Notes under the pieces: model-generated | The model's database searches: none | What the model saw: the letters and a program-made list of their open reading frames with translations, nothing else | What the model was told of the DNA's origin: nothing | Shown here: one piece after another, positions 1-64,000 of the stretch | Position numbering within the stretch: position 1 is the first letter of the stretch | How the letters are laid out: each line of letters opens with the position of its first letter | NCBI GenBank assembly: GCA_026770705.1 | Contig: JANJGN010000088.1 | Span: 930,001-994,000 of the forward strand | DNA length: 64,000 bases | Source of the DNA: Isurus oxyrinchus | Lineage: Eukaryota | Reading direction: 5' to 3' | Program-made: the position numbers and the translations under genes

Positions 1-270
1 GTATTGACCAAAGAAGCAATGGCAAAATGACAGCAAACTTTTTAAAGCAGCGAGTGGTTAGGATCTGGAGTGCACTGCCTGAGAGTGTGGTGGAGGCAGA
101 TTCAGTTGTGACTTTTCAAAGCAAATCAGATAATTATGTGAAGTGGGAAAACTTACACAGCTGTGGGCAAATGGCAGGGGAGTGACACTGTGTGAATTGC
201 CCTTGCAAAGAGCCAGCATTGACACAAGTGGCCAAATGGACTCTTCTGTTCTGTCACCATTCTGTGATTT
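1..270 (+). mobile_element. CR1-type LINE 3' fragment
   Basis: 'tggagtgcactgcctgagagtgtggtggaggcag' resembles the CR1 3' end; ends in attctgtgatt. Confidence 0.6.
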
Positions 271-659
271 CATAAATAGGACTGGGAATCTGTTCCAGTG
301 TCTGGTTCTCAGATTTATTCCTCAAATATCTCATCCTTGAGAATATTCCCCGATTGACACTACTTGGGGGATTCCCACATGCACTGGACTGGACTCACCT
401 CCAACAACCACAACCATCTCCAACTAATGGAGAGTCTTCCCCCTAATTCCTATTGATGTCAATTTTGCTTGGACTGCTTGATGCCACCTCAGTAAAATGC
501 TGCCTTGATGTAATATTTCCCCAATCTTAGTTCCTTGGTGTATTCCCCCCAAAGTTTGGATGGTGAGAATTTCCTCATACATGGGATGGGAAATTCCACC
601 ACCGCACCCCCAATATCTATTCCTGAGGAGTATTTTCCACCTATTTGTCTTTGGAAGAT

Positions 660-1200
660 TTTTTTCTTATTTATTCGTTCACGGGATGTGGGCATCGCTG
701 GCTAGGTCAGCATTTTATTGCCCATCCCTAAATTCCCCTTGAGAAGGTGGTGGTGAGCTTCCTTTTCGAACCGCTGCAGTCGATGTGGTGTAGGTTACAC
801 CCACAGTGCTGTTAGGAAGGGAGTTCCAGGATTTTGATCCAGCGACAGTACAGGAACGATGATGTAGTTCCAAGTCAGGATGGGGTGCGGCTTGGAGGGG
901 AACGGCAGGTGATGGTGTGCCCATGCATCTGTGCCCTTGTCCTTCTTGGTAGTAGAGGTCATGGATTTGTCGAAGGAGCCAAGATGAGTTGCAAGGTGCA
1001 TCTTGTGCATAGCACACTCTCCTGCCACTGTGTGTTAGTGGTGGAGACAATGAATGCGAAGGTGGGGGATGGGATGCCAATGAAGCAGACTCCTTTGTGC
1101 TGCTTCTTGAGTGTTTTTGGAGCTGCACTTTTCCTGGCAAATGGAGAGTATTCAATCACATTCCTGCCTTGTGCCTTGTAGATGGTGGACAGGCTTTGGG
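660..1200 (-). mobile_element. 3' fragment of a second LINE family
   Basis: Reverse complement of the 3' end seen at 39250-40300 and 47700-48220. Confidence 0.7.
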
Positions 1201-1209
1201 GAGATAAGC

Positions 1210-3260
1210 TACTCACTGGAGATAGTTACTGTTCTCTGCAGCCGTGACAGGAAGCTCTGGAGTTGTTGCCTACCCAGTGCCAGAGTTAAGGACATCACCT
1301 TGTGTCTGGAGAGGGACTTGGAGCCAGTGGGGGAGCATCCAATTGTCATGGACCCTGTGGGAACCAATGACATAGGTCGAACCAAGAATGATATTCTGCT
1401 CAGAGAATTTGAGGAGTTAGAATCCAACCTAAAATGCAGAACATGAAAGGTAATCATTTCTGGATTGTTACCTGAGCCACATGCCAATTGTCCTTGAGTT
1501 AAACAGATTAGAGAATTAAACTCTTGGCTGAAAGAGTGGTGTGGGAAGAAGGGATTTTGATTCATGGGGCACTGGGAGCAGTACTCTGGGAAGAGTGAGC
1601 GACTCCATTGGGATGGGCTCCACTAGAGTTGGGCTGGAGCTAGGACTGTGGACAGGGATGGGAGGGGTCAGATGAAGGGGGATTTAGAAACCCAAAGAGA
1701 AAGACAACTGTATAGTGATGTGGGTAAAGACAATCAGAGTGGGACAGGAAGGACAAAGATTTTAACCAAAAAATGTTCACTAGCAAATAAGGTCATTGTA
1801 AGGAATAAAAGTAACAAAATGAAATTAGAGTTTCTTCATATGAATGCACAAAGCACCTGCAACATGGTAGATGAATTAGTGGCACAAATGGAGGTAAATC
1901 ATTTAGATCTAATTTCCATTACAGAAACGTGGGGAGAATTTTCTCCCTGTCGGGTGGGCCAGTCGGGAGTGGGTGCCCGTGATTGGCTGCGCGCAGCCAT
2001 TTTATGTGGGCAGGCCAATTAAGGCCCGCCCAGCGTTATGCACACCCAGTAGCACTCAGCACTACCTGTGCGGGCGAGGGGAGGAGGGAGAGTCAGGGCC
2101 CGCGCTCTTTCATGCATGCGCGCGAAAGTGCGCCAAAATCTCCCTGAGGCACAGAGCTGCCCCGGGGAGATTAAGCTCAGCCTCAAAGTTTAAAATAAAG
2201 AAGGTTAAAAATCATTTACACTTGTCCCCTCATGTGGCAGGGTCACATGAGCTGGGACATGTTTATGAAATGTTTTCAAAATATTTATTATTTTCATAAA
2301 CCCTTCATTAAATCTCATCCCGCCCGTGGATGAGGTTTCATGAAAAACACAAAGGCTGGCTGGGCTCTTCACCTGCCCAGCAACCTTATGGCTTGACGGG
2401 CAGCCCTGTCAAATTGGTTAAGTGGTTAATTAATGACCTTAATAGGCCTTTGACAGTTCAGCGGGCGCGCAGTTGGCTCTGGTGCGCGCCCACCGAACGC
2501 AAGATCGGGAGGATGAACAGTGATGTCAGGACGCACTCGCGACATCACCGTGCGTCATTTTACCTGTCAGCATGCAGGGCCCGCCTCAGCACGCTGAACA
2601 GGTAATGCTGCCCATGGTTGCAGGTGGTCAAGGTCGGGAAATAAATATTTCAGAAAGACGGACAGGGTTGAAAAGGAGGTGGGGTAACCCTTACAGCAAA
2701 GAATGACATAAGGACATAAGTGAGAAAGGATCTGGCCCCTGAAGGTCATGAAGTTGAATCAGTATGGGTGGAAATTAAGAATTGCAAGAGTCAGAAAACA
2801 CCATTGGCAGTAGTTTATAGGCAACCTAACAGCAGTTATACCATTGGGCAGAGCATTAAACAAGGAATTACTGGCGCCTGTATCAAAGGAAATGTCATAA
2901 TTGTGGGGGACTTGAAGCTTCATATAGACTCGGAGAATCAATTTGGCAAGAATGGTCCAGAAGATGAGTTTGTAGAATGCTTTCGTGACAGTCCCTTGGA
3001 GAATTACATAGTGGAACCAACTAGGGGTAAAGCTATCGTGAATCTAGTATTGTGTAATGAAGCAGGGTTAATTAGTAATGACCTCGACAAAGGCCCATTG
3101 GGAAATAGTGACCATAACACACTCAAAACACACTCAACTCTATGTTCAGTTTGAAAGTGACATTTTCCAATCACAAATAAAAATCTTAAACTCAAACAAA
3201 ACAAGTTACATAGGTATGAGCAGAGACTTGGTTAAGGTTAATTGTGTGAATAGACTAGAG
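1210..3260 (+). mobile_element. Decayed CR1 LINE (ORF1 SGNH/esterase-like part and ORF2 endonuclease), interrupted by a MITE
   Basis: CLPSARVKD...VGTNDIG; MNAQS...ITETW; ESVWVEI...VVYRQPNS...IIVGD; frameshifts and stops. Confidence 0.8.
1932..2613. mobile_element. Non-autonomous DNA transposon/MITE (PIF/Harbinger-like)
   Basis: GC-rich insert with GGG...CCC ends and an imperfect 3-bp target duplication (GTG/ATG), splitting the CR1 codons for TETWLQ. Confidence 0.6.
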
Positions 3261-3269
3261 GTGGCGGAA

Positions 3270-4770
3270 CAGTGGTATTCAGTGGGGAGGGAGTTGGCCA
3301 GGGAGTCCTCAACTTCAGCGCTAGACCCCAAGAAGTCTCATGGCATCAAGTCAAAGATTGGCAAGGAAACCTGCTGATTACCACATACTGCACCCCCTCC
3401 TCCCTACCCCACCTCAGCTGATGAATCAGTATTTCTCCATGTTGAATACCAGTTGGAAGAAGCACTGAGAGTGGAGTGGGCACAGAATGAACACTGGTTG
3501 GGGGACTTCAATGTCCACCTCCAAGAATGGTTAGATATCACCACAACTGATCAGCAGACCGAATCCTAAAGGACATAGCTGCTAGACTGGGCCTGTGTCA
3601 GACAGTGAAGAAAGCAACAAGAGGGAAAAACCTATTTGACCTCATTCTAACCAATCTACCTGTCACAGGTACATCTGTTCATGACAGTATTGGTCAGAGT
3701 GACTGCCGCACAGAGTGACTGTTGTGGAGAAGCCCCATCTTCACATTCAGGATACTTTCCATCCTATATTGTGTGGCACCACTACCAGGCTAAAGGGGAT
3801 AGATTTCAAACAGATCTAGCATCTTAAAACTGGGCATCCAGAAGGTACTGTGGACCATCAGCAGCAGCAGAACTGCTCAGAACCACAATCTGTAACCTCC
3901 TGGTCCGGCATATCCCCACTTGACCATTACCATCAAGTTGGGGAATCGACCCTGGTTCAATGAAGAGTTCAGGAGTGCATACCAGGAGCAGCACCAGGCA
4001 TAACTAAAAATGAGGTGACAAATCAGGACGATGTGCATATCAAACAGTTAAACAGCAAGTGGCAGACAGCGCTAAGCAATCCCACAACCAAAGGATCAGA
4101 TCTAAGCTCTGCAGTCCTGCCACATCCAGTCATGAATCGTGGTGGACAACTAAACAACTAACAGGAGGAGGAGGCTCCACAAATATTCCCTCCTCAATGA
4201 TGGGGGAGCCCAGCACCTCAGTACAAAAGATAAGGCTGAAGGACTTGCTGCAATCTTCAGCCATAAGTGCCGAGTTGATGATCCATCTCTGCCTCTTCCT
4301 GAGGCCTCCAGCATCACAGATGGCAGTCTTTAGCCAATTCAATTCACTCCATGTGTCATCAACTAAAGGCAGGAGTCATAGGAGGCATATGATACTGCAA
4401 AAGTTGTGGGCCCTGACAATATTCCAGCAATAATACTGAAGACCTGTGTTCCAGAACTAGCTGCATCCTTAGCCAAGCTATTCCAGTACATCTACAACAC
4501 TGGCATCCACCCAGAAATATGCAAAATTGCCCAGGTATACTCTGTCCTTAAAGCAGAACAAATCCAATTGGCCAGTTGCCGCACCATCAGTCTACTTTCG
4601 ATTATCAGCAATTTGTCGGAAGGGGTTATCGACATTGCTATCAAGCAGCACTTACTCAGCATTAACCTGCTTGATGACACTCAGTTTGGGTTCTGCCAGG
4701 GCCACACATCTCCTTGCCTCATTACAGCCTTGGCCCAAACATGGACATAAGAACTGAATTCAGGAGGTGA
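3270..4770 (+). mobile_element. Decayed LINE ORF2, second family (endonuclease-RT)
   Basis: GPDNIPAIILKTCVPELA...ISLLSIIS...QFGF motifs, disrupted. Confidence 0.8.
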
Positions 4771-4809
4771 ATCTCTCTGTTGGCAATGGTCATTGCCTGT
4801 CACTACAAT

Positions 4810-7800
4810 GGTACGAAATATTGGGGGGGAGGGTTCAGTTGCATGGAAATATAAAAAAATCAAAGTTTAAGGAGAGGGTAAGGGTGCAGGTTAGTGACGA
4901 GGCTGATTATTACCACAAAGTGAAAGGTAGGGACAGAGTATGTGAACACCATATTGCACTGAAGAATTATATAAGAGTAGGGAAAGTTCACAATCGGGCA
5001 AATTTAAAGGCTTTGTATCTGAATGCGTGTAGCATTCGGAATAAAACTAATGGGTTAACAGTGCAAATAGAGATAACTAGGTATGATTTGGTGGCGATTA
5101 CTGTGACGTGGTTATAGGGAGATCAGGCTTGGGAGTTGAATATCCAAGGGTACTCAGTGTTTCGGAAGGATTGGCTGGAAGGAAAAGGAGGTGGTGTAGC
5201 TTTGTTAGGAAAGGAAGAGATCAGTGCTATCGTGAGGAATGATATAGGCACTGAAGAGTAAGACGTAGAGTCAGTTTGGATAGAAATAAGAAATAGCAAG
5301 GGAACGAAGTCCCTGGTGGGAGTTATCTATAGGTCCCCAAACAGTAGTTCAGCAGTAGGGCACTGTATAAACCAGGAAATACTGGGAGCATGTAAGAAAG
5401 GCAAGGCAATAATCATGGGTAATTTTAATATGCATATAGACTGGACTAATCAAATTGGCAAGGGTAGCCTTGAGGGAGAGTTCATAGAGTGTATTAGAGT
5501 TTGTTACTTGGAACAATATGGAACCAACTAGGGAGCAGGCTATTCTGGATTTGGTTTTGTGTTATAAGATGGGATTAATTAATGATCACATAGTAAAGGA
5601 TCCTCTAGGGATGAGTGATCATAGCATGCTGGAATTTCAAGTTCATTTTGAGAGTGAGAAATGTGAGTCCCACACTCGTGTTCTCGAGTTAAACATAGGT
5701 AACTGCATAGGCATGAGGGCAGATTTGCCCCTAGTGGACTGGGCACGAGGACTGCAAGGTAGGATAGTTGATGAACAGTGACAGATATTTAAGGAGATAT
5801 TATGTTCCTCCCAAGTAAAATATATTCCAAAGAGCAATAAAGATGGTAAGAGGAGGAAAAAGCATCCATTGCTAAGCAAGGAAGATAAAGATAACATTGA
5901 GCTTAAAACTAAGGCATACTAAATTGCAAAATCAGTGGCAGGCTGGAAGATTGGGAAACTTTTAAAGATCAACAAAGGGTTACTAAAAAAAATTAAAAAG
6001 AGCAAAGGTAAATTATGAAAGAAAACTAGCGCAAAATGTAAAAACTGATAGCAAAAGCTTCTACAAGCATGTAAAAGAAAAGAGAGTAGCTAAAGTGAAT
6101 GTTGGTCCCTTGGAGGATGAGACTGGGGAGTTAATAGTGGGGAATGCAGAAAGGGCAGAGACGCTGAATCAATATTTTGCCTCAGTTTTCACGGTGGAGG
6201 ACACTAGTACCACCCTAATAGTAACAGGTAGTGCAGAGGGTATAGAGAAGGAGGTACTGAGAACAATCACCATCACTAGAGAAAAAATACTGAGAAAACT
6301 ATTGGAATTAAAGGTTGAGAAGTCCCCAGGAGCTGATGGCCTACATCCCAGGGTCTTAAAGGAAGTGGCAGCAGAGATAGTGGATGCACTGGCTATAGTA
6401 TTTCAAAGTTGCCTGGATTCTGGAAATGTTCCAGTGGGTTGGAAAAATCCAATATAATGCCCTTACTCAAAAAGTGGGGGAGGCAGAAAGTAGGAAACTC
6501 TAGACCAGTTAGTTTAACGTCTGCCGTTGGGCAATTGTTGGAATCCATTTTTTAGGAAGTAGTAATGGGGCATTTGGAAAGTCAAAATGCAATCCATCAG
6601 AGTCAGCATGGATTTATGAAGAGTAAATTATATTTGACTAATTTTCTAGAATTCTTTGAAGATGTGACAAGCAAAGTGGATAATGGGGATCCTATAGATG
6701 TAACATACCTGGACTTCCAGTAGGCCTTTGATTAGGTGCCGCACAAATAATTAACACGCAAGGTAAGATCAAACGGGAGTTAGGGGGTAATATATTAGCT
6801 TGGATAGAGGACTGGCTAACCAACAGAAAGCAGAGAGTCGGGATAAATGGGTCTTTTTCTGGATGGCAAGCTGTAACTAGTGAGGTGTCACAGGGTTCGG
6901 TCCTTGGGCACTAACTATTTACAATCTATATTAATGATTTAGATTCAGGGATAGAAGGTACTATAGCTAAATTTGGAGATGACACCAAAATAGGTGGGAA
7001 AGTAAGTTGCAATGAAGAAATAAGAAACTTGCAAATGGATATGGGCAGTTTAGGTGAATGGGCCAAAATTTGGCAGATGGAGTTATTCATTTTGGTTGGA
7101 AGAATAAAAAGGCGACTTATTATTTAGGTGGAGAGAAACTTCAGAATTCTTCAGTGCAGAGGGATCTGGGTGTCCTCGTGCATGAATCGCTGAAAGCTAG
7201 TATGCAGGTACAGCAGGTAATAAGGAAGGCAAATGGAATTGTGGCATTTATTGCTAAAGGAATAGAGTATAAAAATAGGGAAGTGTTGTTGCAACTGTGT
7301 AAGGCATTGGTGAGACCACACTTGGAGTACTGTGCACAGTTTTGGTCCCCTTGCTTGAGGAAGGATGTAGTTGCATTGAAGACGCTTCAGAGGAGGTTCA
7401 CTAGATTGATTCCAGAGATGCGGGACTTATGAGGAGAGATTGAGCAGTTTAGGCCTATACTCGCTAAAGTTTAGAAGGATGAGAGGAGATCTAATTGAGG
7501 TATATAAGATGCTAAAGGGGATAGACAAAGTAGAGGTGGAGCAGATGTTTCCCCTTGTGGGGCATTCTAGAATGAGAGGCCATAGTTTTAGGCTAAGGGG
7601 CGGTAGATTTAAATCAGAGATGAGAAGGAATTACTTTTCTCAAAGGGTCGTGAATCTGTGGAATTCACTACCTCAGAGTGCAGTGGGTGCCGGGCCACTG
7701 AATAAATTTAAGGAGGAGATAGACAGATTCTTAATTAGTTCCGGGTTGAAAGGTTATGGGGAAAGGGCGGGAAATTGGAGTTGAGGCCAAAATTAGATCA

Positions 7801-7880
7801 GCCATGATTGTGTTGAATGGTGGGGCAGGCTCGAGGGGTTGAATTGCCTACTCCTGCTCCTAGTTCTTATATTCTTATGT
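4810..7880 (+). mobile_element. Near full-length decayed CR1 ORF2 and 3' UTR
   Basis: LYLNACSIRNK, KSPGADGLHPRVLKE, LVRPHLEYCAQFWSP and QRVVNLWNSLP in broken frames. Confidence 0.9.
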
Positions 7881-10254
7881 TGTTGGATGCACTTTCCCAT
7901 TCTTTGTGCCGGAGGAGACTCCCTCATATATGGGACTGGAAAGCAGCACACTCCTGTTCCTGGAGTCAATTCCACCTACAAATGTGCTTTAGCAAAAGTT
8001 TGCTCCCATATGGGACTGGGACCCTCCCACCTTCTCTGCACCTGGTGTGTAATTCTCCCATTATAGTTTCCTGGGTATATTCCCCCAGTGTCTGTTCGTG
8101 GGATGTATTCCCCTTATGACGATACCGACTGAGTATTCCTGCAATTTCTGCGACTTAGCACCTCCCCTAATTCTGGCCGGAGGATGTATTTCCCTCAGTG
8201 ACTGCACTGTGACCATGTTGCAACCCCAATGGATGGTCGTGTGCTCTGCCTATGATTGTATGAGGGATTCCCTCATAGAAGTAACTAGGAATCTCCCTCA
8301 ATATCTGTTTCTGGTAGTAGTGTCCAATGCCTGTTTCTGTATTTACGAAATGACTGCACCGGGGAGAGTTCCCTCTTACAAGGGTCTCCGGTTTCACCCC
8401 CCGACCTTACCCCAATATCTTGGCCTGAGGTTTATTTGACCAAAATGAATGTGACTGAGGGAGAAAACACTGGGAGAATGGTTAATCTCCTCCAATATCT
8501 GGTCCTTGGGTATATTCTCCTAATATCTACCTCTTATGCATATATCCAAATGAATGCGCTTGGTGAGGAATTCTCTCACACATCAGACTGAGAGTCTCTT
8601 TCAATATTTGGGCTGGATTTGTATTTCCCCAATATCTGATCCTGGGCTGTAATCGTCTGATGAATGTAATCAGGGAAATTCCCACATACGTGTGACTGGG
8701 TTTCTTGCCCCCAATTTCAGGTCCTGGGTTGTATTGCCCAATGACTGTACTTGGGTGTTCTGTTATATGTGGGTCTGAAAATCTCCTCCAATATTTGGTC
8801 CTAAGTTCCAATTCCCCAATATTTGGTCCTTAGGTGGATGCCCCCACTGTTTGTACTGGGCGGATTCCCTCATAGCTGTGACTGAGAATCTTCCCCTATA
8901 TACTTTCCACAGGTACGAGCCCACACTCTTTGTCCTGAGGAATCTCTTTTACAGGGTACTGAAAATCTCCCCCTAATGTCTGGTCTTGAGGTGCATTTCC
9001 CCAAAAAGACATTTGACTCATTCACAGAACTGAGAATTCCCAACCTTCCCGACAACCTATGGCTCTTGGGTGCACTCCCCACTTCTTTGTACTTGTGGGA
9101 TTTCCTTGCTCATGGATCTGGGATCCCTTCCTCCACCTTACCTGTTTCTGGGGCCTCCTCCCCACTCCCCACCCCCCCCGCCCCCTCCCCCAGCCCCGGC
9201 CACCCCTCCACTCCCCCCCCCACCCCCCACCCAGTGAACAAGCTTGGCAGGAAATTAGTTCATGCATTTTTCTGAAAATTTCCCCAATATCTGGACCTGG
9301 GTTGCATTCTCTAATATCTGTCCCCACTGTGGTTCAGTCTCATAATATCAGTTTGCTGGAGGATATTCCCCCTATGACATACAGGTGGGCTATTTGCATA
9401 CTCTTTGTGGTCTGGTGATCCCAACACACCACCCCCCCCACCACCCCAAATATTTGGCCTTAAGGTGTCTCTGTGACTCGTGTCTAGCCCTTGGGTTTAT
9501 TCACCCAGTATCTGGTCTTGAGCTGTATTTCCCCATTGACTATCTGGGGGAATTTCCTCATACATGGGGCTGGCAATTTCCCTCAATATCAGGTCCAGGG
9601 ATGTTCTCCATCCATGACCATATGGGGGAAAGCTATTCCCTCATGCATGGGGCTGTGATTATTTTAAGATATCTCTTCCTGGGATGTATCCCTCCAATAC
9701 CTGATCCTGGAATTTTCTTCCCAATGGCCCTACTAGGGGGATTCCATCATGCATGTTGCCCATCACTAATTAGCCTTGAATGTGGCTTGCTAGGCCATTT
9801 CAGAGAGCAGCTAAGAGCCAACCACATTGCTGTAGGTCTGGAGTCTGATGTAGACCAGACCAGGTAAGGACAGCAGATTTCCTTCCCTGAAGGACATCAG
9901 TGAACCAGATGGGTTTTTACAACAATCAATGATAGTTCATGGTCACCATTACTGAGATGAGCTTTGAATCCCTGATTTTATTAATTAATTGAATTTAAAT
10001 ACCACCAGCTGTCGTGGTGGGATTTGAACCCATGTCCCTAGAGCTTTAGTCTGACCCTTGGATTACTAATCCAGTGACTACCACTCTGGCACCATCTCCT
10101 CCTGTTTCCCTAGTGAATGTGATTGGGGGATATTCATTCAGCAGACTGTGAAACTCCTTCAATATCTGGTCTTGGGTGTGTATTCCTCAATAACTAGGAG
10201 ATACATGGGACTGGGAATCAATGTCTGGTTCTGCGGGTGTATTCCCCAGAAACT

Positions 10255-10895
10255 GAGGAATTCACTCATACATGGAGCTGGGAATATACTCCAATATCTG
10301 CCCTTGGGTATATTCCCCAGTAACTGGGGAATTCACTCATACATGGGGCTGGGAATATTCTCCAATATCTGGTCCCTGTTTATATTCCCCAGTAACTGGG
10401 GGTTTCACTCATACATGGAGCTGGGAATATCCTCCAATATCTGCCCTTGGGCATATTCCCCAGTAACTGAGGAATTCACTCATACATGGGGCTGGGAATA
10501 TTCTCCAATATCTGCCCTTGGGCATATTCCCCAGTAACTGGGGGGATTCATTCATATATGGGGCTGGGAATATTCTCCAATATCTGCCCTTGGGTATATT
10601 CCCCAGTAACTGGGGGGATTCACTCATCCATGGGGCTGGGAATATCCTCCAATATCTGGTCCCTGGTTTCATTGCCCAGTAACTGGGGAATTCATTCATA
10701 CATGGAGCTAGGAATATCCTCCAATATCTGGTCCCTGGTTATATTGCCCAGTAACTGGGGGATTCACTCATACAGGGGGCTTGGAATATACTCCAATATC
10801 TGCCCTTTGGTATATTCCCCAGTAACTGGGGGATTCACTCATACATGGGGCTGGGAATAGCCTCCAATATCTGGCCCTCGGTATATTTGCCCAAT
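10255..10895. repeat. Minisatellite, about 70-72 bp unit; degenerate copies also at about 330-650 and 7900-9750
   Basis: Repeated ttcactcatacatggggctgggaatattctccaatatctgcccttgggtatattccccagtaactgggg, about 9 copies. Confidence 0.9.
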
Positions 10896-10967
10896 GAGCA
10901 CACTCAGTCTCCCTCAGTTCTATCCATATCTTCACACAACCACTTATTTCATTTCATGTTTTCATTT

Positions 10968-10973
10968 TTTATT
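10968..10973 (-). terminator. Likely original membrane-form poly(A) signal
   Basis: AATAAA about 425 nt after the TM2b stop, just outside the duplicated unit. Confidence 0.55.
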
Positions 10974-11396
10974 GATTTAATTTCAAAACAAATCTTTAAT
11001 ATCAGTGAAAGCATTTTTGAAAAAGCTGCAGGCAGTAATCTGAACAACATTTGTGTTAAGAATACTTTACACAAAACCCAGAGAATCAGCCCTTCCCTCC
11101 TTCCCAGAGTCAGACTCCCTCCTGACTCCCCCTTCCCTAATCCCCCATTCCCATTTCCCCTGCTCCCTATTCCCGCTCCCCTCTCTCCTTCCAAACTCAC
11201 CCCTCCCATCCCAATTCCCCTTCCCAATCTTCCCCAGTCCATTTGAAGTTTTATCTCCCAGAATGAGCTGTTGCAGTGCAGTAGCTGAGTATTTTCCAGT
11301 GTGCGATGGAAAGCTCCATTCCCAAACATCACAGGGATATTTCTGGACAATTCACATCTTGTATAAGTCTGAATGTGAGCTGCATGTGCCTGCTGG

Positions 11397-11408
11397 TCAC
11401 TGCTGAAT
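11397..11408 (-). CDS. IgW: IgW TM2 exon, copy b (IQQ*)
   Basis: ttttaaag|ATT CAG CAG TGA, paralogous to TM2a. Confidence 0.62.
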   Translation of the reverse strand: MQQ

Positions 11409-12064
11409 CTTTAAAATAAACAGCGGAGTAAGATACATGTGTGTGCCAATCATATATCAGGTGGTATCACCCAAAAAGCCAGGTAGTCTGTCTGTCTGTT
11501 AGGAAATGGACCCCAAATGACAGGGGATTTGTCCTTATTCTGGGGGATGGACCCTAAAGCAAAAGGGGTCTGTCCTTATTCTGGGAGACGAAGCCTGCAA
11601 AATGAATTCTTCTTTGTGCTCCAGACCGTGATTATTGAGGATGCTGTTCTTCAGGGTCACAGTTACTGTCATGTGTTTCCCAAGGTTAAATGTCATGTAA
11701 CCCAACAGAACAAACTGCCCTTGTTCTTGGAGACAGGGGCCTAAAGGACAAGTGGTCTAATTAAATTCTGGGCAGTGGATGCAAAAGGAGAGGTGGTCTG
11801 ACCCTATTCTGGGGCATGGGGCCTTAAGGACAGGTTGTCTGACCCTGTTCAGGGACATGGGCCGAAAGGACAGGGAATCTGACCTTCTGGGGTGAATCAA
11901 GACCCTCAGATCAGGTAAAGAGAAAATCTTCAAGGTGCCAGTGGCTGTGAAAGGTTCCCCACTGCGCTGACCGTCTGCACCCAGTCTGATATCTGGAATC
12001 TCAGAGTCAGATAATAAGATGTAGCAATAAATTGTTGTTCGTTTGATAGTTAAAGTCTGGTTAC

Positions 12065-12207
12065 CTTGACAACAGTAACAAAGGTGCTGTAGAGGAAACT
12101 TAGAATAAACAGAATGGCGAAGGCAGCAACTGTCAGTGCGTTGTCGTCTCTTTCCAAACCTTCCACTTCTTCCTTTCCTTCCTCTCCTATCACATTTGGA
12201 AGGTCAA
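12065..12207 (-). CDS. IgW: IgW TM1 exon, copy b
   Basis: 143 nt, same as TM1a except LEGDD>LERDD. Splice sites intact. Confidence 0.88.
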
Positions 12208-13559
12208 CTGAAACAAAGAGAAATTGGAGCTGATAAAGATGACACTGGGCATTTCATCAAGGTCCACAATGTCTCAGTTTGAAGATAATAGCGAGGGAGG
12301 AGATCACAGCGGAGGAGCACTGGGAGCTGTGAATAATTGAAAAGGTTTCTCTCGTGACCTGTTGCTCCCCGGTCCTGTCTCCCACTTTTGTCTTTGTCTT
12401 TCTCCCTCTCTCACTGCCTTTCCTCTATCCCTCAGAGATTCTGTCTCCTTGTTTCTGCTTCACTGTCACTCTCAGTATCTCTGTCTGTAACACTTACTGT
12501 TTCTCTCAAATGTGCACAAACAAACAACAGATGATGCTAAAACTGTTTCCAAAACCTGTTCTTCGGTCACCCCAGTTGTTTCCCCATTTCTCTATCGTAT
12601 TATCCAATCTACCAGCTCAAACACAAGTTTCCGACTCCTTGGCTCCAAAAACACTCTAATCCGCAAACAAACCATTGATTGTGAAGTGCCCTGAGATTAT
12701 CCCCATCGCCAGGGTGAGATTTTTAATGACTTCAAATATTTATTTCTTTTTGATGCTCTGCTTCTATAACATTTTAATCAATCTAATAGTTCCTGAGGCA
12801 GCATTAAATGAACTTGTGTAGTCACCACGTACAACAACTGATCAATGGCACAAATTCTTGTGAGTGGTGATGTGAGCGAGTGAGACACCAAATGGGATCT
12901 GAAAGTCTGCGATTCATGGATTACTGTGATGTGGTTTTGTGCATCGCAATCTCACCCCTGGATCAGAAAATTGTGGGTTCAAGTTCCACTCCAGATACTT
13001 GAGTGCATAATTCAGGCCGACACTGTGATGCAGGACTGAGAAAGTGCTGCTGTGCAGGAGGTGCCGCCTTTCAAATGAGGCATTAAACGATGGCCCTCAG
13101 GTTGATGTGAACTTGTAAATGGTCCCACAGCACAATTGGAAGAAGAGCAGGGGAGTACTCTGCAATGTTCTGAGCCAGCCAACATTTATCCCTCAACCAA
13201 AACACCTAAAACCAGATGATCTGGTCATTATCACAGTTCGTATGGTGGGAATTACTGTGCGCAAATTGGAACTGGTAAACCAAGAAAGACCAAAGCCATC
13301 CTGATGTTCGGATGATACAAGGATAATGGAGTTGTGCACTAATCATAGCAACCAGTCTCTTATCAATTAGTCCACAATAAACCCAGACAGGAGGCGAGGT
13401 AAGCTCAATGGTTGGAGCATTGGAAACCATAGGTCCAAGGACCCCTGTTCCTCACAAGCATGTTACACTCACCGTACATCATGTTCGAAGATACTCATTT
13501 ACTGTCTCCCGAAACACAACAACAATGAACACTCAAAACTGAAACCTTTTCACATTATG

Positions 13560-13565
13560 TTTATT
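13560..13565 (-). terminator. Poly(A) signal after TM2a (duplicated copy of the secretory poly(A) site)
   Basis: AATAAA in a context matching 17025-17030. Confidence 0.6.
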
Positions 13566-13986
13566 GAAAATGGATCAGTACATTGACATTTTGCCACATA
13601 CGAAACACTTTTGAAAAAGCGGCAGGCAGTAATCTGAACATTTGTTTTGAGAATATTTTGCTCAAGACCCAGTGAATCAGCCCATCCCTCCTTCCCATAT
13701 CCACACTCTCTCCTGATGCCCCCTCCCTGACTCTCCCATTCCCATCTCCCCTGCTCCCCATTTCCACACCCCTCTCACCTTCCTAATGCGTCCCTCCCAT
13801 CCCAATTCCCCTTCCCAATCTTTCCCAGTCTATTTGAAGTTTTATCTCCCAGAATGAGCTGTTGCAGTGCAGTAGCTGAGTATTTTCCAGTGTGCGATGG
13901 AAAGCTTCACTCCCAACATCACAGGGATATCTCTGGACAATTCACATCTTGGATAAGTCTGAATGTGAGCCGCATGTATCTGCTGG

Positions 13987-13998
13987 TCACTGCTGAAC
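13987..13998 (-). CDS. IgW: IgW TM2 exon, copy a (VQQ*)
   Basis: tattacag|GTT CAG CAG TGA, phase 0 matching TM1; gives cytoplasmic KVQQ. Confidence 0.72.
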   Translation of the reverse strand, partial: VQQ

Positions 13999-14469
13999 CT
14001 GTAATATAAACAGCAGAGTAAGATACTTGTGTGTGCCATAGTCGATCTATCAGGTGGTATAACCCAAAAAGCCAGGTGGTCTGTCTGCCTATTAGGAAAT
14101 GGACCCTAAAGGACAGGTGATTTGAACTTATTCTGGGACCCAAAAGCAAAAGGGGTCTGTCCTTATTCTGCGAGATGGGCCCTGAAGGACAGGGGGTGGG
14201 ATTTCCTGGCCCCAACTGCCCCGGGATTGTCTAGTCCCGCCGAAGGTCTGTGGAGCTTTGGCTGGGCCACTTCAACTTCCGCGGCGGGTTCCACCATAGC
14301 GGAGCTGGACAATTCTGTCCGGGTATCTGTCCTTATTCTGGGAAATGACACCTGCAGAGTGAGTTCTTCCTTGTGCTCGGGGCCATGATTATTGAGGATT
14401 CAGTTGTTCTGGGTTGCAGTCATTGTCTTGTGTTTCCCAAGGTTAAATGTAGTGTAATCCAACAGAACA

Positions 14470-15340
14470 AACTGTCCATGTTTTTGGAGATGGGGGCCTA
14501 AAGGACAAGTGGTCCAATCTTATTCTTAGAGGTGGATGCTGAAGGAGAGCTGGTCTGTTCCTATTCTGTGACATGCGGCCTTAAGGAGAGGATGTCCGAC
14601 TCTATTCTGGGACATGGGGCCTTAAGGAGAGGTTGTCCGACTCTATTCTGGGACATCATATCTAAAGAAGAGGTGGTCTGACCATATTCTGGGACATGGG
14701 ACCTAAAGGAGAAGGAGTCTGACCATATGCTGGGAGATGGACCCTAAAGGACAGGCTGTCTGACCTCATTCTGGGACATGGGGAGTGAGTGGGCTGTCCT
14801 ACGGGGAAAGGTTGGACAGACTGGGCTTGTTTCCACTGGAGTTTAGAAGAGTGAGGGGTGATTTGATTGAAGTATACAAGATCCTGAACAGCCTTGACAA
14901 GGTGCATGTGGAAAGGATGTTTCCTCTTGTGGGTGAGATCTGAACAGGGGGGCACTGTTTTAACATTAGGGGTCCACCTTTTCGGGCAGAGATGAGGAGA
15001 AATTTTTTCTTGGATGGGTGTGCAACTTTGGAATTCTCTGCCTCAGTTGGTGGTGGAGGCGGGGTCATTGAATATTTTTAAGGCAGAAGTAGATAGATTC
15101 TTGTTAGGCAAGGGCATCAAAGGTTATTGGGGTTAGATCAGAATGTGGAAATCGAAACACAAGAAGATCAGCCATGATCTTATTGAATGGCGCAGCAGGT
15201 TCGATGGGCCAAATGGTCTACTCCTGTTCCTATTTCTTATGTTCTTATTCTGGGACATGGGGCCTTATGGAGAGGTGGTCTGTCCGTATTCTGGGACATG
15301 GGGCCTAAAGGACATGGAATCTGACCTTCTTCTGGGGTGA
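14470..15340. repeat. Degenerate ~40-bp repeat interrupted by a CR1 3' fragment (about 14790-15245)
   Basis: Repeated tattctgggacatggggcctaaaggagaggtggtctgacc. The CR1 piece is absent from the paralogous region at 11700-11900. Confidence 0.7.
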
Positions 15341-15544
15341 ATCAAGACCCTCAGATCAGGTAAAGAGAAAATCTTCAAGGTGCCAGTGGCTGTGAAAGGT
15401 TCCCCACTGTGCTGTCCGTCTGCACCCAGTCTGGTAGCTGGAATCTCAGAGTCAGATAATAAGATGTGGCGATAAATTGAAGATAAATCGTGACTTTACA
15501 GTATGGGTACGTTGTTGTTCGTTTGATAGTTAAAGTCTGGTTAC

Positions 15545-15687
15545 CTTGACAACAGTAACAAAGGTGCTGTAGAGGAAACTTAGAATAAACAGAATGGCGA
15601 AGGCAGCAACTGTCAGTGCGTTGTCGTCTCCTTCCAAACCTTCCACTTCTTCCTTTCCTTCCTCTCCTATCACATTTGGAAGGTCAA
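15545..15687 (-). CDS. IgW: IgW TM1 exon, copy a
   Basis: 143 nt, ttcag acceptor, AAG|gtaa donor: (V)DLPNVIGEEGKEEVEGLEGDDNALTVAAFAILFILSFLYSTFVTVVK. Acidic spacer plus antigen-receptor TM (CART) motif with YST. Confidence 0.92.
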
Positions 15688-17024
15688 CTGAAACAAAGAG
15701 AAATTGGAGCTGATAAAGATGACACTGGGCATTTCATCAAGGTCCACAATGTCTCAGTTTGAAGATAATAGCGAGGGAGGAGATCACAACGGAGGATCAC
15801 TGGGAGCTGTGAATAATTGAAAAGTCTTTCTCTCTTGACCTGTCGCACCCCGGTCCTGTCTCCCACTTTGTCTTTGTCTTTCTCCCTCTCTCAATGCCTT
15901 TCCTCTATCCCTCAGAGATTCTGTCCCCTTGTTTCTGCTTCACTGTCATTCTCAGTTTCTCTTTCTGTAACACTTGCTGTTTCCCTCAAATGTGCACAAA
16001 CAACAGATGATGCTAAAACTGTTTCCAAAATCTCAGTCCTTCAGTCACCCCATTTCTCTATCGTATTATCCAACCTACCAGCTCAAACACAAGTTTCTGA
16101 CTCCTTGGCTCCAAAAACACTCTAATCCGCAAACAAACCATTGATTGTGAAGCGCCCTGAGATTATCCCCATCGCCAGGGTGAGATTCTTAGTAACTTCA
16201 AATATTTACTTCTTTTTGAATCTCTGCTTCTATAACATTTTAATCAACCTAACAGTTCCTGAGGCAGCATTAAATGAACTTGTGTAGTCACCAGGTACAA
16301 CAACTGCTCAATGGCACAAATTCTTGTGAGTGGTGATGTGAGCGAGTGAGACACCAAATGGGATCTGAAAGTCTGCGATTCATGGATTACCGTGATGTGG
16401 TTTTGTGCATCGCAATCTCACCCCGGATCAGAAAATTGTGGGTTCAAGTTCCACTCCAGATACTTGAGTGCATAATTCAGGCTGACATTCCAATGCAGGA
16501 CTGAGAAAGTGCTGCACTGTAGAAGGTGCCGCCTTTCAAATAAGGCATTAAACAATGGCATTGAGGTTGATGTAAACTTGTAAATGGTCCCACAGCACAA
16601 TTGGAAGAAGAGCAGGGGAGTACTCTGCAATGTTCTGAGCCAGCCAACATTTATCCCTCAACCAAAACACCTAAAACCAGATGATCTGGTCATTATCACA
16701 GTTTGTATGGTGGGAATTACTGTGCGCAAATTGGAACTGGTAAACCAAGATAGACCAAAGCCATCCTGATGTTCGGATGAAACAAGGATAATGGAGTTGT
16801 GCACTAATCATAGCAACCAGTCTCTTATCAATTAGTCCACAATAAACCCAGACAGGAGGCGAGGTAAGCCCAATGGTGGGAGCATTGGAAACCATAGGTC
16901 CAAGGACCCCTGTTCCTCACAAGCATGTTACACTCACCGTACATCATGTCCGAAGATACTCATTCACTGTCTCCCGAAACACAACAATAATGAACACTCA
17001 AAACTGAAACCTTTTCACATTATG

Positions 17025-17030
17025 TTTATT
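17025..17030 (-). terminator. Poly(A) signal of the long secretory form
   Basis: AATAAA about 330 nt after the stop codon, followed by GT/T-rich sequence. Confidence 0.7.
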
Positions 17031-17362
17031 GAAAATGGATCAGTACATTGACATCTTGCCACATACAATGAACCCTTCTTGGGGTCTCACACAGGTTTCA
17101 CACTTGGTCAAATGCAGCACAAAAAACGCTTGAAAACCAACTCAGGACTTCAGATGTTTGGAGAGAACGATGTTTGTTGTAGGATCAGATGGTTAAATTT
17201 AAATAATTTCTTTCTCAGTTATTGAACAAGGTCAGATTTTGTTCACATTTTCTAGTGATCTGCGACAAAAAGCGAGATTTCATAGCAACCATGACAATCC
17301 TCTGGTTGTCTTAACCATCCATTTACAGGGATTATGTAAATGGGTGATTGAATCATTAGATG

Positions 17363-17745
17363 CTATGAACAGGATTTGAAGCCTTCAGTTAGAACAAGTG
17401 ACACATTGACCAGGGTGGGTTTGCTGTGAGATTTATTGATGCTCCTGAACAGACTTGTTGTGACTGACTCGTGTCCCACCACACAGGAGTAAGTGGTGCC
17501 GCTGTTCCACTCGTCTGCGGAGACTGTCAACTGACTGCCCGAGTTCCAGCCACTTCTGCCATCCTCGGTCACCGGCTGGTTCACAAATCCTGACTTCAGA
17601 AGGGTGTCGTTGGCCATCCAGGCCAGGTAGATCTCTGCAGGGGAGAATCCGGTGACCAGGCAAACCAGGGTCGCGGTGTGGTCTGTCTCCATCTCATCTT
17701 GCGAAGGGGGAAGGAGGTAGACTTGAGGGTGAGTCTTAATGTCAA
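17363..17745 (-). CDS. IgW: IgW CH6-type terminal exon (10th C domain) with canonical secretory tailpiece
   Basis: (V)DIKTHPQVYLLPPSQDE...TLVCLVTGFSPAEIYLAW...YSCVVGHES...NKSHSKPTLVNVSLVLTEGFKSCS*. NVS sequon and penultimate Cys. Confidence 0.94.
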
Positions 17746-18812
17746 CTGGAAACAGAGACAATGTAGGTTAGACTGAGCCCCCTCTCATCCTGCATACACT
17801 CGGCACGTTCTGCTCTTAACACAAATCTGGGCAACTTCTGCGTCCCCAGGGACCCCTCCTCTATCAGAAAGTAAAGGCAATGACCTCTTTCTGGCCATTG
17901 TTGGGGTAGGGTGCAAGGGGCAGGATCATCAATCTTGCTGATTTTAAACTTGGGGAGGCAATGAACCATTGGGAATCTGCAGGAAGAGTGTTCGGATGGT
18001 TAATAGGGATGTGCTGACCTTAAAATGATCGAAATAATCAAAACCCTTACAATCATGAGGGATTTCACTGGCAGGAGAGTCAGTAAACAGAGGGCAGATA
18101 TTAAAGAGGAGCTGGCAAATGAACCAGTGGGAAGATGAGAATTTTTTTTTGCTCTGCGAGTTATGATTATTTGAAATGCGCTGTCTGAAGGAGGGTTGTG
18201 GAAGCAGTTAAATAGCAACTTTCACAAGGGAATTGGACATATGCTTGGAAAGGAGAAAATTTTAAGCCTATTGGGAAAGAGCAGATTGGGTGTCAGATTA
18301 ATTGAATAGCTCTTGCAACGAGCTGGCACAGGCATGATGGACCAAATGGCCTCCTGTGCTCCATGATTCTCTTAGAAATACCAGAGATCCACTTCCCAGC
18401 CCCTGCTTACTGTTGTAAAGAGGTAGGCTTCAGGAATTAATCTTGTCCTGTGGTGTCTGCTCCATCTCCCTTTCCTCTTAATGGACTTGCTCATCTTCAA
18501 CCTACACCTCAGACGGACCTCTCTCACCGCTCCAATAGCTGGCTTGTTTCAGGCACTTCTTAATGTTGTGATAACTGCTAATTCCTCTCCGTCTATCTCC
18601 CCTCACTGTGAATCCATCCCACAAGGACTTGTGTGGTTTGGAGTGAGGCCATTGTGGAGATTTGAGGTTTTATCTGATCCATTTCTTAGCAGGGTTCGCA
18701 CATCTCTGGGCCATTAACACAGTGTGACACCCCATACTAGATAGTTTACCACTTGATGGTCATAAATCACTTCATTTGCTCAGACCAGACGCACAGCTTC
18801 ATCCACACGTAC

Positions 18813-19133
18813 CTTGGGCTTTCCTGATTGACCTCTTCTCAGGCGTTGGCAAACTCTTGTCCTCCACCAAACACAAATACTCTACCCCACTCTCCCACTC
18901 TGCAGCAGGGACCATCAGTCTGCTGAAGATCATGTCTTTGTCTCCATTCCTCTTGGGACCCTGAGTCTTCACTCCATCTTCTCTCTTGATTCCATCCGCC
19001 TGCCAGGTTACCCTGACTCCCTCTAAATCACTGTGAAGTACCTCGCAAAGTATAGTCGCTGTCCTGTTCCTCCAGATCTCTTCAAAAGGAGGCTTCCTTA
19101 AGGTGACTGAGATCCCAGTGTCCAAACATTCAT
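18813..19133 (-). CDS. IgW: IgW CH5-type exon (9th C domain)
   Basis: 321 nt: (D)ECLDTGISVTLRKPPFEEIWRNRTATILCEV...YLCLVEDKSLPTPEKRSIRKAQ, donor G|gtacgt. Confidence 0.92.
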
Positions 19134-19981
19134 CTGGGAGAAAAATTATCATTGTTATTTCGTGATTCCCTCACGGGATGTGGACATGGCTTGCAAGGCT
19201 GGCATTTCATGCACATCGCCACATGTACAATAGTGGCTTGTTCGACTCTTTCAGAGGGCAGCTCTGCATCAGCCACATTGGTCTGTGCCTGTAGCCACAT
19301 CTGGGGCAGACAGGGTAAGGACAGCAGGTATCCTTCCCTCAAGGAAGATGAACAAACCTGTTGGGTTTTTAATGACAATCTAACGCCTTCAAGGTCACTT
19401 TACTGATTCTAACTTTTTATTACCAATTTTTACTTTCTGCAACTGAATTCAAATTCTCAAGCTGTCTTAGATTTGAACTCAGTTGTCTGCATTAGTGATT
19501 GTATATGTCAACCTTGGCACGTTGGTAGGGCAAGCTCCTCTACCTGCGATGGTTGTGCGTTCACGACCCACTACGGATACTTGAGCACAAAATCAAGAAT
19601 GACAAACCCCATGCCGATACTGAGGGAATGCGGCACTGTTGGGTATGCCGTCTCTCAGTAAGAGACATTAAGCCACGGCCCCTTCTCAGGCCAGCCAAAG
19701 AGATCACATTGTCGCCAATTTGGAAAAAAAGGGGAGAGGGGCCAAAATTTAACAGATTACCTGGTCTTCATCATAATGCAGTTTATCGGGCCTTGCCTTA
19801 TGCAAATTAGTTGACGCTTTCTTTGCATTGAAACAGTTACGACACCTCAACAAAAGTACTCTTTTGGCTGTGAGGCACATCCTGAGGATGTGAAAGCTAC
19901 AACATTAATGCTATTGTCTCTTTCTTTGTCCAGACCTCTAGAATATTAATCCACTCACATAGTCACTACATAACCACATAC

Positions 19982-20299
19982 CTTGGAAGTTCTTCACCGT
20001 CTCACTGGTGTTGAAGTTGGAGGGTGGATGAGACACTGCACAGGTGAAGTTTAAGCCTTTCCTCCACTCCTCTGCACTCACAGTCAGGTAGTGCCTGACG
20101 CAGAATGTCCCGGCCTGTTCCAGAGCAGTGTGTCCAGTGTGGGCCTTGGAGGAGATCAGAGCACCATCTTTCTCCCAGGTGACATTTATGAGGTCTGGGT
20201 AGAATCCAGTGATCACACACTCGAGTGTGGCTGTGCTCTTACCCTTGATCTCTTCAGTTGGTTGAAACAGCAATCTGACCTTGGGACTTTTTGGCTCGA
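19982..20299 (-). CDS. IgW: IgW CH4-type exon, copy c (8th C domain, more divergent)
   Basis: 318 nt: (V)EPKSPKVRLLFQPTEEIKGKSTATLECVITGFYPD...TFCVRHY...FTCAVSHPPSNFNTSETVKNFQ, donor G|gtatgt. Confidence 0.92.
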
Positions 20300-20389
20300 C
20301 TGGAATAGACAGACAAAACCAAGAAGTTGTTAAATTCCTTCCCTGAAAGTGAACAAAGTTAGTTATGTAATTTCTGATCTCTCACCCAC

Positions 20390-20692
20390 CTTTTACACTC
20401 TTTACCCATTTTGAAATGGGTGAGGATGAGGAACGACTTTGAGCAGAGCACACGAACTCCACCCCGCTGTCCCATTCCTCTGCAGTGGTTCGGAGTCGGC
20501 TGGTGACGATGTATTGGGTCCCTTCCTCTCTCTGTCGCTGGGTTGAAACCCCTTTACTTCGCTCCTGCCCGTTCATGTTCCAGGTGATGCGGACCTGGCT
20601 CGGATTGGAACAGACCACTGTACACACCAGGGTAGCTGTCTTGTTGATCCAAACCTCTTCCATAAGTGGACTTTGGATAAAGACAGATATTT
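20390..20692 (-). CDS. IgW: IgW CH3-type exon, copy c (7th C domain)
   Basis: 303 nt: (E)ISVFIQSPLMEEVWINKTATLVCTVVCS...SPISKWVKSVK. Intact splice sites. Confidence 0.92.
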
Positions 20693-21194
20693 CTGGGAAG
20701 GGGAAATTATACAAATCAGAAGAACGGGCATTAATTAGTATCAGCCACTTGTGGCCTTCAATAGGAATCCAGTTTAATGTGTTTCACCTGGAGCTGCTAA
20801 TCGATCATGCGACACTGCACTTAAATTTTTCAACAAGTTGAACATTAGAAAATCCCAGGGTTGTTTAAAAAATGTCTTGCAATTCTCAGTTTGCAAGTTT
20901 TGACTGAGAAAACATCGTAGGACAACCAAGAACCCACTGGATCCCTTTTGAATCTGTCTGCCCTTACCGTGACCAAGAGATCCACAGTGAGGACTGCAGT
21001 TGAGTTGTGGGGTGAGTGGCTTTTAGATGCGACAATGTTACTAACAATGCAATCTCTGGTTTGTGAAATGGAGTGAAACAGAGATACAAACTGCTTAGCA
21101 AAAGGAACAATTCAGTAAATGCTTTTTCACTGCGTGGGGCTGTGGAATGATTTTTGACATTGAGCACACTGAATGAACGAAGGGCCCATTTCTT

Positions 21195-21600
21195 TTAGCT
21201 GCGGCTCAGTTGATAGCACGCTCACCTCCAAATCAGAACGTTGTGGATTCATGTCCCACAAAACTCAAAGCTGATGCCCCAGTGCAATACTGAGGGAGTG
21301 CTGCACTGTCAGAGCACTGCCTTTTGGATGAGAATTGAAAATGAGGCGCCAAATGCCGGCTTAGGTAGGTGTAAAAGAAGGACATCAGGGAAGCTCGTTC
21401 CAATACCCTGATCAGTATATATCCCTCACTCAACATCACAAAAACAGGATCCCTGGTTATTGTCACATTACTCTTTGTGGGAACTTGCTGTGTGTAAATT
21501 GGCTGCTGTGTTTCCAACTTTAGAACAGTGGCTGCACTTCAAAAGTACTTCATTTTGGCATGTCCTGTGGTCACGAAAGATGACATGTAAATGTGAGCCT
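21195..21600 (+). mobile_element. tRNA-derived SINE-like element (paralogue at about 28022-28425; related copies at about 12950-13270 and 16415-16735)
   Basis: ggctcagttgatagcac A-box-like start, gtggattcatgtccca B-box-like motif, shared core with other copies. Confidence 0.55.
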
Positions 21601-23304
21601 TTCTTTACTTTTCTTCCTCTAATTGGAGCTGGCCTGGATCACATCAGTTTTAAAATTCTTATCCTAATGTTCACGGCTTCACCTCTCCCTATCCCTGTAA
21701 CCTTCTCCAGCCCTACAGCCGCCCAGAAACTCTGCACAACTCTAGACACTTGTACATCCTTATCTTCCTTTCCCCCTGCATTGGTGGCTGTGTCTTCAGC
21801 CGTCTAGGCCCTAATGCCTGGAATTCACTGCCTAAACCTCAGCCACCTGCCACCTCTCTCCTCATTTGAGGTGCTGCATAAAACCTCTCTATTTTGCCAA
21901 GATTTTGGCCACAAGATCTCCTCCTGGAGGCTCAGCATCAGTTTTGCTTTGGCTTTGGTCCTGTGAAGCACCTTGGGATGTTTTACTACATTAAAGTCTC
22001 TATATCGATTCAAGTTATCATTGGTGATCATTCCCTGTCAAAGAAGGTTAGTTTTCATTGGCAGAGCAACTCCCATGAATCAGGGGAGTAACAGAAGTCC
22101 CCTCTTCCTGCAGGTTGGTGATCATTTCTGCATAACACGGACTTCCCCTCATTTCATTCCGGAGTTTACTGGCCTGGGAAGGGAATGATTGATTGAATTC
22201 TTCACACTTTCTCCTTGGTGCTCAACTCCCATGGATCGCAACCTTTTCAGATATCCCGCAGCTCACTGCGTGTTCTGTATACTGTTAACACAGACACACA
22301 CGCATATACACACAGACACACACATGCACACACACATTCACTGCGTGAATCACAACTGCTTTGATCCACACTAATTGTTCTCTCACGATGTAATGTTAAC
22401 ACTTACAGAGTGACTGGATTACTCCATCTGTGTCCATATCAAAACCTGTCATGAACACCACATATTGACTCTTCCGGCTGCAGTTTCAGCTGATGTTCAG
22501 TGTCTGTCTAATAGGACTGTGTCTTTTATTAGGTTATTTATTCTGTTTCTCTCTCTCTTGCCTTTTAAACAAAACCTTGATCAATTTCCTTCCAGATTGG
22601 GATTGCTCAATATATTAATGATTAAGTCTAGGTGTTTTTCACGTTGATCTCCCATCATAAAACCTCATAGGGTTGGGAACAATCCCCTTATCACTGTAAA
22701 ATAATAACATTATTGGGCAAGAGGTGTTTAATTCCATTTACCCTTTGTGCGGAATTTTGAAAAAACACTTCCCTGCCTTGGATTCCTGTGAACATTGAGC
22801 TCCTGACATTGACTGAGATGAGTATCCAGATTGGGAGAGTGATGGGAACTGTTTCTATTTCTGCAACCCAGAATTTCATTTAAAACAGACCAGGCCATTC
22901 AGGACACCAGTTAAATCCTTGTGTGCTGAATCACCAACTTGCCTCAGGATCATTGAAGGGGGCCAATCCGGCTATTTCACTGGATCAATGAGTCCTACTC
23001 CAGCACCTCCCAACCTCCTGGCCTCTCTGGGTGACAAACAGGCTTCTAATCCTTTCCAACTTGAGAGTCAGACTTGAGAGACAATGGTCAGTCGGTGGGG
23101 TCGGGTCCCTATTCACTCTGACCCAGCGCAGGTCACAAAGAAATGACCATTCAGATAAGGAGTGGGTTGTCTGGGGGAACCCAACCTAGGGCTGTAACTT
23201 CTCGCAGTATTCACACTTTCATTCTGACGGATACCCTGGGATACATTTGAACCTGCCAGATGGTTTGTAATAAAATTCAGCGACCAATTCCATTCACAAA
23301 CTCA

Positions 23305-23462
23305 TCACTTTATTTCACATTTTTGTTGGTAGCAGTCATATTGGAGCTGATCACCATTTTTGAGGGTCACATTGAGGTTAGTCTGGTAGAGAAACTTCGG
23401 CATACAGTCAGAACAAGAACAAGGAGAACTTGGAACTGGACGACATGCGTTTCCACCTGGAA
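23305..23462 (-). CDS. IgW: Cys-rich secretory tail exon T3 (copy of T1)
   Basis: 158 nt: (V)PGGNACRPVPSSPCSCSDCMPKFLYQTNLNVTLKNGDQLQYDCYQQKCEIK*. 6 Cys; acceptor and overlapping AATAAA intact. Confidence 0.85.
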
Positions 23463-23835
23463 CTGGAAGAGTTGCAGATTTAAGTGTTATGCATTTTCAC
23501 CTCCCCTCCCCTCTACTGGGGAAGTGGGAGCTCCATGCAGCCCCTGGCCTCTGCTCTGTCCTGTCTTCTAAAGATCCTAAAAGAACTAGATCATGTAGAC
23601 ACTGACAAGCTGTTTTTACCTTGTCCAGAACAGTAAAATCAGTGGGTATGGCCTCTGTTTGAAGGGGGCAGGATGAACAATCGTTCTTTCTTTACTTGGC
23701 CTCTAGATTACTCGTCCACCTAGGTAATAACTACATCACCACACCGACGTTGTGAGGTTTGAATTTGCCTGGCCCCAAGAGAATTTATATGAGAAGACCA
23801 TGATGTCAATATTGGAATCAGGCCCAGGACCTTAC

Positions 23836-24153
23836 CTGGGACATTTTTCACCTCCTTGCTGATGACGAAGTTGGAAAGTGGATGAGACACTGTACAGCTG
23901 AAGGCTGATCCTGTCCTCCACTCCTCTGCACTCACAGTCAGGTAGTGCCTGACATTGAAGGTCCCTGCCTGTTCCAGAGCGGTGAGTCCAGCATGGGTGT
24001 TGGAGGAGATCGGAACACCATCTTTCTGCCAGGAGACGTGTAAGAGCTCCGGGTAGAATCCAGTGATCACACACTCGAGTGTGGCTGTGCTCTGGTTCTT
24101 GACCTCTTGGGCTGGGGGAGGCAGCAGCCTGACCTTGGGACTTTTTGGCTCGA
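23836..24153 (-). CDS. IgW: IgW CH4-type exon, copy b (6th C domain)
   Basis: 318 nt, nearly identical to CH4a (DGVP vs DGAP). Intact splice sites. Confidence 0.92.
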
Positions 24154-24243
24154 CTGGAATAGACAGGCAAAACAAAGAAGCTGTTAAATTCCTTCCCTGA
24201 AAGTGAACAAAGTTAGTTATGTAATTTCTGATCTCTCACCCAC

Positions 24244-24546
24244 CTTTTACACTCTTTGCCCGTTTTGAAATGGGTGAGGATGAGGAACCACTTTGAGCAG
24301 AGCACACGAACTCCACCCCGCTGTCCCATTCCTCTGCAGTGGTTCGGAGTCGGCTGGTGACGATGTATTGGGTTCCTTCCTCTCTCTGTCGCTGGGTTGA
24401 AACCCCTTTACTTCGCTCCTGCCCGTTCATGTTCCAGGTGATGCGGACTTGGCTCGGATCTGAACAGACTACTTTACACACCAGGGTAGCAGTCTTGTTG
24501 ATCCAAACCTCTTCAACAGAAGGATTTTGGATAAAAACTGACATTT
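24244..24546 (-). CDS. IgW: IgW CH3-type exon, copy b (5th C domain)
   Basis: 303 nt: (E)MSVFIQNPSVEEVWINKTATLVCKVVCSD...KRAKSVK. Intact splice sites. Confidence 0.92.
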
Positions 24547-26258
24547 CTGGGAAGCAGAAAGTGAAAACTTTAGAAGGATTGACGTTATTTGGTGTTGGCA
24601 GGCTTCAGAATTTTAGGGTGGTGTCTCCCTACTGATGTTGGTGGATGATAGGTCAACACAGAAGTGACTTTAAACTGCCACCTGTTTTAATCTCTTGAGT
24701 TGATACTGGGTGAAATACACAGCATTTAAGTTTGCAGCAAACTGAGCCTTTAGAAAATCCAAGGGTCGCTTTAGCAATGTCTAGCAATTCTTGACTCGCA
24801 TGTTATGATTGAGAAAACATAATCAGAGCACTAAGAACCTGCCGTATCCATTTTGAATTTGTTTGCTGTGCCTGTGACCAATAGGCCCACAGTGAGGAGT
24901 GCAAATTGCATTCTAGGACTGAGCAACATTTAGATGTGACACTGTGAATCAATTGCAAAGCCCAGTTTGTTAAATGGAGTGAGGCAGATGCAGATCGCTT
25001 AGCAATGGAAACAATTGAATAAAGGCTTATTTACTTACAGCCCCTCCACCTCCCCGCTGTTGTATGGTTGATTTGTGACATTGAACAGATTGAATCAATG
25101 AGTTGCCCTTTTTGGAGACAGCCTTGGATTGCCTCCATTTCAAAATCCTTATCCTAGTGTTGACATCTCGCTGGCCTTGCCTCTCCATATCTCTGTCACA
25201 TTTGCCAGCCCAATAACCGTCTGAAAATGCTGCTTTCCACCAACATTAACCTCTTGTACACCCCACACTCCCTTCGCCCTAACAGTAGCAGCTGTCCATC
25301 AGCCATCTAGACCCTGCTCTGTGTAAGTCTATCCCTGAATCACAATTACATGGCCAACCCTCTCTCCTCCTTTAAGACGCTCCATAAAAACGACCTCTGC
25401 CCCCGCCTCCTCCTTTGGTTCTTTATCAATTTCTGTCCGATTACTCTCCAATGCAGAACTTTAGACCTCTGTCCACACTAAAGGTGATATATAAAAGCAG
25501 GTTATTGTAGATAAGTCTCTGTGAAGATAGATGATTAGTGTGCAGTGGCAGAGCAAGCCACAAATCAGATGTAGTGACAGCTCCTTTGCTGGAGCTCGGG
25601 GATAATTTATGCAAAACGTTTACATCCCATCTCCAGTTTCATGTCCAAGAGACTAGATAAAAAGCAAATGTTTTACCGAGTACTTCATACGTTTTCCCCA
25701 TTGCCAGCAGTTTCCCAAAAGACCATTGTCACTTCAGATATCCCGCAGCTCACTGCGTGTTCTGAACACTATTCACGCGCACAAACACACATTCACTGTG
25801 CGAATCACAACACTTCTCCCTCTATATAATGAACAGTAGACACTTGGGTATGATGGGAAGGATGACAATTACTGCATCAGGATCAAATCCTTTCATGAGC
25901 TTCGAGAACCAACTCCTCCGGCTGCAGTTTCAGATGATGTCCTGTACACAGGGTGGTGGGATTTTCCAATGGCCATTTGGGTGGCTCGCCACATCTGCTG
26001 CAGAGGGACCCACTGCAGTGGAGCCAGAAAATCCTGGCCAGTGTCTGACAAGACCCTATCTTTCATTAACTTGAGATGGGTGAACGGAAGAGTTTATCAC
26101 TTCTGCTGCCATGGATTTCCATCCAGAACCTACCGGATTGTACAGGAGCCAGATGGAACCCTGCAGCCGGTCTCAGCGGTTTGCCTCAGGACCAGAATCA
26201 TTGAAATGGGACAGCCTTCTTTTACTGGATCAACGCGATTCAATTCACAACCAGCCCA

Positions 26259-26437
26259 TCATCGAATTTCACACATTTGTTGACAACATTTATACTGGCA
26301 TGGATCAGCATCAGAGAAGGTCATGTTACAGTTAATCTGATATAGGAACCTCAGCATCCAGCCAGAACAAGAATCAGTCAGACAAGAGCAAGCAGCATTT
26401 CCACCCGGAACAGGAAGATTTGTGTTTCCACCTAGAA
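26259..26437 (-). CDS. IgW: Divergent Cys-rich secretory tail exon T2
   Basis: ccag acceptor, phase 1, open frame: (V)LGGNTNLPVPGGNAACSCLTDSCSGWMLRFLYQINCNMTFSDADPCQYKCCQQMCEIR*. Clearly homologous to T1. Confidence 0.78.
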
Positions 26438-26809
26438 CTGGAAGAGCTGCGGATTTAAGTGTTATGCATTTTCACCTCCCCTCCCCTCTACTGGGGAAGT
26501 GGGAGCTCCATGCAGCCCCTGGCCTCTGCTCTGTCCTGTCTTCTAAAGATCCTAAAAGAACTAGATCATGTAGACACTGACAAGCTGTTGTTACCTTGTC
26601 CAGAACAGTAAAATCAGTGGGAATGGCCTCTGTTTGAAGGGGGCAGGATGAACAATCGTTCTTTCTTTACTTGGCCTCTAGATTACTCGTCCACCTAGGT
26701 AATAACTACATCACCACACCTACGTTGTGAGTTTGAATTTGCCTGGCCCCAAGAGAATTTATATGAGAAGACCATGATGTCAATATTGGAATCAGGCCCA
26801 GGACCTTAC

Positions 26810-27127
26810 CTGGGACATTCTTCACCTCCTTGCTGATGACGAAGTTGGAAAGTGGATGAGACACTGTACAGCTGAAGGCTGATCCTGTCCTCCACTCCTC
26901 TGCACTCACAGTCAGGTAGTGCCTGACATTGAAAGTCCCTGCCTGTTCCAGAGCGGTGAGTCCAGCGTGGGTGTTGGAGGAGATTGGAGCACCATCTTTC
27001 TGCCAGGAGACGTGTAAGAGCTCCGGGTAGAATCCAGTGATCACACACTCGAGTGTGGCTGTGCTCTGATTCTTGACCTCTTGGGCTGGTGGAGGCAGCA
27101 GCCTGACCTTGGGACTTTTTGGCTCGA
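26810..27127 (-). CDS. IgW: IgW CH4-type exon, copy a (4th C domain)
   Basis: 318 nt: (V)EPKSPKVRLLPPPAQEVKNQSTATLECVITGFYPE...FSCTVSHPLSNFVISKEVKNVP, donor G|gtaagg. Confidence 0.92.
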
Positions 27128-27216
27128 CTGGAATAAACAGGCAAAACAAAGAAGCTGTTAAATTCCTTCCCTGAAAGTGAACAAAGTTAGTTATGTAATT
27201 TCTATCTCTCACCCAC

Positions 27217-27519
27217 CTTTTACACTCTTTGCCCGTTTTGAAATGGGTGAGGATGAGGAACCACTTTGAGCAGAGCACACGAACTCCACCCCGCTGTCCC
27301 ATTCCTCTGCAGTGGTTCGGAGTCGGCTGGTGATGATGTATTGTGTTCCTTCCTCTCTCTGTCGCTGGGTTGAAACCCCTTTACTTCGCTCCTGCCCGTT
27401 CATGTTCCAGGTGATGCGGACCTGGCTCGGATTGGAACAGACCACTTTACACACCAGGGTAGCTGTCTTGTTGATCCAAACCTCTTCCATAAGTGGACTT
27501 TGGATAAAGACAGATATTT
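27217..27519 (-). CDS. IgW: IgW CH3-type exon, copy a (3rd C domain)
   Basis: 303 nt: (E)ISVFIQSPLMEEVWINKTATLVCKVVCS...EFVCSAQSGSSSSPISKRAKSVK, donor G|gtgggt. Confidence 0.92.
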
Positions 27520-30123
27520 CTGGGAAGGGGAAATTATACAAATCAGAAGAACGGGCATTATTTAGTATCAGCCACTTGTGGCCTTCAATCGGAACCCAGT
27601 TTAATGTGTTTCACCTGGAGCTGCTAATCGATCATGCGACACTGCACCTAAATATTTTAACAAGTTGAACATTAGAAAATCCCAGGGTTGTTTAAAAAAT
27701 GTCTTGCAATTCTCAGTTTGCAGGTTTTGACTGAGAAAACATCGTAGGACAACCAAGAACCCACTGGATCCCTTTTGAATCTGTCTGCCCTTACCATGAC
27801 CAAGAGATCCACAGTGAGGACTGCAGTTGAGTTGTGGGGTGAGTGGCTTTTTGATGCGACAATGTTACTAACAATGCAATCTCTGGTTTGTGAAATGGAG
27901 TGAAACAGAGATACAAACTGCTTAGCAAAAGGAACAATTCAGTAAATGCTTTTTCACTGCGCGGGGCTGTGGAATGATTTTTGACATTGAGCACACTGAA
28001 TGAACGAAGGGCCCATTTCTTTTAGCTGCGGCTCAGTTGGTAGCACGCTCACCTCCAAATCAGAACGTTGTGGATTCATGTCCCACAAAACTCAAAGTTG
28101 ATGCCCCAGTGCAATACTGAGGGAGTGCTGCACTGTCGGAGCACTGCCTTTTGGATGAGAATTGAAAATGAGGCGCCACATGCTGCCTTAGGTAGGCGTA
28201 AAAGAAGGACATCAGGGAAGCTTGTTCCAATACCCTGATCAGTATATATCCCTCACTCAACATCACAAAAACAGGATCCCTGGTTATTGTCACATTACTC
28301 TTTGTGGGGACTTGCTGTGTGTAAATTGGCTGCTGTGTTTCCAACTTTACATCAGTGGCTGCACTTCAAAAGTACTTCATTTTGGCATGTCCTGTGGTCA
28401 CGAAAGATGACATGTAAATGTGAGCCTTTCTTTACTTTTCTTCCTCTAATTGGAGCTGGCCTGGATCACATCAGTTTTAAAATTCTTATCCTAATGTTCA
28501 CGGCTTCACCTCTCCCTATCTCTGTAACCTTCTCCAGCCCTACAGCCGCCCAGAAACTCTGCACAACTCTTGTACATCTTTATCTTCCTTTCCCCCTGCA
28601 TTGGTGGCTGTGTCTTCAACCGTCTAGGCCCTAATGCCTGGAATTCACTGCCTAAACCTCAGCCACCTGCCACCTCTCTCCTCATTTGAGATGCTGCTTA
28701 AAACCTCTCTATTTTGCCAAGATTTTGGCCACAAGATCTCCTCCTGGAGGCTCAGCATCAGTTTTGCTTTGGCTTTGGTCCTGTGAAGCACCTTGGGATG
28801 TTTTACTACATTAAAGTCTCTATATCAATTCAAGTTATCATTGGTGATCATTCCCTGTCAAAGAAGGTTAGTTTGCATTGGCAGAGCAACTCCCATGAAT
28901 CAGGGGAGTAACAGAAGTCCCCTCTTCCTGCAGGTTGGGGATCATTTCTGCATAACAAGGACTTCCCCTCATTTCATTCCGGAGTTTACTGGCCTGGGAA
29001 GGGAATGATTGATTGAATTCTTCACATTTTCTCCTTGGTGCTCAACTCCCACTGATCACAATCTCTTCAGATATCCCGCAGCTCACTGCGTGTTCTGTAT
29101 ATTGTTAACACAGACACACACGCATATACACACAGACACACACATGCACACACACATTCACTGCGTGAACCACAACTGCTTTGATCCTCACTATTTGTTC
29201 TGTCTCGATTTAATGTTAACACTTACAGAGTGACTGGATTACTCCATCTGTGTCCATATCAAAACCTGTCATGAACACCACATATTAAGTCTTCCGGCTG
29301 CAGTTTTAGCTGATGTTCAGTGTCTGTCTAATAGGACTGTGTCTTTTATTAGGTTATTTATTCTGTTTCTCTCTCTCTTGCCTTTCAAACAAAACGTTGA
29401 TCAATTTCCTTCCAGATTGGGATTGCTCAATATATTAATGATTAAGTCTAGGTGTTTTTCACGTTGATCTCCCATCATAAAACCTCATAGGGTTGGGAAC
29501 AATCCCCTTATCACTGTAAAATAATAACATTATTGGGCAAGAGGTGTTTAATTCCATTTACCCTTTGTGCGGAATTTTGAAAAAACACTTCCCCGACTGG
29601 AATTCCTGTGAACATTGAGCTCCTGACATTGACTGAGATGAGTATCCAGATTGGGAGAGTGATGGGAACTGTTTCTATTTCTGCAACCCAGAATTTCATC
29701 TAAAACAGACCAGGCCATTCAGGGCACCAGTTAAATCCTTGTGTGCTGAATCACCAACTTGCCTCAGGATCAATGAAGGGGGCCAATCCAGCCATTTCAC
29801 TGGATCAATGAGTCCCACTCCAGCACTTCCCAACCTCCCGGCCTCTCTGGGTGACAAACAGGCTTCTAATCCTTTCCAACTTGAGTCAGACTTGAGAGAC
29901 AATGGTCAATCGGTGGGGTCGGGTCCCTATTCACTCTGACCCAGCGCAGGTCACAAAAAAAATGACCATTTAGATCAGGAGTGGTTTGTCTGGGGGAACC
30001 CAAACTCGGGCTGTAACTTCTTGCAGTATTCACACTTTCATTCTGACGGATACCCTAGGATAGATTTGAACCTGCCAGATGGTTTGTAATAAAATTCAAT
30101 GGCCAATTCCATTCACAAACTCA

Positions 30124-30281
30124 TCACTTTATTTCACATTTTTGTTGGTAGCAGTCATATTGGAGCTGATCACCATTTTTGAGGGTCACATTGAGGTTAG
30201 TCTGGTAGAGAAACTTCGGCATACAGTCAGAACAAGAACAGGGAGAACATGGAACTGGACGACATACGTTTCCACCTGGAA
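30124..30281 (-). CDS. IgW: Cys-rich secretory tail exon T1 (short-form IgW tail)
   Basis: ccag acceptor, phase 1, hand translation (V)PGGNVCRPVPCSPCSCSDCMPKFLYQTNLNVTLKNGDQLQYDCYQQKCEIK*. 7 Cys, NVT sequon, AATAAA overlapping the last codons. Resembles the Cys-rich tail of 2-domain IgW/IgX. Confidence 0.88.
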
Positions 30282-30961
30282 CTGGAGGAGTTGCAGATTT
30301 AAGCGTTATACATTTTCACCTCCCCTACTCTGTGCTGGGCAAGTGGGAACTCCACACGGCCTCAAAACTCTGCTCAATCCTGTCTTTGCAGGATCCTAAA
30401 GGAACCTGATCAGGTGGACAATGAAAAGCTGGTTCACCTTGTCCAGAATAGGAAGATCAGGGGAAATGACTTCTGCTTGAAGGGGGAAGGGTGGGGGATT
30501 CAATTCAAAATTAATGCAGCAATAGATTGATCAATCTCTGGAACAGGTTCAGGAGACAGTGAAGCAGATCCATGCAATTCTTGCAAATGCAAAATTGGAA
30601 AGATTTCTTTCTTAATGCAGCACTTGGGAGGGAGTAGAAAAGGAAAAGTTAGGAGGCGATTTCAACCGTGGATGGTAATAGATAGGTCGGTATCAGATGG
30701 GATGTATCAGATGGATCATTTCACAGCCTGTCCCATTTTCATTTCTAGTCACAGAGAGTCACATTGAATGAGGCTGTAAACAAGCAGCTGACCCAATTCC
30801 AGCAGTTTCACTGCTTGCTACGTTAGGTTAAAATTACTCCCCTTAAGGGTAGCTTCAATAACAAAACACAAAATACTGAACATTCACCTTTCCCAACAGG
30901 GTTGATATTAGTGACAGCAATTCACAGATTGAGGGTGGGCGTTGGCACGTTAAGTTAATAC

Positions 30962-31190
30962 GACAAAAACAGAAAATGCTGGAAAAAACTCAGCAGGTCT
31001 GACAGCATCTGTGGGTAGAGAAACTGAGTTAACATTTCGAGCCCAATATGACTCTGAAGAAAGGCCACACAGACTCGAAACATTAACTCTGTTTCTCTCC
31101 CCACAGATGCTGTCAGACCTGATGAGTTTTTCCAACGTTTTTGTTTTTTTTTTAGTTTCCCAGCATCCGCGGTATTTTGCTTTTATCTTA
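30962..31190 (+). mobile_element. Penelope-like element hairpin remnant
   Basis: About 75-bp inverted repeat flanking ctgaaga...cgaaac; related half-copies at about 49065-49165 and 49560-49700. Confidence 0.6.
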
Positions 31191-31252
31191 ATTTAATACC
31201 AGTCTGCATTACTGATGATATATTCATTTCTCCCCCCTCAGGCACCACTTAC

Positions 31253-31561
31253 CCCCTTCGTTTCTCGTGTATCTCATGCTGATCCTCTTATTGAATCTTG
31301 AAGGTGTGTGGGACACTTCACAGGCGTACTCAACCCCTTTCTTCCATTCCACCACAGGAACAGTCAGGTAAGTGACTCTTTCGAATGTAGTGTCTGTGTT
31401 CTGTTGGGAAGGCAGAACAACACCCGTTTTGTCCTCCTGGCCTTTCTTCCAGGAAACCTTTATGCTGTCGGGATCAAATCCGGATATCATACAGCCCAGG
31501 ACAGTGGTAGTTTGATTGTAGACAAACTCCGCGGATGGAACAAGGGTGGTGACAATCGGCG
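31253..31561 (-). CDS. IgW: IgW CH2 exon
   Basis: 309 nt: (A)PIVTTLVPSAEF...LGCMISGFDPDSIKVSW...YACEVSHTPSRFNKRISMRYTRNEG, donor G|gtaagt. Confidence 0.93.
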
Positions 31562-31964
31562 CTGGAGAGGTAAAACATTGCAATGTTTCAGATTACACTG
31601 TTGTTTTGCCACAGGAAAGATGTACTCTATTCCCTCAGCATCTCGAGTAACTGTCACGATGCCAACTCCCATTCATCATCAATTTGACTGGGTTCCCTCT
31701 GACCCTCCCCTGAAATATTTGCTAATCCTTTCAGTTCTAGATTCCGGCAAATGGGCTGAACCTTTCAAATTTTAGTTCCTGAGTTTCTTACTACACAAGT
31801 TCAAATTTTTCTTACTGGTACCTGACAATCTCACAGTGCCGATAACCGGTCTGAGATTGGCACAAATAGGGTAGCACTTCATAAAACTGAGACTTTGGGG
31901 ATTTCAGGCAGAATTTACAATTCTCCATAATAATGGGGACAAATTTAATCTCGACTTGACATTC

Positions 31965-33320
31965 CCCCAGTAACCTTTGACTCCCTTGTTAGTCAAGAAT
32001 CTATCTTCATCTGCCTTAAAAATATTCATTGTCCCTGTTTCCACCGCTCTCTGGGTAAGAGAGTTCCAAAGATTCACGACATCATGAGAGAAAAAGATTT
32101 CTTCTCATCTCCATCTTAAATGGGAGACCCCTTATTTTTAAACTGTTCCCCCAAGATCAAGTCTCTCCCACAAGGGGAAATGTCCTTTCAGCATCCGCCC
32201 TGTCAAGTCCCCTCAGGATCTGATATGTTTCAATGAGATCACCTCTCAATTTTCTAAACTCCAATGGATACAGGCCCAGCCTGTCCAACCTATCCTCATG
32301 AGATAACGCCCCCATCCCAGGTATCAATCGAGTGAACCTTCTTTGAACTGCTTCTAATGATTTAAACACTTTCCTAAATAAGCAAGACCAAAACTGGACA
32401 CTGTACCCTTGATGTGGTCCCACCAATGTCCCATACAACTGTAGCAAAACACCCCTACTTTTCTATTCCATTCGCATTGCAATAAGCAACAACATTCCAT
32501 TTGCCTTCTGAACCACTTGCTGTGTCTATATTCTAACTTCTCCTGATTCATGTACCAGGACACTCGGATCCCTCTGCTCTTCAGAGTTGTGCAGTCTCTC
32601 TCCATTTAAATAATATGCTGCTTTTCTATTCTTCCTGCCAAAGTAGACAAGTTCACATTTTCCCACGTTATACTCCATCTGCCAAATTTTTGCCACTCAC
32701 TTAACCTATGTCCCTTTGCAGACTCCTTATATCCTCTTCACAACTTACTTTCCTACCTTTCTCTGTGTCATCAACAAATTTAGGAACTATACATTCGGTC
32801 CCTTCATCCAAGTCATTGATATAAATTGTAAATATTTGAGGCCTCAGCACTGATCCCTGTGACACTCTAGTCATCACATCTGTTCAACACAAAGAAGATC
32901 CATTTGTCCCTATTCTCTGCTTCCTGTTAGCTAACCAATACTCCATCCATGCTAATATATTTCCCCCTACACCAGGAGCTCTTATTTTGCATCATAATCT
33001 TTTATGTGGCATCTTGTCAGATGCCTTCTGGAAATCTAAGCACAGCACATCCACAAGTTCCCCTTTATGGATGTTGCTTGTTACTTACTTATAGAACTCC
33101 AATAAATTAGTTAAACATGATTTCTCTTTCACAAAGCCGTGTTGATTCTGCCTCATTGCATTGAGATTTTCTAAGTGCCCCGCTATAACTACTTTAATAT
33201 CAGATTCCAGCAGTTTCCCTACAAGAGATTTTAATCAAACTGGCCTGCAGTTTTCTGCTTTCTGTCTCCTTCCTTTCTTGAAGAGAGGCATCACAGTCAC
33301 TATTTTACAATCTGATGGGA
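31965..33320 (-). mobile_element. Decayed CR1 RT fragment
   Basis: LVGPHQGYSVQFWS...VQRRFTRLIPG...RGDLIETY. Confidence 0.85.
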
Positions 33321-33511
33321 CCTCATTGTCCTTCCTTTTGTTACCACAGTACTGCTGGCATGCAGGGATCAAATATATGGGTCCAAGAATTCAATCAGGT
33401 TCTATTGTGCAGCAAGCTCTTACATTGGTGGCTGATGTTTTCTTGTCCAATTTCATCATCACCCACCCCAACACCAGTAGTTTTAAATGACAAATAATAT
33501 CTTGTACTAAC

Positions 33512-33826
33512 CTTTAGGTTTCGTGATCTGACGCTCCACCATTTCATTTGACTTGTAACCCGCCTTACAGTGGTAGACTGTATTGGCATTCCAATCTGAT
33601 GCAGAGATTTTGAGCACGCTGCTCATCATGTAATTCTTATCATTCCCCTGGACTGCCGCATATGTCTGAATTCCAGTGGTAATGACCCGATTGTTACTGG
33701 ACCATATCAGAGTGATGCTCTTAGGATGAAAGTCCTTGACCAGGCAGAAGAAGCTGATCTCATCTTGGTCCCTGTCCATGCCACAGGAAGGGTTGGGGAT
33801 GTAGACCGATGGTGCAGACTGGGCAA
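33512..33826 (-). CDS. IgW: IgW CH1 exon
   Basis: 315 nt, phase 1/1: (V)[41 protein letters not shown]...[22 protein letters not shown]1-set motifs plus the PSC cysteine at the light-chain-pairing position. Confidence 0.93.
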
Positions 33827-34014
33827 CTGAAATATAAATAGTTTCACACAGATAAGCCTAGTAAAGAAACACATACAAATATATGAACTAGGAGCAGGAG
33901 TGGGCCTTTTGGCCCTTTTGGCCCTGCTCTGCCATTTGATAATGGCTGATCTGATTGCAGCCTCAATCTACTTTCCTGTCTACCCTCTTTCACCTTTGAC
34001 TCCCTTGTTACTCA

Positions 34015-34995
34015 GTGTAGAGGGAGCTTTACACTGTATCTAACTGCGAGCCGTACCTGTCCTGTGTGTGTTTGATGGGGACAGTGTAGAGGGAGCTTTA
34101 CTCTGTATCTAACCGCGAGCTGTACCTTTCCTGGGTGTGTTTGATGGGGACAGTGTAGAGGGAGCTTTGCTCTGTACCTAACCCCGTGCTATACCTGTCC
34201 TGGGAGTGTTTGATGGGGACAGTGGAGAGGGAGCTTTACACTGTATCTAACCGCGAGCTGTACCTGTCCTGGGTGTGTTTGATGGGGATGATGTAGAGGG
34301 AGCTTTACTCTGTGTCTAACCCCGTGCTGTACCTGTCCTGGGAGTGGTTGTTGGGGACAGTGTAGACGGAGCTTTACTCTGTATCTAACCCCGAGCTGTA
34401 CCTGTCCTGGGTGTGTTTGATGGGGACAGTGTAGAGGGAACTTTACACTGTATCTAACCGCGAGCTGTACCTGTCCTGGGTGTGTTTGATGGGGACAGTG
34501 TAGAGGGAGCTTTACTCTGTATCTAACCGCGAGCTGTACCTGTCCTGGGTGTGTTTGATGGGGACGGTGTAGAGGGAGCTTTACTCTGTATCTAACCCCG
34601 TGCTGTATCTGTCCTGGGAGTGTTTGATGGGGACAGTGTAGAGGGAGCTTTACTCTGTATCTAACCCTGTGCTGTACCTGTCCTGGGAGTGTTTGTTGGG
34701 GACAGTGTAGAGGGAGCTTTACTCTGTAGACAACCCTGTGCTGTATCTGTCCTGGGAGTGTTTGATGGAGACAGTGAAGAGGGAGCTTTACTCTGTATCT
34801 AACCCCGTGCTGTACCTGTCCTGGGAGTGTTTGATGGGGACAGTGAAGAGGGAGCTTTACTCTGTATCTAACCCCGTGCTGTACCTGTCCTGGGAGTGTT
34901 TGATGGGGACAGTGTAGAGGGAGATTTACTCTGTATCGAACCCCATGCTGTTCTTGTCTTGGGAGTGTTTGATATGATGGTGTAGAGGGAGATTT
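34015..34995. repeat. 69-bp tandem repeat, about 14 copies
   Basis: gtgtttgatggggacagtgtagagggagctttactctgtatctaaccccgtgctgtacctgtcctggga; explains the 23-aa periodic ORF. Confidence 0.95.
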
Positions 34996-35089
34996 ACTAA
35001 AATTGTACAATCCTAGGGAGCATGGCAGTTCAGAGGGAGTTTTATTCAGTATCTCAGTGTCATAGATGATGGGGAGGATTTATACTAAC

Positions 35090-38000
35090 TTGGCAGGGGG
35101 ATGGGATCCTGTGAGGAGGTTCAGCAGGGAAAGATGCACAGCCAAAATTAGAAGAGAGAGCAAGTGGGTGAGGAAGGCATACAAATTATAGGCCAGTTAA
35201 GGCACAATGGAGTTTGGCAAGGTTGGATGGTATTTATTTTAATGCAAGGAGTCTGACGAATCAGGCAGATGAGTTGAGGACATAAATTGACACATGGAAG
35301 CATGATGTCATTGCTGTCACAGAGACATCATGGTTGAGAGAGGGGCAGGATTGGCAGCTCAATAATCCAGGATGTAGGGTCTTCGGGTGAGATAGGGAAG
35401 GAGGTAAAAGAGGAATGGGTATCGCATTATTGATCAAGGAATCAATTACAGCAGTAAGGAGGGATGACATCTTAGAAGGCTCCTCTAATGAAGCCATATG
35501 TGTAGAACCTAAAAACAAAAAAGAGACAATCACATTGCTGGGAGTGTGCTATAGGCCCCCAAACAGTCAGAGAGAAATATGAGAGAGAGCAGATATGTAG
35601 GCAAATTTCAGAGAAGTGTAAAAGTAATAGAGGAGTAATGGTGAGGGATTTCGACTTCCCCAACGTTAACTGGGTTAGTCATAGTGTGATAGGTTTAGAG
35701 GGAGTGGAATTCTTAAAATGCATCCAGGAGAGCTTTTTAAGCCAGTACGTAGAAGGTTCTACAAGAGAGGGGGCGGCCCTGGACTTAATTTTAGGGAATG
35801 TAACCGGGCAAGTGGTAGAGGTATCAGTGGTGGAGATAGCGATCATAACTCCGTTAGATTCAAGGTTCTTATGGAAAAGGACAAGGATGGGCCAGAAATC
35901 ATAATTCTAAATTGGGGGAAGACCGATTTTAATAAGATCAGGTATGGTTTGGCCAGAGTGGACTGGGAGCAGCTACTTTTAGGCAAATCTGCTTCAGAGC
36001 AGTGGAACTTATTCAAGAAAGAAATAGGGAGAGCACAGGGCCAACATATTCCAGTAAAGATAAAGGGTGGGACCAACAAATCCAGGGAACTCTGGATGTT
36101 GAAGGATATACAGGATTGGAGAAAGAGAAAAAGGGAGGCTTATGGCAGATACCGAGGGCTCAAAACACAGAAGCCCTAGAGTATAGAATGTGTAGGGGGA
36201 AACTTAAAAAGGAAATTAGGAGAGCAAAAATGAGGCATGAGAAAACGTTGACAGGTTAAAATAAAGGAAAATCCAAAGTTATTTTACAAGTACATTAAGA
36301 GTAAAATGATAACTCGGAAAGAGTAGGGCCCATAGTGGTAATTTGTGTGTGGAGCCAGAAGACATAGGTAGGGTTCTAAATGAATACTTTGTGTTGATGT
36401 TGACAAGTGAGAGGGATGACATGGGTATGGAAAACAGGCAGAAGGACTGAGATATGATTAAAGAAATTAGCATCGTTCTAAGTGGCCAGGCAGGCTTAAA
36501 AGTAGATAAATCTCCAGGCCCAGATGAAATGTATCCTAGGCTGTTGAGTGAGGCAAGGGAGGAGATAGCAGGGGCGCTGGCAATAATTTTCAATACTCCC
36601 TAGCCACAGGAGAGGTACCAGAGGACTGGAGGACGGCCAATGTGATACTGTCATTCAAGATGGGAGGCAGGCATAAACCAGGGAACTACAGGCCAGTCAG
36701 TCTAACCTCAGTGGTGGGGAAACTATTGGAAGCAATTCTGAGGGACAGAATTAATCTACACTTGGAGAGACAGGGATTAATCAAGGACAGAGAGAATGGT
36801 TTTGTTAAGGGGAGGTCATGTCTGACCAATTTGTCTGAATTTTTCAAAGAGGTGACCAGATGTGTAGATGATGGCAATGCATTTGACATTGCCTACTTAG
36901 ACCTCAGCAAGGCTTTTGATAAGGTCCTGCATGAGAGACTGATAATGAAGGTAAGAGCCCATGGGATCCAAGGCAATTTGGCAAATTGGATCCAGAATTG
37001 GTTGAGTGGCCGGAAGCAGAGGGTGATGGCTGAGTCCAGTGGGGTTCCACAGGGATCGGTCTTGGGTCCCTTGCTGTTTGTGGTGTATATAAACGATTTA
37101 GACGTGAATGTAGGAGGGTTGATCAGTAAGTTCGCAGATGACACGAAAATTGGTGGGGTGGTAAATAGTGAGGAGGATAACTTTAGATTCCAGATGGACA
37201 TAGATGGGCTGGTCAGATGGGCTGATTAGTGGCAAATGGATTTTAATCCGGATAAGTATGAGGTGATGCACTTGGGCAGGACAAACAAGGCACGGGAAGT
37301 ATATTCATATAGCAAGCAATGTTTTAAGTGTTAGTGCCAGCATTTTGTAGTAAACTGCATATTTTTACTATGCACAGAAGGAGCTGAAATGTACAGTATT
37401 TATAGAAAATGTCAACATTGATAGCCAATTGCAATGTTAGATCTTATTAAACGGTACCATTGAATGGTAGGACCCTGGGAAGAACCGAGGATCAGAGGGA
37501 CCTTGGTGTGCATGTCCAACGGTCCCTTAAGGTAGCGGGACAGGTAGATAAGGTGGTTAGGAAGGCATATGGGATACTTTGCTTTATTAGCCAAGGCAGA
37601 GAATATAAGAACAGGGATGTTATGCTGCAACTATAAAAAACGCTGGTTAGGCCACAGCTAGAGTATTGCGTGCAGTTCTAGAATCCGTATTGTAGGAAGG
37701 ATGTGATTGCACTCGAGAGAGAGCAGAGGACATTTACCAGGATGTTGCCTGGGCTGGAGAGTTTTAGTTATGAGGAGAGATTGGATAGACTGGGGTTATT
37801 TTCCCTGGAGCAGAGGAGATTGAGGGGGGACGTGATTGAGGTATATAAAATGATGAGGGGCTTAGATGGGGTAGACAGGAAGGAACATTTCCCCTTGGTG
37901 GAGGGATCATTAACCAGGGGGCATAGATTTAAAGTAAGGGGCAGGAGGTTTAGAGGGGATGTGAGGAAGACTTTTTTCACCCAGAGGGTAGTGGGAATCT

Positions 38001-38210
38001 GGAACTCATTGCCTGAAAGGGTGGTAGAGGCAGAAATCCTCATAACATTTAAGAAGTATTTGGATGTGCACTTGCAATGCCATGGCATAGAAGGCTATGG
38101 GCCTAGTGCTGGAAAATGGGATTAGAATGGTTAGGTACTTGTTTGACCGGCGCAGACTCAATGGGCTGAAGGGCCTTTTTCTGTGCTGTAGACCTCGCTG
38201 ACTCTAAGAC
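35090..38210 (+). mobile_element. Near full-length decayed CR1 ORF2 in the J-CH1 intron
   Basis: DFDFPNVNW, NYRPVSLTSVVGK, GVPQGSVLGP, KFADDTK, TQRVVGIWNSLP. Confidence 0.9.
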
Positions 38211-38989
38211 AACACATAATGAGCAATTCGGCCCATCATGCCTATGATATCTCTTTGGCAGAACTAATCTCACTCTCCTGATATTTTCTGATTGAGCTGG
38301 AAAATGTTTTCCTTTTACTATTTATCCAATTCCCTTTTGAAAGTTACAATGGAATCTGATCCTTCTGTCTCTTCAGGCAGCTGAGTTCCTTTAATTCTAT
38401 CCTGGATAACTGTTGAAAAATGTCCCCACCACTGCGATCAGGCTGACTGGTCAGTAATGTGTGAAATAATCCTGCTTTTAATTTGCTCCCTTAAATCTTC
38501 AAACTACTTTCTCAAAATATCATTCAGAATTTTAAAATCTCTTTCCCCCTGAAGAAAATAAATGAAAACTTCCTTAATGCTAACCAATTAATCTTGAGAT
38601 ATTTTAAATATCCACTGGAGCTAATACATTAAACTGGAATGGGTCTCATACAGTACATTACAGTGCAGCACCAACATCCTACTGCAGTCCTCCTTGCTCA
38701 CACTGACCTGACCCTTTCAACAGCTTTCCAGACCTGCCCAAGCTTTTCCCCGATCGATAAGGGTTAAGACTGTTCTATTGAAATTGTCGGACACAGGGAG
38801 AGAGAGAGAGCAATCTCTTTCCTTTCTTCCTCTTTCCTTCCCTCTGTCTTATCTTTCATCCTCCAGTTTCTTTCCTGTTTAGTTTTATGTTCTCTTCTCC
38901 TTTATCATTTAACCTCTTTCTTTATTCTCTCTCTCTCTCTCCCCCCTTCTCTGCTGAGGGAAAAAGAAAGGAAGGGGAATCCAGTGAGT

Positions 38990-40300
38990 ACATTCGGACA
39001 AGATGCTGATCAATAAGTAACATTCACCCCACACAGGTGCCAGGCAATGACCATCTCCAACAAGAGAGAATCTACCCTCATCCCTTGACATTCAATGGCA
39101 TTGCTGTCGCTGAATCCCCCACTATCAACATCTTGGGGATTACCATTGACCAGAAACTGAGCTAGATCATACTGTGGCTACAAGAGCAAGTTAGATACTG
39201 GGAATCCTGTGGAGAGTAACTCACCTCCAGACTCCCCAACCTGTCCACCATCTACAAGGCACAATTCAGGAGTGTGATGGGATACTCTCCACTTGCCTGA
39301 ATGAGTGCAGCTCCCACAACATTCGAGAAGCTCGACACCGTCCAGGACAAAGCAGCCCCACTTGATTGGCACCTCACCCACAAACATTCACTTCTTCGAC
39401 CACTGACGCACAGTGGCAGCAGTGTGCGTACCATCTAAAAGATGCACTGCAGGAACTCACCAAGGCTCCTCAGACAGCACCTTCCAAACCCACGACCACT
39501 ACCATCTAGATGGACAAGGGCAGCAGACACATGGGGAACACCCACCTCCTGGAAGTTTCTCTCCGAGCCCCTCACCTTCCCGACTTGGAAATATATCGGC
39601 TGTTCCTTCACTGTCGCTGGGTCAAAATCCTGGAACTCCCTCCCTAACAGCGCTGTGGGTGTACCTACACCACAGGGACAAAATTATGGAACTCCCTCCC
39701 TAACAGCACTGTGGGTGTACCTACACTACAGGGGACAAAATCCTGGAACTCCCTCCCTAACAGCGCTGTGGGTATACCTACACCACGGAGACAAAATCCT
39801 GGAACTCCCTCCCTAACAGCGCAGTGGGTGTACCTACACCACAGGGGACAAAATCCTGGAACTCCCTCCCTAACAGCGCGGTAGGTATACCTACAACTCA
39901 CGGACAAAATCCTAGAACTCCCTCCCGAACAGCGCCGTGGATGTCCCTACACCACACAGGGGACAAAATCCTGGAACTCCCTCCCTAACAGCGCTGTGGG
40001 TGTACCTACACTACAGGGGACAAAATCCTGGAATTCCCTCCCTAACAGCGCTGTGGGTGTACCTACACCACAGGGGACAAAATCCTGGAACTCCCTCCCT
40101 AACAGCACTGTGGGTGTACCTACACCACAGAGACAAAATCCTGGACCTCCCTCCCTAACAGCGCTGTGGGTGTACCTACACCACATGGACTGCAGCGGTT
40201 CAAGAAACCAGCTTACCACCACCACCTCTAGGGGCAATTAGGGATGGGCAATAAATGCTAGCCTGACCAGCGAAGCCCACATCCCATAAATGAATGAAAA
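38990..40300 (+). mobile_element. Second-family LINE 3' part with an internal 56-57-bp tandem amplification (about 39620-40185)
   Basis: About 10 copies of caaaatcctggaactccctccctaacagcgctgtgggtgtacctacaccacaggga, single-copy in other family members. Confidence 0.85.
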
Positions 40301-42146
40301 AAGATAACCACTGCAAAAAAGCCATGTCTAAAATCATCTGGGCACAAGAAATGTTTAACTGTCCAGTTTTCAACATCTTTGGTAAAGAAGAATGTGAATT
40401 GGAATCGCACAGACCGAGGTATTTTATTCCAGTTAAATTAACCCCTCACTAAGTGTTTGTGCTCAGTGATGTTAGAATCAAACAATCCAGGCTAGAAGTA
40501 CATCTCGGGTTGTGACACTAAATGGGTGGTTATTGGATCACCCGCCCCTTATAACAGAGCCTGTTATTCAGTTCCATTTCAGTCAGTGGAATTAAATATC
40601 AGGCACTGGGTTTAACAGGCGGCCGGTCTGATACCACCGGTTTCACACCACCACCCGAGACAAATTTCCACTCCACTGAATCCATGTAGATATACGAGGT
40701 GGAATGAAATTCTACTGTGCGCTTTTTCTAGAATTCAGTTGTTTGGGTAAAGTTCTGTGGGGGACATATTGAAATCATCATTGCCCTTTTTATGTTAATC
40801 GAGTAAACGATGCAATTGAAACACACAAATTTCAATCAGATGCAGAAAAATTAGTATAAGTAGATCCTGGGAGAATTTACCGTTCCCAGAAATATTCAGA
40901 GAAATGCAATTCCCTTCACAGAACCTTGGCTCTCCCACCCTGGCCGGTTTAAAGCCACCACTGAAACTCCTTTACCTCGAATAGATCATAAACCTGCCCC
41001 TGAAATAGGATCTTGTTTCCCTCAAGTCGAACTTTAATTTGGGAAACTGTCTCCATCAAAAAGGAGCGATCAGAACTCCCTGAATATTAAACACTTGCTC
41101 CACTAACATTGCGACAAGAAATATTTTCCTTGCCCATTGGATTCCTAGTCAGGGTGATATTTAATTGTTGAGTTCATATATGTCCATGAAATTTCATTGT
41201 TTTAATCCAATAATTGGAAACACTGAAACAGTGATGGGAAAAATATGATATCAATAAATTAACAACTAACAGATCCATTGCTGTTATTGCCCAAGAACAA
41301 TTTGAGCCACACAGAAACCCTTCCAGTTCTCAATCCTTCAGTGTGAGAGCTGATTTTCTGGAGGTGACAGATGATTTAAACTCTCTATTGAGAGCTCGTA
41401 CATCACCGATTGTTAAACAATTATTATTAAAGCACAAATCAAATCTTAACTCAATGAGATACAATCTTATTCCACATGCAGTCTGTTTCCTGTCCGACTG
41501 GACAGTTCACAACTGGTTTATACTGCAAGCTTGTTGGGATGAAGCATTTTTAACAAACACAAAAAGTATTTCTCACTCTGTGTAAACCATTATCCCTCCG
41601 TGATCACTAACTTATCAAGTGAAATACGGAACTTATTCTTTTTACACCTAAAAACTGTTTCAGCAATGGTCAAACAGTAAAAAATAAAATTTTAAACAAC
41701 TGTGACACCAAATATTAAATCACAACACAATTGGATGATGTGTTTTAACTCAGATTATAACAAAATCTTAACCTGCTTGTAAATAGCCGAAAGTCCAAAA
41801 TCACCAAACCTACCCCAACATAACAAGTGTCCTGAAAACTATAATCTGGATCAAGCAGAATATGTTAAGCAGATGCTGGAATCTTTATTATATTACGAGA
41901 ATCAATTCTGCAGTGCTAAATCTTAACTCTTGAGAATAAATCCAATTATCAGATTTCAGCTCCATATACTGGGTATATTCTTGACTCTACAGAAATCCAA
42001 CTCTCTCAGACAGGATCATGTAATTGTTCTAAATATCTCACTGATTTCAGATGAATTATACATTGCACTTGAATTACCAAATTCACTAAAAACAAAAATT
42101 AAAGAAAGTAAATATTAGGCAAGGAAGGAATTGAGAAGTTTCTTAC

Positions 42147-42194
42147 CTGAAGTCACTTCCAGGAAGGTTCCACTCCCCCAGTAATCAAGATAGT
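42147..42194 (-). CDS. IgW: JH segment (YLDYWGSGTFLEVTS)
   Basis: WGxG motif, donor G|gtaaga, preceded by a 23-RSS. Confidence 0.95.
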
Positions 42195-42233
42195 CACTGT
42201 GCTCCATCTCCTCATTGACCCAATACAATAACT
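42195..42233 (-). promoter_or_regulatory. JH 5' RSS, 23-bp spacer
   Basis: CACTGTG (42195-42201), 23 nt spacer, ACAATAACT (42225-42233). Confidence 0.92.
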
Positions 42234-42570
42234 GAACTTGTCCACGATATGTAATAATCTCAGGGTAATGTAAACATAAACTGTGTTTTAACCTGGAACA
42301 GCGTTTCCTGTATCTTAATCTGAAATTCCATCCTAAACCTGTTCCAAATGTATGAATAAATGAAGCATTTTTGCAGTTTTCTTGTGCGCGGACACCAGCT
42401 CCTGCACATTACCAACAAACAGAATCGCCTCCTTTTTGTCTTTTATGTTCCCTGAAATCAACATTTTCCTCCAACAACCCGAGTCAGTGTTTAAATATTT
42501 CACTCTGGGAAACACGAATGTGGAATCCATGGACACAGACTCTGATACACATGGTCATTTGTAGTGAGGG

Positions 42571-42635
42571 AGTTTCTGTCAAGCTCTCTACTGCTGTGGT
42601 TCCATATCACAGTGCTTCACCCCAGATCATAAACC
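42571..42635 (-). other. IgW: D3 segment (ATATGGAAC, 42599-42607) with 12/12 RSS
   Basis: CACAGTG-12-TCATAAACC on the V-facing side; CACAGCA-12-ACAGAAACT on the J-facing side. Confidence 0.88.
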
Positions 42636-42974
42636 ATGGGTATAAGATCCAACCTGAAATAAACTGTCCCAAACAAGCAGCCAGTAGTTTTATTAACTCC
42701 TCAGTCTGTATTCGTGTGTCCCCCATGCACCAGGTGGCAAACTCAGGGTTTTCCAGGACTTTACAGGAAGATGAGATAATCCACAAGGAGTTTTCATTGT
42801 TCTTCATCCTCTCTCTGTTACTCACTGTTCTTTCACCTTTCAAATATCATCTTCAAAGAAAGTTGTTCACACAGCCAGATTATTTAATCGGGATCTGATT
42901 TATATCCACGGGTCAGGAGGTAAAGGTCGGTGATATCGCCCAAAGGGTCCAGTTTAAATAGTTTTCCTGTGACA

Positions 42975-43056
42975 GGTTTTTGAATGGAGGGATCCCCCGT
43001 CTCTCTCACTGTGTCACTCCAGTATAGACACTGTGATCCACACCCGTACATTAACC
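42975..43056 (-). other. IgW: D2 segment (TCTATACTGGAGTGA, 43014-43028) with 5' 12-RSS and 3' 23-RSS; paralogue of D1
   Basis: Heptamers at 43029-43035 and 43007-43013. Same nonamers and spacer lengths as D1, near-identical flanks. Confidence 0.93.
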
Positions 43057-43700
43057 TCCTCCCCTTTCACTGTCACTGAGCCCAGTCACTTCACATTTAA
43101 ACCACACTGACACTGCTACAAGTGAGCAGTCCTGCTCTCGGATTCACACTGACGATGGTTTGGGATGTGATGTTTCAGTGGTTCTGTTACTGGATCAGTG
43201 ATCTGAAGGCCTGGGTTTAATTATCCAGAGAATCCTGAGTTCAATCCCTCTGTGGTAATCTGGGAATTTCGCTTTAAAAATCTGGGGAAAATGCTGGGAT
43301 CAGTAAAAGTGACCATGAAGCTGTTGGATTGTCATAAAAAAACCAACTGGTTCACCCTTGTCTTGAATGAAAGGAAATCCGGTCTAGTCTATAGGTGACT
43401 CCAGTCTCACACTCAATGTGGTTGACTCTTACCTGCCCTCTGAAGGGGTCATTGAGGCTCTCGGTTACCATCATCTTCTCAGGGTAACGAGGGATGGGGA
43501 ACAAATGTCAGACTTGACAGTGACCTCTTCACCCTACAGCTGTTACTCACTCTTGTTTCTGTCTTTCAAATAACATCTTCAAAGAAAGTTGTTCACACAG
43601 CCAGATTATTTAATTGGGATCTGATTTATATCCACGGGTCAGGAGGTAAAGGTCGGTGCTATCGCCCAAAGGGTCCAGTTTAAATAGTTTTCCTGTGACA

Positions 43701-43781
43701 GGTTTTTGAATGGAGGGATCCCCCATCTCTCTCACTGTGCCACGTAGTATAGACACTGTGATCCACACCCGTACATTAACC
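43701..43781 (-). other. IgW: D1 segment (TCTATACTACGTGG, 43740-43753) with 5' 12-RSS and 3' 23-RSS
   Basis: Heptamers at 43754-43760 and 43733-43739. Nonamers ACATTAACC (12 spacer) and TCAAAAACC (23 spacer). Confidence 0.93.
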
Positions 43782-44130
43782 TCCTCCCCTTTCACTGTCA
43801 CTGAGCCCAGTCACTTCACATTTAAACCACACTGACACTGCTACAAGTGAGCAGTCCTGCTCTCGGATTCACACTGACGATGGTTTGGGATGCGGTGTTA
43901 CAGTTTATAGAGATTTTTTTAAACGTGTCCCGAGCCCGAGTTTCTGTCGGCTCCCAGGTTTCCCATCACATCTCCAGCCCAGGAATCCCCAGCGAATAGT
44001 CCCATTCCCATTTCCGGGGGAAGGCAGATCCCAACACAATCAGGATGGGAATAAAGCTGTGCTGATAACTGAGGGTGAGCGATCATTCCTCCCCTTTCAC
44101 TCACTCCCCTGACTGCAGATTCTCTCACTG

Positions 44131-44169
44131 AGTTTTTGTCCCAGTCCAGCCCTGCTTCCTCTCACTGTG
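44131..44169 (-). promoter_or_regulatory. VH 3' recombination signal sequence, 23-bp spacer
   Basis: CACAGTG (44169-44163), 23 nt spacer, ACAAAAACT (44139-44131). Confidence 0.95.
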
Positions 44170-44467
44170 TCCCTCGCACAATAATAGATGGCGGTGTCAT
44201 CCGCTCTCAGATTAGGAATCTTAATGGAGGTTGTGGAAGATTCAGTTGAAAACGTAAATCGACCCTGAACTCCAGGTGCGTAGTAAGTGCTATATCCTTG
44301 GCTGTAAGCAAGTAACCATTCCAGCCCTTTTCCGGGGACCTGTTTCACCCAGCTCATGTAGTAGCTGTTGATATTGTACCCACTCACTGTACAGGACAGT
44401 GTGACAGAGTCCCCCGGCTTTTTCACAGCTGATTTGGGCTGGGTCAGCACGATAGCGGACCAGACAC
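44170..44467 (-). CDS. IgW: IgW VH exon, germline and unrearranged
   Basis: ag acceptor then (G)VWSAIVLTQPKSAVKKPGDSVTLSCTVSGYNINSYYMSWVKQVPGKGLEWLLAYSQGYSTYYAPGVQGRFTFSTESSTTSIKIPNLRADDTAIYYCAR. Conserved C, W, GLEW and YYCAR motifs. Has a conventional FR2/CDR2, so not a VNAR. Confidence 0.95.
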
Positions 44468-44579
44468 CTGTTAATAAAAGAGAAAAAGAAGTTAATAAAC
44501 CCGTTGCACAAAGAGAGGGTCAAAGAGTCTCTGAATAAGCAGCCGCACTGTGTGGGGATAAAGCCACAGGACCCCTCAC

Positions 44580-44625
44580 CTGTCAGACAGAGCAGAAGGA
44601 CACAGAGATAAGGAGCAAACCCCAT
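44580..44625 (-). CDS. IgW: IgW heavy chain leader exon (MGFAPYLCVLLLCLT-G)
   Basis: ATG at 44625, 46-nt hydrophobic signal exon, phase-1 donor G|gtgagg, 112-nt intron before the V exon. Confidence 0.93.
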
Positions 44626-44710
44626 CGCCCTGTGTTTTCAGACACAGACTCAGACACTCCAGAAATCGGCTGCTTCAGGGCGCCTGTGTTTGGAGCTGGA
44701 GTCAGTGCTG

Positions 44711-44718
44711 TTTAAATA
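44711..44718 (-). promoter_or_regulatory. TATA-like box of the VH promoter
   Basis: TATTTAAA about 85 nt upstream of the leader ATG. No ATGCAAAT octamer seen nearby. Confidence 0.55.
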
Positions 44719-44934
44719 GGGAAGTGGAGTGAGTGAGGGTCCCACAGTTTAAACAGCAGCCCCACCCACTGAAACCAGAAGCTCAGCTTCCTGTCCCCGC
44801 CTCCAGCACAGATTTCAATTCTCTACAAGTTATTTATTTATTCAACAGGCAGAGGATCAGCAGCAACAATAGATAAATCACACTTTGTCCTGATCATTTA
44901 TCTCAAAGGTAAACAGTTTGTGTACAACAGATAA

Positions 44935-45700
44935 ACTGAGACACCAGTCAGTGTGAAACTCCCTGAGAGAGGAGGACTGAGGGACACCAGTCAGTGTGAA
45001 ACTCCCTGAGAGAGGGGGACTGAGGGACACCAGTCAGTGTGAAACTCCCTGAGAGAGGAGGACTGAGGGACACCAGTCAGTGTGAAACTCCCTGAGAGAG
45101 GAGGACTGAGGGACAGCAGTCAGTGTGAAACTCCCTGAGAGAGGAGGACTGAGGGACACCAGTCAGTGTGAAACTCCCTGAGAGAGGGGGACTGAGGGAC
45201 ACCAGTGTGAAACTCCCTGAGAGAGGAGGACTGAGGGACACCAGTCAGTGTGAAACTCCCTGAGAGAGGAGGACTGAGGGACACCAGTCAGTGTGAAACT
45301 CCCTGAGAGAGGAGGACTGAGGGACACCAGTCAGTGTGAAACTCCCTGAGAGAGGAGGACTGAGGGACACCAGTCAGTGTGAAACTCCCTGAGAGAGGAG
45401 GACTGAGGGACACTAGTCAGTGTGAAACTCCCTGAGAGAGGAGGACTGAGGGACACCAGTCAGTGTAAAACTCCCTGAGAGAGGAGGACTGAGGCACACC
45501 AGTCAGTGTGACACTCCCTGAGAGAGGAGGACTGAGGCACACCAGTCAGTGTGACACTCCCTGAGAGAGGGGGACTGAGGGACACCAGTCAGTGTGAAAC
45601 TCCCTGAGAGAGGAGGACTGAGGGACACCAGTCAGTGTGAAACTCCCTGAGAGAGGAGGACTGAGGGACACCAGTCAATGTACAGATATCTCCCTGAGAG
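44935..45700. repeat. 43-bp minisatellite, about 17 copies, upstream of the VH promoter
   Basis: gggacaccagtcagtgtgaaactccctgagagaggaggactga. Confidence 0.95.
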
Positions 45701-45719
45701 AGAGATAATGAGACAAAAA

Positions 45720-46370
45720 TATACTTTATTTATAAAATTGGTAAAAGTACATTAAATAACAGTTTAAATTTGATGTCACCAAAAGCACCAGAAGACAGAC
45801 CAGTTTCTTTCAATACAGGACATGAGTTATCTCACGACATTCATCTTTACATTTCATGTCAAACATTGTCTCTGGTTCGTACAGCCTGAGGGGGTTTACA
45901 TGGGTTCCAGCCCCTTGGTAAACTATGCCTGATGTGCGTTAGACAGTGGCCCTTCCCACTGAGCCTTTGTGGCAGATGTCCCAAGATTTAATGCCTTCCT
46001 CAGCAGGTAGTCTGAAGGTCCCAGTCTGCAACACTCGGTCCTGGACAGATCTGTGCACTGGAAAACCAGCAGGTTTCAGACAGACCAAAGAGTGTCTTTC
46101 ACCGAGTTGATGGCCCACCTGCAGCAGTTGATGTTTATCCCACTGTCTGTCCCTGGGAACAGCCTGTAGAACACCGAGTCCTGTGTTACAGATCTGCTCA
46201 GGGTGAATCTTGACACAAAGCACAGCATCTCTTTCCAGACCTACTTTGTAAATGCAGTGGGAGATGGCCTCACCCCCACCACAGTCATCTCACAGGCAGT
46301 GTGCTGAGGCAATGAGCTTCTGTTCATACAGGGAAGGATTTGATGGGAAGGACCCTTCTCATCATCAGCC
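45720..46370 (-). mobile_element. Possible L1/Tx1-like LINE 3' remnant
   Basis: Weak resemblance of the decayed minus-strand frame to a zf-RVT C-terminal region, followed by AATAAA near 45725. Confidence 0.35.
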
Positions 46371-46529
46371 AAGCTACAATAAATGCTGGCATAGCCAGTG
46401 GTGTCCACATGTCAAGAATGAATGAAAAACAGAGGTAACTGAATGGAAGTTGGGTTATAAATTGAGCACAAGTTGTTACAGGGTTAAGACAATAAACATT
46501 ACATTTGTGTGGGAATCGGGAAAGACACC

Positions 46530-48220
46530 TCTCACCATCTTCAGCCAGAAGTGCCGAGAGGGTGATTCTTCTCGGCCTCCTCCTGAGGTCCCAGGCACCA
46601 CAGATGCCAGTCTTCAGCCAATGTGATTACTTTTCTAACATCAAGAAACGGCTGAAGGCACTTTGGATAATGCAAAGGCTATGGTCCCTGAAAATATTCC
46701 GACAATAGTACTGAAGGTTTGTGCTCCAGAACTTGCTGTGCCATTAGCCAAGCTGTTCCAGTACAGCTACAACACTGACATCTACCCGGCTACGTGGAAA
46801 ATTGCTCAGGTATGTCCAGTACGGAAAAAGCAGGACAAACCCATCCCGGCCAATTACCACCCCATCAGTCTACTCTCGATTATCAGTAAAGTAATGGAAG
46901 GGGTCATCATCAGTGCAATCAAGCAGCACTTGCTTAGCAATAACCTGCTCACTGATGTCCAGTTTGGGTTCTGCCAGGGCCACTCAGTTCCTGGCCTCAT
47001 TACAGCCTTGGCTCAAACATGAATAAAAGGGCTGAACTCCAACGGTGAGGTGAGGGTGGCTGCCCTTGACATCAAGGCAGCATTTGACCGAGTGTGGCAT
47101 CAAAGAGCCCTAGCAAAACTGGAGTCAATGGGAATCAGGGGGAAAACTCTGCACTGGTTAGAGTCATACCTCGCACAAAGGAACATGGTTGTAGTTGTTG
47201 GAGGTCAATCATCTTAGCTCCAGGACATCACTGCAGCATTATCTTTGGGTAGTGCCCTGGCCCAACCATCTTCAGCTGCTTCATCACTGACCTTCCTTCC
47301 ATCATAAGGTCAGAAGTGGGGATGTTCACTTTTGATTAGACAATGTTCAGCACCATTCATAAATCCTCAGATACTGAAGCAGTCCATGTCCAACTGCAGC
47401 AAGACTAGGACAGCATTCAGGCTTGTGCTGATAAGTGGCAACTAATATTCGTACCATGCAAATGTCAGGCAATGACCATCTCCAACAAGAGAAAATCTAA
47501 CCATCGCCCCTTGACATTCAATGGCATTACCATCCCCTACTATCAACATCCTGGGAATTACCGTTGGCCGGAAACTGAACTGGACGAGACATATAAATAC
47601 TGTGGCTCCAAAAGCAGCTCAGAGGCTGGGAATCCTGCAATGAATGACTCATCTCCTGACACCCCAAAGCCTGTCCACCATCTACAAGGCACAAGCCAGG
47701 AGTGTGATGGAATAGTTCCCACTTACCTGGATGAGTGCAGCTCCAACAACACTCAAGAAGCTGCACACCATCCAGGCCAAAACAGCCCCGCTTGAATGGT
47801 ACCCCATCCACAAACATTCACTCCCTCCACCACCGACACACAGTAGCAGCAGTGTCAAGATGCATCTACAAGATGCACTGCAGCAACTGACCAAGGCTCT
47901 TTAGGCTTCACTTTCCAAACCCAATGAGCACTACCATCTAGAAGCACAAGGACAGCAGATGCATTGGAACAACACCACCTGGAAGTTCCCCTCCAAGTCA
48001 CTCACCATCCTGGCATGGAAATATATCTCCATTCCTCATTGTCGCTGGGTCAAAATCCTGGAACTCCCTTCCTAACAGCACTGCTGGTGTACCAAACCAC
48101 ACGGGACTGCAGACGTTCAAGAAGACAGCTCACCACCACCTTCTCAAGGGCAACTAGGGATGGGCAATAAATGTTGTACAATCCAGAGAAGCCCACATAG
48201 CATGAATGAATTAAAAAAAA
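46530..48220 (+). mobile_element. Decayed second-family LINE RT and 3' end
   Basis: KAMVPENIPTIVLKVCAPELA...NYHPISLLSIISKVME...QFGF; ends tgaattaaaaaaaa. Confidence 0.85.
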
Positions 48221-51200
48221 ACATTGTGTTAAATGGTCACTCTCAGAGGGGCAGGTCTTTGGATGCAGAGTTTTCAGGAACAGAACACAGACACCAAGAG
48301 AGGATTTTGGAAACAGAAGGCCGCTCAGTCATCTGGGAAGACAAATGATGCTAGAAACACAATTCTGAGCACCAGACCTCAGGGAAGATGTGAATACCTT
48401 AGAAAGGGTGCAGAGGATGTTTTTACCAGGATGTTACCAGGGATGAGGACTTCAGTTATGAGGAGAAGTGTGAAATGCTGGGACTGTTCTTTTTGGGAGC
48501 TCCAGAATTGCCTCCTTAAAACTCTCCACTTCTCTCCCTTCCTTTAAGACACTTTTCCAATCATAAAACTCTTTGAACAAGCATTTGGTCATCTACACTA
48601 ATATCTCTTTATGTGGCTTGGTGTTACATTTTGTTTAATAATGTTCCTGTGAAGCACCGTGGAATGTTTTACAATGTTAAAGGTGCTGTATAAATACAAG
48701 TTGTTGTTGTTGTTGGAACAGTGAATGTTCAGAGGTGACCTAATAGATGGTGTGCAGTTTTATAAAAGACTACCTGTCCCCTGACCTCCCCCATTGCTTA
48801 CAAACGGTTCTTGGACTTTATAATTTATAAAGAACAAAAGTAGACAGACACAGGGTTTGACTCAACCATAAACTTGTTGCTTTATTTTGCCCACTAATAT
48901 CCCCAGTACAGATACCTCAAAGATCCGTTGAAATGACATAGAAACCACCCCCCCTACAGAAAAATAAACAACCTGTCCCCAGTACAAAACACCCTGGGGT
49001 TTGACTGACAGACCACAAGCTCATAAAAAATAAACAGACCTTCTACGAAATGAAAGCAAATAAAAGCTCTAAAGAAGAGTCATATGGACTCGAAACGTTA
49101 ACTCTGTTTCTCTCTCCACAGATCCTGTCAAACGTGCTGAGATTTTCCAGCATTTTCTGTTTTTAATTCGATGTTCTACAAAAGTTCCCCAAAATTGAAG
49201 CAAATACCCCCGTTCAAATCCTCCTGTGACTAGCTGAAATGAGCACCTTCAATTCCCAGCTGCTCCATCCTGCGAGTTGACTGCTGTCCCCCTTGAGCCA
49301 CAACAAAGTCACTGCAACTTGTTAAAATCTGACAAAATACAGACAAAACATTCCACCTTTATCCCAAAACCTTACAAATCCTCAGACCAATATCACTACC
49401 ATTTGGCTGAAACACTTACTGTACCCAACATGGCTGGACTGTCTAATGTTGATTGTTGGTCCTGAGTCAAGATGACCAGTCCTGACCCTTCTTCCACCTG
49501 CAGCCCCCAACTCTGCTATGCTCTTCTTTTTATAATGATTCAACACAAACATATTCCCTGTTGTTCTGTCGAAGGGTCATGAGGACTTGAAATGTCAACT
49601 CTTTTCTTCTCCGCCGATGCTGCCAGACCTGCTGAGTTTTTCCAGGTAATTCTGTTTTTGTTTTGGATTTCCAGCATCCGCAGTTTTTTGGGTTTTTTTC
49701 CCTGTTGTTCATGCTGCTCCAATATCTGGTAACTAACACCTTCTTAATTTATTTCATGCAAACTCCTGACGAATATGATCAGCTCATGCTGGTTGAAAAA
49801 ATCCAGTCATTCCATGGAAAAATAGCCCAGATGAATATGATCAGCTCTCATACTATTTAAACAATTCTCCTGCTGTTTTGAAGCAGTACAGTAACAGCAC
49901 CAAGGTTGATGAAGGTTAGAATGTCCCATTCCTCTACTCGAGAGGAACCACTCATAGATACAATGGCCAGATTCCAGAATCGTTGTCTATGATGCCGGCC
50001 TTAGTTGTGTTACAATTCCTTAATTGTATTATGTGGATGGCATGTTCCTTGTACCATTGTATAGGGTAATCCGTCTCTTAATCGCATTAGCCAATGGCAG
50101 GTAATGGAATTTCCCTGGTACTATTGTCCCAAGATAGCAATCAGTCAATGTCTGAATCCTTTTGATGAGCCACTGTCTTTTACGAAATGTCCGAATTAGC
50201 CGCTTGCTGCCCAGCTCTGTGCTGTTGGCTGCAGCTTGGGTTTTGTATGTTATAGTTCAAAACATGAGGTCAAAACATGTCCATGGGTTTGGATTTTTCT
50301 ATTCCATAAATTTCCCAGTTGGAGGGACTTCCAATCCTGCAGTTTTGATAGGATAGATATAGACAAACTCATCCATCTGGTGAATGGGTCAATGACATGA
50401 CTTAAAATCATTGGCAAAAGATCGAGAAGGAAGGTGAAGAGAATTGTTTTCGCTCAGAGAGTTGTTGGGATCTGGAAAACTCTGACTGATAAGATGGTGG
50501 AAGCTGTTTCCATAAATAATTTTCAAAGGGAGTTGACAGCTAACTGAAGAGGAAGAACTTAGAGGGTTACAGACAAAAAGCAGGAGTGTGGGACTAAACA
50601 CAACTGCTCTTTCACAGAGCCAGCACAGGCACAATGGGCTGAGTGGCCTCCTTGTGCTGTAAGGTTTTATGGTTCTATGATTCGAACTTACTGATTGAAC
50701 CAAAGTTCATCTCCTCTGATGGTAACCGGCATTTACAGAGCTCCTTTCACAAACTCAAGACATCCCAAAGTACACTGCAACCAATGAAGTACTTTTTGAA
50801 GTGTCGTCACTGTTGCAGTGTAGGAAAGGCAGGAGACAAATTGTGCACAGCAAGATCCCACACACAGCAATGAGATGAAATGACCAAATAATTTTAATGA
50901 TAAATTGGGAAAATAAATTGAATAATATGATGAAGAATAAGCAATGGCAAACATTTCAAGAATTAATTCAAATTTGTAACGTATATACATTCCATTAAAG
51001 AATAAAAACACCCATGGAGAAAGAATTCCTACAACAAGAGAAGTTGAGGATAGTATGAGATTCATGGAGGAGGCTTATAATGTTAGAATAGTAAGCCTGA
51101 GGATTGGGTGGATTTTAATATTCAGGAACTGATGACCAAGTAATTGATAAAGAAAGAGAAAATAGAAGAGGAGAGGAAACTAGAAGAAAACACCAAATCA

Positions 51201-51299
51201 TATTCTAAAAGCTTCTGTCGTAATGTGTGTAGTTCTAGACAACTTACCCATGGAAGGATATACTAACCTTGAAGAGAATGCAGCAAAGTTTCATTAGAC

Positions 51300-52817
51300 T
51301 TGTTTCTGGGGCAATTTTTTAATTCTTCTCTGGCCACGGGGGAGGTGCCAGAGGACTGTAGAACAGCTAATGTTGTTCCGCTATTTAAGAAGGGTTGTCA
51401 AGATAAGCCAGGGAACTACAGACCAGTGAGTCTCACATCAGTGGCAGGGAAACTACTGGAGAAAATTCTGAAGGAGAGAATCTATTTCCACCTGGAGAGG
51501 CAAGGTTTGTTCAGGGATAGTCAGCATGGCTTTGTCAGAGGGAGGTCACGCCTAACAAATTTGATTGAATTTTTTTGAGGAGGTGACCAGGTGTGTAGTT
51601 GAGGGTAGTGCAGTTGATGTAGTTTATATGGATTTCAGCAAAGCCTCTGACAAGGTCCCACATGGGAGACTTATAAAGAAGGCACATGCACATGGGATAC
51701 AGGGTAATTTGATAAGGTGGATTCAAAATTGCCTTAGTTGTAGGAGAAAGAGGATGCTGACAGAAGGATGCTTTAGTGACTGGAAGCCAATGTCCAGTGG
51801 CGTACCACAGGGATCTGTACTCGGTCCCCTATTATTTGTCATTTATATAAATGACATAGATGACTATGTGGGGGGTAGGATTAGTAAGCTTGAGGATGAC
51901 ACAACGATTGACCAGGTGGTTAACAGTGAGGTTGAATGTCTTGGGCTACAGGAAGATCTAGACAGGATGGTCAAATGGGCAGATAAGTGGCAGATGGAAT
52001 TTAACCCTGAAAAGTGTGAGGTGATACACTTTGGAAGGAGTAATTTGACAAGGAAATAGTCAATGAATGGCATGACACCAAGAAATTCTGAGGAACAAAG
52101 GGACCTTGGCATGTGTGTCCATAGATCTCTGAAGGTGGAGGGGCTTGTTAGTGGGGTGGTGAAAATGGGGTATGGGACACTTGCATTTATCAATCGAGGC
52201 ATAGATTACAAAAGTAGGGAGATCATGTTAGAGTTGTATGGAGCCATGGTGAGGCAACAGCTGGATTACTGTGTGCAGTTCTGGTCACCACATTATATGA
52301 AGGATGTGATTGCACTGGAGAGGGTGCAGAGGAGATTCACCAGGATGTTGCCTGAGATGAAGCATTTAAGTTATGAAGAGAGTTTGGATAGACTGGGGTT
52401 GTTTTCATTGGAGCAGAGAAGACTGAGGGGCGACCTGATCGAGGTGTACAAGATTATGAGGCGCATGGACAGGGTGGATAGGGAGCAGCTGTTCCCCTTA
52501 GTTGAAGGGTCAGTCATGAGGGGACATAAGTTCAAGGTGAGGGGCAGGAGGTTTAGGGGGGATGTGAGGAAAAACCTTTTTACCCAGAGGGTGGTGAGGG
52601 TCTGGAATGCGCTGCTTGGGAGGGTGGTGGAGGCGGGTTGCCTCACATCCTTTATAAAGTACCTGCATGAGCACTTGGCACTTCATAACATTCAAGGCTA
52701 TGGGCCAAGTGCTGGTAAATGGGATTTGGTAGGTAGGTCAGGTGTTTATCACGTGTTGGTTCAGACTTGATGGGCCGAAGGGCCTCTCCTGCACTGTGTG
52801 ATTCTGTGATTCTGTGA
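51300..52817 (+). mobile_element. CR1 RT fragment with (ATTCTGTG)n 3' end
   Basis: NYRPVSLTS, YMDFSKASDKVPH, GVPQGSVLGP, QRVVRVWNAL; terminal attctgtgattctgtga. Confidence 0.9.
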
Positions 52818-52989
52818 CAAGGGGATTGCCCTATAAAGAGAGATTGACGATAAAAATGAATGGCGATCTCATTGCAGCATGTAAAATTCTTAAAGGGCTT
52901 TGTAGGGTGAATGTTGAGAGGATGATATTTCCCCTAGAACACAGGATCACAGTTCTGATTGAGGGATCGGTCATTCAGGACAGAGAAGT

Positions 52990-53877
52990 TGTTATGACGC
53001 GGCAGATGATATGTGTCAGGCAGATCAAACCCACAAGGGAAACGTGATCACACAATCACAACTGTTTTGCAATTTGTATTTTACTTTGAAATGTGTGCCC
53101 TGAATTCAGAAGTAATAAGACTACCATGACTACAGACGTTTTTAGAAAACTAAATTTTACACTTATTAACAAATGAAAAGATTTCAAGCACATACATAGG
53201 TGTACAAATCACTTCTATAAGAACTCCTGAAACCCCTATTTAATCTGCTAAGGCAACAGTAAAAACAAATAGATTTAAACAGACCCAGGCAAAGCCACAC
53301 AATACTGGACAGTCGAATTCAAAGTGACTTTTGTCATCTTTGGTTCCTTTTGACAGCAACTTGATGCACAGAGGCTGGAGGCTTTTTATACTTGTTAGCT
53401 CTTCGAATGCCTTCTCCCTGACACAACCTCATCTCCTTCCTACATGTTTCTCCTTGTTTAATGCAATTTCCATTGTTTTGATATGTCTTTGGAACTTTAC
53501 CTTTCTCGTAATATAAATCTTTTCATAGAGCTCATTTTATCAGTAACCTTTGGGAAAAATAAACACACTGTTTGCTTAGCTTCTTCTGGCTAGGTGTAGC
53601 ATTCTACCGTCTTTTTGAAATTCAAACTACTTGAATTTATCTATCAATGCAAATTTTCTTCACACCTCACATTCTAAAACTTCAGCCTTGTTTCGGTATT
53701 TAGCATTTCAAACTTAGCTTCTTTTTGATGACTCAAAAGCCTCCAGACCAGCTGCGTCCAATTCAATTAAATCCCACACACACAGATACACACAGGAAAA
53801 CTATCCAAACCCCATTATGAACCTACTTTTATAATAAATCACAATAATATTATGAGAATTATTATACTTTCATGACA
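52990..53877. mobile_element. Solo LTR inserted in a CR1 fragment
   Basis: TGTTATGA...TCATGACA termini flanked by a perfect 5-bp target duplication GAAGT (52985-52989, 53878-53882). Confidence 0.8.
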
Positions 53878-54339
53878 GAAGTGGAGAAATCGTTTCACTC
53901 AAAGGGTTGTGGATCTTTGGAATCCTCTACCTCGGGGGCCATTGATGCTCAGTCATTGAGGCTATTCAAGAAATGGATCAATAGGTTTTTGTGTATTCAG
54001 GGCATGAAGGAATATGGGGATAATGTGGGAAGGTGGGGCTAAGGTTGAAGGTCAGCCTTGATCATATTGAATGGCAGAGCAAGTTCAAGGGTCCAAATGG
54101 CCTCATCCTGGTAGATTTAGATGAGGAAAAATGTGAGGAGCTCCAGTGGAATATAAATACTGGTATGGACTGGTTGGGCCAAATGGACTATTTATGTGTT
54201 GTGTATCCTGTATAATCCCATGTGAGATGGGCAAACTGCTTAATGGGAATGCTGACACTAAATCTGAGAAGGGATCTATGGCAGATCCATATTGTTACAA
54301 AGGGTGATAGAGGTGTTCACAATGAGAGAATGAATTAGT

Positions 54340-55270
54340 ACGTTATCTGCAGCAATATCAGCACCTTGTATCCATGTATCACACCTACACCAGCAACACT
54401 CTCTAAAGTATTACTACTGTATCTGCAGCAATAACAGCACCAGGTATCCGTGTATCACACCCACACCAGTAACACTGTCTAAAGTATTAGTACTGTATCT
54501 GCAGCAATAACAGCACCGGGTATCTGTGTATCACACCCACATCAATAACACTGTCTAAAGTATTAATACTGTATCTGCAGCAGTAACAGCACCGGGTATC
54601 CGTGTATCACACCCACACAAGTAACACTGTCTAAAGTATTAGTACTGTATCTGCAGCAGTAACAGCACCGGGTAACCGTGTATCACACCCACACCAGTAA
54701 CACTGTCTAAAGTATTAGTACTGTACCTGCAGCAATAACAGCACCATGTATCACACCCACACCAGCAACACTCTCTAAAGTATTAGTACTGTATCTGCAG
54801 CAGTAACAGCACCAGGTTTCCGTGTATCACACCTACACCAGTAACACTCTCTAAAGTATTAGTACTGTACCTGCAGCAATAACAGCACCGGGTATCCGTG
54901 TATCACATCCACATCAGTAACACTTTCTGAAGTATTAATACTGTATCTGCAGCAATAACAGCACCGGGTATCCGTGTATAACACCCACACCAGTAACACT
55001 GTCTAAAGTATTAATACTGTATCTGCAGCAATAACAGCACCGCGTATCCGTGTATAACACCCACACCAGTAACACTGTCTAAAGTATTAATACTGTATCT
55101 GCAGCAATAACAGCACCGGGTATCCGTGTATAACACCCACACCAGTAACACTGTCTAAAGTATTAATACTGTATCTGCAGCAATAACAGCACCGGGTTTT
55201 CGTGTATCACACCTACACCAGCAACACTCTCTAAAGTATTAATACTGTATCTGCAGCAGTAACAGCACTG
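54340..55270. repeat. 76-bp minisatellite, about 12 copies
   Basis: gtatctgcagcaataacagcaccgggtatccgtgtatcacacccacaccagtaacactgtctaaagtattagtact. Confidence 0.95.
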
Positions 55271-56779
55271 CGTGAACCATTCTGTCTACCTACATCTATC
55301 TATCTCACACTCTTTATGTATATTTATATATATATATGTAACCGCATATATTTTTACCTATACATCTGTACATATATAAGATGTGTGTCTCTATTTAGAT
55401 TAATTATTATATGAAACATTCCCCATTACAGTTCTACAGTTGAATGTCCAGTCGCTATTACTGATTTGCAGACTAGTGTAGAGGTTCAGAACCCGTAGTG
55501 ATCAGTTAATTTTTACTGATCACTGCCCGTACCCTATCGCTGGCCCCAACACCCACCCAGCCCAGCTCAGTGGGTTGCTCACAGAACCGGTTCGCTGTTA
55601 CACTCGATAAAAACAGCAGAAATACCATTTTAGACTGAGTCTTTATCAGCAACAAGCAGCAACCCACACCCAAAGCTAAACTTACCCCATCAGCAATGAT
55701 TGATGGAAACTGCACTCTAAATGTTTCACTGACTGGGTCAGCTCCACATGCAGCAAATTGTTTCTGAGCTGAGAATGTTTCCCAGCCTTGAATATCCCCC
55801 TCCTGTGTTTTCCATCCCGTTGTCTCCTTCACTGTTTCCCCTTCAAACCTCACTCAGCAAGGCCATGTTGTGAAGCCTGGTCCAGGGTTCACTGAGCCTG
55901 TCCTGAGCTTGACTAACCCGTCACTGATGGGGTTAAAGGAGTGCGGTGGAACAGTTCAATAACCATCACTTCCCAAGTATATTTCACAAGGGCTGATAGA
56001 TTGGACAATCTCCCTGACAGTGGGACATGGAGGTGCAGGGGTTGTGTTACTGGACTAGGAATCCCGAGGCTGAACTCATCCAGTAAATTCATCAACCCCA
56101 ACAGCTTGAAACTTTGAAATCAGTTTAATAATCAGTTTAAAAAACAACTAGCATAACTAAAGATCACAAATGTCCTTTCAGGCTGGAAACCTGCCCAACA
56201 TGTGAGTCCAGTCCCACACTGAATCTGAATCGTCCCCTGAGGTGGCCTGGTGAGTCACACAGTCTCATCAAACCGAGATTCAAGAGGAAGACCCACCACC
56301 ATCACCACCTTCTCAGGGTAACTAGGGGATGGGGCTAGAAATACCAGCCTTACCAGTGACACCCACATCCCAACAACACATTGTCAAAACATCCTGAGGG
56401 GGATTTTGAGAGCTGGGATTTTAAATTATTTTTTAATGATCATTTTAAATATAGAAACACAACTTGCTTTCAACTGATCCACAGGTTTTGGAAATTACCA
56501 GCCATCTGCAATCCAGTTATAATTAGGCTGTTTGCGAGCACAGAATGAAAGGAAGGAGCTGGGTGAATATCATTGCTCGTGTCGTTAGGGGCAGGTTCTG
56601 ATCGAGATAATTAATATTCAGAATGGATCCTGTCAGGAAGGAGGATTCAGACACGTTCTTGATGGAGATGTGAGGATTGGTGATTATTCAGGAGATTCCT
56701 TCAATTGCATTTGGCACCCAGACAGTTTGTCTCTGGATATTTTCTCAGGAGACTTAATGTAATGGGTAGAGTTCATGAC

Positions 56780-57305
56780 AGGGGAGAGATGTACTTGCTA
56801 TAGAGGGAGTGCAGCTAAGGTTTACCTGACTGATTCCTGGGATGGCGGAACTGACAAATGAGGAGGGATTGAGTCGGTTAAGATTATATGCGGTGGAGTT
56901 CAGAAGAATGAGGGGGGATCTCATTGAAACCTATAAAATTCTAACAGGACTAGACAGGGTAGATGCAGGAAGGATGTTCCCGATGGTGGGGGAGTCCAGA
57001 ACCAAGGGTCATATTCTGTGGGTATGGGGTAGACCATTCAGGATTGAGATGAGGAGAAATGTTTTCCCCCAGAGAGTGGTGAGCCTGTGGAATTCGTTAC
57101 CACAGAAAGTGGTTGAGACCAAATCATTGTATGTTTTCAAGAAGGAGTTAGATATAGTTCTTGGGGCGAAAGGGATCAAAGGGTATGGGGAGAAAGCGGG
57201 AGCAGGCTATTGAGTTGGATGATCCGCCATGATCATAATGAATGGCAGAGCAGGCTCGAAGGGCCGAATGGCCAAATCCTGCTCCTAGTTTCTATGTTTC
57301 TATTA
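56780..57305 (+). mobile_element. CR1 3' fragment
   Basis: RRMRGDLIETYKIL...QRVVSLWNSLP; tttctatgtttcta tail. Confidence 0.85.
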
Positions 57306-57309
57306 TATA

Positions 57310-58495
57310 GGATGTGGAAAGAGATTAAATAGATGGTAATCCCTGCACAGTGTAGTTTATACATGGGCTGTGGAAGGAGATTAAATGTGTGGTAATCCCA
57401 GGACAGTGTAGATTGTACATGAACTGTGGAAGGAAATTAAATGTGTGTTAATCCCAGGGCAGTGTAGATTGTACATGGGCTGTGGAAGGAGATTAAATGT
57501 GTGGTAATCCCAGGACAGTGTAGATTGTACATGGGCTGTGGAAGATTAAATGTGTGTTAATCCCAGGACAGTGTAGATTGTAAATGGGCTGTGAAAGGAG
57601 ATTAAATGTGTGGTAATCCCAGGACAGTGTAGATTGTACTTGGGCTGTGAAAGGAGATTAAATGTATGTTAATCCCAGGACAGTGTAGATTGTACATGGG
57701 CTGTGGAAGGAGATTAAATGTGTGTTAATCCCAGGACAGTGTAGATTGTACATGGGCTGTGGAAGGAAATTAAATGGGTGGTAATCCCAGGACGGTGTAG
57801 ATTGTACATGGGCTTTGGAAGGAAATTAAATGTGTGGTTATCCCAGGACAGTGTAGAGTGTACATGGGCTGTGGCAGGAGATTAAATGTGTGGTAATCCC
57901 AGGACAGTGTAGATTGTACATAGGCTGCAGAAGGAGATTAAATGTGTGGTAATCCCAGGACAGTGTAGATTGTACATGGGCTGTGGAAGGAGATTAAATG
58001 TGTGGTAATCCCAGGACAGTGTAGATTATACATGGGCTATGGAAGGAGATTACATGTGTGGTAATCCCAGGACAGTGTAGATTGTACATGGGCTGCGGAA
58101 GGAGATTAAATGTGTGGTAATCCCAGGACAGCGTAGATTGTACATGGGCTGTGGAAGGAGATTAAATGTGTGGTAATCGCAGGACAGTGTAGATTGTACA
58201 TGGGCTGTGAAAGGAGATTAAATGTGTGGTAATCCCAGGACAGTGTAGATTGTACATGGGCTGCGGAAGGAGATTAAATGGGTGGTAATCCCAGGACAGT
58301 GTAGATTGTACATGGGCTGTGGAAGGAGATTAAATGTGTGGTAATCCCAGGACAGTGTAGATTCTGCATGGGCTGTGGAAGGAGATTAAATGTGTGTTAA
58401 TCCCAGGACAGTGTAGAGTTTACATGGGCTGTGGAGGGAGATTAAATGTGTGGTAATCCCAGGACAGTGTAGAATGTACATGGGCTGTGGAATGA
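57310..58495. repeat. 56-bp minisatellite, about 21 copies
   Basis: gggctgtggaaggagattaaatgtgtggtaatcccaggacagtgtagattgtacat. Confidence 0.95.
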
Positions 58496-59089
58496 AGCAG
58501 ATTCATGGGTTGACTGACAATTGCAGTTCAATGTTTCTCGGTCACAAGATAAATTCCGTGCGTTGTTGGCCAGTTAATCAGCACCTTGAATCTAAGGGAA
58601 ACGCTGTTTTCATGATGAACCAAACTAATGTCTTTGATTAAAGATTTGGTCGAGTTCTTGAAGTTTTTAGGTGAAGAATCTCTACTTTAGAGTCAGTTTT
58701 ATGCTGCTTCTGTCCAAGGGATAGATTGTTCTCCACTCGCACAGGGAGATTGGGTTTTGAGTCTCTTTTACCTTCAAACTTTCAGTCCTGTTTCTCTGGC
58801 CTCTTTTTGGTAAATATAAGAATTGTTTATTGGTGTTGGTCACTAAATCAGAACCATATTTCCATATGTAAAACACTGTGCTTGTTCTTTTTAGTAACAC
58901 CGCTCCCTCTGGGGGGCCCCCTGTTCAGTTTCAGCGGCGCTGCTAACTCCTCCAGGAAGTGTAAGGAGAAGGAAATAGACCTGAGGTTGTTGCCAAGTTT
59001 CACACATCTGAAAATCAAGAATGAAAATATCAAACCTGTTTCTCATAACTCAACAGCTGCACATTGAGAGATTCTGTTCAAATACACAA

Positions 59090-59715
59090 GAAAATTGGAA
59101 TGGGAGAGGACCATTCAGCCCCTTCATCCTGTTCTCCCTTTCATTTAGACCACGGCTAATCGGTATGTTGACTCCATTTACCCGCCTTGTTTCTAGACCC
59201 TTCAATAACTGTGTCCTAACAAAATTCTGTTCACCTCAGTATTGAGTTTTTCAATTGACCCCCCAACAGCCTCAACATTTTTTCAGGTTAGAGACTTCCA
59301 GATGTTCACTACCTTTCGTGTGAAGAAATTCTTCCTGACATCACTCCTGAACAGTCTGGCTTGAATTTTCAGGTTCTGCCTCCTTATTCTGTATACTCCC
59401 AACCCCACCATGGAAATTTTATCTCTCTATATACCCGATCAATCTTTTAATCAGCTTAAACCCCTTGATTAGATCCCCCTTTAATCTTCTATATTCTGTT
59501 TCTCAGGGAATACAATCCAAGTCAATGAACGCTGCCCTCAGAATGTAACACTTTCTGCCTGGTTGTCATTCTGGTAAATCTACGCTCTACCCCCTCCAAG
59601 CCCAGTACATCCTTCCTGAGCGGTGGTGCCCAGAACTGAACACAGTTCTCTACAAGTGATCTAACCAGAACTGCATTCAACTGGAGCATAACTTCCACCC
59701 CTTTGTATTCCAATG
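59090..59715 (-). mobile_element. CR1 3' fragment
   Basis: LVENCVQFWAPPLRKDVLGLEGVERRFTRM. Confidence 0.75.
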
Positions 59716-60629
59716 TTCATCACCAGCTACTGCTCATTGAGAGATTCTGTTTAATTCTGCTCTAAAGATTAATTAAAATCCAAAACCCACCAGTTGCCTC
59801 TCACACATGAAGCAAACTTTCCACATTTCCCCTCGTGTCCCATAGGATTAGTAATTCTACTTGTGGAATATTTATTTCAGTCAGCTTTGTGATTGGTGTA
59901 AACAACATGCTTTGTGACTGTGACCAAGGTGCCCTGTCCCTCCTCATCCTGTTCAGCAGCCTTTCACACAGTTATCCACACCATCCTCCTCCAATGTCTC
60001 TCCTCCATTGTCCAGCAGAGTGGGACTGCCCTCGCCTGGTTCCAATCTTACCTATCCAGTCACAGCCAGAGAATCACCTGTAATGACTTCTCTGAGGTCC
60101 AGTAACACTTTAGAGATTTTAAAAATTATAAGTAAAAGTTTTATTAACAAAAATAAAAGAAAACCGAAGCACATAAGAATATAGTTACACAATTAAGGTT
60201 AGTCTTACAAAACACTCCTCCAAAAACCTTCTGTTTGGTCAACTCACAAGTAAACAATTTTCAGGCAACACTCGCTTATTGATGTCGGCTATAAAATCCA
60301 GTAATATTACACAAAGCTTCAATAAAGTGTGTTACCTGGTCCTGGAACCCCAGGACTTAGGCTCTGGGGGTTTCTTGCAATCCCAGTTGAGTCCACTGTA
60401 GCTTCTGGTGTTGCAGGGACTAGAGAACTGCCACCCAGTGAGGTTGACTGGCAGCTCTATGAGACGGGGCTTTTTTCCCTGAGTGGTTGCAGGGGGATGC
60501 CCCACCTCAGCCAGTGAATCCTTGTTGGTGCTTTAAATGGCTGCAGGGCAGGCAGTACTGGCAGGGATGTGTTCTCCATCGACTCTTTGGATTGTGGGAA
60601 GGGAGACCCCACCATCCTAAACAACGTGG

Positions 60630-61850
60630 CCACAGAGTCATTACAGGACAGAAGGAGGCCATTCAACCTATCCAGTCCATGCCAATGCCCTGTAGCACAA
60701 ACCAGTCAGTCCCATCCTCCCTCTCTAACCCTGTAACCCTGCAAGTTTATTTCCCTCAGTTGCCCATCTAATTTGAAATCAATCATCATGTTCGCTTTCA
60801 CTGCCCTGTGGGCAGCGAGCTCCAGGTCATCACCACTCACTACATACAAAGTTCTTCCTGACATCCCGCTGCATCTCTTGCTGAAAACCTTAAATCTATA
60901 TCCCCAAGTCCTTGTTCCATCATTGAATAGGGACAGTTTTTCTTTGTCTATCTTATCTAAACCTGTCACAATCTTGTACACCTCTATCAGATCGCCCTTC
61001 AATCTCCTTTTCACCAAGGAGAATAACCCCAGCTTTTCCAACTTAACCATGAAGCTAAAATCCTTCATTCCTGGAACCATCCTGGTAAATCTCTTCCACA
61101 CCCTCTCAACAACCCTCACATCCTTCCTCAGGTGTGGTGATTATATTGAAGATCATTTGCCAATTACATGCCTATTTTGTTAGTTTATCAATGGCTTCCT
61201 CTATCCTGTCATAGTCCTCCTCTATATTCAGCACAACTCTCAGATAATGTTGAAATTGTGATTCTGATTCCCAAGTCCATATTGTTTCTGTAAATGGTGA
61301 ACAACAGTGGTCCCAGTACCATTCCTTGTGGAACACCACTTCTCACCATTTGCCAATCTGATGAACTACTTTTATTCTCTGTTTTCTGTTTTGTAACCAG
61401 CTTGTTATCCATTCTGCTATTGTCCCCTGATTCACATGTTTTGGCCTTGGCAATGAATGTACTCTGCGGTACTTATTGCAGGCCTTTTCGAAATCTAAAT
61501 GTGTTACCTCTGTTGCATTACCCTTCTCTACTCTTTCTGGTACTTCTTCAAATAAGTCAGTAAGGTTGGTCAAGCAAAACCTTCTCTTTTTCACTCCATG
61601 CTGACAACACTTTCTTAAATTTTCAGTTGCTCGATATTTTTCTGTTTCATTTTTGGGTAAAGATTCCGTTATCTTTCCTCCAACTGACTTTCGGTGAATT
61701 GGTCTTTAGGTCTCTGGATTTGCTGTACCTCCATGCTTAAATAAAAGAATCACATTAGCTATCTGCTTCTCCTCTGACATTATTCCCTTTCTTAGTGAAT
61801 GTGTAATAGTGCCTCTGCTATCACTTCGCTAACATCTTATAAAAGTGTGT
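60630..61850 (-). mobile_element. Decayed CR1 fragments
   Basis: GVPQGMVLGPLLF, KRFTRMVPG, KGDLIEVYK. Confidence 0.8.
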
Positions 61851-61924
61851 GTGTAAATTACCAGATCAAGGGTATTGAGTAGTCTTTATTTTACCTGGAT
61901 TGTTCCTAGCAGCTTACAATGGGA

Positions 61925-63712
61925 CAATATGGAGGGAGCTTTAGTCTGTATATAATCCTGTGCTTTTATCTGCCCTGGGAGTGTTTGATGGGAACAGTGT
62001 GGAGGGAGATTTACTCTCATCTAACTCCGTGCTGCACCTGTCCTGGGAGTGTTTGATGGGTACAGTGTAGAGGGAGCTTTACTCTGTATCTAACCCCGTG
62101 CTGTACCTGTTCTGGGAGTGTTTGATGAGGACAGTGTAGAGGGAGATTAACTCTGTATCTAACCCCGTGCTGTACCTGTTCTAGTAGTGTTTGATGAGGA
62201 CAGTGTAGAGGCACTTTAGTCTGTATATAATCCAGTGCTGTATCTGCCCAGGGAGTGTTTGATGGGGACAGTGTAGAGGGAGCTTTACTCTGTATCTAAC
62301 CCCGTGCTGTACCTGTCCTGGGAGTGTTTGATGGGTACAGTGTAGAGGGAGCTTTACACTGTATCTTAACCTGTGCTCTACATGTCCTAGGAGTGTTTGA
62401 TGGGGACAGTGTAGAGGGAGATTTACTCTGTATCTAACCCCGTGCTGTACCTGTCCTGGGAGTGTTTGATGAGGACAGTGTAGAGGGAGCTTCACTTTGT
62501 ATCTAACCCCGTGCTGTACCTGTCCTGGGAGTGTTTGATGGAGACAGTGTAGAGGGAACTTTACTCCGTATCTAACTCCGTGCTGCACCTGCACTTGGAA
62601 TGTTTTACTGGGACAGTATGGAGGAAACTTTACTCTGTGTCTAACTTCATGCTGTACCTGTCCTGGGAGTTTCATAGAGTCATAGAGTCATGGAGGTCTA
62701 CAGCACAGAAAAGGGCCCTTCAGCCCATAGAGTCTGCGCTGGTGAAACAAGGACCTAACTGTTCTAATCCCGTTTTCCAGCACTAGGCCCATAGCCTTGT
62801 ATGTCATGGCATCACAAGTGCACAAATACTTCTTGAATGTTATGAGGGTATCTGCCTCACCCACCCTGTCAGGCAGTGAGTTCCAGATTCCCACCACCCT
62901 CTGGGTGAAAAAAATTCTTCCTCACACCCCACTCTAAACCTCCTGGCCCCTACCTTAAATCTATGCCCCCTGGTTATTGATCCCTCCACCAAAGGGGAAA
63001 TGTTCCATCCCTGCCTACCCTATCTATGCCCCTCTTAATTTTACACACCTCAATCATGTCCCCCCTCAATCTCCTCTGTTTCAAGGAAAATAATCCCAGT
63101 TTATCCAATCTCTCCTCCATTTCTAAAGCTCTCCAGCCCAGGCAACATCCTGGTAAATCTCCTCTGCACTCTCTCTCGTGCAATCACATCCATCCTATAA
63201 AGCAGATTCCAGAATTGCACACAATACTCTTGTTGGGGACAGTGTAGAGGGAACTTTAGTCTGTATCTAACCCCATGTCGTACCTGCATTGGGAGAGTTT
63301 GATGGGGACAGTGTAGAGGCAGCTTTACTCTGTATATAACCCCGTGCTGTACCTGTCCTGGGAGTGTTAGATGGGGGCAGTGTAGAGGGAGCTTTACTCT
63401 GTATCTAACCCCGTGCTGTATCTGCCTTGGGAGTGTTTGATGGGGACAGTGTAGAGGGAGCTTTACTCTGTATCTAACCCCGTCCTGGTCCTGTCCAGGG
63501 ATTGTTTGATGGGGACAGTGTTGAGGGAGATTTACTCTGTATCCAACCCCGTGCTGTACCTGTCCTGGGAGTGCTTGATGGGGACAGTGTAGAGGGATCT
63601 TTACTCTGTATCTAACCCTGTGCTGTACCTGCCCTGGGAGTGTTTGATGGGGACAGTGTAGAGGGAGCTTTACTCTGTATTTAACCTGTGCTGCTCCTGT
63701 CCTGGGAGTGTT
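61925..63712. repeat. 69-bp tandem repeat array interrupted by a minus-strand CR1 3' fragment (about 62672-63230)
   Basis: Same unit as 34015-34995; insert encodes YCVQFWN...VQRRFTRMLPG and VGIWNSLP. Confidence 0.92.
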
Positions 63713-64000
63713 TTTATTTATTATTTTTACAGGATGTGGACATCACTGGCTTGGTCAGCATTGACCTAGAGAAGGTGGTGGTGAGCTGGCTTATTGACCT
63801 GCTGCAGGCCATGTGGTGTAGGTACATTCACAGTGCAGTGAGGGATGGATTACTGAATTTTGACCCAGCAGCAGTGAAGGGATGGTGACATATTTCCAAG
63901 TCAGGCTTGTGAGTGGGGTTCCCATGCATCTAATGTCCTTGTTCTTATAGGTGGTATAGGTTGCAAGCTTGGAAGGTGCTGTCGAGCCTTGGTAAGTTCC

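Follow-up and report, generated by a model that had tools for sequence, protein, structure and literature searches.

Tandem duplication of the TM1-TM2 end of an IgW gene in Isurus oxyrinchus

IgW of cartilaginous fish (nurse shark, spiny dogfish and, as IgX, skate) is the orthologue of IgD and is encoded by V-D-D-J-Cn clusters with RSS and six basic C1-set exons. Its secretory tail is carried by the last C exon, and TM1 and TM2 are spliced from an internal C exon. The usual IgW layout has one TM1-TM2 cassette, and to our knowledge IgH genes normally have a single TM cassette; the literature searched held no counter-example to this layout. In the portions of the reviews drawn on here, IgW has six to eight C exons and two membrane forms produced through alternative splicing (PMC5192425, PMC4279169, PMC6795676). 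We analysed a 64,000-nt stretch of Isurus oxyrinchus DNA (the window), which holds one IgW cluster on the minus strand. This cluster shares the features above and differs in having two tandem TM1-TM2 cassettes, a duplicated secretory polyA signal and ten C exons.

The IgW cluster and its duplicated membrane end

The cluster in the window, here called W, consists of V-D-D-J, the C exons and a secretory tail (Table 1). It is one of five IgW clusters on the contig, the other four being called A, E, B and D, which together show 6, 8 or 10 C exons (ten in W, six in D) and one or two TM cassettes. W is a rearranging cluster with 12/23 RSS (at 44169, 43781, 43739, 43056, 43013 and 42233) upstream of its own C exons, and its J carries WGxG. 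All nine C frames scanned gave C1-set matches, and the best PDB match of C5 was 'Novel antigen receptor' (2mkl, E 7e-39), in line with homology of the last C exons to IgNAR C domains. The last C exon, C6, has no GT donor at the place before the secretory tail, and this tail has a penultimate Cys. Each of the three C4 exons ends in a GT donor, making it a candidate for splicing to TM1. The TM sequence was 73% identical to a protein named IgW transmembrane form and 87-97% identical to other shark Ig TM stretches, and the homologous shark proteins end in KVQQ. A PDB search with TM1 returned weak IgM matches (E 0.06-0.26) and one unrelated repeat protein, and nothing else.

The preliminary description had reported two TM1+TM2 cassettes in tandem with intact frames and splice sites. 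This was borne out, with both cassettes read on the minus strand. The description had assigned them to 10968..15687, where the duplication is indeed present, but the duplicated unit is larger and extends over units a and b as listed in Table 1. These align collinearly over 2.6 kb at 82-93% identity (self-BLAST), which excludes likeness by chance. The position of the a/b junction is common to clusters W, A and E, and a 561-nt query spanning the junction gave full-length matches at three places (100, 96 and 96% identity). Clusters W, A and E (three of the five) carry the double cassette and depart from the usual layout; B and D carry one. Cluster W is about 3% diverged from A and E (96-98% identical), and a and b are 86-96% identical. 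Because the junction recurs in three of the five clusters, with W diverged from the other two, misassembly is unlikely. Clusters A and E are 99.3-99.9% identical and inverted relative to each other, and we therefore count two independent double clusters, not three. Together, these results confirm that the tandem duplication of the TM1-TM2 end of the IgW gene is real.

Table 1. Coordinates of features of IgW cluster W in the window
Feature	Position	Strand	Remarks
V	about 44470-44170	-	V-set domain match
V, two D segments, J with 23/12/23 RSS	42147..44470	-	J = 42194-42147
C1 and C2 exons	31250..33830	-	C1 about 33830-33510, C2 about 31567-31250
Three C3-C4 exon pairs	19979..27520	-	pairs at 27520/27128, 24547/24154, 20693/20300
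C5 exon	18813..19133	-	joined to C6 by splicing in 4/4 runs
C6, last C exon with secretory tail	17363..17745	-	ends CS-stop
AATAAA, likely secretory polyA signal	17025..17030	-	335 nt after secretory stop, then GU-rich sequence; assigned by position
Duplicated unit a	13602..17066	-	end of secretory 3'UTR, polyA signal, intron, TM1a, intron, TM2a, most of TM 3'UTR; self-BLAST and alignment of 8 units
TM1a exon	15545..15687	-	143 nt, AG/GT, open frame; acidic spacer with LEGDD, membrane helix ending LYSTFVTVVK
Putative CR1-type LINE 3' fragment	14786..15245	+	inside 41-bp minisatellite, TM1a-TM2a intron
170-nt insert holding dispersed repeat	14168..14337	.	a copies only
TM2a coding part	13987..13998	-	VQQ-stop, acceptor CAG/G
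a/b junction	13598..13606	-	7-nt imperfect microhomology (6 of 7), TM 3'UTR versus secretory 3'UTR
AATAAA copy, predicted TM2a polyA signal	13560..13565	-	36 nt past junction, 422 nt after TM2a stop
Duplicated unit b	11009..13601	-	copy of secretory polyA region, intron, TM1b, intron, TM2b, 3'UTR, then ordinary downstream flank; self-BLAST and alignment of 8 units
TM1b exon	12065..12207	-	143 nt, AG/GT, open frame; G>R at 12151
TM2b coding part	11397..11408	-	IQQ-stop, acceptor AAG/A
AATAAA, original membrane-form signal	10968..10973	-	424 nt after TM2b stop

Divergence between the two units

The TM1 copies differ by a single nucleotide (1/143; G at 15631 versus A at 12151 on the gene strand) that causes a G>R replacement, as had been described. 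G>R is private to cluster W, and V>I is common to all three b copies, as are the changes at 11415, 11411 and 11408 in the TM2b acceptor region. LEGDD/LERDD was discarded as a cassette marker, since the other two double clusters carry LEGDD in both copies. The splice acceptor consensus is YAG/G; at TM2b the AG is present but the sequence departs from the consensus at -3 and +1, whereas all five other-type copies read CAG/G. Clusters B and D encode VQQ with the CAG acceptor. The membrane helix is identical in a and b, and the tails differ by V>I only. In nine homologous proteins from four shark and ray genera, the G>R site holds G in all nine, and the V>I site holds V in eight, A in one and I in none. 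At these sites copy a agrees with other sharks (EGDD and KVQQ). Among the eight genomic copies, the three replacement changes all fall in b copies and the three silent changes all in a or single copies, a weak association (Fisher p = 0.10). Two of the b replacement changes hit residues conserved in outgroups.

All eight TM1 copies (a and b of W, A and E and the single copies of B and D) are almost identical, and TM1a differs from the single-cassette clusters at 1/143, the same as from TM1b. None of the eight copies varies in the 100 intronic nt that precede TM1 (0/100 variable columns versus 108/1261 further upstream). The preliminary description had proposed that exons are conserved and introns diverged. 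When this was checked between a and b, it held downstream of TM1, where the TM1-TM2 intron differs at 79/650 positions and the 3'UTR at 43/384 (11%), but not upstream, where the intron differs at 48/1178 (4.1%) and shows no difference in the final 100 nt. The 5' half of the unit is 4.1% diverged compared to 11.8% for the 3' half (Fisher p = 8e-12), and at five sites a and b of the same locus have a locus-specific base in common. At the rate of the 5' intron, about 6 differences would be expected between TM1a and TM1b, compared to the one observed (binomial p = 0.018; Fisher p = 0.056). Selection could be an alternative cause of this low difference. The invariant intronic bases and the near-identity of TM1 in eight copies suggest gene conversion. 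Of the earlier proposal that both cassettes are maintained or homogenised, homogenisation fits the unequal halves, the shared sites and the invariant bases; maintenance of both is not supported, given that TM1 is equally near to the single-cassette copies and that amino-acid changes are found only in b. If b is a passenger, the lesson for annotators is that exon identity should not be taken as a sign of selection.

In a tree of the 3' half, the three a copies form one clade (100/100) and the three b copies another (100/99), which groups with B and D. The 5'-half tree gives no order of events because the support at its base is 36/10. The a-type 3' half is 11-14% diverged from b, B and D, and whole clusters differ pairwise by 3-6%. 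There are 91 fixed a/b sites in the 3' half, at which cluster B is a mosaic (35 a-type and 53 b-type), with the CR1 piece present and the short insert absent. We take this piece to be a putative CR1 fragment, following the earlier naming, from its resemblance to an RT C-terminal motif. It had been reported in copy a only; it is absent from the b copies and from D but also present in B, and was dropped as an a-specific marker. The short insert had been called MITE-like. It is absent from b and its repeat has dispersed copies (37 further matches among the 40 scored, 73-84% identity), but a search at the offsets tried found no 16-nt terminal inverted repeat with at least 10 matches, and the insert is at most a candidate MITE.

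Use of the two cassettes

The duplication copied the secretory AATAAA at 17030, together with its GU-rich downstream sequence, to 13565. Only b is followed by the native membrane polyA signal, an AATAAA that is also found behind the single TM2 of B and D. The secretory-type copy behind TM2a could make the choice of cassette stage-dependent. In run X4, contigs terminate 15-16 nt beyond the AATAAA at 17030 and likewise at 10973, which is compatible with polyA use, although contigs cannot show transcript ends.

The RNA evidence consists of assembled contigs. Thirteen of the 19 runs listed are RNA by prediction, none being on record as RNA, and seven of these were examined together with one of the six unlabelled large runs. 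In run X3 (RNA by prediction), a 145-nt contig showed no differences to W TM2a and its UTR over 136 nt (13865-14000), compared to three for the next best copy. The first nine letters of this contig do not fit the intron and, judging from clip lengths, it and neighbouring contigs fit a TM1-TM2a splice of cluster W; this evidence for use of a is one contig from one sample. IQQ, LERDD or a b-type UTR occurred in none of the contigs or variants listed for seven runs, of which only four (two samples) match the organism of the assembly. This absence is no evidence that b is silent, because contigs drop rare forms and the a copies of A and E were equally unseen. The single-cassette clusters B and D are expressed, and splicing of a C4 exon to an ordinary LEGDD/VQQ cassette was seen in a related organism, in two runs. 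A piece from run X2 (13809-13971) was dropped as an a-type candidate since it fits cluster B better; contigs of runs X5 and X9 likewise fit cluster B.

On balance, a is probably the conserved anchor seen in spliced RNA, and b is probably a redundant passenger on which selection is relaxed and which is drifting. A single event in the common ancestor of W, A and E presumably fused the TM 3'UTR, at the microhomology, to the secretory 3'UTR immediately ahead of its polyA signal. TM2a would have gained the copied AATAAA at almost the native distance (422 versus 424 nt). A C2 or C4 donor would then splice to the first acceptor met, TM1a, and on to TM2a; with cleavage at 13565 the transcript would stop 1.36 kb short of TM1b, and b could be used only if two polyA signals were read through. 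The uniformity of TM1 and the upstream intron is likely upheld by gene conversion between the IgW clusters. The 3' half of a lies between repeat insertions and the junction; it has probably been spared conversion and shows the older divergence. Against b being a passenger, TM1b and TM2b have lost neither their open frames and GT/AG ends nor the native polyA signal in any of the three double clusters, despite some divergence time.

The intactness of b in these clusters would also be expected of a regulated polyA switch, in which resting B cells, where the secretory-type site behind TM2a would be weak, read through to TM2b (from TM1a or TM1b) and activated cells finish on TM2a, so that both are used to give nearly the same protein with different 3'UTRs. 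The location of the native membrane signal and the presence of AATAAA and GU-rich sequence in the duplicated stretch agree with such a switch, but the off-consensus TM2b acceptor and the W TM2a contig in run X3 do not, and we consider it rather unlikely. The mammalian IgM secretory site is described, in the part of the source used, as weak and regulated by CstF64, U1A, hnRNP F and ELL2 (PMC2874999); however, this regulation is known from mammalian IgM, and shark IgW TM is spliced from C2/C4 rather than from the last C exon. The switch may be built in, with resting cells using cassette b (KIQQ, native UTR) and activated cells cassette a (KVQQ), keeping IgW membrane mRNA under secreted-favouring conditions. 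This version is unlikely; if true, the two membrane ends of one IgH gene would each belong to a different stage, and the locus would offer a natural test in sharks of the mammalian polyA-competition switch.

The preliminary description had raised the possibility that two B-cell receptor anchors are paired with different CH donors. Selection for two such anchors, differing in function, we find very improbable. Two intact cassettes and four candidate donors (C2 and three C4) are present, and 2C and 4C membrane forms occur in sharks. However, the helix is identical, the sole fixed difference lies in a four-residue tail without a signalling motif, G>R is confined to one cluster, clusters with one cassette exist and are expressed, C4 joins the ordinary cassette in the relative, and no mechanism ties a particular donor to the more distant acceptor. 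Alternative splicing is already described as the source of the 2C and 4C membrane forms of IgW in the portions of the literature drawn on (PMC5192425, PMC4279169), and we found no support for anchors paired with different donors. A chimeric origin, with a and b derived from two already diverged IgW clusters by out-of-register recombination, would change the history of the locus and not its function. It fits the a-type 3' half, whose distance from b, B and D exceeds that between any two whole clusters. In a DNA-like run of the related organism, an a-type TM2 region that includes the 170-nt insert (at a depth of about 33-35) occurs together with a B-type region (33-39). Among the contigs listed for this relative, two end at the homologues of 13614 and 11020, beside one of depth 51 that runs into ordinary flank, a hint of a stand-alone a-type. 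Yet no stand-alone a-type cluster was found in this assembly, the relative may carry the a/b junction outside the contigs listed, and an old duplication with later collapse or conversion fits equally, cluster B being an a/b mosaic; a chimeric origin is quite unlikely. A false duplication in the assembly is hardly credible. The locus is multi-copy and A and E are near-identical inverted copies, but a and b differ by 4-14% with several insertions, copy-specific sequence is preserved around the recurring junction, and the window contains no N.

Comparison with known systems

If b is a passenger, as we favour, the locus is an example of IgW cluster plasticity in which conversion keeps exons uniform. 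If b is used, the locus is a ready test of secretory-versus-membrane polyA control in cartilaginous fish, and the a and b ends are distinguishable in such a test because of their diverged 3'UTRs. No precedent for doubled TM exons in an IgH gene was found in the literature searched, and primary IgW papers or their supplements may hold an earlier mention. Internal tandem duplications of exon blocks in an Ig heavy-type gene are found in coelacanth IgW1, sturgeon IgD and nurse shark UrIg2, and the parts of the sources used propose homogenisation of UrIg2 through gene conversion (PMC5192425, PMC12227049). Those duplications lengthen the ectodomain, whereas here the terminal exons are doubled, and therefore only one cassette is translatable per mRNA. 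Mammalian IgM, as outlined in the part of the source used, has the same order of secretory polyA site, TM1, TM2 and membrane polyA site (PMC2874999). In the shark locus this order is repeated twice, with a membrane exon followed by a secretory-type site.

Anatomy of the IgW locus and its doubled membrane end

According to six-frame translation and Pfam searches, the minus strand of the window carries a cluster for an immunoglobulin heavy chain. Upstream of its C exons lie one V exon, a pair of D segments and one J, with recombination signals of 23/12/23, and ten C1-set exons follow in the order C1, C2, (C3-C4) x3, C5, C6, with a secretory tail on C6. The peptide of TM1 matched 9 of 38 candidate proteins, all nine from sharks and rays and one bearing the name IgW transmembrane form. 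The top PDB match of C5 was an IgNAR constant domain, and the last IgNAR domains are homologues of IgW according to excerpts of PMC4279169, PMC5192425 and PMC6795676. Judged by its sequence, the gene is IgW. C6 has no GT donor ahead of its tail, which agrees with IgW membrane forms having only two or four C domains, as stated in excerpts of PMC5192425 and PMC4279169.

The TM1-TM2 cassette occurs twice, in the upstream (a) and downstream (b) copies of a tandem unit. The preliminary description had reported intact frames and splice sites in both cassettes and TM1 copies one nucleotide apart, and both statements were confirmed: TM1a and TM1b differ at 1/143 bases (G>R), and TM2a and TM2b at 1/12 (V>I).

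Positions of the duplicated units and membrane exons in the window
Feature	Position	Strand	Frame and ends
Unit a	17066-13602	-	
TM1a	15687-15545	-	open frame, GT/AG ends
TM2a	13998-13987	-	open frame, GT/AG ends
Unit b	13601-11009	-	
TM1b	12207-12065	-	open frame, GT/AG ends
TM2b	11408-11397	-	open frame, GT/AG ends

The units start 36 nt ahead of the AATAAA that trails the stop codon of the secretory form, and their end lies 35 nt ahead of the membrane-form AATAAA. Unit a has therefore lost the membrane-form signal native to the gene; behind it stands a secretory-type copy instead, 422 nt past the TM2a stop, compared to 424 nt from the TM2b stop to its AATAAA. Read by eye, the a/b junction lies inside a 6-of-7 microhomology shared by the two 3'UTRs. 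Since both breakpoints (17066, 13601, 11009) precede one of the gene's two polyA signals by 35-36 nt, TM2a is predicted to have a UTR of near-native length. Misaligned polyA regions may explain this placement, as may survival bias.

Elsewhere in the locus, a further RSS-like site with a 12 spacer, in reverse orientation, separates D2 from J (42635-42600) and recurs in clusters B and D; it is possibly a relic D, and a search for its matching 3' RSS found none. Minisatellites of 72 bp (10235-10887, just after TM2b), 69 bp (34013-34998, before C1), 57 bp (39619-40185, J-C1 intron) and 43 bp (44940-45681, before V) are possible recombination-prone sites. V-C switching between clusters is reported for this locus type in literature excerpts.

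Five clusters and the age of the tandem

When the genome was searched with TM1, eight matches came back, every one of them on the same contig as the window; the C6 protein gave five at 97-100%, with the following tier at 61-62%. The contig's five IgW clusters comprise W (the window), A and E, each with ten C exons and two TM cassettes, B with eight and one, and D with six and one. C-exon number differs through duplication of the C3-C4 pair (window 19979-30493), and the ten-C clusters are exactly the three with two cassettes. Ten may be a new maximum for shark IgW, for which excerpts of reviews give six to eight (PMC4279169, PMC5192425, PMC6795676). The ten C6 matches at 61-62% (contigs C126, C26, C38, C42, C100) are probably IgNAR clusters, and the more than 100 at about 36-44% are probably IgM.

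Only W, A and E gave full-length matches to a 561-nt query spanning the junction. Identity of W to A and E is 96-98%. A and E are inverted relative to each other and share 99.3-99.9% identity over the 50 kb compared (about 492-542 kb and 1255-1305 kb of the contig); they stem either from an inverted duplication of very recent date or from a duplication in the assembly, and as near-identical copies they count as one witness for the junction. A false duplication would not yield a and b copies 4-14% apart together with one and the same junction in clusters that are 3% apart. An assembly artefact is thus extremely improbable, and the comparison indicates that the tandem is real.

Units a and b differ at 48/1178 sites upstream of TM1 (4.1%) and at 122/1034 sites in the TM1-TM2 intron and UTR (11.8%; p = 8e-12 versus the upstream half). 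Orthologous copies were less diverged (a/a, 23/1490 and 15/385; b/b, 19/656 and 5/388). In a tree of the 3' half, the a copies formed one clade (100/100); a second clade (100/99), placed next to single-cassette B and D, held the b copies. These sequence relationships show that the tandem predates the split of W from A/E. With an age exceeding that of the differences between whole clusters (3-6%), the a-type 3' half would require one of two histories: an early duplication followed by loss or conversion in B and D, or acquisition from a cluster more distantly related. Cluster B is a mosaic (35 a-type and 53 b-type among 91 diagnostic sites), with the CR1 piece present and the 170-nt insert absent. 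Among the contigs listed from a related organism's run were two kinds of TM2 region, one of a-type carrying the insert and one of B-type, with a hint that both run into ordinary flank. A chimeric origin of the tandem, which we consider improbable, would bear on its history only.

Conservation, splicing and use of the two cassettes

The preliminary description took exon identity against intron divergence as a sign that both cassettes are maintained or homogenised. The contrast holds downstream of TM1 but fades upstream, where the last 100 intronic bases (15688-15787, 12208-12307) vary at 0/100 sites in all eight genomic copies, compared to 108/1261 further upstream. TM1 itself varies at 4/143 columns, and TM1a is as close to TM1 of single-cassette clusters B and D (1/143) as to TM1b, so exon identity does not indicate maintenance of both. 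The related organism's contig has two listed differences in the intron stretch (12228, 12300), so between organisms this stretch does change. The simpler cause of the uniformity would be conversion among clusters. Against this, TM1a/TM1b divergence (1/143) falls below the 5' intron-rate prediction (binomial p = 0.018, Fisher p = 0.056), a shortfall that selection could also yield.

Replacement changes were confined to b copies (G>R in W-b, V>M in A/E-b, V>I in all b), and silent changes to A/E-a, to B and D, and to TM2 of B (3:0 versus 0:3; p = 0.10). At the G>R site, outgroup proteins have G in 9/9 (4 genera), and their tail site is V in 8/9. B and D carry VQQ with a CAG/G acceptor, so that IQQ with AAG/A is derived. 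The usual acceptor is YAG/G, from which both TM2b acceptor changes depart. This pattern favours a as the conserved copy.

Seven of 13 sequencing runs guessed to be RNA were examined, all as contigs; none of the runs is registered as RNA. Four join C5 to C6 at exon ends and hence hold spliced RNA. Organism B matches the assembly (11/11 checked variants, of those listed for run X2, occur in cluster B), whereas organism A, a related organism, does not (10/18 checked variants of run X1 and 4/19 of X4 occur in no cluster). Run X3, from organism B, contains a TM1 contig (depth 14.5) next to which lie two TM2 contigs, both clipped where TM1 would start. One (depth 8.7) matches W-a without a difference over 136 nt, the next best copy having 3 differences, so that cassette a of the window's cluster is likely spliced. 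The other (depth 7.1) departs from W-b at 7 sites, as would be expected in number and pattern for cluster D. TM1 was joined to TM2 of cluster-B type in X5 and X9, and to a VQQ exon in three organism A runs. Two organism A runs (X1, X4) join C4 to TM1 (window 20013 and 15690), that is, a four-domain membrane form skipping the downstream pairs; this C4 is of upstream type (like 27128/24154, not 20300).

From the layout, the conservation pattern and the contig matching TM2a, we infer the splicing order and transcript end. C2 or C4 would splice to the first TM acceptor and TM1a then to TM2a, with the copied AATAAA terminating the transcript ahead of TM1b. Cassette a is probably the working anchor, and b, reached solely by read-through, would be free to drift. 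The same anatomy would suit a polyA switch in which resting cells bypass TM2a and finish on TM2b. In mammals the secretory polyA site is weak and strengthened upon B-cell differentiation (excerpts of PMC2874999), which would favour such a switch if shark IgW behaves likewise. We regard this main rival as unlikely; even if true, one or two residues would set the two proteins apart, none of them within the membrane helix. The earlier proposal of two functionally distinct B-cell receptor anchors, each paired with its own CH donors, found no support and is very unlikely.

A working cassette a followed by a drifting b would leave a known gene, IgW, with an altered membrane end, and the functional effect is likely little. 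A literature search, which did not reach the primary shark IgW papers and so is no proof, found no precedent for TM1-TM2 doubling, which is probably unreported. Internal exon-block duplication and conversion are themselves known in IgW, IgD and UrIg2, according to excerpts of PMC5192425 and PMC12227049.

What the first reader, a model, noticed from the sequence alone, without database searches (positions are those of the whole stretch)
23305..30281. Hidden array of three Cys-rich secretory tail exons: a modular antibody length and tail selector
Seen: three homologous terminal exons missed by the ORF track, after C domain 2 (T1), 4 (T2) and 6 (T3). Each has an acceptor in phase with the preceding CH exon, an N-x-T sequon, 6-8 cysteines and a CEIK*/CEIR* end; the canonical tailpiece follows domain 10. 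Established: short IgW ends in a Cys-rich tail after CH2. Inference: the duplicated unit is tail+CH3+CH4, so one VDJ could be secreted as 2C-T1, 4C-T2, 6C-T3 or 10C-canonical by alternative terminal exon choice. That would give isotype-like effector diversity from RNA processing alone. This is the strongest candidate for an undescribed system in the window.
Basis: partly seen in the sequence, partly recalled or inferred. Interest (0 to 1): 0.9.

Follow-up and report, generated by a model that had tools for sequence, protein, structure and literature searches.

The report
Three secretory tail exons in shark IgW
A catshark IgW antibody gene really does carry three copies of the short Cys-rich "secreted tail" exon between its constant-domain exons, but interspersed tail exons that give antibodies of different length are already described in nurse shark, and use of the second and third copies is unproven here.

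Summary
On the minus strand, three homologous short exons lie after CH2, CH4a and CH4b of a ten-C-exon IgW cluster: T1 30281-30124, T2 26437-26259 and T3 23462-23305. Each has a phase-1 acceptor, an N-x-T sequon, 6-8 cysteines and a CEIK*/CEIR* end.

A profile of the three tails hit only known IgW-short secretory tails among 1.84 billion proteins (E 1e-17 and 3e-16). T1 is the orthologue of that tail.

T3 is a recent chimera. It has T2's upstream flank and T1's body, and keeps an AATAAA embedded in its last codons.

T2 is open but sits on a branch seven times longer than the median. It has lost that AATAAA and T1's downstream sequence, and no contig covered it in four RNA-like runs.

Those runs showed a T1/T3-type tail spliced at the predicted acceptor. 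They also showed a CH4a-to-CH3b junction that skips T2.

The idea is not new. Reviews report nurse-shark secreted IgW forms with 2, 4, 6 or 8 C domains made by alternative splicing. Zhang et al. 2013 (from memory, not readable here) describe two interspersed secretory exons per cluster.

Verdict: a new, expanded member of a known kind. The scan's only other note on these exons is a re-read of this same stretch.

The parts
33512..33826 (-). CH1 exon
   Evidence: The acceptor tttcag|tt at 33827/33826 was read. The donor AAAG|GTTAGT, with last exon base 33512, was read. It is phase 1.
31253..31561 (-). CH2 exon. Its donor G|GTAAGT is in phase 1.
   Evidence: Boundaries were read. The exon is 62-69% identical to the CH2 of horn-shark and sawshark IgW short forms.
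30282..30496 (-). About 215 nt of intron flank upstream of T1, homologous to the flank upstream of T2 and T3
   Evidence: It is 78% identical to 26438-26653 with one 1-nt gap. Similarity stops further upstream.
30124..30281 (-). T1: secretory tail exon after CH2 (52 codons plus stop, 7 Cys, NVT, CEIK*)
   Evidence: Defined. It is 66-70% identical to known IgW-short tails.
30128..30133 (-). AATAAA poly(A) hexamer embedded in the last codons of T1 (GAA ATA AAG TGA), followed by a GT-rich stretch
   Evidence: Found; the sequence is shown.
27217..27519 (-). CH3a exon
   Evidence: Contigs end at 27520 and at 27217. It is 97.7% identical to CH3c.
26810..27127 (-). CH4a exon, with donor CAG|GTAAGG in phase 1
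   Evidence: X1 contig record 2 ends exactly at 26810 and continues at 24546. It is 97.8% identical to CH4b.
26259..26437 (-). T2: divergent tail exon after CH4a (59 codons plus stop, 8 Cys, NMT, CEIR*). It has no canonical poly(A) hexamer.
   Evidence: - Defined.
- About 49% identical to known tails.
- Terminal branch 0.76 against a median of 0.11.
- Only an AGTAAA, 33 nt past the stop.
- Depth 0 in four runs.
24244..24546 (-). CH3b exon
   Evidence: X1 contig record 2 joins 26810 to 24546. The first 30 nt are divergent and the rest resembles CH3a.
23836..24153 (-). CH4b exon, with donor CAG|GTAAGG in phase 1
23465..23490 (-). Approximate recombination breakpoint that makes T3 a chimera
   Evidence: In a sliding three-way identity scan, T3 matches T2 at 97-100% upstream of about 23480. 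From about 23470 downstream it matches T1 at 93-100%.
23305..23462 (-). T3: tail exon after CH4b (52 codons plus stop, 6 Cys, NVT, CEIK*). AATAAA lies at 23314-23309.
   Evidence: Defined. It differs from T1 in the exon at three bases, giving V>A, C>S and one silent change. X3 contig record 8 lies on 23321-23463 with 27 further letters upstream.
20390..20692 (-). CH3c exon
19982..20299 (-). CH4c exon. It is the divergent CH4 copy and is followed by CH5, not by a tail exon.
   Evidence: It is 83-84% identical to CH4a and CH4b. No tail homologue lies in 19152-19981.
18813..19133 (-). CH5 exon
   Evidence: Boundaries were read.
17363..17745 (-). CH6 exon with the canonical secretory tailpiece
   Evidence: Read. 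The next AATAAA lies 333 nt downstream.

Best explanation
The window holds one germline IgW (IgD-orthologue) heavy-chain cluster of a catshark on the minus strand. Its order is V, CH1, CH2, T1, CH3a, CH4a, T2, CH3b, CH4b, T3, CH3c, CH4c, CH5, CH6 with tailpiece, then two TM cassettes.

T1, T2 and T3 are copies of the separate secretory exon that ends the known two-domain IgW-short chain.

Inferred mechanism: they act as alternative last exons.
- The phase-1 donor of CH2 or CH4 can splice to the rather weak tail acceptor. The transcript is then cleaved at the tail's own poly(A) site, giving a short secreted chain with a Cys-rich, N-glycosylated tail.
- Or the donor splices past the tail to the stronger CH3 acceptor, giving a longer chain.

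Status of each copy:
- T1 is the functional orthologue.
- T3 arose recently by unequal recombination or gene conversion at the tail acceptor. It has T2's flank and T1's body. All its signals are intact, so it is probably usable and would give a six-domain form.
- T2 is an older copy that evolved fast. It lost the embedded AATAAA and T1's downstream sequence, so it is weak or decaying.

The system is the same kind as the interspersed secretory exons of nurse-shark IgW clusters, expanded by one more CH3-CH4-tail unit.
For: Shown:
- Three homologous ORFs in phase with the preceding donors.
- The tail profile hits only IgW-short tails in 1.84e9 proteins: Swiss-Prot P83743/P83742 of horn shark and 'splenic IgW, short secretory form-like' of sawshark.
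- The same tail ends 2C forms in nurse shark, skates and sawfish.
- Window CH2 is 62-69% and T1 66-70% identical to those proteins.
- AATAAA sits inside the last codons of T1 and T3.
- T3 is a chimera, within repeat units of 94.8% and 91.2% identity.
- A contig is spliced exactly at the predicted T acceptor, boundary 23463.
- A contig joins 26810 to 24546, so the b unit is spliced into mRNA.
- T1-T2 dN/dS is 0.34, and T2 keeps most core motif residues.

Literature: secreted forms with 2, 4, 6 and 8 C domains by alternative splicing, and six to eight C exons per nurse-shark cluster (PMC4279169, PMC5192425, PMC6795676).
Against: - No transcript shows CH4a->T2 or CH4b->T3.
- T2 had zero contig depth in four runs, although contigs drop rare forms.
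- The tail contig carries the T1 state at 23430 and the T3 state at 23447 and 23422. It may therefore be a CH2->T1 product of another allele or cluster.
- T3 is too young for its open frame to show selection.
- T2's open frame has a 13-26% chance under neutral drift.
- The runs are only guessed to be RNA, although exon-exon joints argue that they are.
Confidence: 0.6

Rival explanations
1. All three tails are in regular use, so one VDJ is secreted as 2C-T1, 4C-T2, 6C-T3 and 10C-tailpiece. T2 would give a chemically distinct tail with 8 Cys.
For: - All three frames are open, with phase-1 acceptors.
- T2 keeps FLYQ, the sequon, QY-x-C and C-E-I of the pan-elasmobranch motif.
- T2 is collinear with the horn-shark tail, with no frameshift.
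- dN/dS is 0.34.
- Four-domain secreted IgW exists in other sharks (PMC4279169).
Against: - T2 lost the embedded AATAAA and shares no sequence with T1 past the stop.
- T2 lost a conserved Cys (C>W), Pro, Gly and the terminal Lys.
- Its branch is about 7 times the median.
- No contig lay on T2, while a junction that skips T2 was seen.
Confidence: 0.2
2. Only T1 and the CH6 tailpiece work. T2 and T3 are silent passengers carried along by segmental duplication of CH3-CH4 blocks and are always spliced over.
For: - T3 belongs to a 3.7 kb repeat of 94.8% identity, so its integrity needs no selection.
- T2 signals are degraded.
- A CH4a->CH3b splice was seen.
- The only tail contig may be a CH2->T1 product.
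Against: - T3 has the same acceptor context, coding body, AATAAA and GT-rich downstream stretch as the functional T1. The CH4b donor is like the CH2 donor, so nothing visible would stop its use.
- Nurse shark uses a secretory exon after C4 (recalled from Zhang 2013).
- T2's frame and core motif survived a dS of about 0.8.
Confidence: 0.17
3. The triplicated CH3-CH4-tail array is an assembly artefact from an over-expanded repeat. The real gene would have fewer units.
For: Short-read DNA runs hold only about 0.39 of the stretch's words. The repeats are 91-95% identical.
Against: - The copies differ at many fixed positions and have distinct introns of 2.5 kb and 1.6 kb.
- CH3b has a unique 5' end.
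- T2 is unique in sequence.
- A contig bridges CH4a->CH3b with 0 mismatches on one side and 4 on the other.
Confidence: 0.03

Closest known systems
Nurse-shark IgW (omega) clusters with interspersed secretory exons (Zhang, Du Pasquier & Hsu, J Immunol 2013;191:3410). The paper is cited in PMC4279169 and PMC5192425. I recall its abstract but could not open it.
   Same: - One V-D-J cluster carries CH3-CH4 block duplications, six to eight C exons in nurse shark.
- Separate secretory exons lie between C exons, in addition to the tailpiece on the last C exon.
- Secreted isoforms of 2, 4, 6 and 8 C domains arise by RNA processing.
   Different: This cluster has ten C exons and three interspersed tail exons. 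The third is a T2/T1 chimera. The second has lost the canonical poly(A) hexamer. Usage of the second and third is not shown. Whether T2 is homologous to the nurse-shark post-C4 exon could not be tested.
IgW-short / IgX-short two-domain secreted chains: Swiss-Prot P83742 and P83743 of Heterodontus francisci, 'immunoglobulin IgW short' of Ginglymostoma cirratum, and skate IgX
   Same: CH2 is followed by a Cys-rich tail with the motif C..C.P.F.YQ..N.T....QY.C....C[EK]IK. T1 is 66-70% identical to these tails and sits directly after CH2.
   Different: Those entries are cDNAs or proteins with one tail after CH2. Here the tail exon is seen in germline DNA, in three copies, two of them after CH4-type exons.
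Mammalian IgD separate secretory exon and the mu-s/mu-m choice (own knowledge)
   Same: The 3' end is chosen by competition between splicing and cleavage/polyadenylation. IgD, the orthologue of IgW, also encodes its secreted end on a separate exon.
   Different: In mammals the choice is between one secreted and one membrane end after a fixed set of C domains. Here the choice would also set the number of C domains.
Teleost and sturgeon IgD with repeated C-delta blocks (PMC5192425)
   Same: Tandem duplication of pairs or triplets of C exons within one gene gives transcripts of varying length.
   Different: Those repeats are not reported to carry their own terminal secretory exon inside each block.

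Membership tests
IgW-short secretory tail exon | Sequence homology to tails of characterised IgW-short / IgX-short chains | tested here: met
   The profile of T1-T3 hit P83743 (E 1.5e-17) and sawshark IgW short (E 3.2e-16) as the only true hits in 1.84e9 proteins. blastp gave T1 66-70%, T3 64-67% and T2 about 49% identity. The motif is shared with nurse shark, skates and sawfish.
IgW-short secretory tail exon | Lies downstream of CH2 of an IgW cluster and is joined in frame to the CH2 donor | tested here: met
   T1 lies 971 nt (30282-31252) downstream of the CH2 donor. The G|GTAAGT donor and cag|tt acceptor are both phase 1. Window CH2 is 62-69% identical to IgW CH2.
Interspersed secretory exons of IgW clusters (nurse-shark type) | Further secretory exon(s) placed after a CH4-type exon inside the C-exon array, in phase with its donor | tested here: met
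   T2 follows CH4a by 372 nt and T3 follows CH4b by 373 nt. The donors are CAG|GTAAGG in phase 1 and the acceptors cag|tt.
Interspersed secretory exons of IgW clusters (nurse-shark type) | Own cleavage/polyadenylation signal at the end of each tail exon | tested here: inconclusive
   T1 and T3 have AATAAA overlapping the last codons, plus GT-rich downstream sequence. T2 has no AATAAA or ATTAAA within 500 nt, only AGTAAA at +33.
Interspersed secretory exons of IgW clusters (nurse-shark type) | mRNAs that end in each tail exon, joined to the preceding C exon | tested here: inconclusive
   One contig is spliced at the T1/T3-type acceptor, but its upstream exon was not identified. No contig lay on T2. 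A CH4a->CH3b junction is present. These are contigs only, from one call.
Interspersed secretory exons of IgW clusters (nurse-shark type) | Orthology of T2 to the nurse-shark post-C4 secretory exon | not testable with these tools
   The primary paper is not held.

The most novel reading that the evidence does not exclude
All three tails are used, so a single catshark VDJ is secreted in four lengths (2, 4, 6 and 10 C domains). The fast-evolving T2 would give the four-domain form a different disulfide and polymerisation behaviour. In addition, the near-invariant C-terminal [EK]-I-K of elasmobranch IgW-short tails would be held constant because its codons double as the AATAAA poly(A) signal. T2's EIR end would then mark a switch to another 3'-end signal.
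Probability: 0.2. Interest if true: 0.5.

Novelty: new member of a known kind. Interest (0 to 1): 0.3.

Why it matters
IgW/IgD is the least understood ancient antibody class, and how its many length forms arise and what they do remains open.

This locus gives exact germline coordinates for three tail exons and all splice junctions in a catshark. It shows how unequal recombination at the tail acceptor builds new CH3-CH4-tail units. It also offers a natural comparison: T1, its near-copy T3 in a CH4 context, and a degraded T2. That comparison could be used to test what makes an alternative last exon usable.

It does not reveal a new principle. The modular length selector is already described for nurse shark.

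Tried and rejected
- **Database search for 4C-tail or 6C-tail proteins.** The HMMER profile search found only 2C-tail architectures. The word-index searches found nothing beyond 2C forms. These used the sawshark tail region, T1 by reference and the whole sawshark short form. The length window and the missing catshark annotation make this uninformative.
- **The primary paper.** Zhang et al. 2013 could not be opened by PMC id, PubMed id or DOI. Full-text searches for 'secretory exon(s)' with IgW returned nothing.
- **Pfam on the tails.** No family matched.
- **AlphaFold2 on T1 with six aligned tails.** Mean pLDDT was 55, and only a small three-strand sheet in the C-terminal half reached about 70. 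That is too weak for a fold search, so none was run.
- **A fourth tail after CH4c.** None exists.
- **Chance open frame in T2.** Simulation gives 13-26%, so the open frame alone proves nothing.
- **A single-crossover history.** One T2 x T1 unequal crossover predicts the order T1, hybrid, T2. The observed order is T1, T2, hybrid. At least two events are needed, and I did not resolve them.
- **Joined protein models.** Exons were searched one by one by reference.
Full report
**What is there**

The window carries one germline immunoglobulin heavy-chain cluster on the minus strand. A VH ORF lies at 44450-44097. Ten Ig C-domain ORFs lie between 33.8 kb and 17.4 kb, and the last one ends in the usual tailpiece ...PTLVNVSLVLTEGFKSCS*.

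tblastn and blastn of T1 and T2 against the whole window found no fourth copy, and none between CH4c and CH5.

**Exon boundaries and phase**

I read the boundaries from the sequence. On the minus strand the exons are:

| Exon | Coordinates |
|---|---|
| CH1 | 33826-33512 |
| CH2 | 31561-31253 |
| T1 | 30281-30124 |
| CH3a | 27519-27217 |
| CH4a | 27127-26810 |
| T2 | 26437-26259 |
| CH3b | 24546-24244 |
| CH4b | 24153-23836 |
| T3 | 23462-23305 |
| CH3c | 20692-20390 |
| CH4c | 20299-19982 |
| CH5 | 19133-18813 |
| CH6 with tailpiece | 17745-17363 |

- Every C-exon donor is in phase 1 and ends in G.
- Each tail has a short pyrimidine run and a cag|tt acceptor, so the junction reads G+TT (Val) in frame. 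A second AG 6 nt later is also in phase 1.
- Because all donors share the phase, any upstream C exon could in principle join any downstream tail.
- The tail acceptors have poorer pyrimidine tracts than the CH3 and CH4 acceptors. This is read directly from the sequence, and fits regulated, skippable last exons.
- The tails have 7, 8 and 6 cysteines, and the sequons NVT, NMT and NVT.

**What the tails are**

A profile of the three tails was searched against 1.84 billion representative proteins. It gave two real hits. Two further rows, at E 2e-4 and 6e-4, are a low-complexity repeat protein and a zinc-finger protein.
- Swiss-Prot P83743, 'IgW chain C region, secreted form 2', of the horn shark. 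Its cluster-mate is P83742.
- 'Splenic IgW, short secretory form-like' of the Japanese sawshark.

In both proteins the match is the C-terminal tail directly after CH2.

A further search brought in more two-domain chains that end in the same tail. These are nurse-shark 'immunoglobulin IgW short', skate IgX-type short chains and sawfish proteins.

The alignment shows a motif shared across elasmobranchs: C..C.P.F.YQ..N.T....QY.C....C[EK]IK. Window CH2 is 62-69% identical to the CH2 of these proteins. T1 is 66-70%, T3 64-67% and T2 about 49% identical to their tails.

T1 is thus the orthologue of the established IgW-short tail exon. Earlier notes of this scan call the genome a catshark; I did not verify the species.

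**How the array arose**

Self-comparison shows two overlapping repeat registers.
- 19979-23675 matches 26807-30493 at 94.8%. This register covers the tail body, a 2.5 kb intron, CH3 and CH4.
- 23287-24593 matches 26238-27566 at 91.2%. This register covers CH3, CH4 and the flank before the tail.

A three-way sliding comparison shows that T3 is a chimera.
- Everything upstream of about 23480 is 97-100% identical to the sequence upstream of T2.
- Everything from about 23470 downstream is 93-100% identical to T1 and its downstream intron.
- The exchange point therefore sits at the tail acceptor.

CH4a and CH4b are 97.8% identical, while CH4c is only 83-84% identical to them. CH3a and CH3c are 97.7% identical. 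CH3b has a divergent first 30 nt.

A single T2 x T1 unequal crossover would put the hybrid before T2, which is not the observed order. At least two recombination or conversion events are needed, and I leave the exact history open.

Homology between T1 and T2 starts about 215 nt upstream of the exon, at 78% identity with one 1-nt gap. It ends at the stop codon, and the downstream sequences are unrelated.

**Are the copies fit for use?**

- **T1 and T3.** Both carry a canonical AATAAA inside their last codons (GAA ATA AAG TGA), followed by a GT-rich stretch. T3 differs from T1 in the exon by three bases: V>A, C>S and one silent change. Its open frame is too young to show selection, but all its signals are intact.
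- **T2.** It reads GAA ATT CGA TGA, so the hexamer is gone. The nearest variant is an AGTAAA 33 nt past the stop.
- **Signs of past constraint on T2.** It is collinear with the horn-shark tail, including the NLPVPGGN segment that T1 has lost. It keeps FLYQ, the sequon, QY-x-C and C-E-I. T1-T2 dN/dS is 0.34 with dS 0.82.
- **Signs of decay or change in T2.** It has lost a conserved Cys (to Trp), a Pro, a Gly and the terminal Lys. In a tree of twelve tails it falls inside the shark group, but on a branch of 0.76 against a median of 0.11. P0011 and P0012 were left out of that tree because they have no tail. Under neutral drift at the observed divergence its frame would stay open 13-26% of the time.

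T2 was probably constrained for part of its history. It is now either weakened or doing something different.

**Transcript evidence**

One search found runs that hold parts of the stretch, and one laying call was allowed. Four runs, guessed to be RNA and kept as contigs, were laid on 23200-29199.

1. **X1 record 2.** It joins 26925-26810 (no mismatch) directly to 24546-24407. This is the CH4a donor spliced to the CH3b acceptor. T2 is skipped and the b unit enters mRNA.
2. **X3 record 9.** It joins a CH3 exon to a CH4 exon at the predicted sites. Its mismatch pattern suggests CH3c-CH4c or another cluster.
3. **X3 record 8 (170 nt).** It lies on 23463-23321 and has 27 more letters upstream of 23463. 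That is exactly the predicted first acceptor.
   - It carries the T1 state at 23430 and the T3 state at 23447 and 23422.
   - It shows that a T1/T3-type tail is spliced and expressed. It does not show CH4b->T3, and it may be a CH2->T1 product of another allele or cluster.
4. **T2.** No contig lay on it in any run. Contigs drop rare forms, so this is weak negative evidence.

**What is known**

Reviews held in the library make three relevant statements (PMC4279169, PMC5192425, PMC6795676).
- Nurse-shark IgW clusters carry six to eight C exons.
- At least seven secreted forms with 2, 4, 6 or 8 C domains are made by alternative splicing.
- The 2C form has a long Cys-rich tail unlike any other Ig tail.

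They cite Rumfelt 2004, Smith 2012 and Zhang, Du Pasquier & Hsu 2013. I recall the abstract of the last paper as saying that two interspersed secretory exons, in addition to the 3'-most C exon with tailpiece, let a cluster make at least six secreted isoforms. The paper could not be opened here, so that wording rests on memory.

The 'modular length and tail selector' is therefore a described system. What this locus adds:
- a third tail exon and a ten-exon array in a catshark;
- the chimeric origin of T3;
- the degraded state of T2.

**Structure of the tail**

Pfam has no family for it. AlphaFold2 with six aligned tails gave mean pLDDT 55, with a small three-strand sheet in the C-terminal half and a disordered Cys-rich N-terminal half. 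I ran no fold search on so weak a model.

**Limits**

**Verdict**

This is a new, expanded member of a known kind, of modest interest.

Noticed in passing
window 30128-30133 and 23309-23314 (minus strand): The AATAAA poly(A) hexamer is formed by the last codons of the tail (E-I-K: GAA ATA AAG). All other elasmobranch IgW-short tails seen here end in [EK]IK (nurse shark KIKL). The conserved end may therefore be constrained at the RNA level as well. T2, the only tail ending EIR, has lost the hexamer.
   Followed up: partly
window 15680-15540 and 12200-12060 (minus strand): Two near-identical TM1-type exons lie downstream of CH6, about 3.5 kb apart. Both encode ...NALTVAAFAILFILSFLYSTFVTVVK, so there are two membrane cassettes, as another first-stage note says.
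   Followed up: partly
window 30282-30496, 26438-26653, 23463-23675 (minus strand): The roughly 215 nt of intron just upstream of each tail exon is conserved between T1 and T2 at 78% with one 1-nt gap. That is better than the exon itself (71%) and better than synonymous sites (dS 0.82). It could reflect gene conversion or a splicing/polyadenylation control element.
   Followed up: partly
window 28000-28800 and its twin about 21200-21980: A high-copy interspersed repeat lies inside the T-to-CH3 intron. Contig depths there reach thousands to tens of thousands in all four runs, with many loose ends and false joints.
   Followed up: no
window 34013-34998 and about 39400-40240: Two long tandem arrays lie in the V-to-CH1 interval. 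The first has a 69-nt period and 84-91% identity between copies. Their role is unknown.
   Followed up: no
window 35400-38130 (+ strand) and 32150-32880 (minus strand): Reverse-transcriptase-like ORF fragments lie in the J-CH1 and CH1-CH2 introns. The call is from motifs in the ORF translations, and no family search was run. They look like decayed LINE-type insertions.
   Followed up: no
protein P0011 (Cetorhinus maximus, 'pancreatic IgW, short secretory form-like'): This annotated basking-shark protein has CH1 and CH2 very like the window's. After ...ISMRYQE it runs into an unrelated peptide instead of the Cys-rich tail. The gene model probably missed the tail exon.
   Followed up: no
X3 contig record 8 on window 23321-23463: The expressed tail contig mixes T1 and T3 states: T1-like Cys codon at 23430, T3-like bases at 23447 and 23422. 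This suggests a further allele or another IgW cluster with the same tail in this species.
   Followed up: partly

Follow-up and report, generated by a model that had tools for sequence, protein, structure and literature searches.

Three D segments in the IgW miniclusters of Isurus oxyrinchus, two of them from an apparently old duplication whose copies are likely homogenised by gene conversion

We consider it likely that the stretch of 64,000 nucleotides from Isurus oxyrinchus analysed here (in the following called the window) holds an intact IgW minicluster with three D segments, that this layout is shared by all five IgW clusters found in the genome, and that the duplication behind D1 and D2 took place before the lineages of this shark and of another shark species (organism B) separated, the two copies having probably been homogenised by gene conversion since then. 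The two D cores have stayed different while their flanks were probably homogenised, and in one pair of assembled clusters they have exchanged their places.

An RSS search gave the order V23, 12-D1-23, 12-D2-23, 12-D3-12, 23-J along the cluster (Table 1), and all eight RSS were located on the minus strand where the original prediction, whose order is borne out, had put them. When as many as 4 mismatches are allowed, 8 RSS and 3 facing D pairs are found in the V-J stretch of 2.1 kb, compared with a mean of 0.26 RSS and 0 D pairs in the 500 dinucleotide shuffles of this stretch that served as control, and the same scan found no facing D pairs in the rest of the window. The 3' 12-RSS of D3 is non-consensus in both its heptamer and its nonamer. 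A pair of twin blocks, each of ~340 bp, contains D1 and D2. Of the 304 interior flank positions compared between the two blocks 3 are different, against 3–4 differences in the core of 14–15 nt, a comparison that also confirmed the predicted near-identity of the blocks with differences concentrated in the D cores; the core sequences themselves agree with those originally given. The repeat in the spacer between the blocks is, we assume, SINE-like.

Table 1: Features of the IgW cluster in the window (positions are those of the window).
Feature	Position	Strand	Basis or detail
Leader exon with GT donor (MGFAPYLCVLLLCLT)	44580..44625	-	Spliced leader-V contig in RNA-type run, organism A
IgW VH exon, frame open, YYCAR at end	44170..44467	-	Protein matches to IgW V
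V 23-RSS	44131..44169	-	RSS search
Duplicated block copy 1, V-proximal	43563..43904	-	Self-comparison
D1 unit	43701..43781	-	12-RSS 43754-43781, D1 43740-43753 (14 nt), 23-RSS 43701-43739
Diverged fringe of copy 1	43525..43562	-	In register with 42800-42836
Unique spacer between twin blocks	43180..43524	.	Contains an interspersed repeat, high-copy and decayed (about 43275-43450)
Duplicated block copy 2	42837..43179	-	Self-comparison
D2 unit	42975..43056	-	12-RSS 43029-43056, D2 43014-43028 (15 nt), 23-RSS 42975-43013
D3 unit	42571..42635	-	12-RSS 42608-42635, D3 42599-42607 (9 nt), weaker 12-RSS 42571-42598
J 23-RSS (42195-42233) and JH (42147-42194, DYLDYWGSGTFLEVTS), GT donor	42147..42233	-	
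IgW C1 (about 33513-33827) and C2 (about 31254-31562)	31254..33830	-	
C3-C4 exon pairs, three in tandem (about 27520-26811, 24550-23837, 20693-19983)	19983..27523	-	
Last two IgW C exons (18814-19134 and 17366-17746, the latter including the secretory tail and stop)	17366..19134	-	

In protein searches the V of the window showed 73% identity to the horn shark IgW V W26, 59–73% to IgW of horn shark, spiny dogfish, sandbar shark and Triakis, and 91% to the Carcharodon carcharias gene model P0047, a model with 8 C domains which aligns, by eye, with proteins named IgW and which the C exons of the window match at 81–99%, exon by exon. The V match to Carcharodon would suggest a lamnid-type shark. 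Judged from these matches the cluster is IgW, the IgD orthologue of elasmobranchs, and the conventional VH and IgW isotype originally assigned to it can be retained, as V, J and C exons all match named IgW proteins. As in the known elasmobranch IgW minicluster, a leader and a conventional VH near IgW V are present, the single V, the Ds and the single J lie within about 2 kb in one orientation with 12/23-compliant RSS, and the C exons are of the IgW type (C1, C2, C3–C4 pairs, C5 and C6) with a secretory tail; a single motif search found no membrane exons in the window. An identity as IgNAR was rejected, as the V is VH-type and comes with a C1 and IgNAR loci are present elsewhere (C identity 54–59%), and so was an identity as IgM, as the C region is IgW-type with ten exons and not four C-mu exons. 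For shark IgW the available parts of two reviews give six to eight C exons (PMC5192425; PMC6795676), fewer than the ten of the window cluster. The number of C3–C4 pairs varies, with three in the window cluster, three in L002 and L003 (ten C exons), two in L004 and one in L001 (counted at window positions 17366-33830, at L029 and L030, and on contig C88 at 520667-527770 and 1270813-1277915).

Three Ds had originally been regarded as an exceptional feature of this cluster. A genome search with the V-J stretch found five copies at 96–100%, every one on contig C88, and a search with C1 gave five matches at 94–100%, with the next best of the 150 candidates scored at 37%. Each IgW C1 adjoins a V-3D-J module, and from these searches the five C1-bearing clusters appear to be the IgW set of the genome. 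All five clusters (window, L001–L004) have three Ds, so that the survey of D number in the other IgW clusters, which had been proposed as a check, revealed three Ds as the IgW norm within this genome and not as an exception, an outcome that had been named beforehand as one that would refute the original reading. A search with the block found exactly 10 D blocks in the genome, and the D1 and D2 RSS are intact in all of them, save one 22-nt spacer (in the 3' RSS of one D1) and a few spacer substitutions. Among the 35 other VH matches we examined 16, ten of them having one 12/12 D and six having two Ds, with one RSS each below the threshold in two of these six.

Under the established 12/23 rule the 23-RSS 3' of V, D1 or D2 could join any downstream 5' 12-RSS, and for the J 23-RSS the sole partner in deletional joining would be the 3' 12-RSS of D3. 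Because D3 alone has a 3' 12-RSS, passage through it would be required in deletional RAG joining, and D1, D2, both or neither might be included. The predicted paths are V-D3-J, V-D1-D3-J, V-D2-D3-J and V-D1-D2-D3-J with 2–4 junctions, as the original prediction had correctly deduced from the RSS types, and their Cys-to-Trp lengths before trimming and N addition are 31, 45, 46 and 60 nt, which would correspond to untrimmed loops of about 10, 15 or 20 residues.

It is possible, if rather doubtful in our opinion, that the extra D is idle, with D1 or D2 being nearly always skipped and IgW acting as a two-D gene. We searched five contig sets from runs presumed to be RNA, spanning organisms A and B, and the matches comprised spliced leader-V, unrearranged J-C and one short rearranged-looking in-frame junction. 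The latter, from organism B, is without the cysteine codon of V, and 5 nt in it match the end of D3; it resembles V-D3-J and would be expected if D1 and D2 are skipped, although a match of this length could be chance. A junction with both D1- and D2-derived sequence was not seen in the five sets, whose contigs drop rare variants, nor was a V-to-J joint with intervening letters seen among the contig matches listed, part of which were crowded by the spacer repeat. Protein searches found gene models and IgW of other sharks and no rearranged chain of the window V family. The available text on nurse shark IgM clusters describes rearrangement in any order within the cluster and attributes the order to RSS efficiencies that are specific to the locus (PMC2435157), which would also fit an idle D. 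Against it stand the intact D1 and D2 RSS of all ten blocks and the two cores that were kept in both organisms. An idle D would be a matter of usage, and it does not conflict with the evolutionary account given below. D-like residues in the CDR3 of sandbar shark and dogfish were considered as evidence for D usage and rejected as too short. Contigs of organism B with an unrearranged J spliced to C1 resemble sterile germline transcripts.

The origin of D1 and D2 by duplication has proved correct, and its predicted recent date has not. The region from D3 through D2 and the spacer into the 3' flank of copy 1 is covered by contigs of organism B, whose flanking DNA differs from that of the window by 2.5–3.5%; a single contig of 756 nt reaches from D2 across the spacer into this 3' flank. 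The break points of the block are 43563 and 43904 as in the window, and cores of both lengths are present in organism B, the 15-nt core being identical to D2 and the 14-nt core differing from D1 in two adjacent bases. Twin blocks, break points and both cores are common to organism B, which argues that the D1/D2 duplication is older than the split from this second shark species. Adjoining the interior with its identity of ~99%, there is a 38-nt fringe of 71% identity (27/38), in register between the copies, whose alignment score of 40 compares with 24 for the best of 2000 random window pieces and beyond which the similarity of the twin blocks ceases. This diverged fringe next to a nearly identical interior, together with the sharing with organism B, suggests that the original duplication is much older than the interior similarity implies and that the copies were likely homogenised by gene conversion.

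Several sites in the blocks bear on such a homogenisation. Within a cluster the two copies differ at 3–5 of about 304 interior flank sites, which is no larger than the 1–6 differences of the same copy between clusters. Site 43854, the one fully fixed site that forms the cross-species sign of conversion, has the same base in 10/10 blocks of this genome and the other base in all 8 covering organism-B contigs from 4/4 runs, including copy-1-specific and copy-2-specific ones, and at sites 43615 and 43573 both copies are alike within some clusters and differ between clusters. From these patterns it is likely that the twin copies are kept near-identical by gene conversion or concerted evolution. Outside the core, the block differs only by about 1–2% between organism B and this genome, and slow block evolution therefore explains part of the similarity. 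We consider it improbable that slow evolution or constraint explains nearly all of it, with little conversion and with cores that persisted by chance in an old duplication. The small difference between the organisms, the two RSS contained in the block and site 43659, which still is a position-specific marker in 5/5 clusters, would agree with this, but the species base at 43854 in both copies, the cluster-specific shared bases and the swap of the cores need an exchange between the copies.

This swap was found in L002 and L003, where the 15-nt core is located first and the 14-nt core second, the reverse of the other clusters. The swap left the markers at 43893-43900 and 43659 in place, and the exchange was therefore confined to <235 bp around the core. 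As L002 and L003 are 99.5–100% identical over four compared stretches of 5–10 kb, the swap has to be counted as one independent event. A local reciprocal (double) exchange or two conversions are its likely cause, judging from the assembly, and the swapped cores would represent a rare direct trace of germline exchange between D segments.

A recent duplication followed by diversifying selection on the D coding bases, as originally proposed, is slightly less probable again than slow evolution with little conversion. It could draw on the 3/304 interior flank sites that differ between the copies compared with up to three events in the core (Fisher p 0.18, 0.019 and 0.0016 for 1, 2 and 3 events), and organism B does suggest three events, namely an indel, a terminal base and a two-base change, the last of which lies in the 14-nt core and distinguishes organism B from this genome. 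The alignment of the blocks thus yielded a core enrichment that is nominally significant at two or three events, but as the flanks look homogenised they are a poor baseline for it. Furthermore, twin blocks common to five clusters and organism B and a diverged fringe speak against a recent date, and the cores are near-invariant among the clusters with one substitution in 10 cores, the 15-nt core being the same in organism B, so diversifying selection is not supported. In the available text on horn shark, D segments likewise vary little between clusters (PMC2191167). Each of the 4 distinct clusters holds one 14-nt and one 15-nt core, and the data fit a kept difference between two cores, four clusters being too few to prove selection. 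An assembly artefact, a false tandem duplication as the adjacent near-identical blocks might suggest, can be dismissed with near certainty given the distinct cores, the unique spacer, the recurrence in four other clusters, the own differences of each of the five clusters and the independent organism-B contigs.

According to the usual teaching, the isotype of a shark heavy-chain cluster fixes its D number, and two Ds are the textbook number for shark clusters including IgW. This count is not matched by the IgW clusters described here, but it is not strictly defining, since a review in its available part speaks generally of 'two or three Ds' per shark cluster, isotype unnamed (PMC6795676). The available passages of other papers describe VH-DH1-DH2-JH as the commonest shark cluster (PMC3308330) and two Ds for nurse shark IgM (PMC5192425; PMC2435157), and those of PMC12227049 and PMC11641339 give no D count for IgW. 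We found no description of a three-D IgW in the literature, with primary IgW papers beyond the scope of the search and a prior description possible. The shark IgM two-D cluster (V23, 12-D1-22, 12-D2-12, 23-J), the layout of six among the 16 other VH loci examined, has the same grammar minus one 12/23 D, and differs from the IgW cluster in having one fewer optional D and no twin blocks.

IgNAR has three Ds (PMC5192425; PMC4279169; PMC8692893) and up to four rearrangements (PMC5192425; PMC4279169) according to the parts of these papers available, and hence shares its D number with the IgW cluster of the window. In this genome the IgNAR clusters are arranged as V22, 12-D-23, 12-D-22, a third 3' 12-RSS and 23-J, and their spacer order is the same as in IgW as far as detected (3 V-J regions found in 4 fetched, J in 2/3 loci, 5' RSS of the third D not detected). 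In contrast to the twin-block D1 and D2 of IgW, their D1 and D2 are mutually unrelated with no self-repeat, and no DNA match was found between the IgNAR and IgW V-J regions, so the three-D likeness of both isotypes is probably convergent. A common origin of their third D was rejected given the lack of a DNA match and of twin blocks in the 3 IgNAR V-J regions, although a very old origin is possible; on this comparison the third D of IgW either arose separately from that of IgNAR or the trace has been lost. Among the IgNAR clusters with three-D layout (L021–L026), one D2 is a cysteine-bearing 20-nt core and another a 12-nt core.

More tentatively, and we would not expect it to hold in full, this lineage may have independently gained an IgNAR-like three-D grammar in which selection keeps two optional cores against the conversion of their flanks and the cores can trade places, giving a light-chain-paired class with stepwise long CDR3. 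The third D would allow longer antigen-binding loops. As RAG and the 12/23 mechanism are ordinary here, the gain is for comparative immunology: conventional VH clusters with one, two and three Ds coexist in one genome in which the whole IgW set is three-D, and this offers a natural test for the effect of an extra junction on CDR3 length in a light-chain-paired antibody and for a preference of RAG for the near or far RSS over 400–1500 bp.

Some further observations concern the VH loci of this genome. L005–L014 (contigs C26, C140, C151, C152 and C210) form a family of VH clusters in which the only D is a 12/12 segment of 19 nt and the V is IgW-like, showing 58–59% to P0047, and in the two clusters of this family that were checked no C exon lies within about 15 kb downstream. 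In L004 the J is 9 nt shorter at its 5' end and the V 4 nt shorter at its 3' end, and a J that is short by the same 9 nt was found also in an organism-B contig. Two IgW clusters on C88 (about 491000-540000 and 1258000-1307000) form an inverted pair with 99.5–100% identity, which is either a segmental duplication that happened very recently or a haplotype that has been retained. Minisatellite arrays are located in the window at 44935-45702, 34013-34998, 39619-40190, 54334-55268, 57304-58495 and 61919-63713, one of them directly upstream of the IgW promoter region. Unlike the D cores, the V exons differ between distinct IgW clusters (window, L001–L004) at 22–30 of about 298 bases (7–10%) compared with 2–3% in the flanks, mainly by changed codons in CDR1 and CDR2, a pattern that usually indicates positive selection on V.
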